Positions 1 through 64,000 of a stretch of DNA of 64,000 nt are shown one piece after another. Source of the DNA: Saccharopolyspora gloriosae (GTDB taxonomy: Bacteria; Actinomycetota; Actinomycetes; Mycobacteriales; Pseudonocardiaceae). The notes beneath the pieces are model-generated. The model worked only from the letters and a program-made list of their open reading frames with translations, had not been told where the DNA came from and did not search any database. A program made the translations under genes and the position numbers. Location of the stretch: the NCBI RefSeq assembly GCF_022828475.1, contig NZ_CP059557.1, positions 2,463,470 to 2,527,469 of the forward strand. The letters are read 5' to 3'. The number at the start of each line of letters is the position of its first letter. Within the stretch, counting starts at the first letter, position 1.

Positions 1-127
1 CACATTTTCCCAGGTCGTCGCGGCCCCTGAGCTCGGCCGGCCGCCACCCTTCGTGCACGGGTGGCAGCGGTGGGCGACAGCGAAGATCGCAACGCGGCCC
101 GGGCGGTCACTCCCCGGGGACCCCGCC

Positions 128-943
128 TCACGTCCGCCAGCGGGACAGGCGGCGTTCCAGGGTCACCAGGCCCAGGTTGAAGCCCAGCCCCAGCAACGAG
201 ATCGTGATGATCCCGGCGTACATCTCCGGGACCTGGAAGTTGTACTGCGCCATGTTGATCAGGTAGCCGACCCCGGCCTTCGCACCGACCATTTCGGCCG
301 CGACCAGCACCAGGATCGAGTTGGCCGCCGCCAGCCGGACGCCGGTGAACACCATCGGCACCGCGGCGGGCAGTACGACCTTCGTGAACACCGCGAGCGA
401 CCCGAACCCCAGCGACCGCGCGGACTTGATCAGCAGCGGATCAACGGTGCGCACCGCGCTGATGGTGTTGAGCAGGATCGGCCAGGTGCAGGCGAACACG
501 ATCAGCGCGACCTTGGAGGACTCGCCGAGGCCCAGCAGCAGCACGAAGACCGGCAGCAGCGCGAGCGCCGCCGTGTTGCGCATCAGCTCCAGCAGCGGGT
601 TGAGCAGTTCCCCGACCAGTCGGTACCAGCCGATGACGATGCCGAGGGGCACCGCGACGACGATGGCGAGGCTGAAGCCGGCGAGGGACCGGGCGAGACT
701 CGCACCGAGGTGCTCCCAGAGCTGCCCGTTGACCGCGAGTTCCACCCACTTCACCAGGACTTCGCTGACCGGCGGCAGGAAGATGCTGTCGACCAGCCCG
801 ACGCGCGGCGCGAGCTCCCACAGCAGCAGGAACGCCACGATCGCGGCCGAGGACTTCAGCACGCGCCCGGCGACGTGGTGTGCGGGCTTCGCCGGGGTGG
901 CGGTGCTCGCGGAGGTGCGGCGGATGTGAAGGACGTCAGCCAA
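128..943 (-). CDS. ABC transporter permease, sulfonate/nitrate/taurine (SsuC/TauC-like) family
   Basis: 271-aa ORF, six predicted TM segments; sequence pattern typical of BPD_transp_1 permeases of the NitT/TauT family; 3' end overlaps upstream ATPase gene (operon). Confidence 0.8.
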   Translation of the reverse strand: MADVLHIRRTSASTATPAKPAHHVAGRVLKSSAAIVAFLLLWELAPRVGLVDSIFLPPVSEVLVKWVELAVNGQLWEHLGASLARSLAGFSLAIVVAVPLGIVIGWYRLVGELLNPLLELMRNTAALALLPVFVLLLGLGESSKVALIVFACTWPILLNTISAVRTVDPLLIKSARSLGFGSLAVFTKVVLPAAVPMVFTGVRLAAANSILVLVAAEMVGAKAGVGYLINMAQYNFQVPEMYAGIITISLLGLGFNLGLVTLERRLSRWRT

Positions 944-1803
944 TGGAGCTCACCTTGGAGTCGGAGGCCGGCTCGGAGCCGTCCTGGGATGGCCGGGCGG
1001 CGGCCCGTTCTGCTGCCTGCGCGCGGTCGACCTCCGAATGCAGCAGGCTCCAGATCCGGTGGCGGTAGTGGGCGAACTCCGGTGCCGAGCGCAGGTCCGA
1101 GCGCGCGGTGCGGTCACCGAGGTCGATGTCGACGACGGCCTTCACGGTGCCGGGCCGGGAGGTCAGCACCGCCACCCGCTGTCCGAGGTGCACGGCCTCG
1201 TCGATGCCGTGGGTGATGAACACGATCGTCTTGCCGGTGCGCCGCCACAGCCGCAGCAGTTCGTCCTGCAGGGTTTCGCGGGACTGCGCGTCGAGGGCGG
1301 CGAACGGCTCGTCCATCAGCAGCACGTCGGGGTCGAAGGCGAGGCTGCGGGCGATGGCGACGCGCTGCTTCATCCCGCCGGAGAGTTCGTGCGGATACCG
1401 GTCGGCGAAGCCGGAAAGTCCCACCAGATCCAGGTGTTCCAGCGCGCGTTCGCGGCGCTGGGCGGCGGGGATCTTCTTCGCCTCCAGCCCTAATTCCACA
1501 TTGGACGCCGCGGTGCGCCACGGCAGCAGCGCGTACTGCTGGAACACCACGCCGCGGTTCAGCCCTGGCCCGGTGATCGGCGTGCCGTCCAGCAGGATTC
1601 GCCCGCTGGTCGGGGAGTCCAGCCCGCCGAGCAGGTCCAGCAACGTCGACTTGCCGGAGCCGCTGGGGCCGACGATCACGGCGAGCTCACCGGGACGGAT
1701 CCGCAGGTTCACGTCGTGCAGCGCCGTCAGCTCGGTGTCCGGCCGACCGTTGCGACCGGTTACCGGGAACGTCCGGGAAACGCTCTCGAAGATGATCTCT
1801 GCC
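936..1803 (-). CDS. ABC transporter ATP-binding protein (sulfonate/nitrate/taurine family)
   Basis: Walker A GPSGSGKST, ABC signature LSGGMKQRV, Walker B LLMDEPF; longer six-frame ORF trimmed to GTG at 1801-1803 preceded by GGAGA; upstream part of the long ORF overlaps SBP gene in another frame. Confidence 0.85.
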
Positions 1804-1813
1804 ACGGGTCTCC

Positions 1814-2845
1814 TCAGTTCGGTGCGCCCGCGCGGAACGGGTTGAATTCGTTGGTGTAGAGCTTGCGCAGATCGACGGAACCCGGTGGCACGCGGCCACT
1901 CGCGGTCAACCGGCGCAGCCAGGTGCTGAACTCGCGATCCTCGATCAGCCCACCGGCCCCGGCGATGCCGGTGGAGCGCCAGTACGACACGCTGTCGGTG
2001 TCCTCGTTGCGGCCCCGGCGGCGGATGATGTCGGTGTAGCGGGCCACGACCTCTTCGTGCGGCCGGGTCTGCGCCCACCGCACCGCCTGAGCGATCCCCG
2101 CCACGAGCCGGCTGGTCGTGTCCGGGTTCCGGGCGATGAACTCGTCGCGCATCACGAGGCAGCCCGCGGTGAACGGTCCCAGCATGTCGGTGTCGCTGAA
2201 CACCGGCCGCAAACCACCGTGCGCGACCGCCTTCTCCCGTTGGATGTCGGACAGCGCGGAGATGTCCAGCTGCCCGGAGCGCAACGCCTGTTCGGCGCTG
2301 ACCGGCGGCACCACCACCAACTGCACCGAGTCGATCTCCTCCTCGGTGAGCCCGCCGCGTTCCAGGTAGATCGCGAGCACATCCTCGAAGTGCGCCCCGA
2401 GGGTGTTCACGCCGACCTTCGCGTCGATGAAGTCCCGCGGTCCTCGGATCGGACTGCGGTCCAAGGCGTAGTAGCCGCCGTAGGTGCGGACGTCGGAGCC
2501 GTAGTAGCCCACCACCGCTTTGATCGGTGCGCCCGCCGCGGCGAGCCGGATGATGGCGCCGTTGAACGCGCCGCCGATGTCGGTGTCCCCGGTGACGGTG
2601 GCCTGGATGTCCTGCGGACCGCTGGTGGTGTTGCCGATCCACTCCAGCTCCACGCCGTCGAGCAACCCGAGATCCGCGGCCAGCTCGTGGTAAACGACAT
2701 CACCGCTCTGACCCTGGTAGCGCACGACGTTCGTCCGGGGCTCACCGGAGGACGCGCCGGCGCTCGCACATCCACTTAGGACGGACGTGGCGGCGAGGCC
2801 GGACAGGCCGTGCAGCAGGCGGCGTCGGTCGATCTTGATGGGCAC
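1814..2845 (-). CDS. ABC transporter substrate-binding lipoprotein (aliphatic sulfonate/NMT1-like)
   Basis: 343 aa; Tat/lipoprotein-like N-terminus ([20 protein letters not shown]); similarity in pattern to SsuA/NMT1 family; first gene of minus-strand transporter operon. Confidence 0.7.
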
Positions 2846-3426
2846 GGGCGGCGCTCGCTTTCAGGGCACCTCACCGGGAGGTGGGTGCTGGTCAGGGAGT
2901 GCTGCGGACATCGCGGGCCACGGCGAGCCGGGCGGGCGCCGCAGGAAGAGCGGATCAGCGTGGGAGACCGGGCTTCAACGACACCGGGTGCCGGGCGCGT
3001 GACCGCAGTCCACGCGACGGCGCCGCACGAGGTCAGATCCGGCTGTCATGCCACCGATGGAAACCGGTGCGTCGGGCGGCCGTCAAGATCGCCGGCGGAT
3101 TCACCGGCAGGCTTCCGAATGCCGGGAAGTTCCGCGGTTCGATTGACGGGTTCTCCCGCCCGTGTTTGCATCCAGCGTATGAGGCAGACGCCGCTCCTGG
3201 TGTTCCGCGGGCACATCGACCTGCTGCGCGTCGCCTCCGCGGGTTGTCCCTGCGGCTGAGCCGCCCAGTGTTCCCCGCGTGCGGGGGTGATCGCACGTTT
3301 TCTGATGTTCTCCGGCTCGAATCGCCGAGCGATCTCGGAGCCGTTTCTCGCCGTCCGATGCCGTTGTGCCTTGCTGCGCGCGGTCTTCACGTCGCGGCGC
3401 CACACCACACAGGCAGGAGCAACAAC

Positions 3427-4341
3427 ATGACCAGCTCGAAGCTGAACTCGGACGTGCGCCGCGTCGCCGGGCGCATCGGAGCCGAGATCACCGGCGTGCA
3501 GCTGACCGGGCGCCTCACGAGCGAGACCGTCGAGCACATCCGAAACGCCCTGCTGACGCACAAAGTCGTCTTCTTCCGCGGCCAGCACGACCTCACCGAC
3601 GACGAGCAGGTCGAGTTCGCGAAGCGGCTCGGCGTCGTGACCACCGCCCATCCGACGGTCCCGGGGGCGGACAACGCCGCGCACGTGCTCCCGCTGGACG
3701 CGGACAAGGGCGCGCGGGCCAACTCCTGGCACACCGACGTCACGTTCGTGGAGAACCCGCCTGCGTTCTCCGTGCTGCGAGCGGTGACGATTCCGCCCTA
3801 CGGCGGGGACACGGTGTGGGCGAACACGGTCGCGGCTTACGACGGGCTCTCCCCTGAACTGCGGCAGCTGGCCGCCCGGCTCTGGGCGCTGCACACCAAC
3901 GCCTACGACTACGCGGCGAAACGTCCGAACCCGACGGAGGCGGAGCAGGCGCGGCACGAGCAGTTCGTCTCGACCGTCTACGAGACCGAACACCCGGCGG
4001 TGCGCGTGCACCCCGAAACGGGGGAGCGCTCACTGCTGCTCGGGCATTTCGTGCAGCGGTTCCTAGGCTTCGGCAAGACGGATTCGGCGCGACTGTTCGA
4101 CCTGCTGCAATCGCACGTGACGGAGTTGGAGAACACCGTGCGCTGGCGGTGGGCTCCGGGTGACGTGGCGATCTGGGACAACCGGGCGACCCAGCACTAC
4201 GCGGTCAACGATTACGGCGACCTGGCCCGCAAGGTCAACCGGGTCACGGTGGCCGGGGACGTGCCCGTCGACGTCGCGGGCAAGCGCAGCGTCGCCCGCC
4301 AAGGCGACGCCACCGCCTATTCCGCCGGGACGGTTTCGTAG
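3427..4341 (+). CDS. TauD/TfdA-family alpha-ketoglutarate-dependent (taurine/sulfonate) dioxygenase
   Basis: 305 aa from ATG 3427 (GGAG upstream); motifs WHTDVTF, HxD...H spacing and C-terminal RxxxxxH...W..NR characteristic of TauD. Confidence 0.85.
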
Positions 4342-4421
4342 GTCCTGCGTAGGTGTCCGGGTTAACTCAGCGGCTTTGCTCGCTGCGGGATCTTTTCCCG
4401 GGTGCTCTGCCATGAGGGAAG

Positions 4422-4530
4422 AGCCGTCCTCACGAGGAAGCCGCCGAGAACCCGCCCGTGGTCATTGTGCTCGGGTGATCACTGCTCGTCGGCTTCGCCG
4501 CTGACCAGAATCAGATCAGAAGATCATTGT
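4422..4530 (+). repeat. dispersed ~100-nt intergenic repeat, copy A
   Basis: GCCGTCCTCACGAGGAAGCCGCCGAGAACCCGCCCGTGGTC...GCTCGTCGGCTTCGCCGCTGACCAGAATCAGATCAGAAGATCATTGT; aligns with copies at 25.8 kb and 35.7 kb. Confidence 0.6.
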
Positions 4531-4644
4531 TCGCGGACCCCTGGGAGATCGTGCGTCCTTCCGGCTCCGAGCGGCCGGTAGGGCGCGTGGAACCGTCCGC
4601 ATTCCAGGCGATCCATAGTGGACCGACAGATGTGAAGGAACTCC

Positions 4645-5988
4645 ATGTCGCAACGTCGACTGCACCTCAATGCCTTCCTGATGAACGTGGGACACCACGA
4701 GGCCGCGTGGCGGCTGCCGGAGAGCGATCCGTTCGCGGCGACCAGACTGGAGCACTACGTGCAGCTGGCTCAGGCGGCGGAGCGGGGCACGTTCGACTCG
4801 GTGTTCCTCGCCGACAGCCCGGCGGTGCGCGCGGACGTGGGGCAGCGCCCGGCGGTCGGGCTGGAACCGACGTTGCTGTTGACGGCGCTCGCCACGGCCA
4901 CCAGCCGGGTCGGGCTGATCGCCACCGCGTCGACGACCTACGACCAGCCGTACAACCTGGCCCGCCGATTCTCCGCGCTGGACCACCTCAGCGGCGGCCG
5001 TGCCGGGTGGAACATCGTCACCAACGCGACGGTGGAGGCGGCACGGAACTTCAACCTCGACGAGCTGCCCACGCACGGCGAGCGCTACCGGCGTGCCACG
5101 GAATTCGTCGAGGTGACGCGGAAACTCTGGGACAGCTGGGAAGACGATGCCCAGGTCGGCGACAAGTCCGGCGTGTGGGCGGAAGCCGCGCGGGTGCATC
5201 CGATCGGCCACCGCGGTGAGTTCTTCTCCGTAGACGGGCCGTTGAACTCGCCCAGGTCGCCGCAAGGCGCCCCGCTGCTGGTGCAGGCCGGATCGTCCGA
5301 GGACGGCAAGGATCTCGCCGCCCGCTACGCCGAGGCGGTGTTCACCGCGCAGCAGACCTTGAACGAGGGCAAGGCGTTCTACGCGGACCTCAAGCAGCGC
5401 GCTACGGAGCACCGCCGCGACCCCGCCGAGATCAAGATCCTGCCCGGCATCGTCCCGGTGCTCGGTTCGACCGAATCCGCGGCCAGGCGCAAGGAATCCG
5501 AGCTCACCGACCGCATCGTGCACGGGTACGCGCTCGAACGGCTGGCGAGCACGCTGGGCATCGAGCTCGGTGAGCAGGACCTGGACCGGCCGCTGCCGGA
5601 CGACCTGCCGGGGGAGGACCGGATCGAGACGGCCAAGAGCCGCTACACGCTCGTCGTCGACCTGGCGCGACGGGAGAACCTGACCGTGCGCGAGATCATC
5701 CACCGTCTCGGTGGCGGCCGCGGGCACCGCACGTTCACCGGAACGCCGGAGCAGGTCGCCGACACCATCGAGCACTGGTTCACCGCCGGTGCGGCCGACG
5801 GTTTCAACGTCATGCCCGCGGTGCTGCCCGCCGGGCTGGACGACTTCGTGGATCACGTCGTGCCGATCCTGCGCGCCCGCGGCCTGTTCCGGGAGGAGTA
5901 CGAAGGACGGACGCTGCGCGAGCACTACGGCCTGTGCCGGCCGGTGAACCGGTTCGCGGCCGACGCGGGATCCGCGTCGCGGAGCTGA
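4645..5988 (+). CDS. LLM-class FMNH2-dependent monooxygenase (NtaA/SnaA/DszA family)
   Basis: 447 aa; N-terminal MSQRRLHLNAFLMNVGHHEAAWR characteristic of nitrilotriacetate monooxygenase component A family; sits in sulfur-scavenging context. Confidence 0.85.
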   Translation: MSQRRLHLNAFLMNVGHHEAAWRLPESDPFAATRLEHYVQLAQAAERGTFDSVFLADSPAVRADVGQRPAVGLEPTLLLTALATATSRVGLIATASTTYDQPYNLARRFSALDHLSGGRAGWNIVTNATVEAARNFNLDELPTHGERYRRATEFVEVTRKLWDSWEDDAQVGDKSGVWAEAARVHPIGHRGEFFSVDGPLNSPRSPQGAPLLVQAGSSEDGKDLAARYAEAVFTAQQTLNEGKAFYADLKQRATEHRRDPAEIKILPGIVPVLGSTESAARRKESELTDRIVHGYALERLASTLGIELGEQDLDRPLPDDLPGEDRIETAKSRYTLVVDLARRENLTVREIIHRLGGGRGHRTFTGTPEQVADTIEHWFTAGAADGFNVMPAVLPAGLDDFVDHVVPILRARGLFREEYEGRTLREHYGLCRPVNRFAADAGSASRS

Positions 5989-6038
5989 GCGGCGGGATTC
6001 GGCGAGCGTCGGGGAGGCGTCGCCCCGGCGAAACGAAA

Positions 6039-6073
6039 CGGCCGCCGCGCCTCGGGAAGGGACGCGGCGGCCG
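6039..6073. terminator. bidirectional stem-loop between convergent genes
   Basis: Perfect 11-nt inverted repeat CGGCCGCCGCG ... CGCGGCGGCCG with 13-nt loop, located between the stops of the LLM monooxygenase (+) and DedA (-) genes; no U-tract (common in actinomycetes). Confidence 0.5.
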
Positions 6074-6091
6074 CCGGGAAGTTCGGGCGGA

Positions 6092-7018
6092 TCAGGCCTG
6101 CTGCTGCTCGGCCTGCTGCTGCCGCTTCTTCTCCTGCTCCTGCTTGTGGCCCTTGCGGCCTGCCTGGATCGACACCCAGACGACGAGGGCCAGCGTGATG
6201 TACAAGGCGTAGTCGTCGATCATCAGGACGACGTTGACGGCGTGCTGCCCGATTCCGTAGCCGAGACCGGCGACCAGGCCCGCGATCAGCGCGGCGCCGA
6301 TCGCGTCGAAGATCAGGAAAGACACCAGGCCGATCCCGCTCAGCCCCGCCACGGCGAACACGGCCGGAGCCGGAACGCCGGGCAGCGCGGCGAAGATGAC
6401 GACGAGCGGCATCGCCCACCGCGGCCAGGACTGCACGCGCGCCACGAACCGCTTGCCGAACTCACCCGGCGCCCACAGCTCGATGATCTTCGCGCCCCAT
6501 CGGCGTCCGGCGAGCCAGAACAGCCAGTCGAACTTGACCATGCCGAACACGCCGGCGGCGACGACGAGCCACAGGTCCGCGTCCCCGATGCGGGCGAACG
6601 CCGCGCCCGCGCCGATCGCGGAGAGGCTGCCGGTGACCGCGCTGAGCGCGAGCGGGTGCGAGGCGATCAGGAACGGCCGGAACGGCATCGAGGCCATCAT
6701 CAGCAGCACGATGCCCAAGGTCGCGAACACCAGGAACTTGTCACCGCGCGACATCGGGTGGTCCCACGGCATCTGGTCGCGGAACGTCTGCCGGGCCTCT
6801 TCCAGCTCTTCCGGCGTGTAGTCCTTGCTCCGCCAGCGGAACCGCTTCTTCGCCGCCGCGGGCGCGGCCGGCTGGTCCGGAGCGGTTCCTGCCGGTTCCT
6901 CGGTGGTCGGGGCGCCTCCGGTTGCGTCTCCGGTCGGCACGCGCAGGAACGGGGCCGTCTCACTCTCCGGCCCGAGCTCCTGCTGCTTGCGGCCTACACC
7001 AGTCATGTCTCTCCTCAT
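6092..7018 (-). CDS. DedA/SNARE-associated (VTT domain) family membrane protein
   Basis: Motif VFGMVKFDWLFWLAGRRWG typical of DedA family; multiple TM helices; charged K/Q/E-rich C-terminal tail. Start could be the downstream Met (MTGVGRK). Confidence 0.6.
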   Translation of the reverse strand: MRRDMTGVGRKQQELGPESETAPFLRVPTGDATGGAPTTEEPAGTAPDQPAAPAAAKKRFRWRSKDYTPEELEEARQTFRDQMPWDHPMSRGDKFLVFATLGIVLLMMASMPFRPFLIASHPLALSAVTGSLSAIGAGAAFARIGDADLWLVVAAGVFGMVKFDWLFWLAGRRWGAKIIELWAPGEFGKRFVARVQSWPRWAMPLVVIFAALPGVPAPAVFAVAGLSGIGLVSFLIFDAIGAALIAGLVAGLGYGIGQHAVNVVLMIDDYALYITLALVVWVSIQAGRKGHKQEQEKKRQQQAEQQQA

Positions 7019-7330
7019 TACTTCCAGTACCCCCTCGATGCGGCGAGGGGACGTTCGATCACGTGCTGCGCGAGGCGGCTGACCGAGCGACCCGAACGCC
7101 TCATCGGGGAGCAGTGTCGACTATGCCGCAGCGGCATGGACAAGCGAGTTCCTCGCTTGATCCACGTGTTGCCGGTCACAGTTGTCGCCGGGTCCGGATC
7201 CCGGCCGGGTGACGGGCGTCTTCAGGTGAGGTCAGTGGTGCGGGGGAGACGTTTCAAGGTGCTCCGGGCCGAGAATCGATCAGTCGGCTGTGGACGGTGT
7301 CCGACTTTGCGCGCTTTTGATCTTGCCGGT

Positions 7331-7687
7331 ATGTTGCGTGGCATGGTTCCGGAGGAGAGTGCCGTTCTCACCCATCTGCGGCGCGGTGTGCTGGAGTACT
7401 GCATCCTCGCGATGATCGACGTCGAACCCTTGTACGGCCTCGACATCGCGCGCAGGCTCAGTGCGCACGACGTCCTGCTGCAGAGCGAAGGGACGCTGTA
7501 CCCGCTGCTCGCCCGCCTCCGGCGGCAGGGGCTCGTGGAGACCAGCCAAGTGAAGTCAATGACCGGCCCGCCGCGCCGCTACTACGCGCTCACCACGGCG
7601 GGCAGAACGGCGTTGGACACCTTCCGTTCCACCTGGCCTGCCTTTCGCAGCGCCGTCGATTCCGCCATGACAGGAGAACGATCGTGA
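7331..7687 (+). CDS. PadR family transcriptional regulator
   Basis: 118 aa; winged-HTH motif LEYCILAMI...YGLDIARRL...EGTLYPLLARLRRQGLV...RRYYALT is PadR signature; stop overlaps next gene (ATGA). Confidence 0.9.
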   Translation: MLRGMVPEESAVLTHLRRGVLEYCILAMIDVEPLYGLDIARRLSAHDVLLQSEGTLYPLLARLRRQGLVETSQVKSMTGPPRRYYALTTAGRTALDTFRSTWPAFRSAVDSAMTGERS

Positions 7688-8316
7688 CCAAGACCCATGT
7701 CCGCGTGAACATCTACCTGGAAGAGCTCAACCACTTGTTGCGGCACGCGCCCACTTCCGTTCGCCGGGACGTGATCGCCGGAGTGCACGAGCACTTCGAC
7801 GCCGGCGTGGCCCCCGACGCGGATTCCGCGACCGTCGACGACGCGATCGCGCGGATGGGCACGCCCGAACAGGTCGCCGCCGCCGCGGGATTCGAGCCAG
7901 GCCACGCGCAGGCCGCCCGGCAAGGTTCCGTCCTAGCCGCCGCGCTGGCCTGTGCCCTGCTGGCGGGCGCGGGTGCGCTCACCTTCCTCGTGGGCGGCCT
8001 CGCCGGGTTGTCGGCCGGGTTCGACGCCGATCCCGATTGGGAGATCTCCGGCGCCACGATGGCGGCCGCCATCGTCCTCTCGTTCGGCGCGTGGGCCGGT
8101 GGTTCCGTGCTCGCCGCCGTGAACCGGTCCTGGTCGAAGCGCCAGAAGGGCTTGCTGGTCGCCTCCTGGCCGGCGTCGCTCCTCGTCTCCGAGCTCTGCT
8201 TGCTGCCCACCGGACCGAACTTCGAGCTCAACATCGTCAGCTTCATCGTGCACGGGATCGTCGGGCTGCTCTACGTCGTCGCCATCGCGAAACTCTGGTT
8301 CGCGACTCGGGAATGA
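7684..8316 (+). CDS. PadR-associated membrane protein (DUF1700/HAAS-like)
   Basis: 210 aa, N-terminal soluble helix segment then 4 TM helices; translationally coupled to PadR gene. Confidence 0.5.
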   Translation: MTKTHVRVNIYLEELNHLLRHAPTSVRRDVIAGVHEHFDAGVAPDADSATVDDAIARMGTPEQVAAAAGFEPGHAQAARQGSVLAAALACALLAGAGALTFLVGGLAGLSAGFDADPDWEISGATMAAAIVLSFGAWAGGSVLAAVNRSWSKRQKGLLVASWPASLLVSELCLLPTGPNFELNIVSFIVHGIVGLLYVVAIAKLWFATRE

Positions 8317-8419
8317 GCGCCCGGCCGAGCGTTCCGGATCACTTGGAGCGGCGTCCGCGCGTCGTGGGGCCGTCGTGTTTCCCGCAACGACAGGGCGATC
8401 CCGGAATCGGGGCCGTGGA

Positions 8420-9013
8420 TTACTCCGGGTCGCCCTTGTCCGCGCAGCAGCTGGACATGCCGCGCCACAGCAGGTCGATGAGGGATTCGGTCTGTGCGCG
8501 CCAAGGGCCGCGCTGGTCGAGGAAGAGGAGGCCGCCGAGGCCGTGCAGCACGGTCTCCGGGTCGAGGTCCGCGCGCACCGTCCCCGCTTCGGCGTTGGCC
8601 GCGAGCAGTGTCGCGAGCGAGCCGACCATCGCCTCGTGCGCGCTCTTGGGGAGTTCTCCGCGTGCGGCGGTGGCGGCGCTGAGCGCGTTCGCGAGTCCTC
8701 GCTTGGTCATCATGTAGTGCGCCAGGTGATCGGTCGTCCACACCCGGAACGCTTCCTCCGGGGGATGCGACTCCAGCAGGCTGGGCACCACGTCGACCAG
8801 TTGCCGCACCTCCCGCTGGTAGACGGCGAGAATGAGGTCCTCCGGGGCGGGGAAGTGGCGGTAGACGGTGCCGACGCCGACTCCGGCCTGCTTGGCGATG
8901 GCGTTGAACGACACCTCGCCTGAGCTCGTCAGCGACTCCGCGGCCGCCGCGAGGATGAGCTCGTGGTTGCGTCGCGTGTCCGCGCGCCGGTGGTTCACCG
9001 CGCCGGTCCCCAT
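8420..9013 (-). CDS. TetR/AcrR family transcriptional regulator
   Basis: 197 aa; N-terminal HTH SFNAIAKQAGVGVGTVYRHFPAPEDL is canonical TetR_N. Confidence 0.9.
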   Translation of the reverse strand: MGTGAVNHRRADTRRNHELILAAAAESLTSSGEVSFNAIAKQAGVGVGTVYRHFPAPEDLILAVYQREVRQLVDVVPSLLESHPPEEAFRVWTTDHLAHYMMTKRGLANALSAATAARGELPKSAHEAMVGSLATLLAANAEAGTVRADLDPETVLHGLGGLLFLDQRGPWRAQTESLIDLLWRGMSSCCADKGDPE

Positions 9014-9089
9014 CGTTCCTCCTTCTCCCGCTCTGCTGTGGAGAGCCTCCTGACCTGCACGGATCGTCCGGGGTCATGGTTCGTTGCCG

Positions 9090-9139
9090 AGCGGATACTA
9101 ATCCGCTAGCCTCGATGAAGACAGCGGATTTTTATCCGG
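9090..9139. promoter_or_regulatory. two adjacent palindromes in tetR / molybdoenzyme divergent intergenic region (candidate TetR operators)
   Basis: AGCGGATACTAATCCGCT (9090-9107, perfect 7-nt arms) and AGCGGATTTTTATCCGG (9123-9139, near-perfect) share the half-site GCGGAT/ATCCGC. Confidence 0.4.
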
Positions 9140-9232
9140 TTGTTGGCGCGGCGTCGTTGTCGGCGTGGCCGCCGCCCCCACCACATCATGCCGCCCGTCT
9201 CCGGGGCGGAGTACCAGCGGAGAAGAGTTCCC

Positions 9233-9685
9233 TTGCACATCTCATTGGAAGTCAACGGCAGCCCGGAGCAGCTCGACGCCGAACCCGGCGTGACGCTGCT
9301 GGACGCGCTGCGCGAACGGCTCGACATCACCGGGCCGAAAAAGGGCTGCGATCGGGGCCAGTGCGGTGCGTGCACCGTGCACGTCGGCGGTCGTCCCGTG
9401 CTCTCCTGCCTCACGCTCGCGGCCACCGTGAAGGAGCCCGTGACCACTGTGGAGGGTCTGGCCGAGGGTGCGGAGCTGACGCCGTTGCAGCAGGCGTTCG
9501 TCGACCAGGACGCGATGCAGTGCGGCTTCTGCACTTCCGGGCAGATCATGTCGGCCTCGGCCGCGATCGAGCAGGACGTCACCGACGTCCGCGAGTTCAT
9601 GTCCGGCAACCTGTGCCGCTGCTCGGCCTACCCGAACATCATCGCCGCGATCGACCAAGCGAGGCGCTCCGATGCGACCCTTTGA
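9233..9685 (+). CDS. (2Fe-2S)-binding small subunit of xanthine dehydrogenase/aldehyde oxidoreductase family (CoxS/YagT-like)
   Basis: Cys motifs [11 protein letters not shown] and CGFCTSG...CRC; start set at TTG 9233 after GGAGAAGAG; upstream ATG 9188 possible. Confidence 0.85.
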
Positions 9686-10631
9686 ATTGGCCACCCCTGG
9701 TTCCCTCGACGCCGCCACCGCGGAACCGGCGACCTACCTGGCAGGCGGAACGACGCTGGTCGACCTGATGAAGCTCAACGTCCTGACCCCGCAACGGGTT
9801 CTGGACATCAACGAGCTGCCGCTGCGCGGGCTCGACTCCGAGGACGGGCTGCGGATCGGCGCGCTGGAGCGGATGAGCGACATCGCCGCGCACCCGGACG
9901 TCTACCCGATGATCTCGCGGGCGTTGCTGCTGAGCGCTTCGCAGCAGCTGCGCAACATGGCCAGCATCGGTGGGAACCTGCTGCAGCGAACCCGGTGCAC
10001 GTACTTCCGCGATGTCGCGATGCCGTGCAACAAGCGTGAACCGGGCAGCGGCTGCCCGGCGCTGGTGGGTGCGAACCGGATGCACGCGGTGCTGGGCACC
10101 AGCGACTCCTGCGCGGCCACCCACGCCAGCGACGTCGCGGTGGCCTTCACCGCGCTGGACGCCGAGGTCCGGTTGCTGGGCTCGGAGGGGTCGCGCACGG
10201 TGCCGCTGGCGGAGTTCTACCGGCTGCCGGGGGACACTCCCGAGGTCGAGAACGACCTGCGGCCGGGTGAACTGATCACCGAGGTGGTGGTCCCTCGGCT
10301 GGACTGGGCCGCGAACTCCACCTACGTGAAGGTGCGGGACCGGCAGTCCTACGAGTTCGCGCTGTCCTCGGCCGCCGTCGCACTGGACGTGCGCGACGAC
10401 CGCATCGCCGACTCGCGGGTCGCGGTCGGCGGCGTGGCCACCGTCCCGTGGCGGCTGCACGCCGTCGAGGAGGCGTTGCGCGGCGCCCCTGTGGCCGAGG
10501 AGTCCTTCGAGCGCGCCGCCGACGCGGCCGTGGCGGGAGCTCGGACGCGGGGCGCGAACGGGTTCAAGCCCGCCCTGCTGAAGCGGACCGTGGTCCGCGC
10601 GCTGCTCGAACTGACCGAGGGGAGCCGCTGA
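9672..10631 (+). CDS. FAD-binding molybdopterin dehydrogenase medium subunit (CoxM/XdhB-like)
   Basis: 319 aa; FAD_binding_5 pattern ([13 protein letters not shown]); overlaps small subunit end and large subunit start (coupled). Confidence 0.85.
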
Positions 10632-12805
10632 TGCCCAGCCGACTCGACGGTCCGGTGAAGGCCACCGGCCGCGCCAAGTACGGCGTGGACCACAACTTCC
10701 CGGGCATGACCTACGGGTACCTCGTGCTCAGCACCATCGCGAACGGCGAGATCGCGTGGATGGACCTCACCGCCGCGCGGAGTGCTCCCGGTGTGCTCGC
10801 GGTGTACTCGCCGTTCGATCCGCTGGAGCTGGCCACGCCCACGCTCCCGGCGTTCGGCGACACTTGGGTTCCGTTGCAGGACAAGGAAGTCGCGTACTAC
10901 GGCCAGCCGATCGGTTTTGTGGTCGCCGAGACCTTCGAGCAGGCTCGCGATGCCGCGATGCTGGCCGAGATCGCCTACCACGAGCGGCCCGCGTCGACCT
11001 CGCTGGAGGACGGCCTCGCGACCGCCGAGGACGCGCCGAGTTCGGACCACGGCGGCGGACCCTCGCTGGAGGTGCTCGCCGACGGCATCGAGTCCATTGA
11101 GGACGCTTTCGCGGCAAGCCCGGTGGTGGTGTCGCAGACCTACTCGACGGCATCGCAGAACCACGCCCCGATGGAGCCGCATTCCGCCGTCGCGCAGTGG
11201 GATTCCGAGGGGCTCACCATCCACAGTGGAACTCAGGGTTCCGACATGCAGGCCGCCGAGCTGTCGATGGCCCTGCGGCTGGACCCGTCCCAGGTGCACG
11301 CGGTGAACCCGTACGTCGGGGGCGCGTTCGGCGGCAAGGGCCGCACCTCGGCGCCCGCGTTCCTGGCGGCGGCCGCGTCCAAGGAGCTCGGCAGGCCGGT
11401 GAAAGCCTCGCTGACCCGCGAGCAGGTGTTCACCGTGACCGCGGGCCGCGCGGCCACGGTGCAGGAGGTCACGCTCGGCGCGGAGCGGGACGGCACGTTC
11501 GTCGCGGTCCGCCACGACTCGTGGTGCAGCACCGGCATCGACCGGTCCTTCGTGGAGCCGACCTCGCACGGCACCTCCCGCGAGTGGTACGCCACGCCGA
11601 ACCTGTCGCTGCGGCAGAAGATGGTGCCGCTGAACCTGCCGCCGACCACCTTCATGCGCGCTCCCGGCGAGGCGCCCGGCTCCTTCGCGCTGGAGAGCGC
11701 GGTCGACGAGCTCGCGGTCGCGCTGGAGATGGACCCGATCGAGCTGCGGCTGCGGAACAATTCGCTCGCGCCGCCCGGCAAAGACCTGCAATGGTCGAGC
11801 AAGTACCTCGACGACTGCTTCCGGATCGGCGCGCAACGCTTCGGCTGGGACCAGCGCACTCCGGGCGGGCGCACCGACGGCGACTGGCTGGTCGGGGTCG
11901 GTACGGCCACGGCCATGTTCCCCGCGCTGCGCTTCCCGGCTTCGGTGCGGGTCACGCTCGGCGCGGACGGCCGGGCGGAGGTCGCGACCAGCGGCGCGGA
12001 CCCCGGCACCGGTTTGCTGACGGTGCTCTCGCTGGTGGGAGCCGAAACGCTCGACATCGCCCCGGAACGGGTGACACCGCGGCTGGGTGACTCGTCGCTG
12101 CCGCCGGGCGGCATGTCCGGTGGCTCCACGGCCACCGCCAGCGCGGGCTCGGCGGTGATGGTCGCGGCGTCCTCGGCGCTCGACGCACTGCTGTCGCTGG
12201 CCGCCGAGCCGGGTGCGCCTTTCGAAGGCGCGGAGGTCACCTACGCCGACGGGCAGCTGTTCGCCGACGGCCGGAGCATGCCGTTCGGCGAGCTGCTGCG
12301 GGCCATCGGCCGCGATTCGCTGTCGGCGACGGGATCCTCGGCGCCGGGCGAGGAGCTCACGAAGCACTCGTTCAGCTCCTTCGGCGCCCAGTTCTGCGAG
12401 GTCCGGGTGCACCGCTGGACTCGGGAGGCACGGGTGTCGAGGCTGCTCGGGGTGTTCGACGCGGGCCGGATCATCAACGAGAAGGCTGCCCGCAGCCAGC
12501 TCAGCGGCGGCATGATCTGGGGCGTCTCGGCGGCGCTGCACGAGGGCATGGAGGTCGAATCGAACGGCCGCATCGCCAACGGTGACTTCGCCGGGTACCT
12601 GCTGCCGGTGCACGCGGACATCCCCGACATCGACGTGCGTTTCGTCGAGCACCCGGACACCCTGCACAACCCGGTCGGAGCCCGGGGCGTGGGCGAGATC
12701 GGCGCGGTCGGCATGGCGGCCGCCGTGGCCAACGCGATCTACAACGCCACCGGAACCCGAGTCCGCCACATCCCGATCACCATCGAGGACCTGCTGGAAA
12801 ACTGA
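10631..12805 (+). CDS. xanthine dehydrogenase family molybdopterin-binding large subunit
   Basis: 724 aa from ATG 10631 overlapping preceding stop (ATGA); Ald_Xan_dh_C/C2 patterns (GGAFGGKG, ...GVGEIG); long six-frame ORF trimmed. Confidence 0.85.
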   Translation: MPSRLDGPVKATGRAKYGVDHNFPGMTYGYLVLSTIANGEIAWMDLTAARSAPGVLAVYSPFDPLELATPTLPAFGDTWVPLQDKEVAYYGQPIGFVVAETFEQARDAAMLAEIAYHERPASTSLEDGLATAEDAPSSDHGGGPSLEVLADGIESIEDAFAASPVVVSQTYSTASQNHAPMEPHSAVAQWDSEGLTIHSGTQGSDMQAAELSMALRLDPSQVHAVNPYVGGAFGGKGRTSAPAFLAAAASKELGRPVKASLTREQVFTVTAGRAATVQEVTLGAERDGTFVAVRHDSWCSTGIDRSFVEPTSHGTSREWYATPNLSLRQKMVPLNLPPTTFMRAPGEAPGSFALESAVDELAVALEMDPIELRLRNNSLAPPGKDLQWSSKYLDDCFRIGAQRFGWDQRTPGGRTDGDWLVGVGTATAMFPALRFPASVRVTLGADGRAEVATSGADPGTGLLTVLSLVGAETLDIAPERVTPRLGDSSLPPGGMSGGSTATASAGSAVMVAASSALDALLSLAAEPGAPFEGAEVTYADGQLFADGRSMPFGELLRAIGRDSLSATGSSAPGEELTKHSFSSFGAQFCEVRVHRWTREARVSRLLGVFDAGRIINEKAARSQLSGGMIWGVSAALHEGMEVESNGRIANGDFAGYLLPVHADIPDIDVRFVEHPDTLHNPVGARGVGEIGAVGMAAAVANAIYNATGTRVRHIPITIEDLLEN

Positions 12806-12814
12806 TCATCCGCT

Positions 12815-12854
12815 CGAAGAAGACGCCTGGTCGTTCGGCCAGGCGTCTTCTTCG
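12815..12854 (+). terminator. strong hairpin downstream of molybdoenzyme large subunit
   Basis: 16-nt perfect inverted repeat CGAAGAAGACGCCTGG / CCAGGCGTCTTCTTCG with 8-nt loop, 10 nt after the stop codon at 12805. Confidence 0.6.
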
Positions 12855-13050
12855 TCCGCACGCCGGTTCAGAGGCTTCTGGGCCCGCGCAGAACCCGTTC
12901 GTAGAACGCCTCGACCGGACCTGGCAAGAGTTCACCAGGATCGATCGTCCGGGCGAACAGCGTTATGTAACCGGAGTTGGCCGTCTGTGTCGAACAGTTG
13001 GGATGCAGTCGTGGCGGCGCCCTGGGGGAGTCGTTGAGTGGGGGCATCGG

Positions 13051-13283
13051 TCACCTCGGCGGATTCGCCCTGGCCCAGTCGCGGGCTTTGCGGGCGACGT
13101 CGTGGTCGTCGTTCCAGGCGCGAGCGACGGGAACAGTATCGAGAAGGGCGTGGTCGCCGCGTGTTCCGCGTTGGTCCCCGGAGTGCACCGTGAAGGCGAT
13201 ATCGGGGCGCCCCCAGCGCACGGTGATGTCGCGTTCGGGCAGGTAGTGCCAGGCGCAGGGCAGCCCGTAGTTGCGGGGTTTCA
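13051..13283 (-). CDS. hypothetical small protein (77 aa)
   Basis: Short ORF with strong GC3 bias (~85%) and GAGGA 4 nt upstream of ATG; W/H/D-rich composition unlike GC-frame artefacts. No recognisable domain. Confidence 0.3.
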
Positions 13284-14000
13284 TGGAAGTCCTCGCGGGA
13301 AGGCGCAGCGCCGAGGGTTGCTGCGTGGGTGGGGTGTTCCGTGATGCGTCGGGGGCCGGCCGCACGGCCCGGGGAGGGAGAGGACCGTGCGGCCGGAATG
13401 CCGGACAGCGCTCGGGGGAGGGAGAACGCCGCCCGGCCCCCGGATCGGGACTGACCGAAGGACTGGTCAAGTGCCGATCCTTCCGGCGGGGATGGTCGGG
13501 GTTCTCCCCGCCGGAATCTGGTGCCGCCTGGAGGTAGGGCTGAAGGCGGCCCGGGGCTGCTAATGACGATCAGGTGGAACCAAGCAGTCTGGGACGGATC
13601 GAGGCAGGTTCGCGCGTAGCGGTCGAAGGTTCTGGCGAGCCCGCGCAGCTCAGCGGCCAGCTGGCTGCAGTCCCTGGTACGGACCTGACGCGAGTCGGCC
13701 AAGACTGTGGTCAACGCCCCGAGCCGAGCACGAGCCCGCGAAGCCTGGTCGACGACCTCACTGGTAGTCGGGGAAGCGTCCATTCCAGTGACGGACAGGT
13801 ACTCGGTTCTCCGCGCCATTGTTCGCCTCTTCCGTTGAATTCCTCGGTGTCGCAGCAACTACAGAACCGCAGTTCAGGTGCCCATTCCACCCCGATGCCC
13901 GGTGATCTTGCGGGACGTGAAATCCCTGTTGAACCGGGAGGAAACGCGGCACACTGCTGATCACATAGAGTCGCCGCGATCCACGGTGGAAGGGGAACCG

Positions 14001-15017
14001 ATGCCAACCGCGATCCGCAGTGTGCGGCAAGAACAGCGGAACTTGTCAGCCGAGCTTCGCGCCCGGTCGAAGACGTGGGCAGAGGTGGCGGCGGTGTTCG
14101 CCGAGCGCTATCACGTCAACATGCGTGCGGCGTTCCGCCTTGCGCATGGGTGGAGCCAGCGCGAAGCGGCCGACGCCTGGAACGAACGCTGGCCCGCCGA
14201 TCTCAAGACATTTAAGAACTTCTCCTATTGGGAGCAGTGGCCTGCCGACACCGGGCACGCCCCTTCCCTGGAAGTGCTGGGCAAGCTAGCCGCGCTGTAC
14301 GCCTGTCGGCTGTCCGACCTCGTCAGCGACGTGGCCGACTTCCGCTCGGCCGACACCGCTCACCGGCAGAACGAGCAGCTCGCAGCCTTGAACAGCGCCG
14401 ACGACTCAGTGTGCGAATTCGTCACCAGGCTTGACCAGATCGACGTCCACGAGCTGGCGAATCTGGCTACTGCGTGGGCGCGGAGCAACGGCAACAGCCT
14501 CGACCGTCGTTCCCTGTTACTGAAGGTCAGCGCCGCTCTTTCGCTCGCCTCGACCAGCCCCGTCCTCACCGACGATGCGGAAGCCCATGCAGCTTCGCTG
14601 CCGCAGGCGAGTGACGATTTCTCCGGTATCTGGCACAGCCGATACGTCTACCCCAGCACCGGTCGCGGCAACAACTTCACCGGCGAACACTACGTCGTCG
14701 TACGCCAACACGGTGCCCGGCTCCTGGGGCAGAGCGTGCCGCACACGCTCGGGTCACGCCTGCGGCTCGACCTCGGTGTCGAGAAGTCCGTCGCCACGGG
14801 AACCTGGCGGGAAAACACCTCGCCCACCGGTTACTACAAGGGCGCCGCGTTCCACGGCACCCTGCAAATGGTCGCTGACCCCTCCGGTCGTCGTATGACC
14901 GGAATGTGGCTCGGGTTCGGCCGCGACTTCAGCATCAACAGCGGAGAATGGGAACTCACCTTGTGCGAGACCACGATCTCTAAGACCGCCCAACGCGCCT
15001 ACCACGACAAGGTCTGA
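14001..15017 (+). CDS. XRE-like HTH-domain regulator with uncharacterised C-terminal domain
   Basis: 338 aa from ATG 14001 (GGAAGGGGA upstream); N-terminal HTH-like segment ([10 protein letters not shown]); lower-GC than surroundings. Confidence 0.45.
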
Positions 15018-15021
15018 CGGT

Positions 15022-15939
15022 TCAGCTCAGCACAGCCACGATCGTTGTCCCCGGCGCGAAGTCGCCGGACCCAATCCGCTGGAACACGCCGGACATCATC
15101 TTGGCCTCATATACCCAGTCTAGGGCGATACCGTGCCTGGACTGGAAATCCGAGATGAAGCTGTCCAGCTCAGGCTTGCGCTTCGCGTAGCCCCCGAAGT
15201 GGAAGTCGTGGTCCAGCTCCCAGTTGCCGGTCGTCACACCGAATCCCTCGCGCTGTAGTCGCCGTACCTCGCCAGCGAGGTACTGTCCGCCCTTCAAGAC
15301 GGTGAAGCCGAGAGCGCGTTGATGTCCTGCGAGTCCAGCAGCGATGGCGGCCACCGTGCCGCCACTTCCTGTAGCGCAGCACACGACGTCAACATCGACA
15401 TCGATCTCATCCACGACCTCGGCGCAGCCGCGAACGCCAAGTCCGTTGCTACCGCCCTCCGGCAGGAAGTAGCAGGGACCGAATTCCGCTGCGAGCGCGC
15501 CCAGCACGTCAGGTTCGGTCTTGCGCCGGTACGTGCCGCGATCCAAGTAGGTCAGCATCATCCCCCGGCCAACGGCGTAGGCCAACGACTCGTTGAGCGG
15601 TAGGTGCTCCTCACCCCGAACCACTCCGACCGTTTCGAACCCGAAGTAATGCCCTGCTGCAGCCGTCGCCCGGAGATGGTTCGAGAACGCCCCGCCGAAC
15701 GTCAGCAGACGGCTGTCCCTTCGGTCCTTCGCCGCGGCCAGGTTGTACTTCAGCTTCCGCCACTTGTTGCCAGGCACTTCCGGATGGAGGAGGTCATCCC
15801 GCTTCAGCCAAACCCGCACACCGCGCTCGCTCACGCGCTCATCACGCAGTTCAACCAGCGGCGACGGCACCACCACCAGCCCACTGGCCTCAGCCTCCGT
15901 CGGATCCACAGTCCGAGGATAAGGCGCCGGGCGGGTCAT
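15022..15939 (-). CDS. PLP-dependent ACC deaminase/D-cysteine desulfhydrase family enzyme
   Basis: 305 aa; PALP fold pattern, lysine motif FSNHLRATAAAG, GGSNGLG glycine loop; trimmed from a 461-aa six-frame ORF. Confidence 0.75.
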   Translation of the reverse strand: MTRPAPYPRTVDPTEAEASGLVVVPSPLVELRDERVSERGVRVWLKRDDLLHPEVPGNKWRKLKYNLAAAKDRRDSRLLTFGGAFSNHLRATAAAGHYFGFETVGVVRGEEHLPLNESLAYAVGRGMMLTYLDRGTYRRKTEPDVLGALAAEFGPCYFLPEGGSNGLGVRGCAEVVDEIDVDVDVVCCATGSGGTVAAIAAGLAGHQRALGFTVLKGGQYLAGEVRRLQREGFGVTTGNWELDHDFHFGGYAKRKPELDSFISDFQSRHGIALDWVYEAKMMSGVFQRIGSGDFAPGTTIVAVLS

Positions 15940-15968
15940 GAAGGAGGTAAAGGCGGGCCTCAACGGAA

Positions 15969-16991
15969 CTAGGCGTCGTCGCCCCGTGAGATGGCCAGCG
16001 CGGCGGCCTTCACCGGTGCCCAGCCGCTGCGGGTCTCGTGCCTCTTGCCGTCGTCGGCGTTCCAGTAGTTGAGGTCGTAGTCGCCGTCGTCGTCGCCGGG
16101 ATCGCCGTCGGGGTTCTCCCCGTTGTTCTTGAGCGTGCGGATTCCGCAGTGCGTGACTTGTCGCTCGGGCTCGTTGCAGGCGTCGTTGGCGGGCGTTCTG
16201 TTGCTGTCCCAGTACCGGTACTTGTGATCGGCGTGGTGGCCCAGGTCGATGGCCGAGTTCCCGTTGACCGTCTCGTCCTGGTTGGATCCGACGAAGCTCC
16301 AGTCCGTCGATTTCGCCCAGTCGTCGGTCAGCTTGTAGTCGTGCAGCACGTCGATGAACTTGGAGTCGGGGTTCATCTGCTGCCACTGGGTCGTGCCGTT
16401 GTTGCACGAGTCCTTGGGATCGTCCTTGTCCTCGCAGATCACACCGTTGTGCGGAGTTCCGAGGGTGACGATCTGGTCGACGTTGATCTTCGGGAAGTTC
16501 TGTTCGCCCCAGTGCTCGTGGCCGAACATCGCGGTTCGCGTGATCAGCCCGCCCATCGAATGAGCCACGATGTTGACCGGTTCGTCGCCGTGCTTCTTCT
16601 TGATGTAGGCGGCGAGGTCTTGGGCGATGTACTGGATTTTGGTGTCGCGGGTGGCGTCGTTCTCATCCGCGGGATTGATGTCCACGTCGCACTTGTCGTC
16701 CGGGTAGTAGCCCACGGTGATGAGCTGTTTCTCGTCCCAGCCGTGGTCCTTGAAGTAGTCCAGCGCCGGACCCCACGTCTTGGAGCAGTTCTTTCCCTTG
16801 TCCTTGTTGCCGTCGCCGTCCACGTCCTCGTAGCCGTAGCCGTGCACGAAGTAGACGGGCAGGTCCTTGGCGCCCTTCTCGGCTTCGGTTCCGGCTGCCT
16901 GGGCGCTCAAGGCAGGTCCGGCGAGCGCTATCAGCGAGGTCGTGGACATGACGGCGATGAACCGCGATGATTTGTTGAACACAGTTGCCAA
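15969..16991 (-). CDS. secreted lipase, Lipase_2 (Bacillus LipA-like) alpha/beta-hydrolase
   Basis: Signal peptide then PVYFVHGYG and VNIVAHSMGG (GxSxG nucleophile elbow) as in Bacillus LipA; D/N/K-rich composition and lower GC. Confidence 0.75.
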   Translation of the reverse strand: MATVFNKSSRFIAVMSTTSLIALAGPALSAQAAGTEAEKGAKDLPVYFVHGYGYEDVDGDGNKDKGKNCSKTWGPALDYFKDHGWDEKQLITVGYYPDDKCDVDINPADENDATRDTKIQYIAQDLAAYIKKKHGDEPVNIVAHSMGGLITRTAMFGHEHWGEQNFPKINVDQIVTLGTPHNGVICEDKDDPKDSCNNGTTQWQQMNPDSKFIDVLHDYKLTDDWAKSTDWSFVGSNQDETVNGNSAIDLGHHADHKYRYWDSNRTPANDACNEPERQVTHCGIRTLKNNGENPDGDPGDDDGDYDLNYWNADDGKRHETRSGWAPVKAAALAISRGDDA

Positions 16992-17614
16992 CCCCTCAGT
17001 TTCCCCAGTTGCGAGTGGCCGTACGGCACCGATCTTTTCGCGGCCGACACGCTAGCAGGGCCGGATCGTGCTGTGGGGTGGATCGCCCGAGGTCCGAAGC
17101 GGATCGGCGTGAAGTTCCTTCGCGGGCCGGGACCGGTGAAAAGGACACTGCCGGCACGGATTCGACGCTCAGATCGGTGCGTCGGATCCGCATGGGGACC
17201 AGGAATCGACCGGTGACGTCGCGTAGTTCCTCTTCGTCGTCGGGGTCATCGAGTTCGCTGAGGTGACCAGAAACCTCCGCATCCGCGAAGCGATCAAATC
17301 CGGCGTCCGAGCCATGTGATCCGAACCGGCGACCGATTCCGAGAAGGCGCGGATCGGCCGGACGTCCAGTGCGAGTGCGGCTTCGGCCGCTGCGCGGATC
17401 GGCCGCCGTCCGCAGGCGACAGCCTCTCGCGTCGACGGCGCAGGAACTCGGCGAGACCGGGCGGATCGATCATTCGGCGAGCGTGAGCAGAACTGCCGCC
17501 GGAGCCAGGACCACGTTGGTCGTGGACGGGGTGGTTATGAGTTCGGTGGTGGCCGGTTCGTGCTGCGATGGTGTGGAAGGTCTCGTGCGCACCCCGTCAC
17601 CCTGAACCGGGGTT

Positions 17615-18124
17615 GTGGGTAGGGCCCGCCAAGTGCTTGCCACCATTCTCGTCGAGTTTCCGTGGATGACGACGGTTGCTCTCGTGGGGCTGGTCGTCGT
17701 CGGACCCCTTGCCGGAGCTTGGCTGGCTCCGAGGTCGCGGATGACGGGAGTCCTGCTCGGACTGTCGACCTTGGTGATCGCGCTGGCCACTCTTTTTCCT
17801 GCGAGCGGCGAGCCGGTGGTCGGCTGCACGATCGAATGGGACTTCCCCACCCTCGGCGCGGTGGAGCTCATGGGAAACCTGGTCTTGTTCGTTCCAGCGG
17901 TTCTGCTGGCGGGAGTCTTGACCCAACGGCCACTCGGCGTGCTGATCGCAGCGAGCGGGGCTTCGTTGCTGGTCGAGGTGATTCAAGCGTTCGCTACCGT
18001 GCTCGGGAGGAGCTGTTCGACCAACGATTGGCTCTCCAACACGCTCGGTGCCTTGCTGGGGACTGTCCTGGCTGCGGCTGCGCTGCGAATCGCGCGGCCC
18101 ACGGCCCGGCCACAGCAGGTCTGA
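17615..18124 (+). CDS. VanZ family membrane protein
   Basis: 169 aa, 4 TM; NLVLFVPAVLLAG and C-terminal pattern typical of VanZ-like proteins. Confidence 0.6.
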   Translation: MGRARQVLATILVEFPWMTTVALVGLVVVGPLAGAWLAPRSRMTGVLLGLSTLVIALATLFPASGEPVVGCTIEWDFPTLGAVELMGNLVLFVPAVLLAGVLTQRPLGVLIAASGASLLVEVIQAFATVLGRSCSTNDWLSNTLGALLGTVLAAAALRIARPTARPQQV

Positions 18125-18296
18125 GCGGTTGCTGCACGAGGCGCGGGGGAGGTCGTCCGTTGACGGCTCCGCACAAGCGCGACGTCGTGGGACCGTGTTC
18201 TCCAGGGTCTGGCGGAGCCCGCCGGCCTGCGCGGTCGGCGGGCTTCCGGGCGTCAGTGCTGAAGCCGGGGCGAACCGTTGATCGGGGCCTCGTCGG

Positions 18297-18584
18297 CTAT
18301 TTCTCGTACTCGGGTCCGGTTCGAGTGGCCGCATCTCCCGCCAGCGCGGCGGTCGGCGCCGGAACCGGATCCGGATGCCAGAAATCCGCTCCCTTGATGT
18401 TCAGCGCCTTCGGATCGAAGACCGGGTCGATGCCGAGCCTGCGCTGCCGGTCGTAGTCGCGGCAGACCTTGTACACGACCGGGAACAGCAGCATGAGGCA
18501 CACGAGGTTGACCCAGGTGATGAGGCCGAGTCCGATGTCGCCCGCCGGCTGATCACTCGGCGGGCGTCCTTCCGCCCCGGATCA
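18297..18584 (-). pseudogene. C-terminal remnant of an AGCS (alanine/glycine:cation symporter) family transporter
   Basis: In-frame translation from stop at 18582: ...DIGLGLITWVNLVCLMLLFPVVYKVCRDYDRQRRLGIDPVFDPKALNIKGADFWHPD, matching the conserved C-terminus of AGCS symporters; the ~350-aa N-terminal part is absent (replaced by the PfkB/NCS1 operon). Confidence 0.5.
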
Positions 18585-19512
18585 CGGCGTCGACCTCGGC
18601 GGCGATGGGGGCAGTGGCGGGACCGGGCCGGGTCACGGCGATCGCGGCCGCGACACCGGCCCGGCGCACGGCGGCCTCGAGGTCTTCACCGGCCGCCAGC
18701 CGCGCCGACATCACCCCGGCGTGGGCGTCGCCGGCACCGTTGGTGTCCACGGCGTCGACCTCGGGGGAGGGGCAGCTCAGCACGTCCCCGCCGGGGCGGG
18801 AGATGAGCGCGCCGTGCGATCCGGCGCGCAGCACCACGGTGCGGCCGGTGGCGGTGGCCAGCGCTGCCGCCACGGTGGCGCGGTCCTCGGTCTCGGCGTT
18901 CGATCCCAAGCGCCGCAACAGGATCAGCGCCTCCCGCTCGTTCGTGGTCCACACGTCGGCGCGGTCCAGCAGGACGCGCACCGAGTCGAGGCCGACGTCA
19001 CCGATCACGGGGGCGGGATCCACGACGACGGAGCACCCGGCCGGAACCGTCGGCAACCACTCCAGCAGCGCCGCGCGGTTGGCGTCGTGGACGAGGGAGT
19101 AGCCGGACACGTAGACCACGTCGCCGTTGCCCGGCTCGGTGCGGCGCAGCTGAGCGACGTCCACGGCGCTCTCGGCTCCGGCGGTGGAGACGAACGTCCG
19201 CTCCGCGCCGTCATCAACGAGGGCGACGCTGAACCCGGTGTCGGCGCCGGGATCGGCGGGGGCGGCGAGCTCCACGTCCTCGGGCGCCAGCGCCGCGCGC
19301 ACGATGTCCCCGAACGGGCCGGTGCCGTGGCCGCCCGCGTACACGACCCGAGCACCGTCGCGCGCGGCGGCGAGCATGACGTTCACGCCGCCGCCCGCGA
19401 GGAACTCGTGTCCGGAGGCGAACACGTCGCCGCCGGGAGCCGGCACCGAGGGCACTCGCAGCACGAGGTCGACGACGGCCTGTCCGGTGTGGATCACGCG
19501 GCCGGGACTCAT
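18553..19512 (-). CDS. PfkB-family carbohydrate/nucleoside kinase (ribokinase-like)
   Basis: ~318 aa; N-terminal GG motif (FLAGGGVNV), C-terminal DTNGAGDAHAG anion-hole motif; ATG overlaps stop of upstream permease (ATGA). Confidence 0.85.
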   Translation of the reverse strand: MSPGRVIHTGQAVVDLVLRVPSVPAPGGDVFASGHEFLAGGGVNVMLAAARDGARVVYAGGHGTGPFGDIVRAALAPEDVELAAPADPGADTGFSVALVDDGAERTFVSTAGAESAVDVAQLRRTEPGNGDVVYVSGYSLVHDANRAALLEWLPTVPAGCSVVVDPAPVIGDVGLDSVRVLLDRADVWTTNEREALILLRRLGSNAETEDRATVAAALATATGRTVVLRAGSHGALISRPGGDVLSCPSPEVDAVDTNGAGDAHAGVMSARLAAGEDLEAAVRRAGVAAAIAVTRPGPATAPIAAEVDAVIRGGRTPAE

Positions 19513-20984
19513 TTCGCACCCGCCGCGGACCGGAGGCCGAACACCGCGTAGAGCAGCCCGCCGAGGCCGGCGGCGAGGATCCACGACATGCCGTTGGTTC
19601 CGATCCACGTGTCGTACATCGGCCCCGTGTACAACGGAACATCGCCTGGAGTGACCTGCATGAACAGGGCCGCGACGACGATCGCGGCCAGCCACGACCC
19701 GAGGGCGGACCAGCGCACGCCGCCGGTGTAGTAGTAGGCGCCCCGCCGGCTCAGGTCCAGGAGTGCTTCGGGGTCGTAGTCGCGGCGCCGGATCATGTCG
19801 ACGAGGAAGATCCCCACCCACGCCGAGATCGGCACGGCCAGCAGCGAGATGAACGTCGTGAACGGTCCGTAGAACCCGTCGGCGACGAGCAGGAACAGCA
19901 GCGACCCGATCGTTGTGATGACCACGTCGACGATCACCGCGTACACCCGCTTGACCCGCAGCCCGAGGGTGAGGGTCGTCAGGCCCGCCGAGTACACCGA
20001 CAGGTGGTTGGACAGCAGCAGGCCGATGAAGGAGATCACCATGTAGCCGACTGCGATCCAGGTCGGCAGGCTGTCGCGGATGGCATCGAGGGGATTCGCG
20101 GCCGTGGCGATCGCCGGATCGGACGCGCCGAGCACCGACCCCATGCCGATCATGACCACCAGCGGGATGCCCGCACCGGCGGCCGCGGACATCACCAGCG
20201 GCAGGGCGCGCACGGTCGGGGCCTGGTAGCGGGCCATGTCCGCACCGGAGTTCGCCCAGCCGATGCCGGTGCCCGCGACGATGGTGCCGATCCCGGTCAG
20301 CACCGCGGCCAGACCGCCGCTCGGTGTCCGCCCCACTTCCGCCCAGTCGATGTTGACGACCAGGAATGCCAGGAGCAGCAGGTTGACCGCCCCGAAGATC
20401 CAAGTGGACCACTTCTGGACGACCAGGATCACGGCGTGGCCCATGCCGGACACGGCGACGGTGAATCCGACGAACAGCGCCACACCGGCGACGGCGACCA
20501 GCGGCGCGGATTTCGCGTCCTCACCGGTGCCGGTGAGCAGCGAGACGCTCGTGACGATGGCGAGAGCGGCCGTCGAGGTGTTCACCGTCTCCCAGCCGAG
20601 CCGCGACACGAGCGCGATCGCCGTCGGCCCCGCGTTGCCGCGAGTGCCGAAGACGGCGCGGGACAAGGTGAGGCTCGGCGCCCCGCCGCGCCGCCCGGCG
20701 ACGGAGATCAGGCCGACGACGGCGAAGGACCCGAACGCGCCGATGACCGCGACGATGAGGGCCTGCCACACGGACAGGTCGAGGGCCACGAGGCTGACCC
20801 CGAGCGGCATGCCGACCACGGAGATGTTCGCGGCGAACCACACCCAGAACAGCTGCATCGGATTCCCGCGGCGTTCCGCAACGGGCACGGGTTCGATACC
20901 GCGCTGCTCCACCGCACCGAGCGCGCCGGTTTGCGGGGGTTCTAAGGGTTTCGCCGCCGTGGATCCGGTGGGAGTCTCGGACAC
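19509..20984 (-). CDS. NCS1 family nucleobase:cation symporter (purine-cytosine/allantoin permease-like)
   Basis: 491 aa, 12 TM; N-terminal ERRGNPMQLFWVWFAANISV pattern typical of NCS1/CodB transporters. Confidence 0.8.
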   Translation of the reverse strand: MSETPTGSTAAKPLEPPQTGALGAVEQRGIEPVPVAERRGNPMQLFWVWFAANISVVGMPLGVSLVALDLSVWQALIVAVIGAFGSFAVVGLISVAGRRGGAPSLTLSRAVFGTRGNAGPTAIALVSRLGWETVNTSTAALAIVTSVSLLTGTGEDAKSAPLVAVAGVALFVGFTVAVSGMGHAVILVVQKWSTWIFGAVNLLLLAFLVVNIDWAEVGRTPSGGLAAVLTGIGTIVAGTGIGWANSGADMARYQAPTVRALPLVMSAAAGAGIPLVVMIGMGSVLGASDPAIATAANPLDAIRDSLPTWIAVGYMVISFIGLLLSNHLSVYSAGLTTLTLGLRVKRVYAVIVDVVITTIGSLLFLLVADGFYGPFTTFISLLAVPISAWVGIFLVDMIRRRDYDPEALLDLSRRGAYYYTGGVRWSALGSWLAAIVVAALFMQVTPGDVPLYTGPMYDTWIGTNGMSWILAAGLGGLLYAVFGLRSAAGAK

Positions 20985-20988
20985 TGGT

Positions 20989-22017
20989 TCACCTCATCTT
21001 CGTTGACGACCGCCGCACGGCGAGCAGCCGCCGCGCGAGCGTGGCCAGGTCCAGGCCGTTGATGTCGAGGACGCGGCGGACCGCTGCGTCCGGGAACGCC
21101 TCGGCGCCGTGCACGGCGCCGAGCACGGCCCCCGCCATGGCGGCGACGGTGTCGGTGTCGCCGCCGAGGGACGCCGCGGTGCACAGCGCGTCGAACGGGA
21201 ACTCGGCGCCGCGCTCGACGAGCAGGAGCGCGGCCACGACGGACTCCTGCGACTGCACCGACGTGCCGACCACCTCGTAGAGGAACGACTCGAAGTCCTC
21301 GGTGCCGAGCCCTTTCGCGTACCGGCGGAAGGCGTTGAACCGCGCCGGAACGGAGGCGCCCGCCACCCAGTGCCCGCGTGTCTCGCCCTCCCGGGCCGCT
21401 GCGTCGGCGGCCTCGAGGGCTCCGGCGGTGTCCGCTCCGTCGACGCCCGCCGAGACGGCGGCGGCGATGGCGCAGGCGGCGGAGATCCCCAGTCCGGTGT
21501 TGTGGGTGACGCGACCCGCTTCGACGACCGCGTCGATCAGGCGCTCGCCGCGCGGGTGAGCGACTCCGACGGGGGCGATACGCATCGCGGCGCCGTTCGT
21601 CGTCCCGGAGCGGCCGGTCTCCTCTACGGAGACGCCTGCCTGGAGCTTCGCCAGGGCCGCGTTGGTGGAGGGGCCGAGGAGATCCAGCGAGCCGCGCTCG
21701 AGCATCGCCTGTTCCCAGGCGATCAACTGCTCGGCGAAGGCGTGCGCGTCGATGCTCCCGGAACCGTCGCTGATCAGCCGCGCGACGATCATCGCTTGGT
21801 CGGTGTCATCGGTGACGGAGGCGGCGGCCATGCCGGGCGCGATGGGCTGATCGGCGGCGCCGTCGACGAAGTCGCTGATCCGGCCGTAGCGCTCGCGGAT
21901 CCGTTCCCGCGGCATGGACTGGGTCGGCATGCCGAGGGCGTCGCCGATGGCGAGCCCGACGAGCGCGCCGTACGCGCGCTCGAAAGCGGGATCCGCGGCG
22001 TCTTGAGCGGCGGTCAT
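20989..22017 (-). CDS. ADP-ribosylglycohydrolase family protein
   Basis: 342 aa from ATG at 22015-22017 (overlaps GntR stop, ATGA); motifs GALVGLAIGDALG, TDDT, C-terminal GGDTDT typical of ARH fold. Confidence 0.85.
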   Translation of the reverse strand: MTAAQDAADPAFERAYGALVGLAIGDALGMPTQSMPRERIRERYGRISDFVDGAADQPIAPGMAAASVTDDTDQAMIVARLISDGSGSIDAHAFAEQLIAWEQAMLERGSLDLLGPSTNAALAKLQAGVSVEETGRSGTTNGAAMRIAPVGVAHPRGERLIDAVVEAGRVTHNTGLGISAACAIAAAVSAGVDGADTAGALEAADAAAREGETRGHWVAGASVPARFNAFRRYAKGLGTEDFESFLYEVVGTSVQSQESVVAALLLVERGAEFPFDALCTAASLGGDTDTVAAMAGAVLGAVHGAEAFPDAAVRRVLDINGLDLATLARRLLAVRRSSTKMR

Positions 22018-22740
22018 CGTTCGTCTCCGAAGGTGTGCGCGAGGGTGAAGTACCGCGGGTCGAGCAGCGAGACGACGTGCTCGGCGAACCGGCCGTCGTC
22101 GGTGAACGAGGTGCGGGCGGTGCGCAGGAAGACCGTTCCCGCGTCGTGGCGCAGGATCTCGGCTTCCCGTTCGTCCAGCGGGTGCACGTCCGCGCGCTGG
22201 GTGCCGCGCGTGGAGAGGTACCCGGCCTGCACGAGGGTCTGGGAGATCGAGCCCTGGATCAGACCGGTCTCCGGCAGCTCCGCGAGACGGCCGTCGGCGG
22301 GAACCGTGGAGCACTCGAAGGAGATCGGCTCGACGCTGTCCGCGGAACGCAGCAGCCGGACGCGGCGGATCGCGATGCCCTGCTCCAGCCGGACCTCGTC
22401 GGGAAGCAGCGGAACGTCGGAGCGCTGCACGCGCTCGATGCCGAGGACGGCGACGGTGATCTGGCTGCCGGTGGAGGCGAGGGACTGAGCCCAGCCGCGG
22501 TCCTGGCTCAGCTGGTGTCCGTCGAAGATGACGAACGAACCACGGCCGGTTTCGGTGGAGATGAGCCGCAGGTGCTGGAGTTCGCTGAGGGCCTGTCGCA
22601 CGGTGCCCCGCGAGACGTCGAACTCCTCGGCCAGGCGCAGTTCCCCGTCCAGTTTGTCACCGGGACGGTAGTGACCGTCGCGGATGCGCCGCGCGAGGGT
22701 GTCGACGATCTGCTGCCGCTTCCCCGGCACCTGTCTATAC
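22014..22740 (-). CDS. GntR family (HutC subfamily, UTRA effector domain) transcriptional regulator
   Basis: N-terminal winged HTH (GDKLDGELRLAEEFDVSRGTVRQALSEL) plus UTRA-like C-terminus; start chosen at ATG 22738-22740; first gene of the ARH-permease-kinase operon. Confidence 0.8.
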
Positions 22741-22755
22741 ATGTTGGTACATGTA
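22736..22755. promoter_or_regulatory. palindromic/direct-repeat motif at GntR gene 5' end (candidate autoregulatory operator)
   Basis: TACATGTTGGTACATGTACA: two TACATGT copies 11 nt apart containing perfect palindrome GTACATGTAC; local AT-richer patch in divergent promoter region. Confidence 0.3.
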
Positions 22756-22889
22756 CAGCACGACGGCCCGTGGGGCAAGCGGGACGTTCTCGATCGGCCG
22801 AGGCTCCCGCCCGTCTCGTGCCGGGCCGGGGCGAACTCGTCGCTCCGAATTCCCTGTATGTCAGCCGAATCCATCCGTCTGGGGAGTAG

Positions 22890-24065
22890 ATGGACATCGA
22901 GTTCAGGTTCGAAGCTCGGGAAGGCGACGACAGTTCACACGATGAGCTTCGAACGCTCTACGCCCATCTGGGAGGCGACTTCGAACTTCAACGGCACGCG
23001 CGCATATCCGTTCGGCGCGAGTCGTTGCAGTCGGGAGAGCTGGGCGCTGCGGAGGTCGTACTGGCCGCCGTGTCCGCCGGCCTGGGGGTGGGCCGGCTCG
23101 CGATCGCCATCAGGGCGTGGCGCGACGCGATGAACCACCCGACGGCGCTCGCCCTCACCGGCCGGTCCAGCGGGTACGCGCTCGCGGACAACGATCCCGG
23201 CCGCGTGTTCCCGGTGGAGCTCGGCGATCCCGAAGAGCTGAACGTCGCCGCGGACACCGCCCTGACGTTGCGCGGCACGGATGGCAGACCCTACGGGGGT
23301 CGAATCGACGGCGAGGGCATGGTCGTCGAGCCCGGCACCGACACCGTGCTGGTCGGCTCGGAGAAGGGGCCGTCGATCCGCCGTTTCCGGCTCAGCGACG
23401 GGCACGAGGTGGGAACTCCGCTGCCCATTCCGGAGAAGCTGCGCACCGAGCCGTTCGGTGGAGCGCACCAGGGACGCACCACCGAGTCGCTGGCCGCGAC
23501 GGCCGATGGTCGCTACCTCTACGCGGGCTGGGAGGCGCCGCTCAACGACGACGGCGATCAACGAGGGCGAAACCGCCTGCGAATTCAGCGCTATCACGGT
23601 GAACCGGGCGGAAACTACGTCCCGGACCGCCAATGCGCGTACGAGACCAGCACCGGCATGTACTTGGCGGAGCTCGCCGTGACCGAGCAGGATCGGCTGC
23701 TCGCGCTGGAACGGCAGTACGTCGAAGGACTCGGCAACACGGTGCGAGTCGTCGAGCTGCGCCTCACCGACGACAAGGACGTGACGAACACTCCCGCACT
23801 GGCCGAAGTCTCGGCCGATGTGTTCGTCCGCAGCTCATTGCTGTTCAGCCTCGGCGACTGCCCGGCGGGCGGTCCAGAGGTGGTCGCCGGAAAACAACGG
23901 CAGCCGAATCCGTTGCTGGAGAACGTCGAAGGCATGGCCGTAGGCCCCGAAGAGGCCGACGGCCCGGCGAAGGGCTCGCGCCTGCTCTACCTGATCAGCG
24001 ACGACAACGAGAACAACGCCCAGATAACCCGCCTGTACACCTTCCGCATCCGGCTCACCGAATAG
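22890..24065 (+). CDS. EACC1-like N-terminal domain fused to phytase-like (esterase-like activity of phytase family) beta-propeller-type domain
   Basis: N-terminal ~105 aa (DELRTLYAHLGGDFELQRHARISV...GLGVGRLAIAIRAWRD) resembles, from memory, the 'effector-associated constant component EACC1' family; C-terminal ~285 aa has ENVEGMAVGP and LLYLISDDNENNAQITRLY motifs reminiscent of the phytase-like family. Confidence 0.5.
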   Translation: MDIEFRFEAREGDDSSHDELRTLYAHLGGDFELQRHARISVRRESLQSGELGAAEVVLAAVSAGLGVGRLAIAIRAWRDAMNHPTALALTGRSSGYALADNDPGRVFPVELGDPEELNVAADTALTLRGTDGRPYGGRIDGEGMVVEPGTDTVLVGSEKGPSIRRFRLSDGHEVGTPLPIPEKLRTEPFGGAHQGRTTESLAATADGRYLYAGWEAPLNDDGDQRGRNRLRIQRYHGEPGGNYVPDRQCAYETSTGMYLAELAVTEQDRLLALERQYVEGLGNTVRVVELRLTDDKDVTNTPALAEVSADVFVRSSLLFSLGDCPAGGPEVVAGKQRQPNPLLENVEGMAVGPEEADGPAKGSRLLYLISDDNENNAQITRLYTFRIRLTE

Positions 24066-24485
24066 TTCGCCGTCCACGACGCCCGTTCTCGCTTCGGCTT
24101 CCTGACGCATTCGGGGTGGGAGTCGGAGGCATCCACACGCGTGTGACCAGTCGATCTGACCGGCCGCGTTGAGCTCGGCGAGCAACACCTCGTGGAGCCG
24201 GTCGAAGACCCCGCCGATCCCGCAGTCGCCGCCGGCAGGTCATCCCGGAACCGAACCCCAGCACCTGCGGCCGCCGGTCGTCCAGCGCGCCGACGTCACC
24301 CCGGAGACGATCTACCGGCGCTGGGGCGATCTGCAGTAGCTGTCGGACGTCGCGCGGAGAGGGCGAATGAGGCGAGCACGATCGGGAACGTTGTGGGAGC
24401 CCCGTCCCGGCCACCGATGCGTGGGTCGACCGACATCAACTGTGAACGTCGGCAGGAACTCTGATCGCTGGCAGACTTCCGGGGC

Positions 24486-25550
24486 ATGGACACTCCGAAG
24501 GTCCGACGCTCGCTCGCCCTGCATTCGTCGCTCAGGCGCATGCCGCACGACTTGCTGCGCCAGTGGGCCGATCTGGTCGGACCGGATACGTCGCCTGCCG
24601 AACCGGTGGCCGTTCTGGAGGAGCGGATCGCCGGGCTGATGGGCGCTCCGGCCGCGCTGTTCTTCCCCACCGGCGCGATGGCTCAGCAAGTGGCGCTGCG
24701 GATCCACGCGGACCGCCGAGGCAGGCGGACCTTTGCCGGGCATCCGTACCTGCACCTCGATACCTGGGAATTGCAGGGCTACAACGCGGTCCACGGCTTG
24801 CGCTTCCACCCGGCAGGCGACCGGCACGAGCTGCTGGGCAAGGACGATCTGGCCAGGATCGGTGAACCGCTGGCCGCGGTGGTGTGGGAGTTGCCGCAGC
24901 GGGATCTCGGTGGACTGCTGCCGGGGTGGGAGCAGCTGTGCGAGCAGGTGGACCTGGTGCGCTCGCGCGGGGCAGCGGTGCATCTCGACGGCGGTCGGAT
25001 CTTCGAGGCGCAGCCGTTCTACGACCGGCCGCACGCGGAGATCGCAGGGCTCTTCGACACCGTGTACGTCTCCTTGTACAAGGGGCTCAGCGGTGTTCGC
25101 GGTGCGGTGCTGGCCGGTGATGAGGAGACGGTGGCCGAGGCCGCGGTGTGGCGCAAGCGCCTCGGCGGTGCGATCTCGAACGCCTGGCCCTTGGCGCTAG
25201 GAGCGCTGTCGGGGCTGGACCACCTGGTTCCGCGGATGGCGGAGTTCCGCGCTCACGCCGTCGCGATCGCGGCCGCGCTCAACGCCGATGGAATCGTGCG
25301 CGCGTTGCCCGACCCGCCGCAGACCCCGTTGTTTCACGTTCACGTGTCCGCTGCGAAAGCCGCGGTCGAGCGGGCCGGTGCCCAGCTGATCGCGGAGGAC
25401 GGCACAGAACTGTTCTACAAGGTCCGTTCGGCGCCGGATCCGTCGCGATGCGCGTTCGAGATCTGCGTCGGTGAGAACGCGATGGAGTTCAGGCCCGACG
25501 AGGTCGTGGAACTCGTGCGGGATCTGGTGAGTCGTGCGATGAGCGACTGA
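24486..25550 (+). CDS. threonine aldolase-like / beta-eliminating lyase family PLP enzyme
   Basis: 354 aa; ALFFPTGAMAQQVAL and YVSLYKGLSGVRGAVLAG (PLP-lysine region) match low-specificity threonine aldolase family. Confidence 0.7.
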   Translation: MDTPKVRRSLALHSSLRRMPHDLLRQWADLVGPDTSPAEPVAVLEERIAGLMGAPAALFFPTGAMAQQVALRIHADRRGRRTFAGHPYLHLDTWELQGYNAVHGLRFHPAGDRHELLGKDDLARIGEPLAAVVWELPQRDLGGLLPGWEQLCEQVDLVRSRGAAVHLDGGRIFEAQPFYDRPHAEIAGLFDTVYVSLYKGLSGVRGAVLAGDEETVAEAAVWRKRLGGAISNAWPLALGALSGLDHLVPRMAEFRAHAVAIAAALNADGIVRALPDPPQTPLFHVHVSAAKAAVERAGAQLIAEDGTELFYKVRSAPDPSRCAFEICVGENAMEFRPDEVVELVRDLVSRAMSD

Positions 25551-25789
25551 ACCGTCCCACCGGACCGCACGGGCAGGTTCCAAGGGATCGTCGTCGGACT
25601 GTGCGGCAATGAGTCGAAATCGCAGTGCCTCTGTGGGGAACCGGAAACCTGTGTCCGCCGTGCCGGTGTGTGTCCAGCAGGACGGGACCGAAGCCGCTGT
25701 CGGATCGGCGGGCATTGCAGGGGATCTTGTTCGTGCTGTTCACGGGGATCGGGGGATCTTCCGCAGGAGCTGGGGCTCGGTTCCGGTAT

Positions 25790-25897
25790 GACCTGCTGCC
25801 AGGAAGCCGCTGAAAACCCGCCGGTGGCCGTCCTGCTGGGGCGCTCAGTGCTCAGTGGCTTCACCGCTGACAAGAGGCGGATCAAGACCATTCTGCA
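25790..25897 (+). repeat. dispersed ~100-nt intergenic repeat, copy B
   Basis: CAGGAAGCCGCTGAAAACCCGCCGGTGGCC...GCTCAGTGGCTTCACCGCTGACAAGAGGCGGATCAAGACCATTCT; ~70% identical to copy A over ~100 nt, same orientation. Confidence 0.6.
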
Positions 25898-26083
25898 CTG
25901 ATTCCTTACTCCGAATGGGCGGTAGGTCTTCCGGTGGAGTCGGCCCTGCCGCCAACATGGCCGAGGTGAAGATCGAACCGGTGCTCCGTTGACCGATGTT
26001 GTGGTCGGCCCGGCCGTGGAAGGAGCAGCGTGCCCAACTGCCGCCTGCGCGCGGCCGCGACCGCATCGGGTTGAGGAGTGCGA

Positions 26084-28852
26084 GTGCTGGATCCGCGCGC
26101 TGAAGCGGTATTGATCTTTGATCAGTCGGCTGGTCGGTTTCAGGATCGGACAGCCGACATATCCGCGGTCGAGCCTTTGGCGGACGGGCGGGTCGGCATC
26201 GTGTTCAACGGTGGCAAGCGCTATCCGTACGGATCGGGGCGTGTGCGGGCTCTTCGCGACCCGGAACGCATCGCGCTCAACGGAGAAGTTCGGGTCGAGG
26301 TGCGCGGAGCTGTCTGGGAAAGCGCCGTCGAGATCGCCACGTTCGCTGATTCGGAGGGCGCGTGGGCCAGGGTTTTCTACCGGCGCAAGGGAAACGAGAC
26401 GTACCGGACCTATCCTGATTCGGAAGTACGCGTTCTCACGTCCGCGACCGGATCCGGGGCGGCGGCCGAGGTGTTCCGCTACTGGCGGGACGTCGTGGCC
26501 GGGCTCCCCGGTGACGATCCGCTGGTGCGGCCGTACGGCAGGCTGAGTTTCGTCAACCCGGAGAGCGCGCTGGGGGCGTACCTGGCCGGTGCACCGATCA
26601 CGCCGCGCGAACCGACCGGTGTCGCGATCTTCCCGTTCCGGTGCAACCTGAGTCAGCGCCAGGCGGTCGAGAACGCCCTCACCCGTTCCGTTTCGGTCAT
26701 CCAAGGTCCGCCCGGGACCGGAAAGACCGAAACCATCCTGAACCTGATCGCCAACATCACCGTGCGAGATCGGACCGTCGGCGTCGTGTCGCACAGCAAC
26801 TCCGCCGTCGACAACGTGCGGGAGAAGCTCGTTGAACTGGGCTTCGGGCATGTGTTGGCGAGCCTCGGAAAACAGGAGAAGCGCAAGGAGTTCTTCGCCG
26901 GGCAGGCCGATCGCAACGCACGGGTCGCCGGCTTCGCCGCCGAGACTCCGCCGCCGCCCGAACCCGGGCGGCTGGCCGACGTGGACCGGCGCTTGCGCCG
27001 CCTGCAGTCCACCGAACGCACCTTGGCGCAGCGACGGCACGAGGTGGCGGCGTACGGATTGGAGCGGGAGCACTTCGAACGGCACCTGCACGGGGACGAG
27101 ATGCCCGACCTCTCCGGCCTCCCGCTGCTTCGCCGCTCCTCCGGGCGCATCTTGGACTACCTGGCCGAAAGCGAGCTGGAGCGCAACGGTGCTCGTCCCG
27201 GGCTGATTCGGCGGATCCGGAAGTACTTTCGCTACGGCTCGGTGCGCGGCCTCGACCCCGAGGACACCGACGTGGTCCTCCGGCTGCAACGTGCCTACTA
27301 CACGAAGCGGATCGCCGAGCTGGACAAGGAAATCGCGCAACTCGACGAGGAACTGAGACGAGCGGACTTCGACCGGTTGGCGCAGGAACATCGGCAACTG
27401 TCGGTGCAGGCCCTGCACGCTCACCTCGGCGCTCGGTACGGCGGGCTCGCGCGGAAGGAGTACGACGGGGAGACGTATCGGCGGAGCAAGGAATTCCGGG
27501 ACTTCATCGAGGATTACCCGGTCCTGTTGAGCACCTGCCACTCGTTGAGCTCCAGCATCGAGGACGGTTTCCTGCTCGACCACCTCATCATCGACGAGGC
27601 CTCCCAGGTCGACCCACTAGTGGCCGGATTGGCGCTGGCGTGCTGCCGCAACCTCGTCGTGGTGGGAGATGCCGAGCAGTTGCCGCCGATCCCGGCAGCC
27701 TCCGCAGCCGACCACGAGGCACCGAGCCCCGCGTACGACTGCAGACGGAGCATCCTCGGCTCGCTGGAGACGTTGTACGGCGAGGCGCTCCCGAGCGCGC
27801 TCCTGCGCGAGCACTACCGGTGCGACCCGGCGATCATCGGGTTCTGCAACAAGAAGTTCTACCGCGACGAGCTCATCCCTTACACGACCGGTGGCGACGG
27901 CCGCCCGATGATCGTGGTGCGCACGGTCGAAGGAAACCACATGCGCCGGCATCGGACCGGGGGCCGCTCGAACCGCCGCGAAGTGGAGGTCATCGAGACC
28001 GAAGTGATCCCGGACCACTGCGCCGAGGTCGACGCGGCCGACATCGGCATCACCACGCCCTATCGGCTCCAGGCGGACAAAGCCCGCGACCTGCTCGATC
28101 AGATCGCGTCCGACACCGTGCACAAGTTCCAAGGCAGGCAGAAGAAGGTGGTCGTGATGACCACCGTCCTCGACGAAACGTGGCGCGGTCGCAGCGGTTT
28201 GCCGTTCGCCGACGACCCGCACCTGATCAACGTGGCGGTGTCGCGGGCGATCGAGCGCTTCATCCTGGTGACGAACAACGACATGCTGCCGACCAGCCGG
28301 CACATCCGGGACCTGATCGGTCACATCCGCTACCACGATCTTGACGAGGACGTCGTGGACAGCGCGGTGGTCTCGATCTTCGACCTGCTCTACCAGCAGT
28401 ACTCGTTACGGCTGCGATCACTGGCCGGGCGGCTGAAGAACGAGCGGGCCTACAAGTCCGAGGACATCGCGTGGACCGTGCTCCACGAGGTCCTCGCCGA
28501 GCAGCGCTACGAACACCTGACCGTCGTCGCTCAAGTGCTGGTGAAGAGCCTGTTCCCGGACCTGAGCGTGCTCACGCCGGAGCAGGCGAAATACGCCGGG
28601 AATCGAGCATCGGTCGACTTCGTCATCTACAACCGCGTGACGAACCGGCCGCTGCTGGCGATCGAGGTCGACGGCTTCGCCTACCACGAGAACAAGCCGG
28701 AACAACTGCGGCGGGACGAGCTGAAGAATCAGATCTTCCGCACTCACGACATGCCGCTGTTGCGATTGCCGACCACTGGAAGCGGCGAGCAACGTCGAAT
28801 CCGGCAGGCATTGGACGAAGCCGAAACCCACTGGGCGCAGCAGGCGCAGTGA
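26084..28852 (+). CDS. SF1 (Upf1/DNA2-like, AAA_11/AAA_12) helicase with C-terminal DUF2726 (PD-(D/E)xK-like nuclease fold) domain
   Basis: Walker A GPPGTGKTE, DEASQ Walker B box, QGRQKKVVVMT motif VI region; C-terminal ...ASVDFVIYNRVTNRPLLAIEVDGFAYHENKPEQLRRDELKNQIF matches DUF2726; ~190-aa N-terminal domain unassigned; GTG start after GAGGAG. Confidence 0.8.
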   Translation: MLDPRAEAVLIFDQSAGRFQDRTADISAVEPLADGRVGIVFNGGKRYPYGSGRVRALRDPERIALNGEVRVEVRGAVWESAVEIATFADSEGAWARVFYRRKGNETYRTYPDSEVRVLTSATGSGAAAEVFRYWRDVVAGLPGDDPLVRPYGRLSFVNPESALGAYLAGAPITPREPTGVAIFPFRCNLSQRQAVENALTRSVSVIQGPPGTGKTETILNLIANITVRDRTVGVVSHSNSAVDNVREKLVELGFGHVLASLGKQEKRKEFFAGQADRNARVAGFAAETPPPPEPGRLADVDRRLRRLQSTERTLAQRRHEVAAYGLEREHFERHLHGDEMPDLSGLPLLRRSSGRILDYLAESELERNGARPGLIRRIRKYFRYGSVRGLDPEDTDVVLRLQRAYYTKRIAELDKEIAQLDEELRRADFDRLAQEHRQLSVQALHAHLGARYGGLARKEYDGETYRRSKEFRDFIEDYPVLLSTCHSLSSSIEDGFLLDHLIIDEASQVDPLVAGLALACCRNLVVVGDAEQLPPIPAASAADHEAPSPAYDCRRSILGSLETLYGEALPSALLREHYRCDPAIIGFCNKKFYRDELIPYTTGGDGRPMIVVRTVEGNHMRRHRTGGRSNRREVEVIETEVIPDHCAEVDAADIGITTPYRLQADKARDLLDQIASDTVHKFQGRQKKVVVMTTVLDETWRGRSGLPFADDPHLINVAVSRAIERFILVTNNDMLPTSRHIRDLIGHIRYHDLDEDVVDSAVVSIFDLLYQQYSLRLRSLAGRLKNERAYKSEDIAWTVLHEVLAEQRYEHLTVVAQVLVKSLFPDLSVLTPEQAKYAGNRASVDFVIYNRVTNRPLLAIEVDGFAYHENKPEQLRRDELKNQIFRTHDMPLLRLPTTGSGEQRRIRQALDEAETHWAQQAQ

Positions 28853-28887
28853 CGATGTCGCGAGGTGCGTCCGCGCGGTGCTGGTGC

Positions 28888-29538
28888 TCAGCCGGGGAAT
28901 CGGATCAGTGCCGCTGTGGACAGGTCCCCGCCGTAGTACAGCTCCTGGGACTCGACGAGCCGCGCGCCGGGCATCAGGGCGAGGTAGTCGTCCACCGAGC
29001 GCAGCCGGGACCACTCGCTGACCGGGATCGCCGCCTGCGCGTACTCCACGAGCACGAAGTATCGGCAGGAGCGGGAGATCGACCGGCAGATCTCGGCCAG
29101 TGCCGCCTCGTCGAGCACGTGCATGAGCACCCATACCGACACGGCGACGTCGATCTTCCGGCCTTCCCACGGCAGGTCCTCGGCGCGCGCGAATTCGAAA
29201 TCCACATTGGACAGATGTGCGCATGATGCCCGTGCTTCGTCCAGCATTCCGGGAGTCATGTCCAGTGCGGTGACCCGGCCCGCGTGGGCGGCCAGAGTCG
29301 GGGTCAGGCGGCCGATCCCGCAACCGATCTCCAGCACGGTGGACAGCGGGCGAGCGAGCTCCCGAGCCGCGGTCCGCAGGCCCGCCGACACCGCATCGCG
29401 GGTCCGTTCCGTCGTGGCCGCGTTGTGCTCGGCAGGCTGAGAAGCCCGCATCACGCGGGCCAGGCCGTCCCGGCGCGACCGCTGCCGCCATTCTCCGGCC
29501 ACATCGGTCGTGGAAACGGTGGAAGTGTTGTTGTGCAC
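28888..29538 (-). CDS. class I SAM-dependent methyltransferase (small-molecule type)
   Basis: Motif I VLEIGCGIGRLT, acidic motif II; 216 aa (true start may be internal). Confidence 0.7.
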   Translation of the reverse strand: MHNNTSTVSTTDVAGEWRQRSRRDGLARVMRASQPAEHNAATTERTRDAVSAGLRTAARELARPLSTVLEIGCGIGRLTPTLAAHAGRVTALDMTPGMLDEARASCAHLSNVDFEFARAEDLPWEGRKIDVAVSVWVLMHVLDEAALAEICRSISRSCRYFVLVEYAQAAIPVSEWSRLRSVDDYLALMPGARLVESQELYYGGDLSTAALIRFPG

Positions 29539-29924
29539 GAAGTATCTCCCCAGTGTGGAGGTCCACCGCGAGTTCCGTTGCGGCGATCCCGCGCCCGGCG
29601 GGAAACCGGATTCCGCAACGGTGACTCGCGGATATCGACGGAGCCGGCCGCGATGACGTCCGGTACGCGAGTCGTGACCGAGAACGTGCGCGGAATCTGA
29701 TCACAATCGCGATCATGAACTTATCCGAGCCGAAAGCTGAAAGAACAGCCATCGGCCGTGAATGCCGCCCATCTTCACTCCTCAGAGTGATGGCGTCGGG
29801 TCGGGTGAAGACCTCCTTCCACCGGCTCCGCCCAGGTGGAGGAGGCATTCACCTGAGGCTTGTGAACCTTTTCGTCGGCCGTGTGCGTGATACCTGCGTA
29901 GGCGGTGTGAGGGGAGGGGATCAC

Positions 29925-37419: not shown

Positions 37420-39234
37420 TCAGTGGAGCGCGCCGCAGGACATGGCGTTCTCGTCGTCGGCGGCACCGGGCTCCAGGCGGATGTCCGAGAAGGTGACGTC
37501 CATCCTCTTGTCGGAGTACACGAGGAACGGAGTGTCGACCTGGTCCGGCTTCAGATCCTCGTTCAGTTCGTGCGAGGGCACGCCTTCCGGGCGCGGCGTC
37601 ACCTTGGTGAAGCAGTCCAATGGGATCTTGATCGGTGTCGGCGTTCCGGTCGGTAGCCGGCGGAAGAGATCGTCGGCGGGGACTTCACCTCCGCACGGGT
37701 GGCCGCAATGGATCGCGACCCCGGCGTAGTGGGCAGGCGGTGTGCGCACGTTCGCGGTGAACACGAGCGCCCCGTGATCGCTTAGGTAAGGCCGGAGGTC
37801 GATCAGCGGGGCGTCCTCCTTGGTCTGGATGTACAGCTGGGCGGGCTGGCCGTCGTTCCAGGTGGCGCGGAGCCCGCCGGGCTCCGGCCCGACGCGCATC
37901 GCACCGTCCAGCTCGTGGGAGAACTCCGTTCCCCGCCATTCGTCCTGCGCTGAAGCGATGAAACCGGAGTACCGGTCGGAGACGGCTCCGGCGTAGATCG
38001 TCTCGGCCCCGGGGCCGCTCGTGGCGATGGCCACGACACCGACGAGCAGCGCGGCCACCGCGGCGATGCCGGACACCAACCACGCCCGCCGGACCTTCGG
38101 CAACCGTGTCCTGGTCGACGGTGTTCCGGCGGAAGCACCGGGCACGCCGGTCGGCACCGAGCTCGGCGGAACAGCGGGGCGTGCCCGCGCGGACACCTGG
38201 GCGGCGCCGAGCGCCACGGTGTACTTCGGATGCAGCGCTCCCCGGACGGGTTTGCCGAATTCGCGGGCGAGCTGCTGAGCGACGAGCGGGACCCGGGAGG
38301 AACCGCCCGCGAGCAGCACGGCGGACAGCTGGTCGGCGCGGAGTCCCGCCGACGCGATGGTGCGGTGCAGCGCTTCGACGGTGTCTCCGACCGGGCGCGC
38401 GATCAGCGCGTTGAACTCTTGCCGAGTGATGCCGAGCTCGCGCGGACCGGTGGGCAGCGGGACGTTCAGGCGCACCTCGGGTTCGCTGGACAGCGATTCC
38501 TTCGCGCGCACGCACATCGTCTCGATCGTGGCCAGCGCGTAAGCCGACCGTGGATCGTCCGGGTCGAGTGCGCTGATCGCCCCGTCGAGCCGCCGGTCGA
38601 GGTGGTCGAAGATCGCCTGGTCGAAGTCCGCACCGCCGAGGTGGTCGATTCCGTCCGGAGTGCCGAGGATTTCCATCCGGCCCGCCCGCATGCGCAGGAT
38701 CGTGGAGTCGAAGGTGCCGCCGCCGAGGTCGTAGACGGCGATGACCTCGCCGTCGCCGAGGCGTCGTTCACTGGAGTAATGGGTGGCGGCGGCCTCGGGT
38801 TCGGTGACGAGGTGGAAATTCGGGACGTGCGCCAGCCGGGGGACCTCGGTGAAGTGCTGGCGCCGATAGCGCCCCCAGATCGCGGGGTAGGTGAGCACGA
38901 CCGAGTCCGGCGGCCCGCCCATGGACCGGATCGCGGTGGCGAGCACGTCGCGCAGCTGCGCGGCCATCAGCGCGGTGGGGGAGAAGCCGGCTCCGCCGAG
39001 GAACAGCGGCGTCGGATCGCCCAAGCGGCGCTTGAAGTTCCGGGCGACCTGGCCCGGGTCGGCGCCCGGGTACAGCGCGGCGTCACCGGTCAGCAACGCG
39101 CCGTCCGGTGTGCGGTAGGCCGCCGAGGGAACGACCACCGCAGGCGACATCGGCACCATGCGGGTGCCCGCCGGACCGCTGACGGCAGCGGAGGTGAACG
39201 AGGTTCCGAGATCGATCCCGAGGCCGTAACGCAC
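37420..39234 (-). CDS. Hsp70 family (actin-like ATPase) protein with C-terminal transmembrane anchor and extracytoplasmic domain
   Basis: 604 aa; N-terminal GIDLGTSFTSAAV phosphate-1 motif, DLGGGTFD phosphate-2, later a TM helix (WLVSGIAAVAALLVGVVAIA) and ~200-aa C-terminal domain; convergent with the sigma factor gene. Confidence 0.7.
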   Translation of the reverse strand: MRYGLGIDLGTSFTSAAVSGPAGTRMVPMSPAVVVPSAAYRTPDGALLTGDAALYPGADPGQVARNFKRRLGDPTPLFLGGAGFSPTALMAAQLRDVLATAIRSMGGPPDSVVLTYPAIWGRYRRQHFTEVPRLAHVPNFHLVTEPEAAATHYSSERRLGDGEVIAVYDLGGGTFDSTILRMRAGRMEILGTPDGIDHLGGADFDQAIFDHLDRRLDGAISALDPDDPRSAYALATIETMCVRAKESLSSEPEVRLNVPLPTGPRELGITRQEFNALIARPVGDTVEALHRTIASAGLRADQLSAVLLAGGSSRVPLVAQQLAREFGKPVRGALHPKYTVALGAAQVSARARPAVPPSSVPTGVPGASAGTPSTRTRLPKVRRAWLVSGIAAVAALLVGVVAIATSGPGAETIYAGAVSDRYSGFIASAQDEWRGTEFSHELDGAMRVGPEPGGLRATWNDGQPAQLYIQTKEDAPLIDLRPYLSDHGALVFTANVRTPPAHYAGVAIHCGHPCGGEVPADDLFRRLPTGTPTPIKIPLDCFTKVTPRPEGVPSHELNEDLKPDQVDTPFLVYSDKRMDVTFSDIRLEPGAADDENAMSCGALH

Positions 39235-39378
39235 TGCGCGTGCCCCCTACAGGTGTGAAAGCGGCATCATGACTGCGTGTGATCGACACTAGTCGGTGTG
39301 TGATGCGGGGGATATCCCTACCCCGGTGTGGGGTTGACACACTTCCACTTGAACACGGCCCTGGTGAAACTGTGCTCA

Positions 39379-39917
39379 TGACTCGCAGCCGGGGTGTCGC
39401 CCATCGGCGCAGACGACCGCCCGGCTGGTTGCGGATGCCGCAGCGGAGCACGGCCGAGTACCGGTTCGAGCTCGAACGCGCCTTGCACGACGGACCCACG
39501 ATCGGCCTGTCGGCGCTGGCCATCGAACTCGGCCTGATCTCCGCCGAAGCCGGTGAGTCGCCCCTCGCGGCACGGATCGACGCGGTGCGGGAAGAGGTGT
39601 GCCGGATGGTGGAGGGCCTGCGCCTGCTCGGGGCGGCCGTCCACCCGCCGACGCTGGTCGTCGGCCTCGAACCGGCGTGGGCCTCGATCGCCGAGCACCA
39701 CCGGCTGCGGCTTGAACTGGACCTGCCGAACCAGGCACTGCGCGCGGAGGCGCGTTCTCGAATCGGGCTCCTGGTCGCCGATCATCTGCGTAGGCTGGAA
39801 CCCGGCACGTCCGTGCTGGTGCGAGTGCGGGGCAGGAGGTTCGTCCGCGTGCACATCACTGAGCGGCCGAGATCGGTGCGGCAGCGCGATTTCCGAGCGG
39901 TGCTGCGATGCGGGTAG
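39379..39917 (+). CDS. short HisKA_3-type histidine-kinase-like protein lacking a recognisable ATPase domain
   Basis: 179 aa; H-box ELERALHDGPTIGLSALAIEL (NarL-type HisKA_3) but no N/G-boxes; overlaps start of the LuxR regulator. Confidence 0.5.
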
Positions 39918-40573
39918 CCGTCGCCGAAGACGGCGCGTTGTTCCGGGAAGGCCTGGTGCTGCTGCTGGAGGCGGCAGGGCACGAAGTGGTCGGTTGTGTC
40001 GGCGATGGCGATTCGTTGCTGGCGATCGTCGCCACCGAACCGGTCGACGTCGCGATCCTCGACATCCGGATGCCGCCCGAGCCGGACGGCGGACTGGTCA
40101 CGGCGGAGCGGATTCGGGCGCGCAGACCGGAAACCGGCCTGCTGCTGCTCTCGCACTACGCCGAGACCCACTATCTGATGCGGGTGCTGGAGATCGGCTC
40201 GGAGCGCATCGGATACCGGCTCAAGGAACGCCTCGCGGGGGTGAAAGTGCTGGCCGACACCATGGACCGGATCGCCGCGGATGAGATCGTGATCGAGCCG
40301 GTGCTCGCCAAGCGCCTCGTCGAGGCCAGGTCGGGGCGCGAGGACAGCCCGCTGGCCACGCTGACCGAGCGGGAACTCGACGTGCTGCGGCTGATGGCGG
40401 AGGGACACGCGAACAACGCGATCGCCCAGGAACTGTTCGTCTCCGGAAAAGTCGTGGAGAAGCACATCGCCGCCATCTTCACCAAACTCGGGCTGCCGAG
40501 AGATCAAGCGGTGCACCACCGTCGAGTTCTCGCCGTGCTCGCCTACCTGCGCGCGAGCCGGATCGAGGGTTAG
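39908..40573 (+). CDS. LuxR/NarL family response regulator
   Basis: 221 aa; REC domain (VAVAEDGALFREG...DVAILDIRMP) and C-terminal LuxR HTH (LTERELDVLRLMAEGHANNAIAQELFVSGKVVEKHIAAIFTKLG). Confidence 0.9.
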   Translation: MRVAVAEDGALFREGLVLLLEAAGHEVVGCVGDGDSLLAIVATEPVDVAILDIRMPPEPDGGLVTAERIRARRPETGLLLLSHYAETHYLMRVLEIGSERIGYRLKERLAGVKVLADTMDRIAADEIVIEPVLAKRLVEARSGREDSPLATLTERELDVLRLMAEGHANNAIAQELFVSGKVVEKHIAAIFTKLGLPRDQAVHHRRVLAVLAYLRASRIEG

Positions 40574-40623
40574 GAACCCCGGCACCTGCGCGGGCCGCGC
40601 TAGAAAGGACCGTCCAGCCCGAC

Positions 40624-42444
40624 ATGTCGAAGTCTCGTGTGCACGAGGTCGTCGCCACCGTTCCGCCTGATCGGCTGGTCGTCGAGTTGGTGCGGCACGT
40701 CGCCGATGCGGTCGGCGGGCAGGCGGCCTACTGCGTTCCGGTGGACGGCGATCCGACCCGGCTGCGGGTCGTCGCGGCGGCACCGGAGCACGTGCTGGTG
40801 CACGGCGGGCTTCCCGGCGAGTCGGCGCGGGAACCGGTCCGAGGCGGCGGGCTGCTGCTCGTCGCGGAAGGCCGACGTCGGCTGCTCGGCGGCGAACCGA
40901 ACGCGGTCCGGGACGCCGCGAGCTGGCTGGGCATCGTCACCGAGGTGGAGCGTGCCCGCGGTGACCGCGATCGCGCCGAGGCACGCGCCCGGGGACTGCG
41001 CGCGGAGGTGGCCACCGCCCGCGAGCGGCTCGCCCAGGTCCGCGACCTCGAGCGGCGCAGGCTCGTCCGGGCGATCACCACGACGACCCTGCGGGACCTG
41101 GAGGACCTGCGTCGGCGGATCAGCGAACTCGCGGAAGTCTCCGCCGAAGACGCGCTGCTGACTCAGCTGGCCGAGCTGGGTGACGCGGTGGACGAGTTGC
41201 TGGACGGCTTCCGGGCGATCGTGCGCGGGGTGTACCCGGCGATGCTCCCGGACCACGGACCGCGGGCGGCGCTGGAGGAACTGGCGGCGACGTTGCCGCG
41301 CCCGGTCCGGTTCGGCGGGGAACTCGGGCGCCGTGCGAGCTGGGAGGTCGAATCCGGTTTCTACCACGCGGTCGCCGCCGTCCTGAACCTGCCGGTGGTG
41401 GAGGAGACGGGTTCCGATTCGGCGGTCGCCGTCGAGTTCCGGCGTGATGAGGCGATGCACGCCCGCGTGTCGTCGGCGGCCGGATCGTTGTCGACGGGTG
41501 ACTTGCGTGCCGCCCTCGATCACGATGCCGCGCGGATCGTGGCTGTCGGCGGCACGATGGATTGCGCGGTGATCGACGGTACTGCGGTCGTCACCGTGTC
41601 GCTCGCGGACCGGACGGTGCGGGCGGTCCCCTCGTTCCGGAGTCAGGGCGGTGCGCTTCACCAGTGGATGCTGGATCTCGTTCGCCAGGGGCGGCACGCG
41701 TTCGGCGGCTCGGACCGGTACCGCTGGGACGCCGTCGAGGCGAGGTTGACGAGATCGCCACGGCTGGCCGTGGTCTCCGACGCACCCGTGGACCCCGCCG
41801 CGGTTGCGCGCGCTTCGAGGCTCGGGATCACGGTGGTCCTCGCCGGCGGCCCGGCGGACGAGGCGCTGGCGGAGCGCTTCCTCCGCGATGGGGATCAGGA
41901 CGGATCGATCGACGCGGTGTTCACCCGAGTGCCGCCGACCTCGGCGTTCCTGATGGCACTGCGGCGAAGCAGGCAGCGGGTCGAGGTGAACCGGGAACCG
42001 GACCTCGACGCGGTGGCGAGCAGGCTGATCGAGCGGGCACCGGTGATCGCCGCTCGGCGCGCACTCGTGGCCGTGCGCGCCCTGGTGTCCGAACTGCCCG
42101 GGCAGCACCCGCTGCGGTGGGCCGTGGACCAGCTGGCCACCGAGGCGCACGAGATCGCCGAGCTGGACCTGCTCGACGCGATCCTGGCCGGTGACGTCCG
42201 GTTCCGCGACGGTGTCGCCGAGGACGCGGCGCGGTTGCTCGGCGCGCGCGGTACCGATCCGCGCTCCCGGCTCGGTTTGCCCGCCGAGTCGGACGATGAG
42301 CGGCTGCGCGCCGCCGCGCAGCACGCGGTGTCGCGGTGGCGAGAGCAGGCCCGGCGGCCGGGACTGGGCGGGCGCAACGAGGTGACCTGCGAGGCCCTGG
42401 TGCGGACCGCGGAGGGACTGCTCAACGCGGCACGTACCCCGTGA
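40624..42444 (+). CDS. degenerate NarL-type histidine-kinase-like protein with large C-terminal extension
   Basis: 606 aa; HisKA_3-like region ERRRLVRAITTTTLRDL (phospho-acceptor His replaced) followed by VYPAMLPDHGPRAALEEL; no intact N/G boxes; C-terminal ~300 aa unassigned. Confidence 0.5.
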   Translation: MSKSRVHEVVATVPPDRLVVELVRHVADAVGGQAAYCVPVDGDPTRLRVVAAAPEHVLVHGGLPGESAREPVRGGGLLLVAEGRRRLLGGEPNAVRDAASWLGIVTEVERARGDRDRAEARARGLRAEVATARERLAQVRDLERRRLVRAITTTTLRDLEDLRRRISELAEVSAEDALLTQLAELGDAVDELLDGFRAIVRGVYPAMLPDHGPRAALEELAATLPRPVRFGGELGRRASWEVESGFYHAVAAVLNLPVVEETGSDSAVAVEFRRDEAMHARVSSAAGSLSTGDLRAALDHDAARIVAVGGTMDCAVIDGTAVVTVSLADRTVRAVPSFRSQGGALHQWMLDLVRQGRHAFGGSDRYRWDAVEARLTRSPRLAVVSDAPVDPAAVARASRLGITVVLAGGPADEALAERFLRDGDQDGSIDAVFTRVPPTSAFLMALRRSRQRVEVNREPDLDAVASRLIERAPVIAARRALVAVRALVSELPGQHPLRWAVDQLATEAHEIAELDLLDAILAGDVRFRDGVAEDAARLLGARGTDPRSRLGLPAESDDERLRAAAQHAVSRWREQARRPGLGGRNEVTCEALVRTAEGLLNAARTP

Positions 42445-43369
42445 CCCTGGCTCCCTGCCCAGGGGCGGAGTGGAGCGCGAGGGTCCCTCCGACGATCGCC
42501 AGCCGCGCGGACAGGTTGGGCAGCGCGGCGTTCGGCCCGTCCGGGAACCCGGGACCGTTGTCGGAGACGACGAACTCGAGCCCGGGGCGACCATCGCGAA
42601 CCTGCACCGAGATGGCGGCTCCCGGCGCGTGCTTGTGCGCGTTGTTCACCACTTCCAGGCAGGCGAAGTACACGGTCGATTCGACCAGCGGCGGATGGCG
42701 GTAGCGCAGTCCGGAAGCGTCGAGCACGACGCGCTCGTGTCCGGCGAACTCCGCGCCGAGCGCCGCAGCCAAACCGGCGGACACGAGCGTGGTCGGCAGA
42801 ATCCCGGCAGCCGTGTCGACGAGAACCTTCCCCGCGCCGTCCAATTTGGACAGAAGTTTGACGACCCGCCCCTCCGGCGGGGTGTTCGCATGCTCGGCGA
42901 GCGCCACCTCCATCCGCAGCGCCACCAGGTGGTGCTGGGCACCGTCGTGCAGGTCGCGTTCCAGCCCTCGCCGTTCCCGCTCCATCTCCACGGTCGCCTG
43001 CCACCGGTCGTCGACCAGTTCGCGTGTCGCGAGATCGCCGTCCCGGCGCAGCTGATCGGCCTGCGCGGCCAGCCGGATCGCGGCCAGCGGTGCACCGAGC
43101 ACGGCGGCGAGCTTCGGCAGCGGCCCGACCTGCTCCGGTGCGACCGACAAGAGCCCCTGCGGCCGACCGCCGTATCCGACGGTGCACGTCGTCCACTGGC
43201 CGCGTCCGTCGCCCCACTGGTGGCAGGTTCCGGCGACGCTCACAGCGCAGCCGGTCGCTCCCAAGGCCTGCCCGATCACCGTGGCCAGGACGTGCGGATC
43301 AGGAGCGCACTCCAGGTGTCCGAGTTGTTCCGACACCGCCTCGATCGCTCGCCCTTCACGCCCCCGCAC
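42422..43369 (-). CDS. NarL-type sensor histidine kinase (GAF-like N-terminus, HisKA_3 + HATPase_c)
   Basis: 315 aa; H-box ERERRGLERDLHDGAQHHL, N-box VVNNAHKHA, G1 VSDNGPGF. Confidence 0.8.
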   Translation of the reverse strand: MRGREGRAIEAVSEQLGHLECAPDPHVLATVIGQALGATGCAVSVAGTCHQWGDGRGQWTTCTVGYGGRPQGLLSVAPEQVGPLPKLAAVLGAPLAAIRLAAQADQLRRDGDLATRELVDDRWQATVEMERERRGLERDLHDGAQHHLVALRMEVALAEHANTPPEGRVVKLLSKLDGAGKVLVDTAAGILPTTLVSAGLAAALGAEFAGHERVVLDASGLRYRHPPLVESTVYFACLEVVNNAHKHAPGAAISVQVRDGRPGLEFVVSDNGPGFPDGPNAALPNLSARLAIVGGTLALHSAPGQGARVTGYVPR

Positions 43370-43661
43370 GGTGGCGAATTTAGCGCGCGATTCGGCGATA
43401 TGGTCAATCTTGAGGCCGCCGCCGAACGTACTATTGTGCTTTCATTCCACGGAAACCCGTCACCGTGCGGGTTCGGTTACGCCGCCGATGCCGCCGGAAA
43501 TCGCCGGAACATGCGCCAATGCCTCGATTCGGCCCGAAGTGCCGAAAGGCGACTGGGCCGTTCGAGTGGTCTTCACGCGGATGCTGTCACTCCGTGCTCG
43601 GTACCGTGTGAGTGCGGGATCTTGGCGAATCTTGATGAGCACTGCCGATCCGCGACCGAGT

Positions 43662-44795
43662 TCAGGTGGAAGTCCTGCTCTGCTTCAAGGCGAGCACGAG
43701 CCGATCGATCTTCTTGCGGTACTCGTTCGTCGAGGCACCGTGGAACTTGCTGGGGTTGCGAGTGTCCGCGAACAGCGGCAGCGCCACGTCGTCGATGACG
43801 ACCGGGATGAAGCGTTGGCCGGTGGCGACCGACCTGCCCAGCAGCAGCTCGTACTCCTCGCGTATCCAGCCGTCGCTCATCGCGGCCCGGCTGAACACCA
43901 GCAGTCCGTGCCGGGAATCCATGACGGCCCGCCCGACGGTGTGCCCGCGTTGATCGCCGGGCAGCAGCACGTCGTGCGCGACCCGGAGTTCGCGGCGGCG
44001 CAGCTGGTCGACGAACTCGTCCGCCCACTCCGCGTCTTCGGCGGTGTGCGAGACGAAAACGTCGTACAAGAGATCGTCCGGGAGCTCGCCCGGCGCGACG
44101 GCGACCGGCGGATCGATGACCGGCGGATCGAGGGTGGCGGCGTCCTCCGTGATCGAGCGCGGGTGTGGAGCGAGTTCGATCCTCGCCACGTCGCCGCTGA
44201 GCCCGGTCAGAGCATCGCGGCCGGTCAGCAGGACGAGGGCGGTGTGATCGTTCGGCAGCAGCGGCCGTACCTGCTCGGCGTCTCGCGCGTTGTCCAGCAG
44301 CAGGAGCAGCTTCTTGCCGTTGAGTCCGGTCCAGTAGTGCTTGGATCGCTCGTCGAGGGTCGGCGCTTCGGCGTTCCGGTGATCGCCGAGACTGCGCAGG
44401 GCCATCGCGAGCGCGTTTTCGGGGTGCATGGGCGGCTTCGAACCGTGGCCGTGCAGATCGAGGTAGATCTCCCCGTCGGGAAAGGCCTCCCGGTTCCGCT
44501 GCGCCCACCGCACCGCGAGCTCGGTCTTTCCGGCGCCCGCCGCGCCGGTGATGAGGATCGGCGTGCCGTGGTCCGGATGCGCGGCGAGCAGTCCGTCCAA
44601 CCGGTCCAGTTCGTCCTCGCGGCCGGTGAAGTCGGCGATGCCTCGCGGGAGCTCATGCGGTATCCGGTGGCCATGGCCGTAAACGTTGACGGTGTCCACT
44701 TCGTTGGCTTGAACGGAGGTGCTGTTCCATTGGCGCACCGTGTTGCGCGTGTTCACGTTACGATCTCGGCGTCCGTCGTCGGGTGAATTCGCCAC
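43662..44795 (-). CDS. short STAND/NB-ARC-like P-loop NTPase fused to C-terminal TIR domain
   Basis: 377 aa; FTGREDELDRLDGLL...ITGAAGAGKTELA (Walker A), LLLLDNA (Walker B), LLTGRD; C-terminal YDVFVSHTAEDAEWADEFVDQLRRRELRV...FIPVVID is a TIR-like (TIR_2) domain; start position uncertain (5' ends of divergent genes overlap). Confidence 0.65.
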   Translation of the reverse strand: MANSPDDGRRDRNVNTRNTVRQWNSTSVQANEVDTVNVYGHGHRIPHELPRGIADFTGREDELDRLDGLLAAHPDHGTPILITGAAGAGKTELAVRWAQRNREAFPDGEIYLDLHGHGSKPPMHPENALAMALRSLGDHRNAEAPTLDERSKHYWTGLNGKKLLLLLDNARDAEQVRPLLPNDHTALVLLTGRDALTGLSGDVARIELAPHPRSITEDAATLDPPVIDPPVAVAPGELPDDLLYDVFVSHTAEDAEWADEFVDQLRRRELRVAHDVLLPGDQRGHTVGRAVMDSRHGLLVFSRAAMSDGWIREEYELLLGRSVATGQRFIPVVIDDVALPLFADTRNPSKFHGASTNEYRKKIDRLVLALKQSRTST

Positions 44796-46255
44796 GCTAC
44801 GATCCTAGCGAAGTTCGAGTTCCCGAGTGCCCGAATCCGCTGAAGATCCGCTGGTCGAACAGGTGCGAGTACGGTCGTGGCGGCCGATTCACGGGGGTGG
44901 TCGCAATCGACGTGTTCGTCTCTTACGCCAACGATGACTCGCGATGGGCCGAAGGACTCGCCGAACAGCTGCGCGATCGCGGACTGGAAGTCTATTTCGA
45001 CGAATGGCACCTGTTGCCGGGCGATCTGGTGGTGCATCAACTGGAACGTGCTTTCCGGGAATCCCACAGTGGAATCGCGGTGATCAGCCCCGCCTCGGAG
45101 AGTTCGGCGAGCGCCCGTGGCGAGTACGCCGCGCTCTACCAGGAATCCGTGCGCCGCGGCCTGCGGTTGATCCCGGTGCTGATCGGAGGGGCAACGCCGC
45201 CGCCGTTCGCCGGCACCCGGGTGAGCCTGGACTTCAGCGGAGTCGGCGGGGCCGCGTACGGCGAGGAGGTCGACCGGCTCGCCGCCGCCATCAAAGAACG
45301 CCCCGCCGCCCGCGCACAGGTCCGTCGCGCCGTCGTCGTCTGCTACGCCCCCGCCGATCAGGAGTACGGGCGACGGCTGGTGGAACAGCTCGAAGCCGCC
45401 GGGCTGCCCACCTGGTCGGAGGCGGACCTCCTGCTGGGCGACGAGCACTTCCCGGCGATCAGGAATCAGCTGCGGGACTCGATCGCGATCGTCGTCCTGA
45501 TGTCCCAGGAGTCGCAGGACAGCGACCACATCACCCGCATGATCCTGGAAGGCCAGATTCACCATCGGCCGTTCGTCCCGGTCCTGCTGCGTGGACGACG
45601 CAACTACCACCTGGCCAACACCTGGTACCTGGACGCCCGGGACGGCCGGCTCCCGGCGACCCGGGATCTGGCGGTTCTGCACCGACTTCACGACGCCGCC
45701 ACGGCGGAGACTTCGGCCGACAGCACCACCATGCCGCCCGCCCCGCCGCCGAATCGACGGGCACCGGCGGTCCGCGTCCCGGCGGCGACATCGCTGGGCC
45801 TGCTCGATCGCTACCTCACGGACCGGGAACTCGAGTACGCCGACCTGCTCACCACGACCGTGCTGCTGGACGCGGCGGCCCGCTTGGAGGACGGCTGGCT
45901 GCGACGGGCCGACGGGCGGACGCTGCCGCTCGACCTGCTCACCGCCATCGACGAGTTGTGGGCCGGGCACACCCGCGGCACGCAGGGCTTCACCGCACAA
46001 CGCGGCCAGGCCGAGGTCCGGCGGTCCGCGGACTTCCTCCGCGCGTCGCTGGCCTACGGATGGCGCGCGTCGGACCGCGAGCCGATTTCGCGCTATCAAC
46101 CGGGATTCACCGAGCGGGCAGGCCCCGGCGGCCGCGACGGCTTCTTCCCGACGTTGCGCAATCCCCAGAACGAGCACTTCCAGGACTGGTACGAACAGTG
46201 GACGCTGACCGTCACCGCCGTCCACCTCCGACTCCGAGACCAGAGCGGCACCTGA
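44783..46255 (+). CDS. tandem TIR-TIR domain protein with C-terminal GUN4-like domain
   Basis: 490 aa; two TIR-like modules (IDVFVSYANDDSRWAEGLAEQLRDRGLEVYFDEW...; VVVCYAPADQEYGRRLVEQLEAAGLPTWSE...), C-terminal ...LTAIDELWAGHTRGTQGFTAQR... resembling GUN4 (xIDxLWxxxSxGxFGFSVQ); true start may be internal (e.g. GTG before VVAIDVFVSY). Confidence 0.6.
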   Translation: MNSPRYDPSEVRVPECPNPLKIRWSNRCEYGRGGRFTGVVAIDVFVSYANDDSRWAEGLAEQLRDRGLEVYFDEWHLLPGDLVVHQLERAFRESHSGIAVISPASESSASARGEYAALYQESVRRGLRLIPVLIGGATPPPFAGTRVSLDFSGVGGAAYGEEVDRLAAAIKERPAARAQVRRAVVVCYAPADQEYGRRLVEQLEAAGLPTWSEADLLLGDEHFPAIRNQLRDSIAIVVLMSQESQDSDHITRMILEGQIHHRPFVPVLLRGRRNYHLANTWYLDARDGRLPATRDLAVLHRLHDAATAETSADSTTMPPAPPPNRRAPAVRVPAATSLGLLDRYLTDRELEYADLLTTTVLLDAAARLEDGWLRRADGRTLPLDLLTAIDELWAGHTRGTQGFTAQRGQAEVRRSADFLRASLAYGWRASDREPISRYQPGFTERAGPGGRDGFFPTLRNPQNEHFQDWYEQWTLTVTAVHLRLRDQSGT

Positions 46256-46531
46256 GGTCCGGTTCTCACCCGGGCGGTGACTTCGAGGGCGACCCGGTCG
46301 GGTAGCCGGTGGCGCTCGCGACGAAGGCGGCGGCCCCAGGGGCGGGGCGCTGTACGCGGAGTAATTCGACGGTGACAAATACGAAGACCGGTCGGATTGA
46401 TGAGGTATCGCCTATTAATGTGACGTGATGTGTCGAATAGATCGAGAGGTGTCGGCGGCATCGGTCTGTTCGTTCAATGCGTTGCGGCGTACCGTCGGTG
46501 CGACGGTTCTTCTGCGGCGAAACGAGGCGTT

Positions 46532-47701
46532 GTGTCTGCGACGACATCGGTGGCGATCATCGGCGGCGGAATCGGCGGGCTGACGCTCGCGGCGGCGCTG
46601 CGTCGGCGCGGGATGGACGCAGTGGTCTACGAGCAGGCTCCTGAACTGCGTGAAGTCGGCGCCGCGGTGGCTCTGTCAGCGAACGGGAATCGGGTGCTGC
46701 ACGAGCTCGGCCTGCGTGACGGGCTCGCCGAATGCGGCGCCGTGCCGACGGAGTTGATCTATCGGAATTGGGGAAGTGGTGCGCGCATCGCCGCTTACGG
46801 TGTCGGCGCGGACTACGAACGCCGGTTCGGCGCGCCTTATTACGGCGTGCATCGGGCGGACTTGCAGAAGTGCCTCGCGCGTGTGTGTGGAGACCGAGTG
46901 CGCTTGAATCACCGTCTCGTCGATATGGCCGATTCGGGCAATGGTCATCGGCTGGAATTCGCCAATGGTGCGGTGGCCTCGGCCGACCTGGTCGTCGGGG
47001 CCGACGGGGTGCACTCGACGGTGCGGCGGTGGGTCACCGGTGAGGAGACCGCGGTGTACTCGGGCACAAGCGGGTTCCGCGGACTGGTTCCGGCGGAGCA
47101 GCTGCCGTCGCTGCCCGACCCGGGCGCGATCCAGTTCTGGATGGGGCCGGGGGCGCACGTGCTGCACTATCCGATCGGCGACGGCTCGGTCGTCAACTTC
47201 CTCGCCGTCGTGCACGAACCGGAGCAGTGGGCCGGGGACACCTGGACCGAGCGGATGCCGCTGGAAGAGATCAGCACCTGCTTCGACGGCTGGCATCCCG
47301 GGGTGCGCGAGATGATCGAGCGCACGTCGTTGCCGCAGCGCTGGGCGCTGTTCGGCCAGCGGCCGCTGAACCACTGGTACCGGGACGGGGTCGTGCTGCT
47401 CGGTGACGCGGTGCACGCGATGCTGCCGCACCACGGTCAAGGCGCGAACCAGACCATCGAGGACGCCGCGACCCTCGCGGAGTGCCTGCACCGCGCGGAC
47501 CGCGAGGAAGCGCTGGCCCGCTACGAGCGCCTGCGGCGGGCACGGACGCGTGCGGTGCAACGCAGTTCTTGGACGGCCTCGGACCTGCTGCACCTGCCGG
47601 ACGGCCTGCGAGCCGAGCAGCGCAACCGGGCGCTGGAGAACATCCCGGCCACCTTGCGGTGGATCCATGCCCACGACGCCCGCGCCACCGCAGCAGCCTG
47701 A
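46532..47701 (+). CDS. FAD-dependent aromatic-ring monooxygenase (salicylate/3-hydroxybenzoate hydroxylase-like)
   Basis: GxGxxG VAIIGGGIGGLTLAAAL, DG motif ADLVVGADGVHSTVR, C-terminal GDAVHAMLPHHGQGANQTIEDA; start set to GTG 46532. Confidence 0.85.
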   Translation: MSATTSVAIIGGGIGGLTLAAALRRRGMDAVVYEQAPELREVGAAVALSANGNRVLHELGLRDGLAECGAVPTELIYRNWGSGARIAAYGVGADYERRFGAPYYGVHRADLQKCLARVCGDRVRLNHRLVDMADSGNGHRLEFANGAVASADLVVGADGVHSTVRRWVTGEETAVYSGTSGFRGLVPAEQLPSLPDPGAIQFWMGPGAHVLHYPIGDGSVVNFLAVVHEPEQWAGDTWTERMPLEEISTCFDGWHPGVREMIERTSLPQRWALFGQRPLNHWYRDGVVLLGDAVHAMLPHHGQGANQTIEDAATLAECLHRADREEALARYERLRRARTRAVQRSSWTASDLLHLPDGLRAEQRNRALENIPATLRWIHAHDARATAAA

Positions 47702-47715
47702 CTCGCGGTCGTCGC

Positions 47716-48777
47716 TCAGCTGAAGGCGCCTGAATAGGCGTTGAGCGCGGGTTGTCCGCCGAGGTGGGCGTAGAGGACGTTCGAGGTGTCGTCGATTTCG
47801 CCGTCGCGGATCAGGTCGATGAGTCCGGCCATCGACTTGCCCTCGTAAACCGGGTCGATGATCATGCCTTCGAGCCTGCCGCAGAGCCGGATCGCGTCGA
47901 TCGTGGACTGCACCGGGATGCCGTAGTGGTCGCCCGCCCAGCCTTCGAGGATCGTGATCTCGTCGTCGCGCAGGTCGCGTCCCAGCTCGATCAGGTCCGC
48001 GGTGTGCCGGGCGATCCGTGCGACCTGTTCGCGGGTCTTGTCCACGGTGGCGGACGCGTCGATGCCGATGATCCGGCGCGGTCGCTGCTGACCGGCGAAC
48101 CCGGCGATCATGCCGGCGTGCGTCGAGCCGGTGACGGTGCAGACGACGATCGTGTCGAAGAAGATTCCGAGCTGTTCCTCCTGCTGCGCGACTTCCTCCG
48201 CCCAGTTGGCGAAGCCGAGTCCGCCGAGCTTGTGCTCGGATGCGCCCGCGGGGATGCCGTAAGGGGTGCCACCGGCCGCCCGGACCTCTTCCAGCGCGTC
48301 TTCCCACGACCGGCGGATCCCGATGTCGAAGCCGCTCGGGTCCAGCTGCACGTCGGCGCCCATGATCCGGGAGAGCAGGATGTTGCCGACCTTGTCGTTG
48401 ACCGCGTCGGGCCAGTCCACCCATTTCTCCTGGACCAGCTTTGCCTTGAGCCCCAATTTCGCCGCGACGGCGGCGACCTGGCGGGTGTGGTTGGACTGGT
48501 GGCCGCCGATGGAGACCAGCGTGTCGGCGCCCGAAGCGAGCACGTCGGGAACGATGTACTCGAGTTTGCGGGTCTTGTTGCCGCCGTAGGCCAGGCCGGA
48601 GTTGCAGTCCTCGCGCTTGGCCCAGATCCGCGCCCCGCCCAGGTGCGCGGTGAGCCGGTCCAGCGGGTGGATCGGGCTGGGCCCGAACAGCAGCGGGTGG
48701 CGCGGGAAGTCGGCCAGTGACACGGAATCTCCTGGTTCTTGTCCGGGACGGCCCGGCGGTGCGTCGTGGACCGTCAT
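47716..48777 (-). CDS. 1-aminocyclopropane-1-carboxylate deaminase / D-cysteine desulfhydrase
   Basis: 354 aa from internal ATG; motif [10 protein letters not shown] (PLP lysine) and [21 protein letters not shown] diagnostic of AcdS/DcyD family. Confidence 0.85.
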
Positions 48778-48972
48778 CTCGTGGGTGCGAGTGCCGATGA
48801 TCTCGTTGGAGGATTGCACAGGATGGGATCGGCCGGGTGATCTCACGCGAGGTTTCCACGGGGCGATCGCGGATGGTCTCGGCGGCGCGCTGCACGGGCT
48901 CGATCAGCTGGGGCGCGTCCGGCCGGTCGCTCGCCGACTCCTGGAGCAGCGCTCGGAAGCACCCGCACGCGG

Positions 48973-49437
48973 CTAGCCCGGGATGGGGCAGGCCGCCAAG
49001 GCGCGGGTGTGGTCGGGGAATCGCACCTGCCCGCCATCCGCGGCCGTGCACGTGATCTGGTCGAGGGCGGTGGCGGACAGTTCGCCGGAGTGCGGGGACG
49101 GAAGCACCCGCACTCGTTCCGCGGCTTCCAGCGTCACCGAGAACGGCGCGGCCTCGGGCGGCACCTCGGTGGTGAGTCCACGCGCACGTTCCTCGCTGGT
49201 GGGGCCTTGCGCGAGCAGCGCGAGCGCCTCGGCGCGCGAGAGCGGGGCGCCCGGGCGCGGCACCGGCACGAGCCGGCCCTCGGACAGCAGGTACAGGGTC
49301 GTCGCCTCGTCCGGTGCCGCCAGCCCGCTCGGCGGCGAGGAACCGACGATGACGCCGCTCGACCGCACCCCGCAGCCGGCGAGCAGGACCAGCGCGACGG
49401 CGGCGGAGAGCACCCGCAGGCCGAGCGTTCCGCTCAT
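48973..49437 (-). CDS. small lipoprotein of unknown function
   Basis: 154 aa; signal peptide + lipobox LLAGCG; translationally coupled (overlap) to the sensor kinase gene. Confidence 0.6.
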   Translation of the reverse strand: MSGTLGLRVLSAAVALVLLAGCGVRSSGVIVGSSPPSGLAAPDEATTLYLLSEGRLVPVPRPGAPLSRAEALALLAQGPTSEERARGLTTEVPPEAAPFSVTLEAAERVRVLPSPHSGELSATALDQITCTAADGGQVRFPDHTRALAACPIPG

Positions 49438-50866
49438 TCGCGCCCCTCCGCTTCGCGCGCCCGGCGCGGCAGGCGCAGCGTGAACACGGCACCGCCGTCC
49501 TCGGGTTGGCCGCGGAGAGCTCGCCTCGGTGGTCGCCGTCGCGGTGCAGGGTCGCGTTCTCCCGCGCGATCGACATGCCGAGTCCGCTGTCCTCCGAACG
49601 AGTGCGCGCGGTGTCGGCCTTGTAGAACCGGTCGAACACGTGGGGCAGCACCTCGGGGTCCAGGCCCGGTCCGTGGTCGCGGACCTCGACGGAGACCTGG
49701 TTCGCGTCCGCGCGCAACCGCACCGACACGGGAGGAGATCCGTGCCGCAACGCGTTGCCGACGAGGTTCGCGACGATGACGTCCACTCGCCGGGGATCGA
49801 CCGTCGCCGTGATCGCGGGCAGGTCGGTGTCGACGAGGTCGGTCCAGCCTCGTGTCCGCAGCGTCGCCCGCACCACCTCGGACATGTCGACGTCGTCCAG
49901 CACGAGCAGCGCGGTGCTGGAGTCGAACCTGCTGATCTCCATCAGTTCGTTCACCAGCCTGCTGAGGTTGCGGGTTTCCCTGCTGACCAGCCGAGCGGCC
50001 TCGCCGAGGTCCTCGGGCAGCCGATCGGCGTCCTCGTCGAGCATGTCGGCCACCGGTGTCACCGCGGCGAGCGGGGTGCGCAGCTCGTGCGACACGTCGG
50101 CGGCGAAGCGCTGGGCGTCCGCTTTCATCGTGTGCAGCCGGGCCACGTGCTGTTGCAGCTCCGCGGCCGTGTTGTTGAAGGTGTGCGCCACCCGGGCCAG
50201 TTCGTCGGTGCCGTGCACGGTCATCCTGGTCCGCAGATCTCCCTCGCCCAGCCGTCGCGCCGCGTCGCTGAGCTCGCGGACCGGGCGCAGCACTCCGCGC
50301 ACGATCAGCAGTGCCACCACGATCGCGGCCAGCAGGGCCGCCGCGCCGATCAGCCAGGCGCGCGCGGTGAGCTGCTCGATGCTGCGCTGCTCTTCGAGCA
50401 GGTCGTGGGTCTTGTAGACCTCGATCCCGGACGGCCGGACGGTGTGGTCCGGCTGCACGAGCAGCAGCGGTGTCCCGATGAACAGGATCGGCCTCCCGCC
50501 GCGCGACACCCGCTGCCACGCGAGTTCACCGCTTTGCACCGCGCGGCGCAGCTCCGCGGGAACCGCGTTCGGGTCCAGGCCGTTGTTGGTGTGGTCACCG
50601 CGGTGGACGGCGACCGCGGAGCCGTCCCGATCGTTGACCACGCCGGCGATCTCGTCGAGCGCGGCCCGTCCCGGCGCGGTGCCCGGTAGCGGGAACACCG
50701 CCTCCAGCCGGGTCGTCATCTCGTGCACCGCGGAATCCTGGGCCTGGCGCAGGATCAGGTTGCGTGCCTGCACGTACGAGGCGCCCGCGACGGCCACGGT
50801 GGTGATCACGCTCAGCAACGCGAACGCGAGCAGCAACCGGGTGCGCAACCCGAGGAAGCGACTCAC
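49434..50866 (-). pseudogene. OmpR-partner sensor histidine kinase (HAMP, HisKA, HATPase_c) with apparent -1 frameshift near 3' end
   Basis: N-terminal part in one frame up to ...GLGMSIARENATLH; conserved C-terminus ...PEDGGAVFTLRLPRRA lies in another frame; junction at ~49493-49497 in a CCGGG run (one G apparently missing). May be sequencing error rather than true pseudogene. GTG start overlaps RR stop (GTGA). Confidence 0.7.
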
Positions 50867-51537
50867 AGCGGCCCGAACCGGTAGCCGAACCCGCGCACCG
50901 TCTGCACGTAGACCGGCTGCGCGGGGAGGTCCTCGATCTTCGCGCGCAATCGCTGCACGCAGGCGTCGACGAGCCGCGAATCGCCCAGATAACCCTGGTC
51001 CCACACGGATTCCAGCAGCTGCCTGCGGCTGTGCACCCGGCCGGGCGCGGCCGACAACACCAACAGCATGCGCATCTCGGTCGGTGTCAGGCCGACCGTG
51101 GCGGCCCCCTTCGTCACCACCAGGCCCGCCCGGTCGATCGTCAGGTCTCGGTGCCGCTCGGGCGCGGCCTGCTCCCGGACCGCGCGCCGCAGCACCGCGC
51201 GGATCCTCGCCTCCAGCACCCGTGCCTGCACCGGCTTCACCACGTAGTCGTCCGCGCCGGCCTCCAGCCCGGCCACCACGTCCATGTCATCGCTGCGGGC
51301 GGTCAGCATGATGATCGGCACGTCGCTCGTGGCCTGGATCCGGCGGCAGACCTCAAAACCGTCGAGACCGGGCAGCATGAGGTCCAGCACCACGACATCG
51401 GGACGATCGGTGCGCGCCCGGTCCAGTCCCAGCTCCCCGGACTCCACCGCGTCCACCCGGTGCCCTTGCCGGGTCAGCGCCAAATCGAGGCTCTGCCGCA
51501 CCGCGGAATCGTCCTCGATCAGCAACACCCGTGACAT
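50863..51537 (-). CDS. OmpR family response regulator
   Basis: 225 aa; REC domain (MSRVLLIEDD...VVVLDLMLPGLDG) and trans_reg_C (…YVQTVRGFGYRFG). Confidence 0.9.
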   Translation of the reverse strand: MSRVLLIEDDSAVRQSLDLALTRQGHRVDAVESGELGLDRARTDRPDVVVLDLMLPGLDGFEVCRRIQATSDVPIIMLTARSDDMDVVAGLEAGADDYVVKPVQARVLEARIRAVLRRAVREQAAPERHRDLTIDRAGLVVTKGAATVGLTPTEMRMLLVLSAAPGRVHSRRQLLESVWDQGYLGDSRLVDACVQRLRAKIEDLPAQPVYVQTVRGFGYRFGPL

Positions 51538-51548
51538 GCCGTGGAGTA

Positions 51549-52187
51549 TCACACCCACCTTCGGCCCGCCGACCACGCGACCAGGCAGCCCAGTGCCGCC
51601 ACCACCAGCACCGCTCCCACCGAGTCGCTGACCCGGTGCCAGCCCACGAGCACCGTCGCCGCGCCGACGGCGGCGACCACCACGGCGCCCGCAACGGCGG
51701 CCCGCCACCGCAGATGCGCGGGCACCGCGAACAGGACGGTGCACACGATCGCCGCCACGACGGTGACGTGGCCGCTGGGGAAGCTGTTGTGCGAGGTCGC
51801 GTCGGCCACGTCGAACTCGGGGCGGGGCAATGCCGCTTTGAGCAGCCGGGCCGCGGTGAACGAGCACACGACCACGACGATGCCTGCGAGCGCGGCGCGA
51901 ATTCGGCCACCGAACGCGCTCGCCAGCACCACACCGGCGAGCACGCCGCCCAGCACGAGCGGGTCACCGGAGCACCAGAGCAGGCCCCTCGCGAGTACGA
52001 ACAGGAAGCCGCCGCGGTCCGCTTCGGGCGAGATCCCCTGGTCCAACGCCTGGCCGGGGTGCGTCCACACCAACGCGAAAGCCGTCAGGACCACACCGAT
52101 CAGGCAGGCCGAGGCCGCTTTCGGCAGCCTTGCGCGGCGATCGGCCTCATCGGCGGCCGATGCCGCGCGTTGTGAAATCTCTGCCAT
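51549..52187 (-). CDS. PAP2 family phosphatase (membrane)
   Basis: 212 aa; motifs KxxxxxxRP (KAALPRP), SFPSGH, HRVSD. Confidence 0.8.
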   Translation of the reverse strand: MAEISQRAASAADEADRRARLPKAASACLIGVVLTAFALVWTHPGQALDQGISPEADRGGFLFVLARGLLWCSGDPLVLGGVLAGVVLASAFGGRIRAALAGIVVVVCSFTAARLLKAALPRPEFDVADATSHNSFPSGHVTVVAAIVCTVLFAVPAHLRWRAAVAGAVVVAAVGAATVLVGWHRVSDSVGAVLVVAALGCLVAWSAGRRWV

Positions 52188-52399
52188 CCCACCAATGTCG
52201 ACCGACGATGTCCGCGTCGTGCGACCCGCATGTCATGGTTCTGTCACAGGCCCGCAGCGGACACGGCGGAACGACGAGCTCCGGCGAACCCCGAGCTGGT
52301 CCGCGTCGTGGCCTTTCTTCCGAGTTCCCAACAAAAAGCAGGTCCGCCCGTGGTCGGAAGAACCACGAGCGGACCCGCCTCGCCATCAGCCGGACGTGA

Positions 52400-53710
52400 T
52401 CAGCTGCTCGCCGCCACGGCCGAGCGGTTCTCGTCCTCCGGCACCTTCAGGTAGCCGACCATCACGAACGCGGCGGCGTAGAGCAGGACGAACGCCCACA
52501 CCACGGCGGCGTTCCCGAGGCCGACGGCCAGGACGACGGCCGGTACGGCAGCGCCGAGGAAGGCAGCACCGCCCGCCGCGGTGGTGTACATGGCCATCGC
52601 TGCACCCTTCTGCTCGTCGACGAGCGCGGGCATGATCGCGCCCATCGGCACGAACCCGGCCAGCAGTGCGCCGAACACGCAGCCCGCGGCGGTCGCGGCC
52701 CAGAAACCCCACACCGAGCCGGCGGGAACGAGGTGCGCCACGTACCACCAGGCGAGCAGGCCGACCGCGGACCCGAAGACGCCGAACCACTGCACGGTGC
52801 GCCGCCAGCCCCACCGGTCCCCGATGGCGCCGAACACGGCGTTGAGCAGGATGTTGGACGCGTAGACCAACGTCGTCATGATCAGCCAGCGCGACTGGCC
52901 CCAGCCGAGCTCTTCGGCGATCACCGTCGGCAGGATGATGAACATGCCGTACTGGGGCGCGGTGTTGATCAGCCGCACGAGGAAGCCCATCAGGATCTTC
53001 GGCCGCCGCACGGTCAGCCGCAGACCCGCGGTCAGCACCTCGCTCGCCGACAACTCCGGCGGCGCGACGCGGCTGTCGCCCCGCGGCTCGTGCACCGCGA
53101 ACTGCCCGATCAGGAACCCGATCACCACGAGCGCGATGGAGGCGACCATCGCCCCGGTCTCACCGCCCGTGCCGCCGCCGAAGACCGGGATCATGCCCAG
53201 CGCGTACAGCGAGCCCAGCGTGGGCAGGCCGCCGGTGAACATCACGTAGAACCAGCCGACGGCTTTTCCGTTGCGGTGCACCGGGGTGACGACGTTGACC
53301 CAGACCAGGAACGCGAACGCGAACAGCGGATAGCCGAACCCGCGCAGGAAGTAGGTCAGGAACACCAGCGGCATGCTGCCGGTGCCGAGGCTCAGCAGGA
53401 ACAGCACTTCGAACACGACCCACACGGCGGCGCCGAGCTGCATCACGCGGCGCGGCCCCCACAGGTCGGCCAGCACGCCCGAGAGGTAGCTGCCCACCAG
53501 CACGGACACGCCGTACATCGAGATGATCGTGCTGACGGTGGTGGCGGGACTGCCCAGCACCGTCTCGATGTGCGGGGAGATGAAGTTGGTCTCGGTCCCG
53601 TTGCCGGTCATGAAGACCAGCACCGCGAAGAAGCCCCAACGCAGCGAATGCGGGATGCCGACCCGGTCCAGGAACGTGTCCTGCGTTCTTGCGGTGGCGG
53701 TATTGGTCAT
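52400..53710 (-). CDS. MFS transporter
   Basis: ~437 aa, 12 TM; trimmed from a 695-aa six-frame ORF to ATG at 53708-53710. Confidence 0.75.
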   Translation of the reverse strand: MTNTATARTQDTFLDRVGIPHSLRWGFFAVLVFMTGNGTETNFISPHIETVLGSPATTVSTIISMYGVSVLVGSYLSGVLADLWGPRRVMQLGAAVWVVFEVLFLLSLGTGSMPLVFLTYFLRGFGYPLFAFAFLVWVNVVTPVHRNGKAVGWFYVMFTGGLPTLGSLYALGMIPVFGGGTGGETGAMVASIALVVIGFLIGQFAVHEPRGDSRVAPPELSASEVLTAGLRLTVRRPKILMGFLVRLINTAPQYGMFIILPTVIAEELGWGQSRWLIMTTLVYASNILLNAVFGAIGDRWGWRRTVQWFGVFGSAVGLLAWWYVAHLVPAGSVWGFWAATAAGCVFGALLAGFVPMGAIMPALVDEQKGAAMAMYTTAAGGAAFLGAAVPAVVLAVGLGNAAVVWAFVLLYAAAFVMVGYLKVPEDENRSAVAASS

Positions 53711-53727
53711 GGTGGTGGCCTCTGCGT

Positions 53728-54840
53728 TCACGCGTTGGGAAGGATCGAGACCTTCACCGACGCACCCGAGGTGTCGGCGACCAGGTCCAGTGCTCGCTGG
53801 AAATCGCTCAGCGGTAGCTGGTGGGTGCAGATCGCCTCGACCGGGATCTTCCCCTGCTCCAGCAGCTTGATCGCCGCGGGCCAGCAGTGCGGCCCGAGGT
53901 GCGCGCCGAGAACGTTGAGCTCCTTGTCGTCGGAGATGATCGACCAGTCGACCGTCACGTCCGAACCGAAGACCGAATACTCCACGTAGGTCCCGAGCTT
54001 GCGCAGCAGGTTCAATCCCTGCCCGACCGCCGGAGTGGCGCCGGTGCCCTCCAGGTAGACGTCGGCGCCGTAGCCCTCGGTCAGTTCCGCGACCTTGGCG
54101 ACCACGTCCTCCTTCGCGGGGTTGAACGTGATGTCGGCCCCGCAGCGGCGGCCCAGTTCGAGCTTGTCGTCGTCGAGGTCGAGCGCCACCAGCGTCATCG
54201 GGTTCTTCTGCCGGGCACCGGCGATGAGACCCAGACCGATGGGGCCGCAGCCGGCCACGACCACCACGTCGCCGAACGTGATGCCCGCGCGTTCCACCGC
54301 GTGCAGCGCGCACGAGAGCGGTTCGGCGTAAGCGGCGTGCTCCGGCTTCAGGTCGTGCGAGACCTTGTGCGCCCGCGCCTTTTTCGGCACCAGCGTGTAC
54401 TGGGCCATCGCGCCGTTGTAGTTGCGGAAGCCGAACATGTCGTGCGGGCCGCACATCCAGTACTGGCCGCGGCGACAGTAGCGGCACTCCTCGCAGGGCA
54501 CGATCTGCTCGCAGGCGATCCGGTCGCCGAGTTCGACCCGGTGGTGCTCCAGCGCCTCCTGATCACCGGCCACGATGGTTCCGACGAACTCGTGCCCGGG
54601 CGTGATGCCCTTTTGCGCCCAAGCGGACCGGTTCTCGTCGCCCCAGAACTTCGCCGCGCCGTGGTAGCACTTCAGATCGCTGGCGCAGACACCGACCGCT
54701 TCTACTTCGATCAACAGTTCGCCCGCGGCCGGTTCGGGGACGTCGACCTCTTCTAGGCGGTAGTCCTCCGGGCCGTGGACGACGACAGCCGACATTCGGC
54801 TGGGAATGGGGTTCGGCACCTTTGCCTCCAGTGGTTCCAC
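53728..54840 (-). CDS. zinc-dependent medium-chain alcohol dehydrogenase (threonine/sorbitol dehydrogenase-like)
   Basis: Catalytic Zn motif GHEFVGTIV, structural Zn CEECRYCRRGQYWMC, NAD GxGxxG VVAGCGPIGLG; start may instead be ATG at 54793-54795. Confidence 0.85.
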   Translation of the reverse strand: MEPLEAKVPNPIPSRMSAVVVHGPEDYRLEEVDVPEPAAGELLIEVEAVGVCASDLKCYHGAAKFWGDENRSAWAQKGITPGHEFVGTIVAGDQEALEHHRVELGDRIACEQIVPCEECRYCRRGQYWMCGPHDMFGFRNYNGAMAQYTLVPKKARAHKVSHDLKPEHAAYAEPLSCALHAVERAGITFGDVVVVAGCGPIGLGLIAGARQKNPMTLVALDLDDDKLELGRRCGADITFNPAKEDVVAKVAELTEGYGADVYLEGTGATPAVGQGLNLLRKLGTYVEYSVFGSDVTVDWSIISDDKELNVLGAHLGPHCWPAAIKLLEQGKIPVEAICTHQLPLSDFQRALDLVADTSGASVKVSILPNA

Positions 54841-55118
54841 AACACAATCAATCGACCCGCTCGCCGAGGCGGCGGGTCAGTTTCGTTCCCGGGGCAGGCT
54901 GCGGCCAATGGCAGCGATCAGCAGGGCGCTCGTGGGTCGCGATGCGCTCGCGGAGAGGGGCCGGGCAACGTCGAGCGGCGGCGGTGACGCGTCCCTGCCG
55001 CCTGGCCCGGCTTCGGCGGGCCGGTCCTGTCGTGTTGCCGTGCACTGCTCTCCTCGCACGTCTGACCCCGATGTCGACGAAGTGCTAACCTTCCGATCCG
55101 CGCCGCTCATTAGTCAAC

Positions 55119-56087
55119 ATGGACCGCTCAAATGAGCGGTCGGAGGGTCAGTCGGGAGGACAGGTGGGTCCGGAGCGGCAGATGCTGGCCGCGCTCGTCG
55201 CGACGAAGCACTACTTCGAGAAGCAGACGAAATCCCAGATCGCCGAGGAACTCGCGCTGTCCCGGTTTCAAGTCGCGCGGCTGCTCGAAGCGGCGCACGT
55301 GGAAGGCATCGTGCGCATCACCGTGGAGCTTCCCTCCGGTGTGGACGCCGAGCTCTCGGACCGGCTTCGCCGCCGTTTCGGGCTCAAGCGCGCACTCGCC
55401 GTGGTCACCGCCGACGATCCGGCGACGCGCCGGAGGCAGCTCGGGCAGGTCGCGGCCGACCTGCTCGCCGACGTGGTGACCGAGGACGACTGCCTCGGCG
55501 TCGCCTGGGGGCGCACGCTCGGCTCGATTCCCGCCGCGCTCACCAGGCTGGCGACCTGCCCGGTGGTCCAGCTGACGGGCGTCGCCGGTTCCGTCTCGGA
55601 GAACACCGTTGAACTGGTGCGGCAGATGTCCGCGGTCAGCGGCGGTCCGGCGACCCCGATCTACGCGCCCTTCGTCGTCGCCGACACCGCGACGGCCCAC
55701 GGACTGCGCAGCCAGCCCGGAATCGCCCGCGCGCTCGAGCTGCACCGGACGGTGACCCGGGCAGTGGTCGGGGTCGGCAGCTGGGACCCGCCCGATTCGA
55801 AACTGCACGACTCGTTGCCGGTGGAGGAGCGGCGAGTGTTGCTCGGCAAGGGCGTGCAGGCCGAGGTGTGCGGGACGCTGCTCAACGCGCAGGGCGGGGT
55901 GGTCAGCGGGCTCGAGAACCGCTGCATCGCCATCCCGGCGGAACTCCTGCGGAAGGTCCCCGAGGTCATCGCCGTGGGCGGCGGGGCCACGAAGATCAAG
56001 GCCATGCTCGCCGCGATCCGATCCGGCCTCATCCACGGCCTCGTCACCGACGCCACCGCCGCCAACGAGCTGCTGTCGCTGGAGTGA
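55119..56087 (+). CDS. SorC/DeoR-type sugar-binding transcriptional regulator
   Basis: N-terminal HTH (KSQIAEELALSRFQVARLLEAA) and C-terminal sugar-binding domain; start possibly at internal ATG 55182. Confidence 0.8.
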   Translation: MDRSNERSEGQSGGQVGPERQMLAALVATKHYFEKQTKSQIAEELALSRFQVARLLEAAHVEGIVRITVELPSGVDAELSDRLRRRFGLKRALAVVTADDPATRRRQLGQVAADLLADVVTEDDCLGVAWGRTLGSIPAALTRLATCPVVQLTGVAGSVSENTVELVRQMSAVSGGPATPIYAPFVVADTATAHGLRSQPGIARALELHRTVTRAVVGVGSWDPPDSKLHDSLPVEERRVLLGKGVQAEVCGTLLNAQGGVVSGLENRCIAIPAELLRKVPEVIAVGGGATKIKAMLAAIRSGLIHGLVTDATAANELLSLE

Positions 56088-56097
56088 CCTCGGGAAA

Positions 56098-57303
56098 TCA
56101 GGCCGGTAGTGCGGTGTCGAGTGCTGCGCGGAGGTCGGCGATGAGATCGTCGGGGTCTTCAAGACCGACCGAGAGCCGCAGGTGGCCGTAGCGCTGGAAC
56201 GGCTCGGGGTAGTGCTCGTCGCCGCCCCGGGTACCGGGCGCTACGTGCACGATCAGCGATTCGTCGTGCCCGAGCGAGACGGCGGAAGTGATCACGCGCA
56301 GCGCGTTGACGAACCGGTTCTGCACCGCGGCGTCGCCGTCCAGCGCGAAGGCCAGCACCGCCCCGAAGCCGCGGCCGCCGAACTGCCGTGCGGCGAGCTC
56401 GTGCTGCGGATGCTCCGGCAGGCCGGGGTAGGCCACGAACGCGGTCCGCGGGTCGGCGTCGAGGACTGCGGCGATCCGCTGCGCGGTGGCGAGGTGCTGC
56501 CGCAGTCGCAGCGGCAACGTCACGGAACCCCGCATGATCAGCCAGGCGTTGAACGGCGCGAGGACCCCGCCCACGTCCACGCTCGCGTCGTTGCGGATCG
56601 TCGAGACGAGTTCGCGGGAGCCGATCACCGCCCCGCCCATGGCGTCGCCGTGGCCGTTGATGAACTTCGTCAGCGAGTGCACCACCAGGTCGGCCCCGTC
56701 GGCCAGCGCCCGGTACAGAGGCGGCGGGGTGAACGTGCCGTCCACGCTCAGCAGCGCCCCCGCAGCGTGCGCGATGTCCGCCACCGCGCCGATGTCGGTG
56801 ACCGCGGTGGTCGGGTTGGCGATCGTCTCCACGTGCACCAGCCGCGTGGACGGGCGTACCGCGGCGCGCACTGCCTCCAGGTCGGCGGTGTCGACGAACG
56901 TCGCCTCGATTCCGTAGCGCTTCGGCAGCAGTTCGGCGAACAGCCGCCACACCGCCTCGTAGGTCACCGCCGAGACCACCACGTGGTCGCCGCTGCGCAG
57001 GTGGGTGAAGAACACCGCGTGCAGCGCGGCGACCCCGCTGGCGAACACCAGCGCCTGCTCGCCGCCTTCCAGCGCGGCGAGCTTCGTCTCCAGTGCGTGC
57101 TGGTTGACGTTCCCGTTGCGGGCGTAGATCAGGGTGTCGGGATCCGACCAGCTCACCTTCGAGGCGTCCTCGGGAAGGGCGTAGGAATTGGCCAGCACCA
57201 GCGGAGTGCGCAGTGCCCCTGAGGCATCGATGGCGTTCCCGCCGTGCACTGCCCAAGTGTCGTCGCCGAGCGTGGCGGGATCGTGCTTGTCCGGAGTGGA
57301 CAT
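56098..57303 (-). CDS. Cys/Met-metabolism PLP-dependent enzyme (cystathionine gamma-synthase/methionine gamma-lyase-like)
   Basis: 401 aa; PLP-lysine motif HSLTKFINGHGD, overall Cys_Met_Meta_PP pattern. Confidence 0.8.
   Translation of the reverse strand: MSTPDKHDPATLGDDTWAVHGGNAIDASGALRTPLVLANSYALPEDASKVSWSDPDTLIYARNGNVNQHALETKLAALEGGEQALVFASGVAALHAVFFTHLRSGDHVVVSAVTYEAVWRLFAELLPKRYGIEATFVDTADLEAVRAAVRPSTRLVHVETIANPTTAVTDIGAVADIAHAAGALLSVDGTFTPPPLYRALADGADLVVHSLTKFINGHGDAMGGAVIGSRELVSTIRNDASVDVGGVLAPFNAWLIMRGSVTLPLRLRQHLATAQRIAAVLDADPRTAFVAYPGLPEHPQHELAARQFGGRGFGAVLAFALDGDAAVQNRFVNALRVITSAVSLGHDESLIVHVAPGTRGGDEHYPEPFQRYGHLRLSVGLEDPDDLIADLRAALDTALPA

Positions 57304-64000: not shown

What the first reader, a model, noticed from the sequence alone, without database searches (positions are those of the whole stretch)
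22890..24065. EACC1-like 'effector-associated constant component' fused to a phytase-like domain
The first ~105 residues (hydrophilic start, DELRTLYAHLGGDFELQRHARISV, then a Gly/Ala-rich hydrophobic stretch GLGVGRLAIAIRAWRD) resemble, from memory, the EACC1 family. EACC1 normally accompanies caspase/CHAT/trypsin-type effectors in NTP-dependent conflict systems. Here the N-terminal domain is fused to a ~285-aa domain with motifs of the 'esterase-like activity of phytase' family (ENVEGMAVGP, LLYLISDDNENN, LYTF), which would be an unusual effector partner. The gene is divergently paired with the GntR operon and sits at the edge of the mosaic region.
Basis: inference. Interest (0 to 1): 0.6.

Follow-up and report, generated by a model that had tools for sequence, protein, structure and literature searches.

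The report
Caspase-deleted remnant of an EACC1 defence gene
The EACC1–phytase-like fusion is real, but it is what remains after an in-frame deletion removed the protease and membrane-spanning middle of a known type of bacterial suicide/defence protein, so it is a crippled relic and not a new effector design.

Summary
The ORF (22890-24065, +, 391 aa) exists, and both domain calls made from memory pass Pfam's curated cut-offs: EACC1 (aa 13-90, 40.9 bits) and Phytase-like (aa 90-373, 160 bits). The interpretation needs correcting. The phytase-like beta-propeller is not an unusual partner. It is one of the commonest C-terminal modules of "EACC1-associated caspases" (91 of 120 listed homologues). 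There it follows a TM helix and is probably an extracytoplasmic sensor. At least 20 actinomycete protein clusters carry a single-chain form: EACC1, caspase, TM, propeller (745-807 aa). The window protein aligns collinearly to these: aa 1-85 match aa 1-85, and aa 86-391 match about aa 465-773 (about 70% identity for both halves to Nocardia sp. BMG51109 WP_024799391.1). About 378 codons (1134 bp) are missing, in frame. The lost segment holds EACC1's C-terminal segment, the whole caspase, the TM helix and the propeller's first two strands. The direct fusion is a singleton (Saccharopolyspora gloriosae). Two related genomes lost the caspase by different lesions. No caspase lies in the 64 kb. As a protease-triggered pore system the gene is most likely dead. 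The propeller still shows purifying selection (dN/dS about 0.3), so some residual function, or a recent deletion, cannot be excluded.

The parts
22890..24065 (+). Whole ORF, 391 aa plus stop: EACC1 stub joined directly to a phytase-like beta-propeller (WP_243794339.1)
22890..23144 (+). EACC1 stub, aa 1-85: N-terminal (autoinhibitory-type) segment plus the hydrophobic helix. It aligns to aa 1-85 of intact single-chain relatives (71% identity to P0121, 62% to the Actinokineospora auranticolor EACC1).
23040..23111 (+). Gly/Ala-rich hydrophobic helix of EACC1, aa 51-74 (LGAAEVVLAAVSAGLGVGRLAIAI; 4 Gly, 7 Ala). It is the only hydrophobic segment left in the protein. It carries a lineage-specific Q69R change.
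   Evidence: helix described in PMC7159879
23142..23147 (.). Deletion junction, codons T85|A86 (ACG|GCG). To the left, homology to EACC1. To the right, homology to the inside of the ectodomain (P0121 aa 464/465 onward). DNA homology to the sister species starts at 23143. Only a 2-3 nt CG.G overlap is present.
23145..24062 (+). Phytase-like (PF13449) beta-propeller, aa 86-391. It lacks the family's first two beta-strands and the conserved N-terminal Cys. It retains C324 (GDCPAG) and has a new C249.
22881..22886 (+). Shine-Dalgarno-like GGGGAG just upstream of the ATG. The first 12 residues (MDIEFRFEAREG) are identical to those of P0121, which supports this start.
22743..22889 (.). Divergent intergenic region shared with the GntR-family regulator gene. 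It has no homology to the upstream regions of the intact relatives, and no sigma-70-type consensus was found.
22014..22742 (-). Context only: GntR/UTRA regulator, the first gene of a GntR, ADP-ribosylglycohydrolase, cytosine/purine permease, PfkB kinase operon (18553-22742). The operon is conserved at 88.5% DNA identity in Saccharopolyspora sp. NFXS83.

Best explanation
The gene is an in-frame internal-deletion derivative of a single-chain conflict protein with the order EACC1, caspase, TM helix, extracytoplasmic phytase-like propeller. In intact relatives the inferred mechanism is as follows. The propeller outside the membrane senses a signal. The cytoplasmic EACC1-type caspase is activated and cleaves EACC1 between its N-terminal inhibitory segment and its hydrophobic helix. 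The released fragment oligomerises into membrane pores and kills the cell (shown for a Ktedonobacter EACC1/caspase pair; inferred here). In S. gloriosae a deletion of about 1134 bp joined codon 85 of EACC1 to the codon equivalent to about residue 465. It removed EACC1's conserved C-terminal segment (V..HR..V.AL; modelled here at low confidence), the linker, the whole caspase, the TM helix, and the first ~45 residues after it. That last stretch includes two propeller strands and a conserved Cys. The product therefore has no protease. It lacks the EACC1 tail that, in the published model, carries the strands proposed for autoinhibition and ring assembly. It also lacks the normal export and anchor signal. 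It is most likely inert as a death or defence switch. What persists is a promoter, a start codon and a hydrophobic stub that drive expression of a slightly truncated propeller. The propeller may still have some use, or the deletion may simply be too recent for decay to show. Shown: domain identities, collinearity, deletion endpoints, uniqueness, absence of a caspase in 64 kb. Inferred: sensing role, topology, loss of function.
For: Domains. The intact relative P0121 (WP_024799391.1, 773 aa) has EACC1 at 14-94, Peptidase_C14 at 140-362 with YYSGHG and LDCCYSG, a TM at about 398-425, and Phytase-like at 459-756. Query aa 1-85 align to P0121 aa 1-85 (71%), and query aa 85-389 align to P0121 aa 464-772 (69%). 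At DNA level, gene nt 1-247 align to nt 1-247 (81%) and nt 254-1164 align to nt 1391-2313 (76%), so 1134 bp are missing in frame. All 19 alignable single-chain relatives match both halves collinearly, with 366-391 residues in between. At least 20 clusters have the single-chain architecture. Only the query itself has EACC1+Phytase-like without a caspase, in a singleton cluster. Both halves are equally similar (62%) to the same Actinokineospora auranticolor locus. Independent decay occurs in relatives. In A. auranticolor the caspase lacks about 88 residues holding the catalytic His and Cys and is frameshifted. Saccharopolyspora sp. NFXS83 keeps only the TM plus propeller (homology from P0121 aa 360). 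There is no caspase homology anywhere in the window. In P0121 the deleted stretch contains two confident propeller strands (435-438, 441-447) and conserved C437, S447, D448 and L450. EACC1 mechanism: bioRxiv 10.1101/2025.11.14.688446. System description: PMC7159879.
Against: The ORF is intact and shows no detectable decay. Propeller dN/dS against the sister species is 0.29, within the range of the flanking operon genes (0.14-0.28). Branch-specific counts give omega of about 0.35 on the window branch. In a leave-one-out test the query is not an outlier at invariant columns in either half (1/13 and 4/83). This fits continued function of at least the propeller as well as it fits a recent deletion. 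AlphaFold2 still folds the truncated propeller confidently. A caspase encoded elsewhere in the 6.9-Mb genome could not be searched for. The direction of change (deletion, not insertion) is inferred from parsimony across about 110 caspase-containing relatives, not observed.
Confidence: 0.85

Rival explanations
1. Domesticated survivor. The deletion origin is accepted, but the product is a working, selected protein. EACC1's hydrophobic helix, freed of its shielding C-terminal segment, serves as a signal-anchor that displays the propeller on the cell surface. There the propeller does whatever the stand-alone secreted Phytase-like proteins of actinomycetes do (binding or hydrolysis of an envelope or environmental ligand).
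For: The propeller is under purifying selection on both Saccharopolyspora branches (omega about 0.35). All 52 family-wide conserved columns (>=95%) in the retained region are kept. The sister species independently kept a TM plus propeller after losing EACC1 and the caspase. About 28 of the 120 listed homologues are Phytase-like-only, and most full-length ones have signal peptides, so the domain can work on its own. The hydrophobic helix lies about 10 residues before the propeller.
Against: The deletion removed two N-terminal propeller strands and the conserved Cys437, the likely disulfide partner of C324. The flanking charges do not favour an N-in/C-out orientation (N flank +4/-3, C flank +3/-1). 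The helix carries E55 and R69. According to the published work, uncleaved EACC1 behaves as a soluble monomer. The selection signal averages over time before the deletion, so it cannot prove present function.
Confidence: 0.3
2. Trans-activated effector. The stub is still a substrate for an EACC1-type caspase encoded elsewhere in the genome. Cleavage near G49-E50-L51 would release a helix-propeller fragment as a new kind of membrane-active effector. This is closest to the first reader's idea.
For: The N-terminal segment, the conserved PGELG-like motif (SGELG here) and the Gly-rich helix are retained. Actinomycetes often carry several EACC1-caspase systems with different C-terminal domains (PMC7159879).
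Against: No other example of this architecture exists among 1.84 billion representative proteins. The conserved EACC1 C-terminal segment, which in the published model carries the strands proposed to mediate ring assembly, is deleted. The conserved Pro of the motif is changed (P48S), and an Arg sits in the helix (Q69R). No caspase lies in 64 kb.
Confidence: 0.07
3. Recombination of two unrelated genes (a stand-alone EACC1 gene and a stand-alone phytase-like gene), or an assembly artefact that collapsed 1.1 kb.
For: The propeller gene lies on the opposite side of the GntR operon in the sister species, so rearrangement has occurred at this locus. The junction has only 2-3 nt of overlap.
Against: Both halves have the same nearest relatives at the same identity (P0121 71%/69%; A. 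auranticolor 62%/62%), and both are collinear with one gene. The stand-alone secreted propellers are more distant (44-49% identity). The junction is in frame. No repeat that could collapse an assembly is evident in the intact gene. The contig is 6.88 Mb.
Confidence: 0.05

Closest known systems
Single-chain EACC1-caspase-TM-Phytase-like proteins of actinomycetes (e.g. WP_024799391.1, Nocardia sp. BMG51109, 773 aa; also Saccharothrix, Actinokineospora, Phytohabitans, Nonomuraea)
   Same: Same start (MDIEFRFEAREG). 71% identity over aa 1-85 and 69% over the propeller. Same domain order at both ends.
   Different: The window protein lacks the central ~378 residues: the EACC1 C-terminal segment, the linker, the caspase with its His/Cys dyad, the TM helix, and the first ~45 residues of the ectodomain.
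Two-gene EACC1 + 'caspase, EACC1-associated type' system ('System 4' of Kaur et al. 2020, PMC7159879; NCBIfam NF047832). Mechanism from Evans et al. 2025 (bioRxiv 10.1101/2025.11.14.688446): caspase cleavage converts EACC1 into a pore-forming toxin.
   Same: EACC1 domain above the Pfam cut-off, with the Gly-rich hydrophobic helix. The propeller is orthologous to the C-terminal module of at least 91 such caspases.
   Different: No caspase gene or domain in the ORF or within 64 kb. EACC1 is truncated after the helix. EACC1 and the variable domain are joined directly in one chain.
Stand-alone secreted Phytase-like (PF13449, 'esterase-like activity of phytase') proteins of Kribbella, Actinomadura, Nonomuraea, Streptomyces (about 360-370 aa)
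   Same: Same propeller family (44-49% identity) and similar overall size.
   Different: Those proteins begin with a signal peptide followed by the conserved CSxxAxLLGFSDxLDKT...GLSAL segment. The window protein has an EACC1 stub instead and lacks that segment.
E. coli YjiK C-terminal domain (PDB 3qqz, SdiA-regulated family) and bacterial glutaminyl cyclases (3mbr, 3nok): five-bladed beta-propellers
   Different: Only 10-16% sequence identity. There is no detectable sequence relationship to any solved structure, and no shared function can be inferred.
Bacterial gasdermin-protease modules (analogy only)
   Same: The ancestral system has the same logic: a latent pore former is released by an adjacent or fused protease (stated by Evans et al.).
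   Different: Unrelated fold and family. In the window gene the protease half of that logic is gone.

Membership tests
EACC1 domain family (Pfam PF19953) | Match to the family HMM above the curated gathering score | tested here: met
   40.9 bits (whole protein) and 45.2 bits (aa 1-110) against a cut-off of 23.6; aa 13-90, profile 2-79/107. Intact EACC1 proteins also match only up to about profile position 78-100, so the partial profile match is not in itself a sign of truncation.
EACC1 domain family (Pfam PF19953) | Single conserved hydrophobic helix with a patch of small (Gly) residues | tested here: met
   aa 51-74, LGAAEVVLAAVSAGLGVGRLAIAI, with 4 Gly and 7 Ala; Kyte-Doolittle peak 2.09. 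Feature as described in PMC7159879.
EACC1 domain family (Pfam PF19953) | C-terminal extension after the helix (the strands that pair with the N-terminal segment and are proposed to mediate ring assembly) | tested here: not met
   Alignment with 20 relatives shows that the conserved segment after ...NRPT (V..HR..V.AL) is absent. The sequence switches to propeller at codon 86. In my P0121 model this segment has low confidence and was drawn as a helix.
EACC1 domain family (Pfam PF19953) | Site-specific cleavage by the partner caspase and pore formation | not testable with these tools
   Biochemical property. Only the SGELG motif at the equivalent position can be seen.
EACC1-caspase conflict system ('System 4'; NCBIfam NF047832 caspase_w_EACC1) | A caspase-superfamily peptidase encoded immediately 3' of, or fused to, EACC1 | tested here: not met
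   No Peptidase_C14 or NF047832 hit in the ORF. tblastn with three EACC1-type caspase proteins finds no caspase homology anywhere in the 64-kb window. The downstream gene is a Beta_elim_lyase enzyme. Positive controls: P0011 scores 233 bits to NF047832, and P0121 matches Peptidase_C14 at 53.6 bits.
EACC1-caspase conflict system ('System 4'; NCBIfam NF047832 caspase_w_EACC1) | Variable C-terminal domain attached to the caspase (here TM + Phytase-like) | tested here: inconclusive
   The variable domain is present and orthologous (57-69% identity to the C-termini of such caspases). However, it is attached to EACC1 and not to a caspase, and the TM helix is missing.
   Neighbours are a GntR operon, Beta_elim_lyase, an SF1 helicase-DUF2726 and a methyltransferase. 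A vWA protein lies 11 kb away in a separate SPFH/PP2C/kinase cluster. Canonical loci L004 and L005 have no NTPase beside the pair either.
Phytase-like family (Pfam PF13449) | Match to the family HMM above the gathering score | tested here: met
   160.4 bits against 27.6; aa 90-373, profile 12-283/284. The sister species' complete ectodomain gives 185.5 bits with profile 2-283.
Phytase-like family (Pfam PF13449) | Beta-propeller fold | tested here: met
Phytase-like family (Pfam PF13449) | Export signal (signal peptide or preceding TM helix) and the conserved N-terminal CS..A.LL..SD.LDK segment of the mature domain | tested here: not met
   The segment and its conserved C, S, D and L columns fall inside the deletion. 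The only hydrophobic element is the EACC1 helix, and its orientation is not predictable from flanking charges.
Phytase-like family (Pfam PF13449) | Phosphoesterase/phytase activity | not testable with these tools
   The family name is an annotation. There is no solved or characterised close relative.

The most novel reading that the evidence does not exclude
The caspase-less fusion is not junk but a selected exaptation. A death effector's pore-forming helix has been re-used as a membrane anchor (or as a substrate for a caspase encoded elsewhere), so that the former sensor propeller now acts on its own at the cell surface. This would be a natural example of a suicide/defence module being dismantled and its parts domesticated. 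Saccharopolyspora sp. NFXS83 would be an independent parallel, having kept its TM plus propeller.
Probability: 0.2. Interest if true: 0.5.

Novelty: new variant of a known kind. Interest (0 to 1): 0.25.

Why it matters
It matters mainly as a correction. Read alone, the fusion looks like a new EACC1 effector pairing, but comparison shows a deletion remnant of a catalogued system. Three modest points remain useful.

1. Phytase-like propellers placed after a TM helix are a major, so far undiscussed C-terminal module of EACC1-type caspases. 'Phytase' and 'propeller' do not occur in the main text of the mechanistic paper, and 'phytase' does not occur in the founding paper. This implies that many of these systems sense something outside the cell.

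2. A clade of at least 20 protein clusters packs pore former, protease, TM and sensor into one polypeptide. That is a compact model for mechanistic work.

3. Three related Pseudonocardiaceae genomes lost the caspase by three different lesions while keeping the propeller ORF. This illustrates how costly suicide modules decay and which part outlives the rest.

Tried and rejected
1. NCBIfam and PADLOC scans of the protein and of its N-terminus gave no hits. PADLOC 2.0 sees only a generic 'caspase' model even in the intact P0121.

2. The word-index homology search with aa 1-95 alone returned nothing. The exhaustive HMMER search was needed to find P0121. P0121 was also missed by the first full-length search.

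3. I tested for decay of the EACC1 stub relative to the propeller. The first conserved-column tests suggested an asymmetry: 4/26 deviations in the stub against 0/52 in the propeller. Those tests used different sequence sets and were biased, because the reference sequences define the conserved columns. With one sequence set the difference is not significant (P=0.14). In a leave-one-out design the query is not an outlier in either half. I rejected the asymmetry. The branch-specific excess of non-synonymous changes in the stub (7 syn, 15-16 nonsyn) is also not significant (P=0.2-0.3).

4. The promoter/terminator consensus scan around the gene found nothing.

5. The sequence search of the PDB found no relative. 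Foldseek against the PDB gave only generic propellers at TM-scores of 0.3-0.4.

6. The genome-contig scan returned only 4 loci and did not include S. gloriosae or BMG51109. I therefore could not search the rest of the S. gloriosae genome for other EACC1-type caspases.

7. No homology exists between the regions upstream or downstream of the window gene and those of the intact relatives, so the ancestral genomic site could not be reconstructed.

8. I looked for caspase or EACC1 fragments that would explain why the gene lies on the other side of the GntR operon in the sister species. None were found.

Full report
OBSERVATION. Its codon-position GC profile matches real genes of this roughly 69% GC genome (GC3 0.83). 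A GGGGAG ribosome-binding site lies just upstream at 22881-22886. Pfam confirms both domain calls above the curated thresholds. EACC1 (PF19953) covers aa 13-90 at 40.9 bits against a cut-off of 23.6. Phytase-like (PF13449) covers aa 90-373 at 160.4 bits against 27.6. NCBIfam and PADLOC have no model that hits the protein. The exact protein is in public databases as WP_243794339.1 of Saccharopolyspora gloriosae, named 'effector-associated constant component EACC1'. It sits on a 6.88-Mb contig and forms a singleton cluster.

WHAT IS KNOWN ABOUT THE PARTS. Kaur et al. (PMC7159879) defined EACC1 as the 5' gene of a two-gene 'System 4'. The 3' gene encodes a caspase followed by any of about 50 variable domains, some of them placed after TM helices. 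Evans et al. (bioRxiv 10.1101/2025.11.14.688446) showed for a Ktedonobacter pair that EACC1 is itself the effector. The caspase cuts it once, the N-terminal fragment is autoinhibitory, and the C-terminal fragment permeabilises membranes. That fragment comprises the hydrophobic helix plus, in their model, two beta-strands, and it is modelled to form large rings held together by those strands. Neither paper's main text mentions phytase, and the Evans paper does not mention propellers.

THE DECISIVE COMPARISON. Only the query itself carries EACC1+Phytase-like among the 120 best homologues of the full protein. Of the rest, 91 are proteins of about 650 aa with Peptidase_C14+Phytase-like, which NCBI names 'caspase, EACC1-associated type'. 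The other 28 are Phytase-like only. In Sphaerisporangium (L004) and two Streptomyces loci (L010, L011), a Pfam-confirmed EACC1 gene of 109-116 aa lies directly upstream of such a caspase gene. The caspase part hits NCBIfam NF047832 at 233 bits. The phytase-like propeller is therefore a common partner of EACC1, through the caspase.

An exhaustive HMMER search with aa 1-95 against 1.84 billion representatives found only 21 hits. The best was P0121 (WP_024799391.1, Nocardia sp. BMG51109, 773 aa). P0121 is a single chain. It has EACC1 at 14-94, a caspase at 140-362 with YYSGHG and LDCCYSG, a hydrophobic TM at about 398-425, and Phytase-like at 459-756. The query aligns to it in two collinear blocks: aa 1-85 to aa 1-85 at 71% identity, and aa 85-389 to aa 464-772 at 69%. 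At DNA level, gene nt 1-247 align to nt 1-247 (81%) and nt 254-1164 align to nt 1391-2313 (76%). That leaves 1134 bp, or 378 codons, missing in frame.

A search seeded with P0121 found at least 20 clusters with the same single-chain architecture, in Saccharothrix, Actinokineospora, Phytohabitans, Nonomuraea and metagenomes. All 19 that can be aligned match both halves of the query collinearly, with 366-391 residues between the matches. All have the His motif, and 19 of 20 match my strict pattern for the Cys motif. The junction lies between codons T85 (ACG, 23142-23144) and A86 (GCG). DNA homology to the sister species begins exactly at 23143. The sequences on the two sides share only a CG.G overlap. 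This is compatible with illegitimate recombination but is not diagnostic in GC-rich DNA.

WHAT WAS LOST. The deletion removed the following:
- The conserved EACC1 segment after the helix (consensus V..HR..V.AL). In the published model this tail carries the strands that pair with the N-terminal inhibitory segment and mediate ring assembly. My P0121 model has low confidence for this segment.
- The linker and the entire caspase.
- The TM helix.
- The first ~45 residues after the TM helix.

In the AlphaFold2 model of P0121, that last stretch forms two confident beta-strands (435-438 and 441-447) ahead of the strand that is first in the window protein. It also holds family-wide conserved residues C437, S447, D448 and L450. 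The intact ectodomain has two conserved Cys (437 and 707). The window protein keeps only the second (C324) and has a lineage-specific Y249C change.

PARALLEL DECAY IN RELATIVES. In Actinokineospora auranticolor (L002), EACC1 reads through into the first ~70 residues of the caspase. The ~88 residues that carry the catalytic His and Cys are missing. The rest is split over two further ORFs. In Saccharopolyspora sp. NFXS83 (L001), homology starts only at P0121 residue 360. The open frame can start at GTG 7896 or 7905, which gives a positively charged N-terminus, the original TM helix and a complete propeller. EACC1 and the caspase core are gone. NFXS83 keeps a segment that S. gloriosae lacks, and the reverse is also true, so the two Saccharopolyspora lesions are independent.

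IS THE REMNANT STILL UNDER SELECTION? Between the two Saccharopolyspora species the propeller has dN/dS 0.29 (dS 0.42). The flanking operon genes and a nearby xanthine-dehydrogenase-type gene range from 0.14 to 0.28 (dS 0.25-0.32). When substitutions are polarised with P0121, the window branch has 35 synonymous and 33 non-synonymous changes, and the sister branch has 29 and 32. That is omega of about 0.35 on both branches. The query keeps all 52 columns that are at least 95% conserved across 116 homologues. An apparent excess of changes in the EACC1 stub (D19E, P48S, Q69R, R83H) did not survive fair testing. There is thus no detectable decay. Either the propeller is still useful or the deletion is recent, and these data cannot separate the two.

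CONTEXT. There is no caspase, STAND NTPase or MoxR-vWA pair beside the gene.
- Left: the divergent operon of GntR, ADP-ribosylglycohydrolase, permease and PfkB kinase, conserved in NFXS83 at 88.5% DNA identity.
- Right: a threonine-aldolase-like enzyme, an SF1 helicase with DUF2726 (its helicase region resembles Mokosh MkoA/MkoC), a methyltransferase, and an SPFH/PP2C/kinase/vWA cluster.

VERDICT. The best explanation (confidence 0.85) is a deletion-derived, protease-less remnant of a single-chain gene with the order EACC1, caspase, TM, propeller. As a triggered pore-forming switch it is most likely inactive. This is an inference, based on the absence of any protease, the loss of the EACC1 C-terminal segment, and the loss of the native TM. 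A residual role for the propeller, possibly anchored by the EACC1 helix, remains possible (about 0.2-0.3). The feature lies close to known systems, as a degenerate variant of a known kind. Interest is low to moderate (0.25). The more useful by-products are the extracytoplasmic propeller as a major sensor module of EACC1 caspases and the single-chain clade.

Noticed in passing
L005:8001-10322 (also L006, L007), and proteins P0142-P0158, P0160, P0176: A clade of at least 20 protein clusters (Saccharothrix, Actinokineospora, Phytohabitans, Nonomuraea, Nocardia sp. BMG51109, metagenomes) encodes EACC1, caspase, TM helix and phytase-like propeller as one polypeptide of 745-807 aa. Substrate/effector, protease and putative external sensor are in a single chain. 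The text of the two EACC1 papers I searched describes EACC1 as a separate small protein. In all three BMG51109-type contigs a Peptidase_S8 gene follows directly.
   Followed up: partly
L002:7073-9089 (Actinokineospora auranticolor): This is an independently decayed copy of the same system. EACC1 reads through into the first ~70 residues of the caspase. The ~88 residues with the catalytic His and Cys are missing. The rest is frameshifted into a 127-aa ORF and a 362-aa propeller ORF with half a TM helix. An NB-ARC/TPR STAND gene lies 6 kb downstream and is probably unrelated.
   Followed up: partly
window 18553-24065 compared with L001:8001-13309 (Saccharopolyspora sp. NFXS83): The propeller gene lies to the right of the PfkB..GntR operon in the window (divergent from GntR). 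In the sister species it lies to the left (convergent with PfkB). All pieces have the same orientation. Its dS (0.42) is higher than that of the flanking genes (0.25-0.32). A transposition, or an old duplication with reciprocal loss (out-paralogues), could explain this. No remnant of a second copy was found.
   Followed up: partly
window 26078-28852 (+): A 924-aa SF1 helicase (AAA_11/AAA_12) with a C-terminal DUF2726 nuclease-like domain. Its helicase region scores 178 and 146 bits to the PADLOC Mokosh MkoC and MkoA models. A SAM methyltransferase is encoded convergently at 28888-29538. This is a possible defence gene.
   Followed up: partly
window 29715-35574 (+): A co-directional cluster: a 444-aa protein with no Pfam hit, a 583-aa SPFH/Band_7 protein, a PP2C phosphatase, a Ser/Thr kinase (weak PADLOC hits to mad6, MkoA and PD-T4-6 kinases), and a vWA protein. 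It looks like a signalling or conflict-type module and was not analysed further.
   Followed up: no
window 13102-18572: This segment is absent from the syntenic NFXS83 locus, where glyoxalase, PucR, FAD-oxidoreductase and ApbA genes lie instead. GC drops to 0.62-0.65 around 14-17 kb. It encodes a lipase/PGAP1-like alpha/beta hydrolase (15969-16991, -) and a PALP enzyme (15022-16407, -). It is probably an acquired or replaced island.
   Followed up: no
window 22731-22759: A palindrome-rich sequence (TGTCTATACATGTTGGTACATGTACA, containing the perfect palindrome GTACATGTAC) overlaps the ATG of the GntR/UTRA regulator gene (22742, - strand). It is a candidate operator of the divergent region. The longest-ORF start at 22874 for GntR is not supported by the orthologue.
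   Followed up: no
L003:1275-7225 (JGI metagenome contig): A Trypco1 (Pepco) gene, a trypsin gene and an S1-domain gene lie immediately upstream of an EACC1-caspase-propeller gene. The latter has a frameshift at about 5435-5490. These are two different protease-activated pore modules side by side.
   Followed up: no
window 23634-23636 (codon 249): A lineage-specific Tyr-to-Cys change (RQCAYE; relatives have RQYAYE) occurs in a protein that has lost one of the two conserved ectodomain cysteines (P0121 C437). It might be a new partner for C324, or it might be coincidental.
   Followed up: no

Follow-up and report, generated by a model that had tools for sequence, protein, structure and literature searches.

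Helicase-nuclease proteins described so far

Hhe, which Gao and colleagues are said to have described in 2020, is reportedly a single protein in which DUF4011, an SF1 helicase and a Vsr/DUF559-like endonuclease are combined. For Mokosh type II (MkoC; Millman et al. 2022), a validated single-gene anti-phage system, a Upf1-like helicase (COG1112, AAA_11/AAA_12) and a C-terminal PLD nuclease were found to reside in one polypeptide, with both ATPase and nuclease being needed for defence. For the CnuH protein of CoCoNuT type III-B (Bell et al., eLife 2024), an N-terminal wHTH and an OB fold were described together with an SF1 helicase of the Upf1 type, in which a large helical, in part coiled-coil insertion lies behind the Walker A motif, and with a directly fused Vsr-like nuclease (PMC11090510). 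In Nhi, which has about 610 aa, an HsdR-like nuclease at the N-terminus precedes a C-terminal SF1 helicase of the DUF2075/SLFN-g3 type (PMC11232893). DUF2726 has been classed together with Vsr and DUF559 in the PD-(D/E)xK superfamily (PMC3424549), and a literature search identified no study of, or experiment on, the helicase-nuclease family that joins AAA_11/AAA_12 to DUF2726. Here, a member of this family from Saccharopolyspora gloriosae is characterized, in whose 922 aa a helicase motor of the Upf1 type and a nuclease domain of the Vsr type are united. This protein is considered a self-contained helicase-nuclease and most likely a single-gene immunity factor directed against phages, plasmids or other mobile elements, a reading to which a probability of about one half is assigned.

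The gene and its start codon

The gene was analysed within a window of 64,000 nucleotides, i.e., the whole stretch of S. gloriosae DNA under consideration, where it forms a real, complete and intact ORF of 922 codons on the plus strand (26084-28852), with its stop at 28852. Its composition (GC3 0.85 versus GC2 0.44) is coding-like for a genome of about 69% GC. Translation starts at GTG 26084, which is preceded by a GAGGAG ribosome-binding site 6 nt upstream, and a second in-frame GTG is found at 26078. The start at 26084 is supported by the homologues, which align from residue 1 (consensus MIDPR, read as MLDPR in S. gloriosae), and by the DNA homology between strains, which begins at 26073. 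In the RefSeq model WP_243794343.1 (869 aa), the start is placed 53 codons too far downstream and the annotated protein is hence too short; the product of the 922-aa ORF is 100% identical to P0001 of S. gloriosae. RefSeq labels both the S. gloriosae protein and its E. coli homologue (WP_236479692) merely as "AAA domain-containing protein".

Domain architecture and catalytic residues

A first-pass annotation of the locus had proposed an AAA_11/AAA_12 helicase, a DUF2726 domain and an N-terminus of about 190 residues belonging to no recognisable family, and this three-part architecture was borne out by Pfam: AAA_11 (97 bits), AAA_12 (76 bits) and DUF2726 (42.9 bits versus a cut-off of 24.7) all exceed their cut-offs, while residues 1-186 match no Pfam family. 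In the structure model, this N-terminus is confidently predicted to form two small SH3-like beta-barrels plus helices. The barrels follow each other at residues ~7-58 and 61-119 (residues 1-120; 26084-26443, plus strand), carry no nuclease signature and are followed by a helical linker or "stalk" (residues 121-186; 26444-26641, plus strand), which comprises helices 125-139, 148-155 and 162-167 and runs into the Q-motif region FPFxxNxSQxxAV (residues 184-195) of the helicase. Members of the proteobacterial clade likewise retain the VFRYW helix and the linker.

The motor consists of the two RecA halves of an SF1B helicase. RecA1 (AAA_11, residues 187-536; 26642-27691, plus strand; Pfam E 1.4e-27) carries the Walker A motif GPPGTGKT (208-215), motif II DEAS (504-507) and GDxxQLPP (528-535), and no variation is seen in these motif columns among 45 close and 47 distant homologues. 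According to the secondary structure of the full-length model, RecA1 is interrupted by a large alpha-helical insertion (residues ~256-478; 26849-27517, plus strand), the long helices of which (294-333, 392-426 and 429-453) resemble a coiled-coil stalk. RecA2 (AAA_12, residues 564-732; 27773-28279, plus strand; Pfam E 3.2e-21) carries EHYRC (576-580), TVHKFQGRQ (678-686) and VAVSRA (717-722), and the AlphaFold confidence is low over this half. Profile searches of the PDB returned IGHMBP2, Dna2, Sen1 and Upf1 for the helicase, and Foldseek ranked SETX, IGHMBP2 and UPF1 best, with about 15% identity in the structural alignments. By sequence and fold, the motor is thus an SF1B helicase of the Upf1/IGHMBP2/Dna2/Sen1 type.

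The C-terminus (residues 790-912; 28451-28819, plus strand; Pfam E 4.7e-11) corresponds to DUF2726, a Vsr-like PD-(D/E)xK nuclease domain, and is also touched by a below-threshold Pfam match to REase_MTES_1575 (residues 838-895). Its nuclease core is made up of D845, E861-V-D863-G, H868, Q874, R877, D878 and K881 (nt 28616-28726). An alignment for conserved acidic, histidine and lysine residues, as had been proposed earlier, showed these to be kept across 47 divergent members (31-74% identity), with D845, E861 and D878 being invariant and D863, H868, Q874, R877 and K881 being at least 90% conserved. The sequence motifs quoted in the first-pass annotation were likewise recovered, namely GPPGTGKTE (208-216), DEASQ (504-508) and VDF...IEVDGFAYHE...RRDELK (844-881). 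The domain is modelled with an alpha/beta core at a pLDDT of 80-90, and its profile search against the PDB gave one insignificant match, to the Vsr-like intron endonuclease 3r3p (E 0.52). By its sequence, the domain is assigned to the Vsr/DUF559/DUF2726 branch of the PD-(D/E)xK superfamily and is predicted to be catalytic.

Comparison with known systems

The protein had been labelled "Nhi-type" by the first-pass annotation, and like Nhi (Bari et al. 2022) it would combine an SF1 helicase and a nuclease in one immunity protein. Membership was nevertheless rejected: here the motor comes first and is Upf1-like, whereas the nuclease forms the C-terminus and is Vsr-like, so that the order of the domains is opposite and both belong to other families than in Nhi; the length, at 922 instead of about 610 aa, differs as well. 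The DUF2075/SLFN-g3 profile PF09848 stays at 21.9 bits, below its cut-off of 24, and covers the Walker A region only (residues 202-251), and among the PADLOC matches listed no Nhi model is present, all of them being confined to the helicase core.

The closest validated analogue of the family is Mokosh type II, with which it shares the principle of a single protein consisting of a Upf1-like COG1112 helicase followed by a C-terminal nuclease. The best PADLOC matches are the helicase cores of MkoC (5.9e-53) and MkoA (4.7e-43), but of the 1136-position MkoC profile the helicase part alone is matched, and where Mokosh possesses a PLD nuclease the S. gloriosae protein possesses a Vsr-like PD-(D/E)xK domain (DUF2726); no PLD family is found among the Pfam matches at E <= 1, and the C-terminal 183 aa are without a PADLOC match. 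Hhe follows the same logic with a nuclease from the same superfamily branch, in that an SF1 helicase is combined with a Vsr/DUF559-type endonuclease. A relationship of the helicase cores can be detected with PADLOC (7.5e-17) and with the NCBIfam model NF042953 ("DUF4011 domain-containing anti-phage protein Hhe"), which reaches 79.7 of the 2000 bits required and matches residues 497-677 only. Hhe differs, however, in its length of about 1800-1900 aa and its DUF4011 N-terminal region; the 922-aa protein gives no DUF4011 match in Pfam, and its C-terminal domain alone gives no Hhe match in PADLOC. When the N-terminal part, the insertion and the C-terminal part were searched separately against PADLOC, no match was obtained, nor is the protein matched over its full length by any anti-phage model of PADLOC or NCBIfam.

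The helical insertion at ~256-478, the small N-terminal domain, which in CnuH is of the nucleic-acid-binding type, and the fused Vsr-like nuclease recall CnuH of CoCoNuT type III-B, although the likeness is one of resemblance only, since the protein was set beside the published description of CnuH. Based on this likeness, the protein could be a stand-alone relative of CnuH III-B acting in RNA surveillance or restriction through cleavage of aberrant or viral transcripts, possibly in cooperation with the TerY-P-like genes located downstream, a reading which is regarded as improbable. It would be in line with Upf1, Sen1/SETX and IGHMBP2, which are RNA helicases, being the best matches of the motor, with the RNA targeting proposed for CnuH III-B, which likewise unites Upf1-like helicase, helical insertion and Vsr-like nuclease (PMC11090510), and with the TerY-P triads that are associated with CnuH in types II and III-A of CoCoNuT. 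In the window, PP2C, kinase and vWA genes begin about 3.8 kb downstream of the helicase-nuclease gene, the kinase matching the kinase part of Mokosh MkoA, and a kinase and a PP2C gene lie about 10 kb from the copy in E. coli O104:H4. However, CnuH always occurs together with the McrB/McrC-like proteins CnuB and CnuC (plus CnuA and CnuD), whereas no AAA_5/McrB or McrC match was obtained among the neighbours in the window and no McrB/McrC-like genes adjoin the other loci; for the Vsr-fused type III-B, an association with TerY-P reportedly never occurs, and the TerY-P-like genes are missing beside the sister-strain orthologue and at all other loci examined. Moreover, nucleases of the PD-(D/E)xK/Vsr type are mostly DNases, and the wHTH and OB fold of CnuH III-B are replaced by two SH3-like barrels in S. 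gloriosae.

With eukaryotic Dna2 and with Upf1, IGHMBP2 and Sen1 the protein has the SF1B fold and motifs in common, and Dna2 also couples a PD-(D/E)xK nuclease to an SF1B motor. In Dna2, however, the nuclease is N-terminal, RecB-like and equipped with an iron-sulfur cluster, and the accessory domains are unrelated. Bacterial housekeeping helicases, which had been named earlier as the assignment that would speak against defence, were examined as well: the RecD2 profile TIGR01448 reaches 48 of the 500 bits required and the RecD profile TIGR01447 46 of 310, both over Walker A only, and the IGHMBP2 profile 140 of 349. As these scores remain far below the cut-offs, the protein does not belong among the housekeeping helicases.

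Distribution, inheritance and genomic context

Family members comprise about 900-980 aa, and full-length relatives of 30-50% identity are patchily distributed over six phyla (Actinomycetota, Bacillota, Bacteroidota, Pseudomonadota, Spirochaetota and Fibrobacterota). AAA_11 and DUF2726 were found together in all 47 diverse members inspected, and the catalytic motifs (Walker A, DEAS, motifs III-VI and the nuclease residues) are near-invariant in members down to 31% identity. In E. coli, 648 of 5426 complete genomes (12%) carry the family within an IS-rich genomic island, including those of O157:H7 and O104:H4, and copies are also located on plasmids or megaplasmids and on two phage-labelled contigs. 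Of the 120 homologues listed, only three clusters at the 90%-identity level bear the name Saccharopolyspora and only two that of Amycolatopsis. The position of the gene is not conserved across the genus or the Pseudonocardiaceae, its location being different in every genus examined.

A conserved partner gene was sought by all-against-all clustering of the ORFs from 83 loci and the window, which left the helicase (76 loci) as the only shared gene, the next genuine cluster spanning 12 loci. Defence-like genes are a minority of the flanking genes across 35 loci, no PADLOC family is matched by more than two of 124 flanking ORFs, and genes of ordinary metabolism are common nearby; hence, the enrichment of defence genes is weak. 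Individual loci do offer such neighbours, as SNF2, an N6-methylase and TIR genes accompany the Parabacteroides copy, an integrase, TrwC and DUF4096 lie near the Kutzneria copy, and SLFN-g3 helicase, ResIII, NERD and DUF1016 genes occur at others. Taken together, the family is widespread, horizontally scattered, accessory and partner-less.

Between the two Saccharopolyspora strains compared, the gene is vertically inherited: amino acid identity is 84.5% for the gene and 84-89% for the flanking housekeeping genes, dS is 0.40 versus 0.30, and dN/dS is 0.23 overall, with purifying selection acting on every domain and resembling that on the flanks. As the divergence is close to that of the housekeeping flanks, the gene is not obviously in rapid flux. 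These properties would suit an accessory Dna2-like helicase-nuclease of DNA repair or recombination working on host 5' flaps, stalled forks or R-loops, which is the strongest of the alternatives to immunity but still considered unlikely. The best PDB matches include Dna2, which combines nuclease and helicase and belongs to the same Upf1-like clade, and Vsr, too, functions as a nuclease in repair (PMC3424549). Many Pseudonocardiaceae copies reside amid ordinary metabolic genes without a mobile or defence marker, and in Parabacteroides alkylation-repair genes follow about 2.5 kb downstream of the copy. Yet no repair-family profile reaches its cut-off, the gene is patchily present within genera and, in E. 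coli, is island-borne and found in just 12% of the genomes, and its spread over six phyla without a conserved position or partner is atypical of repair pathways.

In the window, the gene had been placed between an EACC1 fusion gene and a TerY-P-like operon, immediately downstream of a repeat copy and hence in a presumed defence island. The placement is roughly right, but other genes intervene on both sides: the EACC1+phytase-like gene (22890-24065) is followed by a beta-eliminating lyase gene (24486-25550), and the helicase-nuclease gene by a convergent SAM methyltransferase gene (28888-29538, minus strand), a 444-aa ORF without assigned function and then the SPFH/PP2C/kinase/vWA genes. The repeat exists as well: it is short and degenerate, spans ~25760-25890 and recurs in partial form at 4435-4528, 24235-24270 and 35700-35737. 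It is part of a stretch (25620-25900, plus strand) which also holds a frameshifted transposase remnant of IS5 type (DUF4096-like), read by eye from the translations ...RRALQGILFVLFTGIG / DLPQELGLGSGMTC...; the identification is tentative, as a Pfam search of the fragments gave no match. The island reading is weak, as defence-like genes make up no more than a minority of the neighbours across the 35 loci. A functional tie to the TerY-P-like or EACC1 genes was rejected, because the sister strain keeps the helicase while both flanks are unrelated and the TerY-P-like and EACC1 genes are missing there, and because PP2C, kinase and vWA families do not recur beside the gene at other loci.

The DNA shared with the sister strain is almost exactly the gene itself (26073-28841), as might be expected if the protein served a mobile element in replication, transfer, entry exclusion or maintenance, or if it were a selfish homing-type nuclease-helicase. 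Copies on plasmids, the IS remnant in the window and the integrase, DUF4096 and IS genes near several loci fit this idea, as does the group I intron homing endonuclease with its Vsr-like fold. In Kutzneria and one Amycolatopsis, an ORF of about 200 aa with a TrwC (relaxase) domain is located 55 bp upstream; it was rejected as a partner, as it occurs at just these two of about ten Pseudonocardiaceae loci. Across the 83 loci, a consistent link to any mobility gene is lacking. Furthermore, 16 of the 18 plasmid records with a copy are typed as non-mobilizable, most being megaplasmids or chromids, and around the gene short degenerate IS-related fragments were found but no large repeats, terminal repeats or target duplications. 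Service to a mobile element is hence judged doubtful, on a par with the CnuH-related reading.

Proposed function and mechanism

Considering Mokosh type II and Hhe as analogues together with the knowledge on Upf1-like helicases, defence is plausible as the most likely role of the protein. The intact catalytic residues, the fixed architecture, the Mokosh-like motor, the mobile accessory distribution, the lack of a partner and of a fixed position, the presence of some defence and mobility neighbours and the fast evolution of the N-terminal barrels argue for it, whereas the weak neighbour enrichment, the vertical inheritance in Saccharopolyspora, the lack of a full-length anti-phage model and the generic RefSeq name argue against it. 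Polarity of translocation, substrate (DNA or RNA), trigger and biological role are those which we infer from the same three sources, i.e., Upf1-like helicases, Mokosh type II and Hhe. In the suggested mechanism, the N-terminal double barrel and the helical stalk would recognise or thread a single-stranded substrate or, alternatively, recognise a protein bound to it. The Upf1-like SF1B motor would then translocate 5'->3' on single-stranded DNA or RNA at the expense of ATP, and the nucleic acid which it tracks or unwinds may be cut by the Vsr-like PD-(D/E)xK domain, held at the C-terminus by a helical linker.

If the gene serves defence, a common single-gene system would be added to the helicase-nuclease class, one which is easily testable with the E. 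coli homologue from the O157:H7 and O104:H4 islands, and natural effector swapping on a Upf1-like chassis would become apparent, with PLD in Mokosh, HEPN, PLD or Vsr in CoCoNuTs and a Vsr-like nuclease here. If it does not, an accessory helicase-nuclease of the repair type would be of modest interest. Slightly less probable than the immunity role as such, at somewhat under even odds, is the more specific proposal that the protein is the first example of an unrecognised and very widespread single-gene immune family, in which a Mokosh/Upf1-type motor and a Vsr-type nuclease are governed by an N-terminal double-barrel sensor that sets invader recognition. These barrels might bind a phage SSB, single-stranded nucleic acid or another partner. 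The double barrel occurs solely in the architecture of this family and is therefore a candidate specificity module; with a dN of 0.196 between the two strains it is also the fastest-evolving part of the protein, as expected for a recognition module.

Gene start and domain architecture

The helicase-nuclease gene extends on the + strand from GTG 26084 to its stop at 28852 (922 aa), whereby the codon-position composition of this frame (GC3 0.85, GC2 0.44) follows the pattern of a real gene in a window of ~69% GC. The encoded protein is 100% identical to S. gloriosae WP_243794343.1, listed by RefSeq with 869 aa. Homologues (a profile of n=45) align from residue 1 with the consensus MIDPR, matching the initial MLDPR, GTG 26084 is preceded, at a distance of 6 nt, by a GAGGAG ribosome-binding site, and DNA similarity to the sister strain, a second S. 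gloriosae-like assembly carrying the orthologue, starts at 26073, all of which clearly argues for the 922-aa form with GTG 26084 as the right start. The RefSeq start is located 53 codons downstream, and the stretch thus lost (26084-26242) encodes most of the first beta-barrel of the protein.

Pfam identified AAA_11 (residues 187-536, E 1.4e-27), AAA_12 (residues 564-732, E 3.2e-21) and DUF2726 (residues 790-912, E 4.7e-11, over its cut-off), next to a weak match to REase_MTES_1575, while no Pfam family was found for residues 1-186. Together with the ORF evidence, this documents that the three-part architecture described in the first-pass annotation is accurate and the finding real. When compared with the PDB, the 45-homologue profile matched IGHMBP2, Dna2, Sen1 and Upf1 at E 1e-30 to 1e-21, and RecD on Walker A alone; the best folds for the full-length AlphaFold model (pLDDT 75) were SETX, IGHMBP2, UPF1, Sen1, Aquarius, Dna2 and ZNFX1. 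Helicases of the Upf1-like clade move 5'->3' along single strands of RNA or DNA, and by analogy to this clade the motor would have the same polarity on RNA or DNA. RNA-directed surveillance is one alternative to a function in immunity. An accessory repair enzyme is a further alternative; the NCBIfam housekeeping models scored far under their cut-offs (RecD2 48 versus 500, RecD 46 versus 310, IGHMBP2 140 versus 349). Between Walker A and motif II the AlphaFold model places a helical insertion of ~220 residues with three long helices, and the CnuH helicases found in CoCoNuT systems were reported to have a like insertion (PMC11090510). Over much of RecA2 (residues 578-760, window ~27815-28363) the pLDDT is 25-55; this stretch is nonetheless strongly conserved in sequence and gives a clear AAA_12 match, and its low model confidence may be an artefact of a shallow alignment.

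DUF2726 belongs to the PD-(D/E)xK superfamily, where it was placed with Vsr and DUF559 (PMC3424549). Across 47 family members sharing 31-74% identity, D845, E861 and D878 do not vary, and conservation reaches 90% or more for D863, H868, Q874, R877 and K881, which yields the signature hDFhh...hhAIEVDG..H....Q..RD..K; hence the catalytic residues of this segment have been retained. The C-terminal domain is predicted to be a Vsr-like PD-(D/E)xK nuclease. Among the 47 members scanned, the sole exception to the fixed architecture is one distant protein of 1172 aa, in which Pfam finds a Toprim domain (2e-11) and a bacterial topoisomerase domain (5e-23) as well.

The N-terminal module (residues 1-186, modelled as two SH3-like beta-barrels followed by a helical linker) retrieved only 203 clusters when searched alone against 1.84 billion representative proteins. 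As nearly every full-length match is ~850-980 aa long and the region is N-terminal in all of them, the module is specific to the helicase-nuclease architecture. For proteobacterial members, BLAST alignments start only at residue 158, and profile comparison shows that they have the module too (hhalign 97.5%, E 6e-12). In its position the module is equivalent to the accessory barrel-plus-stalk domains preceding RecA1 in Upf1-like helicases, homology to which could not be demonstrated.

Relation to known defence systems

The first-pass annotation had likened the protein to Nhi, which is ~610 aa long and combines an N-terminal HsdR-like nuclease with a DUF2075 helicase (PMC11232893). As size, nuclease and helicase, i.e., every defining feature, differ, the Nhi family label does not hold and describes a loose functional analogy only. 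No PADLOC or NCBIfam model spans the entire protein, and the best PADLOC matches are helicase cores, namely Mokosh MkoC (5.9e-53) and MkoA (4.7e-43), with PDC-S37 and Hhe next. In Mokosh type II, one protein combines an Upf1-like helicase with a PLD nuclease at its C-terminus, both being needed for defence, and the helicase-nuclease follows this plan with a different nuclease. Hhe (Gao et al. 2020) reportedly possesses a Vsr-type nuclease, in common with the protein described here, and a DUF4011 region, but is twice as long. CnuH of CoCoNuT type III-B likewise combines the helical insertion with a fused Vsr-like nuclease, but always occurs with McrBC-like genes, which are absent at the helicase-nuclease locus. 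The protein is best described as an effector-swapped form within the known class of Upf1-like helicase-nuclease defence proteins. Helicases fused to nucleases are well known, and none of the features observed is mechanistically surprising; in the literature searched, no published description of the family was found.

Distribution of the family

Homologues number over 1000, and the 120 best are all ~860-976 aa long and 62-85% identical at query coverages of at least 93%; those named among these 120 are nearly all Pseudonocardiaceae, with only three clusters named Saccharopolyspora and two Amycolatopsis. Surveying one genome per species revealed full-length relatives at 30-50% identity in six phyla: Actinomycetota (Leifsonia, Nocardia, Actinomyces), Bacillota (many Clostridia, Streptococcus sanguinis, Pectinatus, Selenomonas), Bacteroidota (Dysgonomonas, Prevotella, Alistipes, Sinomicrobium), Pseudomonadota (Helicobacter, Oxalobacter, Pseudomonas, Burkholderia), Spirochaetota and Fibrobacterota. 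The family is widespread and possesses a family-specific N-terminal double-barrel module. Copies also reside on an Arthrobacter megaplasmid, Bacteroides and Parabacteroides plasmids, Ralstonia and Caballeronia replicons and two phage-labelled gut contigs, and a mobile-element function is the third alternative to immunity.

E. coli carries a homologue of 893 aa with 36% identity and an unchanged architecture. It is present in 648 of 5426 complete genomes, those of O157:H7 and O104:H4 included, within an IS-rich island adjoining PAPS-reductase/ParB-type genes, and current annotations call it no more than 'AAA domain-containing protein' or 'DUF2726 domain-containing protein'. It offers an easy route to testing the family, whose breadth and uncharacterised state make the helicase-nuclease a reasonable defence candidate. 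In O104:H4, protein kinase and PP2C phosphatase genes (24411-26682, locus coordinates) lie ~10 kb downstream in the same island, echoing the kinase/PP2C genes of the window; as IS elements and ordinary genes intervene, this likeness is probably coincidental.

Genomic neighbourhood and proposed function

The gene's surroundings differ in each Pseudonocardiaceae genus inspected, and when every ORF of 83 loci was clustered, no common neighbour emerged. Among 124 flanking ORFs (35 loci), no PADLOC family was matched by more than two ORFs, and Pfam returned a housekeeping mixture with conflict-type genes in the minority (SLFN-g3 helicase 3, ResIII 3, NERD 2, DUF1016 2). Individual loci are suggestive of a defence or mobility setting, as the Parabacteroides copy is preceded by SNF2, a large N6-methylase and a TIR protein and the Kutzneria copy adjoins a TrwC fragment, an integrase and DUF4096. 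A TrwC relaxase-domain ORF of ~200 aa lies 55 bp upstream of the helicase-nuclease in both Kutzneria viridogrisea (7326-7946) and Amycolatopsis sp. EV170708-02-1 (7340-7945; locus coordinates, 55% identical to each other) and is absent from the window and the remaining Pseudonocardiaceae loci examined.

The sister-strain orthologue is 84.5% identical, and within 10 kb on each side the shared DNA comprises only a PfkB-permease-ADP-ribosylglycohydrolase-GntR block (18566-22760, 87.8%) and the helicase-nuclease gene (26073-28841, 86.0%), the sister-strain DNA between both and downstream of the gene being unrelated. Consequently the EACC1-phytase, lyase, IS remnant, convergent methyltransferase and SPFH/PP2C/kinase/vWA genes are not conserved companions. 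The neighbours on which a defence-island context had been proposed are present in the window, but none is kept beside the orthologue, so that the argument from the window alone is weak. With a dN/dS of 0.23 overall and below 0.41 for each domain, the N-terminal barrels being most divergent (dN 0.196), and flanking genes showing dS 0.30 and omega 0.21-0.31, the gene is functional and, in the S. gloriosae lineage, vertically inherited on the margin of a variable region. At present the data are best explained by single-gene nuclease-helicase immunity, to which we assign a probability of about one half; this explanation is drawn solely from the architecture, the conservation of catalytic residues and the distribution of the family as an accessory gene that is scattered horizontally and has no partner.

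Just upstream of the gene, a frameshifted remnant (25620-25900, +) reads like the N-terminal part of an IS5-type (DUF4096) transposase (…RRALQGILFVLFTGIG / DLPQELGLGSGMTC…) and is probably the 'repeat copy' of the first-pass annotation; short pieces of it, 77-92% identical, occur at 4435-4528, 24235-24270 (inverted) and 35700-35737, and its fragments gave no Pfam match. Further upstream lies the EACC1 (Effector Associated Constant Component 1) gene (22890-24065, +, 391 aa), in which this N-terminal domain is fused to a phytase-like esterase and for which no PADLOC match was obtained. The co-directional, TerY-P-like cluster at 31056-35574 (+) encodes SPFH/Band_7 (583 aa), PP2C phosphatase, Ser/Thr kinase and vWA proteins, is absent beside the sister-strain orthologue, and its kinase matches PADLOC mad6 (3.7e-20) and, at 1.6e-15, the kinase portion of Mokosh MkoA. 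Between the methyltransferase and SPFH genes, a 444-aa ORF (29715-31049, +) lacks Pfam and PADLOC matches and, as its GC3 signal is under the coding filter, may not represent a genuine gene in its called form. Two tandem 48-nt copies, 79% identical (36333-36428), lie within a 299-aa ORF without family match (35779-36678, +), and an ECF-type sigma factor gene (36898-37398) adjoins that of an Hsp70-like ATPase fused to a C-terminal galactose-binding-like (Exop_C) domain (37420-39234, -).

What the first reader, a model, noticed from the sequence alone, without database searches (positions are those of the whole stretch)
43662..46255. Divergent pair of TIR-domain genes: short STAND-like NTPase-TIR and TIR-TIR-GUN4
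Two adjacent, divergently transcribed genes both carry TIR-like domains (D[VI]F[VI]S[HY] ... glycine/charged core). The minus-strand gene fuses an N-terminal AfsR/NB-ARC-like P-loop segment (Walker A GAAGAGKTELA, Walker B LLLLDNA) to a C-terminal TIR; this has the reverse domain order of the usual TIR-NB-ARC layout and lacks repeats. The plus-strand gene has two tandem TIR modules followed by a GUN4-like domain (IDELWAGHTRGTQGFTAQR), a domain known for porphyrin binding. Bacterial TIR domains are NADases and signal generators in Thoeris/CBASS-type immunity and in STAND 'apoptosis-like' systems of actinomycetes. A TIR-TIR-GUN4 architecture paired with an NTPase-TIR is not a described system as far as I know.
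Basis: partly seen in the sequence, partly recalled or inferred. Interest (0 to 1): 0.7.

Follow-up and report, generated by a model that had tools for sequence, protein, structure and literature searches.

The report
Remodelled actinomycete TIR–GUN4 conflict module
Two back-to-back genes in Saccharopolyspora gloriosae really do encode three TIR domains, a cut-down NB-ARC ATPase and a GUN4-like domain, but they are a rare rearranged version of a widespread actinomycete gene cassette (TIR-GUN4 protein, membrane SPFH/flotillin-like protein, often a membrane-anchored TIR protein) that I could not find described and that probably kills or arrests the cell by destroying NAD+ when triggered.

Summary
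Gene A (43662-44756, minus) is an AfsR-type P-loop domain, a linker and a TIR domain. Gene B (44897-46255, plus) is TIR, TIR and GUN4-like. All domains pass curated Pfam thresholds or match solved structures, and both AlphaFold models are confident.

The interpretation needs revising. B belongs to a family found in at least 86 actinomycete species. In 70 of 70 evaluable loci its conserved partner is a membrane-anchored SPFH/Band-7 gene directly downstream. At least 43 of 70 loci also have a short TM-anchored TIR protein (sTIR). Gene A's TIR nests inside the sTIR clade, so A is an sTIR whose membrane anchor was replaced by a truncated NB-ARC nucleotide-binding domain. This A/B arrangement occurs in only about 6 loci. 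Three of them, including this window, have lost the SPFH gene.

The catalytic Glu is present in A's TIR and in B's TIR1. B's TIR2 has Ile/Met/Val at that position and a near-invariant Glu one helical turn later.

Relatives fuse the same TIR-GUN4 core to Trypsin and VMAP-M8, next to Trypco1, Hsp70 and DO-GTPase genes. That places the module in the Kaur/Aravind conflict-system network.

The most likely function is an oligomerisation-gated NAD+-cleaving suicide or defence module. This is inferred, not shown. I found no description of the TIR-GUN4 plus SPFH cassette, so I rate it a new variant of a known kind.

The parts
43662..44756 (-). Gene A: NBD-TIR protein (364 aa in the database model; the longest ORF runs to 44795)
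   Evidence: ORF and GC3 0.86. P0081 is 100% identical, Saccharopolyspora gloriosae. AF2 pLDDT 80.
44172..44660 (-). Gene A: AfsR/NB-ARC-type nucleotide-binding domain only. Walker A GAAGAGKT 44523-44546, Walker B LLLLLDNA 44286-44309, sensor-1 LLTGRD 44214-44231. No ARC1/ARC2 subdomains and no repeats.
   Evidence: AfsR 8k60 4.1e-29 over residues 286-447 only. NCBIfam AfsR 7e-35, partial. Foldseek Apaf-1/CED-4/NLR NBDs, about 175 columns. Motifs invariant in 6 homologues. Coordinates.
44067..44165 (-). Gene A: Pro-rich linker predicted to be disordered
   Evidence: pLDDT below 50 for residues 202-224 of the 364-aa model
43680..44066 (-). Gene A: TIR domain of the sTIR lineage. Canonical W-x3-E motif, Glu codon at 43854-43856.
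   Evidence: TIR_2 2.9e-17. Aligned to PdTIR with W and E in register. Nests within the sTIR clade.
44795..44810 (.). Conserved 16-bp near-palindrome CGCTACGATCCTAGCG in the A/B intergenic region. It contains -10-like TACGAT (+ strand) and TAGGAT (- strand). Candidate divergent promoter core or operator.
   Evidence: Conserved in the window, L080 and L081. Position. The E. coli-type promoter scan found nothing, so function is inferred.
44897..46255 (+). Gene B: TIR-TIR-GUN4-like protein (452 aa in the database model; the longest ORF starts at 44783)
   Evidence: P0001 is 100% identical. GC3 0.84. AF2 pLDDT 84.2, pTM 0.79.
44906..45298 (+). Gene B: TIR1, canonical. Glu76 codon at 45122-45124.
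   Evidence: TIR_2. The family's conserved Glu aligns with the Glu of 'WTNYEL' in the AbTIR chain; I take this to be catalytic E208 from memory. The window residue itself is aligned residue-by-residue only to PdTIR. Glu in 65 of 67 family members. AbTir filament TM 0.83, rmsd 1.9.
45329..45700 (+). Gene B: TIR2, divergent. Met215/Ile216 (45539-45544) sit at the canonical Glu position. The conserved Glu218 (45548-45550) lies 2-3 residues later. The beta-A motif is VVVCY rather than DVFxSY.
   Evidence: Second TIR_2 stretch. Canonical column is Ile/Val in 75 of 75 and the shifted Glu is present in 73 of 75. Helix register from the AF2 secondary structure.
45791..46240 (+). Gene B: GUN4-like all-helical domain, including the family-invariant FFPTLRNPQNE motif at 46142-46174
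   Evidence: Pfam GUN4 38.5 bits against cut-off 29.2. Profile against PDB: 7e2r 2e-10, 1z3x 7.6e-9, 1y6i 1.5e-7. Foldseek 7e2r TM 0.58. Invariant columns.
31056..32807 (+). Unlinked C0-type SPFH/Band-7 membrane protein, from the same family that partners TIR-GUN4 genes elsewhere. Here it sits in an operon with PP2C, a Ser/Thr kinase and vWA. It could act in trans; that is unproven.
   Evidence: tblastn with C0 queries 40-44% identity, E 2.7e-118. Band_7 4.3e-11. Closest to the C0 of short-form loci: L071 58%, L069 51%. N-terminal hydrophobic segment, KD 1.94.

Best explanation
Genes A and B are the Saccharopolyspora-lineage version of a conserved actinomycete conflict (defence or programmed-death) cassette.

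The usual cassette has three parts: a soluble sensor-effector (TIR1-TIR2-GUN4-like, or just TIR2-GUN4-like); a single-pass membrane SPFH/flotillin-like scaffold encoded directly downstream; and often a TM-anchored TIR protein (sTIR). In this lineage the sTIR's membrane anchor was swapped for the nucleotide-binding subdomain of an AfsR-type NB-ARC ATPase, giving gene A. In S. gloriosae the SPFH gene has also gone from the locus.

Proposed mechanism, all of it inferred. At rest the TIR domains are dispersed or held inactive. A trigger is sensed by the GUN4-like domain (a small planar ligand or an invader protein) or through membrane perturbation. The trigger drives higher-order assembly. TIR2, which has a non-canonical active site, acts as a pairing or nucleating TIR. 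The Glu-bearing TIRs (B TIR1 and A TIR) then form composite active sites and cleave NAD+, either depleting it or producing an ADPR-derived signal, and growth stops. In the canonical cassette, proximity comes from co-anchoring on an SPFH ring or cage at the cytoplasmic face of the membrane. In the window's version, ATP-dependent self-association of A's NBD would supply it instead.

Shown here: domain identities, catalytic-residue conservation, gene linkage, membrane anchors, the lineage relationship of A to sTIR, and intact, constrained ORFs.
Inferred: NADase activity, the trigger, oligomerisation, and a defence role.
For: Domains and folds.

Catalytic Glu at the canonical position: A-type TIRs 3 of 3, sTIR 53 of 64, TIR1 65 of 67. 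It is in register with the PdTIR and AbTIR motifs.

Linkage: the SPFH gene is directly downstream and on the same strand in 70 of 70 evaluable loci, and an extra TIR gene is present in at least 43 of 70. On S. clavuligerus pSCL4 the operon is tight: sTIR and B overlap by 4 bp, and SPFH follows B after 33 bp.

Membrane anchors: sTIR 31 of 36 and C0 65 of 67, with K/R after the hydrophobic segment, which places the TIR and SPFH parts in the cytoplasm. A and B are soluble.

A's TIR nests among sTIRs. L081 is an intermediate: A, B and SPFH together.

A's Walker A, Walker B and sensor-1 motifs are invariant.

The A/B pair recurs in about 6 loci with at least 3 different sets of flanking genes.

Conflict-system context: relatives fuse the same TIR-GUN4 core to Trypsin_2 and VMAP-M8, next to Trypco1, Hsp70 and DO-GTPase2-like genes. 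The window itself has EACC1-phytase, an MkoA/C-like helicase and SPFH-PP2C-kinase-vWA genes 10-20 kb upstream. Flanks of the cassette vary widely (187 Pfam families in 117 neighbours), and it sits on a megaplasmid in S. clavuligerus.

dN/dS for A and B (0.29-0.62) matches neighbouring control genes (0.42-0.49), so these are not pseudogenes.

From established knowledge (my own, not tested here): TIR NADases require ordered oligomers (AbTir, SARM1, SPARTA, TIR-SAVED), and SPFH proteins form membrane-attached rings or cages.
Against: There is no biochemical or phenotypic evidence of any kind.

None of the proteins matches a validated defence system as a whole. The SPFH protein has no PADLOC hit.

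The family is absent from phage genomes and viral contigs, and its flanks are not clearly defence islands.

Short-form loci (TIR2-GUN4 plus SPFH) have no TIR with the canonical Glu. So either the shifted Glu is catalytic, or the ancestral core function is not NAD+ cleavage.

A lone NB-ARC NBD without ARC subdomains is not known to oligomerise.

The window lacks the otherwise universal SPFH partner, so the local pair could work differently or less well.

In L082 the gene A homologue is split into two ORFs.
Confidence: 0.5

Rival explanations
1. Thoeris-like signalling rather than NAD+ depletion. The TIR domains make an ADPR-derived second messenger, and another component executes the response: the SPFH protein acting on the membrane, or an unlinked effector.
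For: Weak matches to ThsB-type TIR models (PADLOC ThsB 7.3e-9; Pfam ThsB_TIR 0.016 in B and 1.3e-6 in short-form L069). Three TIR domains with different active-site make-up would suit a division of labour. The invariant linkage to SPFH would fit SPFH as a responder.
Against: No known signal-binding effector domain (SLOG, Macro, SAVED, STING, caspase-like) is present in the cassette or next to the pair. The window's version lacks the SPFH gene altogether, yet both genes remain intact and constrained.
Confidence: 0.2
2. A physiological tetrapyrrole or redox sensor, not an immune system. The GUN4-like domain reports heme or porphyrin status and tunes NAD+ turnover or membrane organisation during development or stress.
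For: The match to GUN4 is genuine. The key Leu and Asn of the LxNxLR bilin motif may be retained in the invariant PTLRNP motif (inferred from position only). Chromosomal flanks are mostly metabolic or regulatory genes. Kaur et al. proposed that GUN4 fusions sense tetrapyrrole levels (PMC7159879).
Against: Distribution is patchy (86 matches among 185,579 species genomes scanned) and flanks vary, which is unlike a housekeeping regulator. Close relatives are fused to Trypsin/VMAP-M8 and sit next to Trypco1, Hsp70 and DO-GTPase conflict-system genes. The Arg and second Leu of the motif are replaced. A GUN4-like region is also matched by a model of the validated anti-phage kinase PD-T4-6 (1.9e-6).
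Confidence: 0.15
3. A decaying remnant. After losing the SPFH partner, the S. gloriosae pair no longer functions and is drifting.
For: The SPFH gene is adjacent in 70 of 70 other loci but absent here, in L080 and in L082. In L082 the gene A homologue is split into two ORFs. dN/dS is fairly high at 0.3-0.6.
Against: Both ORFs are intact, and all catalytic and NTP-binding motifs are conserved across 5-6 orthologues at 55-70% identity. dN/dS equals that of neighbouring control genes. The intergenic palindrome and the sequence around the start codon are conserved. A C0-type SPFH paralogue lies 13 kb away.
Confidence: 0.1
4. Non-enzymatic adaptor TIRs. The TIR domains act only as homotypic interaction modules that recruit proteins to an SPFH platform, as in animal TLR adaptors.
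For: TIR2 lacks the canonical Glu in 75 of 75 sequences, and the short-form cassettes contain only this type. Foldseek also finds MAL and MyD88 adaptor filaments.
Against: The canonical Glu is strongly conserved in TIR1 (65 of 67), sTIR (53 of 64) and A (3 of 3). The best structural match is the active AbTir NADase filament. From my own knowledge, bacterial TIRs characterised so far are enzymes.
Confidence: 0.05

Closest known systems
NTP-dependent conflict systems of multicellular bacteria (Kaur, Burroughs, Iyer and Aravind, eLife 2020, PMC7159879; eLife 2021, PMC8195603)
   Same: The same pool of parts: TIR effectors; GUN4 as a proposed ligand-sensing domain fused to TIR, trypsin, caspase or kinase; Band7-like scaffolding domains; STAND-type NTPases; Trypco1, VMAP-M8, Hsp70 and DO-GTPase in relatives; a bias towards filamentous actinomycetes.
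   Different: Those papers call GUN4 cyanobacteria-specific and mention Band7 only as a domain fused to vWA proteins. The actinomycete TIR-(TIR)-GUN4 plus downstream TM-SPFH (plus TM-TIR) cassette is not described there. The window's locus has no MoxR-vWA-VMAP, iSTAND or DO-GTPase-GAP1 core.
Bacterial TIR NADase defence proteins (AbTir/PdTIR-type TIRs; Thoeris ThsB; TIR-SAVED; SPARTA TIR-APAZ; SpbK)
   Same: TIR fold with the catalytic Glu in helix aC. Best structural match is the active AbTir filament. Activation by oligomerisation is expected.
   Different: No ThsA, CD-NTase, SAVED, Ago or other known partner. Three TIR domains across two proteins, one with a displaced Glu. Partners are a GUN4-like domain, an NBD and (elsewhere) SPFH.
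STAND / NB-ARC NTPases (AfsR, Apaf-1, CED-4, plant TIR-NLRs, bacterial Avs/bNACHT)
   Same: Gene A's N-terminal domain is a genuine NB-ARC-type P-loop domain, about 50% identical to AfsR-family NBDs, with Walker A, Walker B and sensor-1.
   Different: Only the NBD is present. There is no helical or winged-helix ARC subdomain and no TPR/WD40/LRR sensor. The TIR is C-terminal, whereas in plant TNLs it is N-terminal.
GUN4 (Mg-chelatase cofactor; porphyrin- and bilin-binding protein of cyanobacteria and plastids)
   Same: Above the Pfam threshold. Helices a1-a5 align with solved GUN4 structures, including the AD..T, LP..L..ID.LW..HS.GR.GF..Q and GW motifs.
   Different: The host is not photosynthetic, and I saw no ChlH partner in the genes I scanned. 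The LxNxLR motif is replaced by an invariant PTLRNPxxE. The ligand is unknown.
TerY-P triad (vWA/TerY, PP2C phosphatase, Ser/Thr kinase; the name is from my own recollection of Gao et al. 2020)
   Same: The window's own C0-type SPFH gene is followed by PP2C, kinase and vWA genes. So the same SPFH family serves different effector sets.
   Different: That cluster is 13 kb from the A/B pair and contains no TIR or GUN4. Only the kinase matched PADLOC models, and none of those was a TerY-P model.

Membership tests
Catalytic TIR (NADase) domain | TIR flavodoxin-like fold | tested here: met
   TIR_2 above threshold in A and twice in B. Foldseek: AbTir 7uxu TM 0.83, PdTIR TM 0.65-0.74.
Catalytic TIR (NADase) domain | Conserved Glu in helix aC (equivalent to AbTir E208 / SARM1 E642) | tested here: met
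   Met for A's TIR (E314 of the 377-aa ORF) and B's TIR1 (E76), both in register with PdTIR; the family consensus is in register with AbTIR. Conserved in 3/3 and 65/67. NOT met for B's TIR2: Ile/Val at that column in 75/75, with a Glu 2-3 residues later in 73/75.
Catalytic TIR (NADase) domain | NAD+ cleavage activity | not testable with these tools
   Requires an enzyme assay.
STAND / NB-ARC NTPase | P-loop NBD with Walker A, Walker B and sensor-1 | tested here: met
   GAAGAGKT, LLLLLDNA and LLTGRD are invariant in the family. AfsR 4.1e-29. Apaf-1/CED-4 NBD fold.
STAND / NB-ARC NTPase | ARC1 helical and ARC2 winged-helix subdomains following the NBD | tested here: not met
   The AfsR match ends at residue 447. 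The Pfam NB-ARC match is only 14.1 bits against a cut-off of 23.5. A disordered Pro-rich linker follows the NBD.
STAND / NB-ARC NTPase | C-terminal repeat or sensor domain (TPR, WD40, LRR) | tested here: not met
   The protein ends with the TIR domain and has no repeat hits.
GUN4 | Pfam PF05419 above the gathering threshold, and the GUN4 helical fold | tested here: met
   38.5 bits against 29.2, but covering only profile positions 9-82 of 141. PDB profile hits 2e-10 to 1.5e-7. Foldseek 7e2r TM 0.58. Relatives L071/L073/L079 match positions 9-128.
GUN4 | LxNxLR tetrapyrrole/bilin-binding motif (Asn211 in Synechocystis; PMC10156173) | tested here: inconclusive
   The family has an invariant P-T-L-R-N-P-Q-N-E about 31 residues after the GW motif. 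L-x-N is possibly retained and LR is replaced. No alignment spans this region in the window protein.
GUN4 | Functional partnership with Mg-chelatase ChlH | not tested
   I did not search for ChlH. None of the window genes or cassette neighbours that I scanned matched a chelatase family. The organism is a non-photosynthetic actinomycete.
Thoeris | ThsB TIR together with a ThsA effector (SIR2-SLOG or Macro-TM) in the locus | tested here: not met
   Only weak ThsB-type TIR matches. No ThsA-type protein among the neighbours.
CBASS / Pycsar | A CD-NTase or pyrimidine cyclase gene with a TIR effector | tested here: not met
   No cyclase in the locus. Matches to SAVED-TIR and Pycsar models cover only the TIR part.
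Actinomycete TIR-GUN4 / SPFH cassette (defined in this report) | An orthologue of the TIR-(TIR)-GUN4-like protein | tested here: met
   45-70% identity along the full length to 80 family members.
Actinomycete TIR-GUN4 / SPFH cassette (defined in this report) | A TM-anchored SPFH gene directly downstream on the same strand | tested here: not met
   Present in 70 of 70 reference loci. In the window the next gene is an FAD monooxygenase. The only C0-type SPFH gene is 13 kb away in another operon.
Actinomycete TIR-GUN4 / SPFH cassette (defined in this report) | A second, sTIR-lineage TIR protein | tested here: met
   Gene A's TIR nests in the sTIR clade, but it carries an NBD where sTIR has its TM anchor.

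The most novel reading that the evidence does not exclude
The actinomycete TIR-GUN4 plus SPFH (plus TM-TIR) cassette is a previously unrecognised membrane-associated immune system. In it, a flotillin-like cage acts as the platform, or as the sensor of membrane damage, that licenses TIR NADase assembly, and a GUN4-like domain has been repurposed outside photosynthesis as an infection or ligand sensor. The S. gloriosae A/B pair would then be a natural experiment showing that an ATP-binding NB-ARC domain can replace membrane and SPFH scaffolding as the proximity device. That would be a bacterial step towards NLR-like TIR regulation.
Probability: 0.3. Interest if true: 0.8.

Novelty: new variant of a known kind. 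Interest (0 to 1): 0.6.

Why it matters
If the model holds, four things follow.

1. It adds a conserved, experimentally tractable TIR system from antibiotic-producing actinomycetes. It is present on the S. clavuligerus megaplasmid pSCL4 as a three-gene operon.
2. It would be the first functional link between SPFH/flotillin scaffolds and TIR enzymes. That bears on the open question of what bacterial flotillin-like proteins do.
3. It shows that GUN4-like domains are not confined to cyanobacteria and plastids, which raises the question of what they sense in non-photosynthetic cells.
4. It offers natural variants (TM anchor versus NB-ARC NBD; one versus two TIRs; with or without SPFH) for working out how TIR assembly is gated. 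The same question is central to plant TNL and animal SARM1 biology.

Tried and rejected
- Thoeris, CBASS, Pycsar and retron-TIR membership: only the TIR portions match, and no partner genes are present.
- PADLOC on the SPFH proteins: no hit.
- A TIR/GUN4 remnant next to the window's SPFH gene, or an SPFH remnant downstream of gene B: none found by tblastn.
- Phage genomes and IMG/VR viral contigs: no relatives of B.
- Defence-island test on 117 flanking proteins: heterogeneous, with only scattered defence or STAND hits, so not informative. Two earlier attempts exceeded the residue limit.
- E. coli-type promoter and terminator scan, and the inverted-repeat tool, on the intergenic region: nothing useful. 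I found the conserved palindrome only by aligning three loci.
- dN/dS as a test of function: the ratios (0.3-0.6) cannot be read on their own because dS is compressed at GC3 near 0.9. They were usable only against neighbouring control genes.
- My first GC3/ORF-based census missed some B genes and undercounted SPFH anchors. I replaced it with a tblastn census and whole-ORF hydropathy.
- tRNA scan of the window for integration sites: none.
- Literature searches for TIR+SPFH, SPFH+NADase, and GUN4+Streptomyces or defence: no description of the cassette.
- The idea that A's NBD came from the NB-ARC genes seen near some cassettes (L003, L042, L046, L051): these are only 34-37% identical, against about 50% for AfsR-type regulators. 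Not pursued.

Full report

Yes. Window 43662-44795 (minus strand) and 44783-46255 (plus strand) are open reading frames of 377 and 490 codons. Their third-position GC content is 0.86 and 0.84, typical of coding DNA in this roughly 69% GC genome.

The 13-bp overlap of their 5' ends comes from taking the longest ORF. Identical database proteins from Saccharopolyspora gloriosae are 364 aa (P0081) and 452 aa (P0001). Homologue alignments agree. The genes therefore most likely start near 44756 and 44897 and are separated by about 140 bp of divergent promoter region.

- Gene A has TIR_2 (2.9e-17) and an AfsR-like P-loop segment (NCBIfam AfsR 7e-35, matching part of the model; AAA_16 at 32.4 bits, just under its cut-off of 32.6).
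- Gene B has two TIR_2 domains (9.5e-39) and GUN4 at 38.5 bits, above the cut-off of 29.2.

AlphaFold models are confident: B has pLDDT 84 and pTM 0.79; A has pLDDT 80. Foldseek finds the active AbTir filament (TM 0.83, rmsd 1.9 Å) and Arabidopsis GUN4 (TM 0.58) for B. For A it finds Apaf-1, CED-4 and plant-NLR nucleotide-binding domains plus PdTIR.

**2. Anatomy of the two proteins**

*Gene A.* Its N-terminal domain aligns with AfsR residues 286-447 only, which is the nucleotide-binding subdomain. Walker A (GAAGAGKT), Walker B (LLLLLDNA) and sensor-1 (LLTGRD) are invariant in its six full-length relatives. There is no ARC helical or winged-helix subdomain and no repeat domain. A Pro-rich linker, predicted to be disordered, follows directly, and then the TIR domain. 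So A is not a small STAND protein. It is an isolated NB-ARC nucleotide-binding domain (NBD) fused to a TIR.

*TIR active sites.*
- A's TIR has the canonical S-x5-S-x-W-x3-E motif, in register with PdTIR.
- B's TIR1 has its conserved Glu76 in register with PdTIR. The family consensus puts the same Glu on the Glu of "WTNYEL" in AbTIR, which I take from memory to be catalytic E208.
- B's TIR2 is different. Its first strand reads VVVCY instead of DVFxSY. The canonical Glu column holds Ile or Val in 75 of 75 family members (Met215/Ile216 in the window). A nearly invariant Glu (E218; 73 of 75) sits 2-3 residues further along helix aC.

*GUN4-like domain.* It aligns convincingly with solved GUN4 proteins over helices a1-a5 (7e2r 2e-10, 1z3x 7.6e-9, 1y6i 1.5e-7). 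In the window protein the sequence alignment stops before the family's most conserved motif, FFPTLRNPxxE..WY..W. Genuine GUN4 proteins carry an LxNxLR motif at about that position, and its Asn is essential for bilin binding (PMC10156173). The actinomycete motif could keep L-x-N but replaces LR. Tetrapyrrole binding is therefore possible but not established.

**3. What the pair really belongs to**

The B family is widespread. I found 80 database clusters, and 86 matches among one-genome-per-species actinomycete genomes, including Streptomyces, Nonomuraea, Actinomadura, Streptosporangium and Kitasatospora. Gene A has only five full-length relatives.

I called genes in 79 loci, clustered the neighbours and then ran an ORF-independent tblastn census. 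In 70 of 70 evaluable loci, B is followed immediately on the same strand by a protein of about 620 aa that I call C0. At least 43 of 70 loci also encode a roughly 190-aa TIR protein that I call sTIR. It lies either just upstream of B or convergent after C0.

C0 is an SPFH/Band-7 (flotillin-like) protein (Band_7 4e-12). Of 67 C0 proteins, 65 have a strongly hydrophobic N-terminal segment. Of 36 sTIR proteins, 31 have an N-terminal TM segment. In both, K/R residues follow the segment, which places the SPFH and TIR parts in the cytoplasm. A and B have no hydrophobic segment.

On the annotated S. clavuligerus megaplasmid pSCL4 the three genes form a tight operon. sTIR and B overlap by 4 bp, and SPFH follows B after 33 bp. 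They carry only generic names.

A distance tree of 209 TIR domains places gene A's TIR inside an sTIR clade, distinct from B's TIR1 and far from TIR2. Gene A is therefore an sTIR whose membrane anchor was replaced by an AfsR-type NBD.

Loci of this A-type are few: the window and L080 to L084. They occur with at least three different sets of flanking genes. L081 still has the SPFH gene after B. The window, L080 and L082 do not. L083 and L084 are cut off by contig ends.

The window does hold a C0-type SPFH gene at 31056-32807 (40-44% identity to C0 queries, E 2.7e-118). It belongs to a different subclade, closest to the partners of the short TIR-GUN4 forms at 48-58% identity. It sits in another operon, followed by PP2C, Ser/Thr kinase and vWA genes, with no TIR or GUN4 remnant nearby.

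**4. Wider family context**

Two further variants bear on the interpretation.
- Short forms of B (about 320 aa) consist of a TIR2-type domain plus GUN4. They still have C0 downstream and have no sTIR.
- In Streptosporangium the same TIR2-GUN4 core is fused behind Trypsin_2 and VMAP-M8. It is preceded by a Trypco1 gene and followed by C0, an Hsp70-like gene, a large unknown protein and a DO-GTPase2-like protein.

These are signature parts of the "NTP-dependent conflict systems" of multicellular bacteria described by Kaur et al. (PMC7159879).

The window itself carries, 10-20 kb upstream of the pair, an EACC1-phytase-like gene, an MkoA/C-like SF1 helicase with DUF2726, and the SPFH-PP2C-kinase-vWA cluster.

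Genes flanking the cassette in other genomes are very heterogeneous: 187 Pfam families among 117 neighbours, none in more than 7. The cassette is absent from phage genomes and viral contigs. It therefore behaves as a self-contained accessory cassette with a patchy distribution.

**5. Are the window's genes functional?**

Both ORFs are intact, and all motifs are conserved among orthologues of 55-70% identity. NG86 dN/dS is 0.37-0.62 for A and 0.29-0.50 for B. That looks high, but the neighbouring histidine kinase and the 606-aa gene shared with L080 give 0.49 and 0.42 at the same divergence. Constraint on A and B is therefore the same as on ordinary neighbouring genes.

The intergenic region has a 16-bp near-palindrome, CGCTACGATCCTAGCG (44795-44810), conserved in the window, L080 and L081. 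It contains back-to-back -10-like hexamers. The sequence around B's start codon is also conserved.

**6. Most likely mechanism (inferred)**

TIR enzymes cleave NAD+ only in ordered assemblies, where neighbouring TIRs build composite active sites. SPFH proteins form large rings or cages on the cytoplasmic face of membranes.

The conserved cassette puts a TM-anchored catalytic TIR, a soluble TIR1-TIR2-GUN4 protein and an SPFH scaffold together at the membrane. I propose the following:
- A trigger is sensed by the GUN4-like domain and/or through membrane perturbation.
- The trigger drives TIR clustering. TIR2 acts as a pairing or nucleating TIR.
- The Glu-bearing TIRs then deplete NAD+, or make an ADPR-derived signal, and growth stops.

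In the window's lineage the NBD of gene A would replace membrane anchoring as the proximity device, and the SPFH partner has become dispensable or acts in trans.

My confidence is about 0.5. The main weakness is that the short-form cassettes lack any canonical-Glu TIR. That means either TIR2's shifted Glu is catalytic, or the core function is something other than NAD+ cleavage.

The rival explanations are Thoeris-like signalling, a physiological tetrapyrrole sensor, a decaying remnant, and adaptor-only TIRs. Each is laid out separately with the result that would refute it.

**7. Comparison with what is known, and novelty**

The system works like known bacterial TIR NADase systems and draws on the parts pool of the Kaur/Aravind conflict systems. 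It fails the membership tests for Thoeris and CBASS/Pycsar (no partner genes). It fails for STAND (no ARC subdomains, no sensor). It is only a partial GUN4 (binding motif changed; ChlH partnership not tested).

TIR-GUN4 fusions have been mentioned before, but only for cyanobacteria, where GUN4 was called cyanobacteria-specific.

Nine full-text searches found no description of a TIR-GUN4 plus SPFH cassette, of SPFH together with NADase, or of GUN4 in actinomycete defence. PADLOC (2023) has no model for the SPFH partner. This negative result is limited to the libraries I could search.

I rate the finding a new variant of a known kind.

Noticed in passing
window 22890-24065 (+): A protein with an N-terminal EACC1 domain (Effector Associated Constant Component 1, 2.3e-10) fused to a phytase-like esterase domain (1.1e-46). 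EACC1 is a marker of Kaur/Aravind conflict systems.
   Followed up: no
window 26078-28852 (+): A 924-aa SF1 helicase (AAA_11/AAA_12) with a C-terminal DUF2726/REase-like domain. Strong PADLOC matches to Mokosh MkoC (6e-53) and MkoA (4.7e-43). Possibly a single-gene Mokosh-like defence protein.
   Followed up: partly
window 29715-35574 (+): An operon-like run: an unknown ORF (up to 444 aa, with a Zn-ribbon-like CxxC...CxxC at the C-terminus; the N-terminal part of the ORF is probably not coding), a C0-type SPFH membrane protein, PP2C phosphatase, a Ser/Thr kinase (weak TCAD9 hit) and vWA. This resembles a TerY-P triad joined to the same SPFH family that partners TIR-GUN4 genes elsewhere.
   Followed up: partly
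window 37420-39234 (-): An Hsp70-like ATPase fused to an Exop_C/galactose-binding-like domain, next to an ECF-type sigma factor (36898-37398). In Streptosporangium loci an Hsp70-like gene directly follows the C0 SPFH gene.
   Followed up: no
window 14000-17500: GC content drops to 0.62-0.65 against about 0.69-0.72 elsewhere. The stretch holds a lipase/PGAP1-like hydrolase (15969-16991, minus) and ORFs with no Pfam match. Possibly acquired horizontally. The window has no tRNA genes.
   Followed up: partly
L073, L077, L079 (Streptosporangium), about 6600-16000 in each locus: A larger conserved cluster: Trypco1, then a Trypsin_2 + VMAP-M8 + TIR2-type + GUN4 protein, then C0 SPFH, an Hsp70-like gene, a 766-850 aa unknown protein and a DO-GTPase2-like P-loop protein. 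This links the TIR-GUN4/SPFH core to described conflict-system parts.
   Followed up: partly
L082: 2644-3803 (-): The gene A homologue is called as two overlapping ORFs: NB-ARC/AAA_16 (275 aa) and TIR (130 aa). This could be a frameshift, an assembly error or a genuine split.
   Followed up: no
L003, L042, L046, L051, about 12800-16000: Some Streptomyces and Wenjunlia cassettes have a roughly 710-aa NB-ARC-type protein a few kb from the cassette (beyond sTIR in L042, L046 and L051; 3.4 kb downstream of B in L003). It is 34-37% identical to gene A's NBD, so it is a possible but weaker candidate donor than AfsR-type regulators at about 50%.
   Followed up: no
P0087 (metagenomic protein, 470 aa): A protein 66% identical to gene A's TIR region is fused to a PNP_UDP_1 (nucleoside phosphorylase) domain instead of an NBD. 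This is another N-terminal swap on the same TIR lineage.
   Followed up: no
window 45797-46070 (gene B, GUN4-like region): A PADLOC model of the validated anti-phage kinase PD-T4-6 (PDLC04062, positions 315-402 of 450) matches gene B's GUN4-like region at 1.9e-6. This suggests GUN4-like domains already occur in a known defence protein outside photosynthetic organisms.
   Followed up: partly
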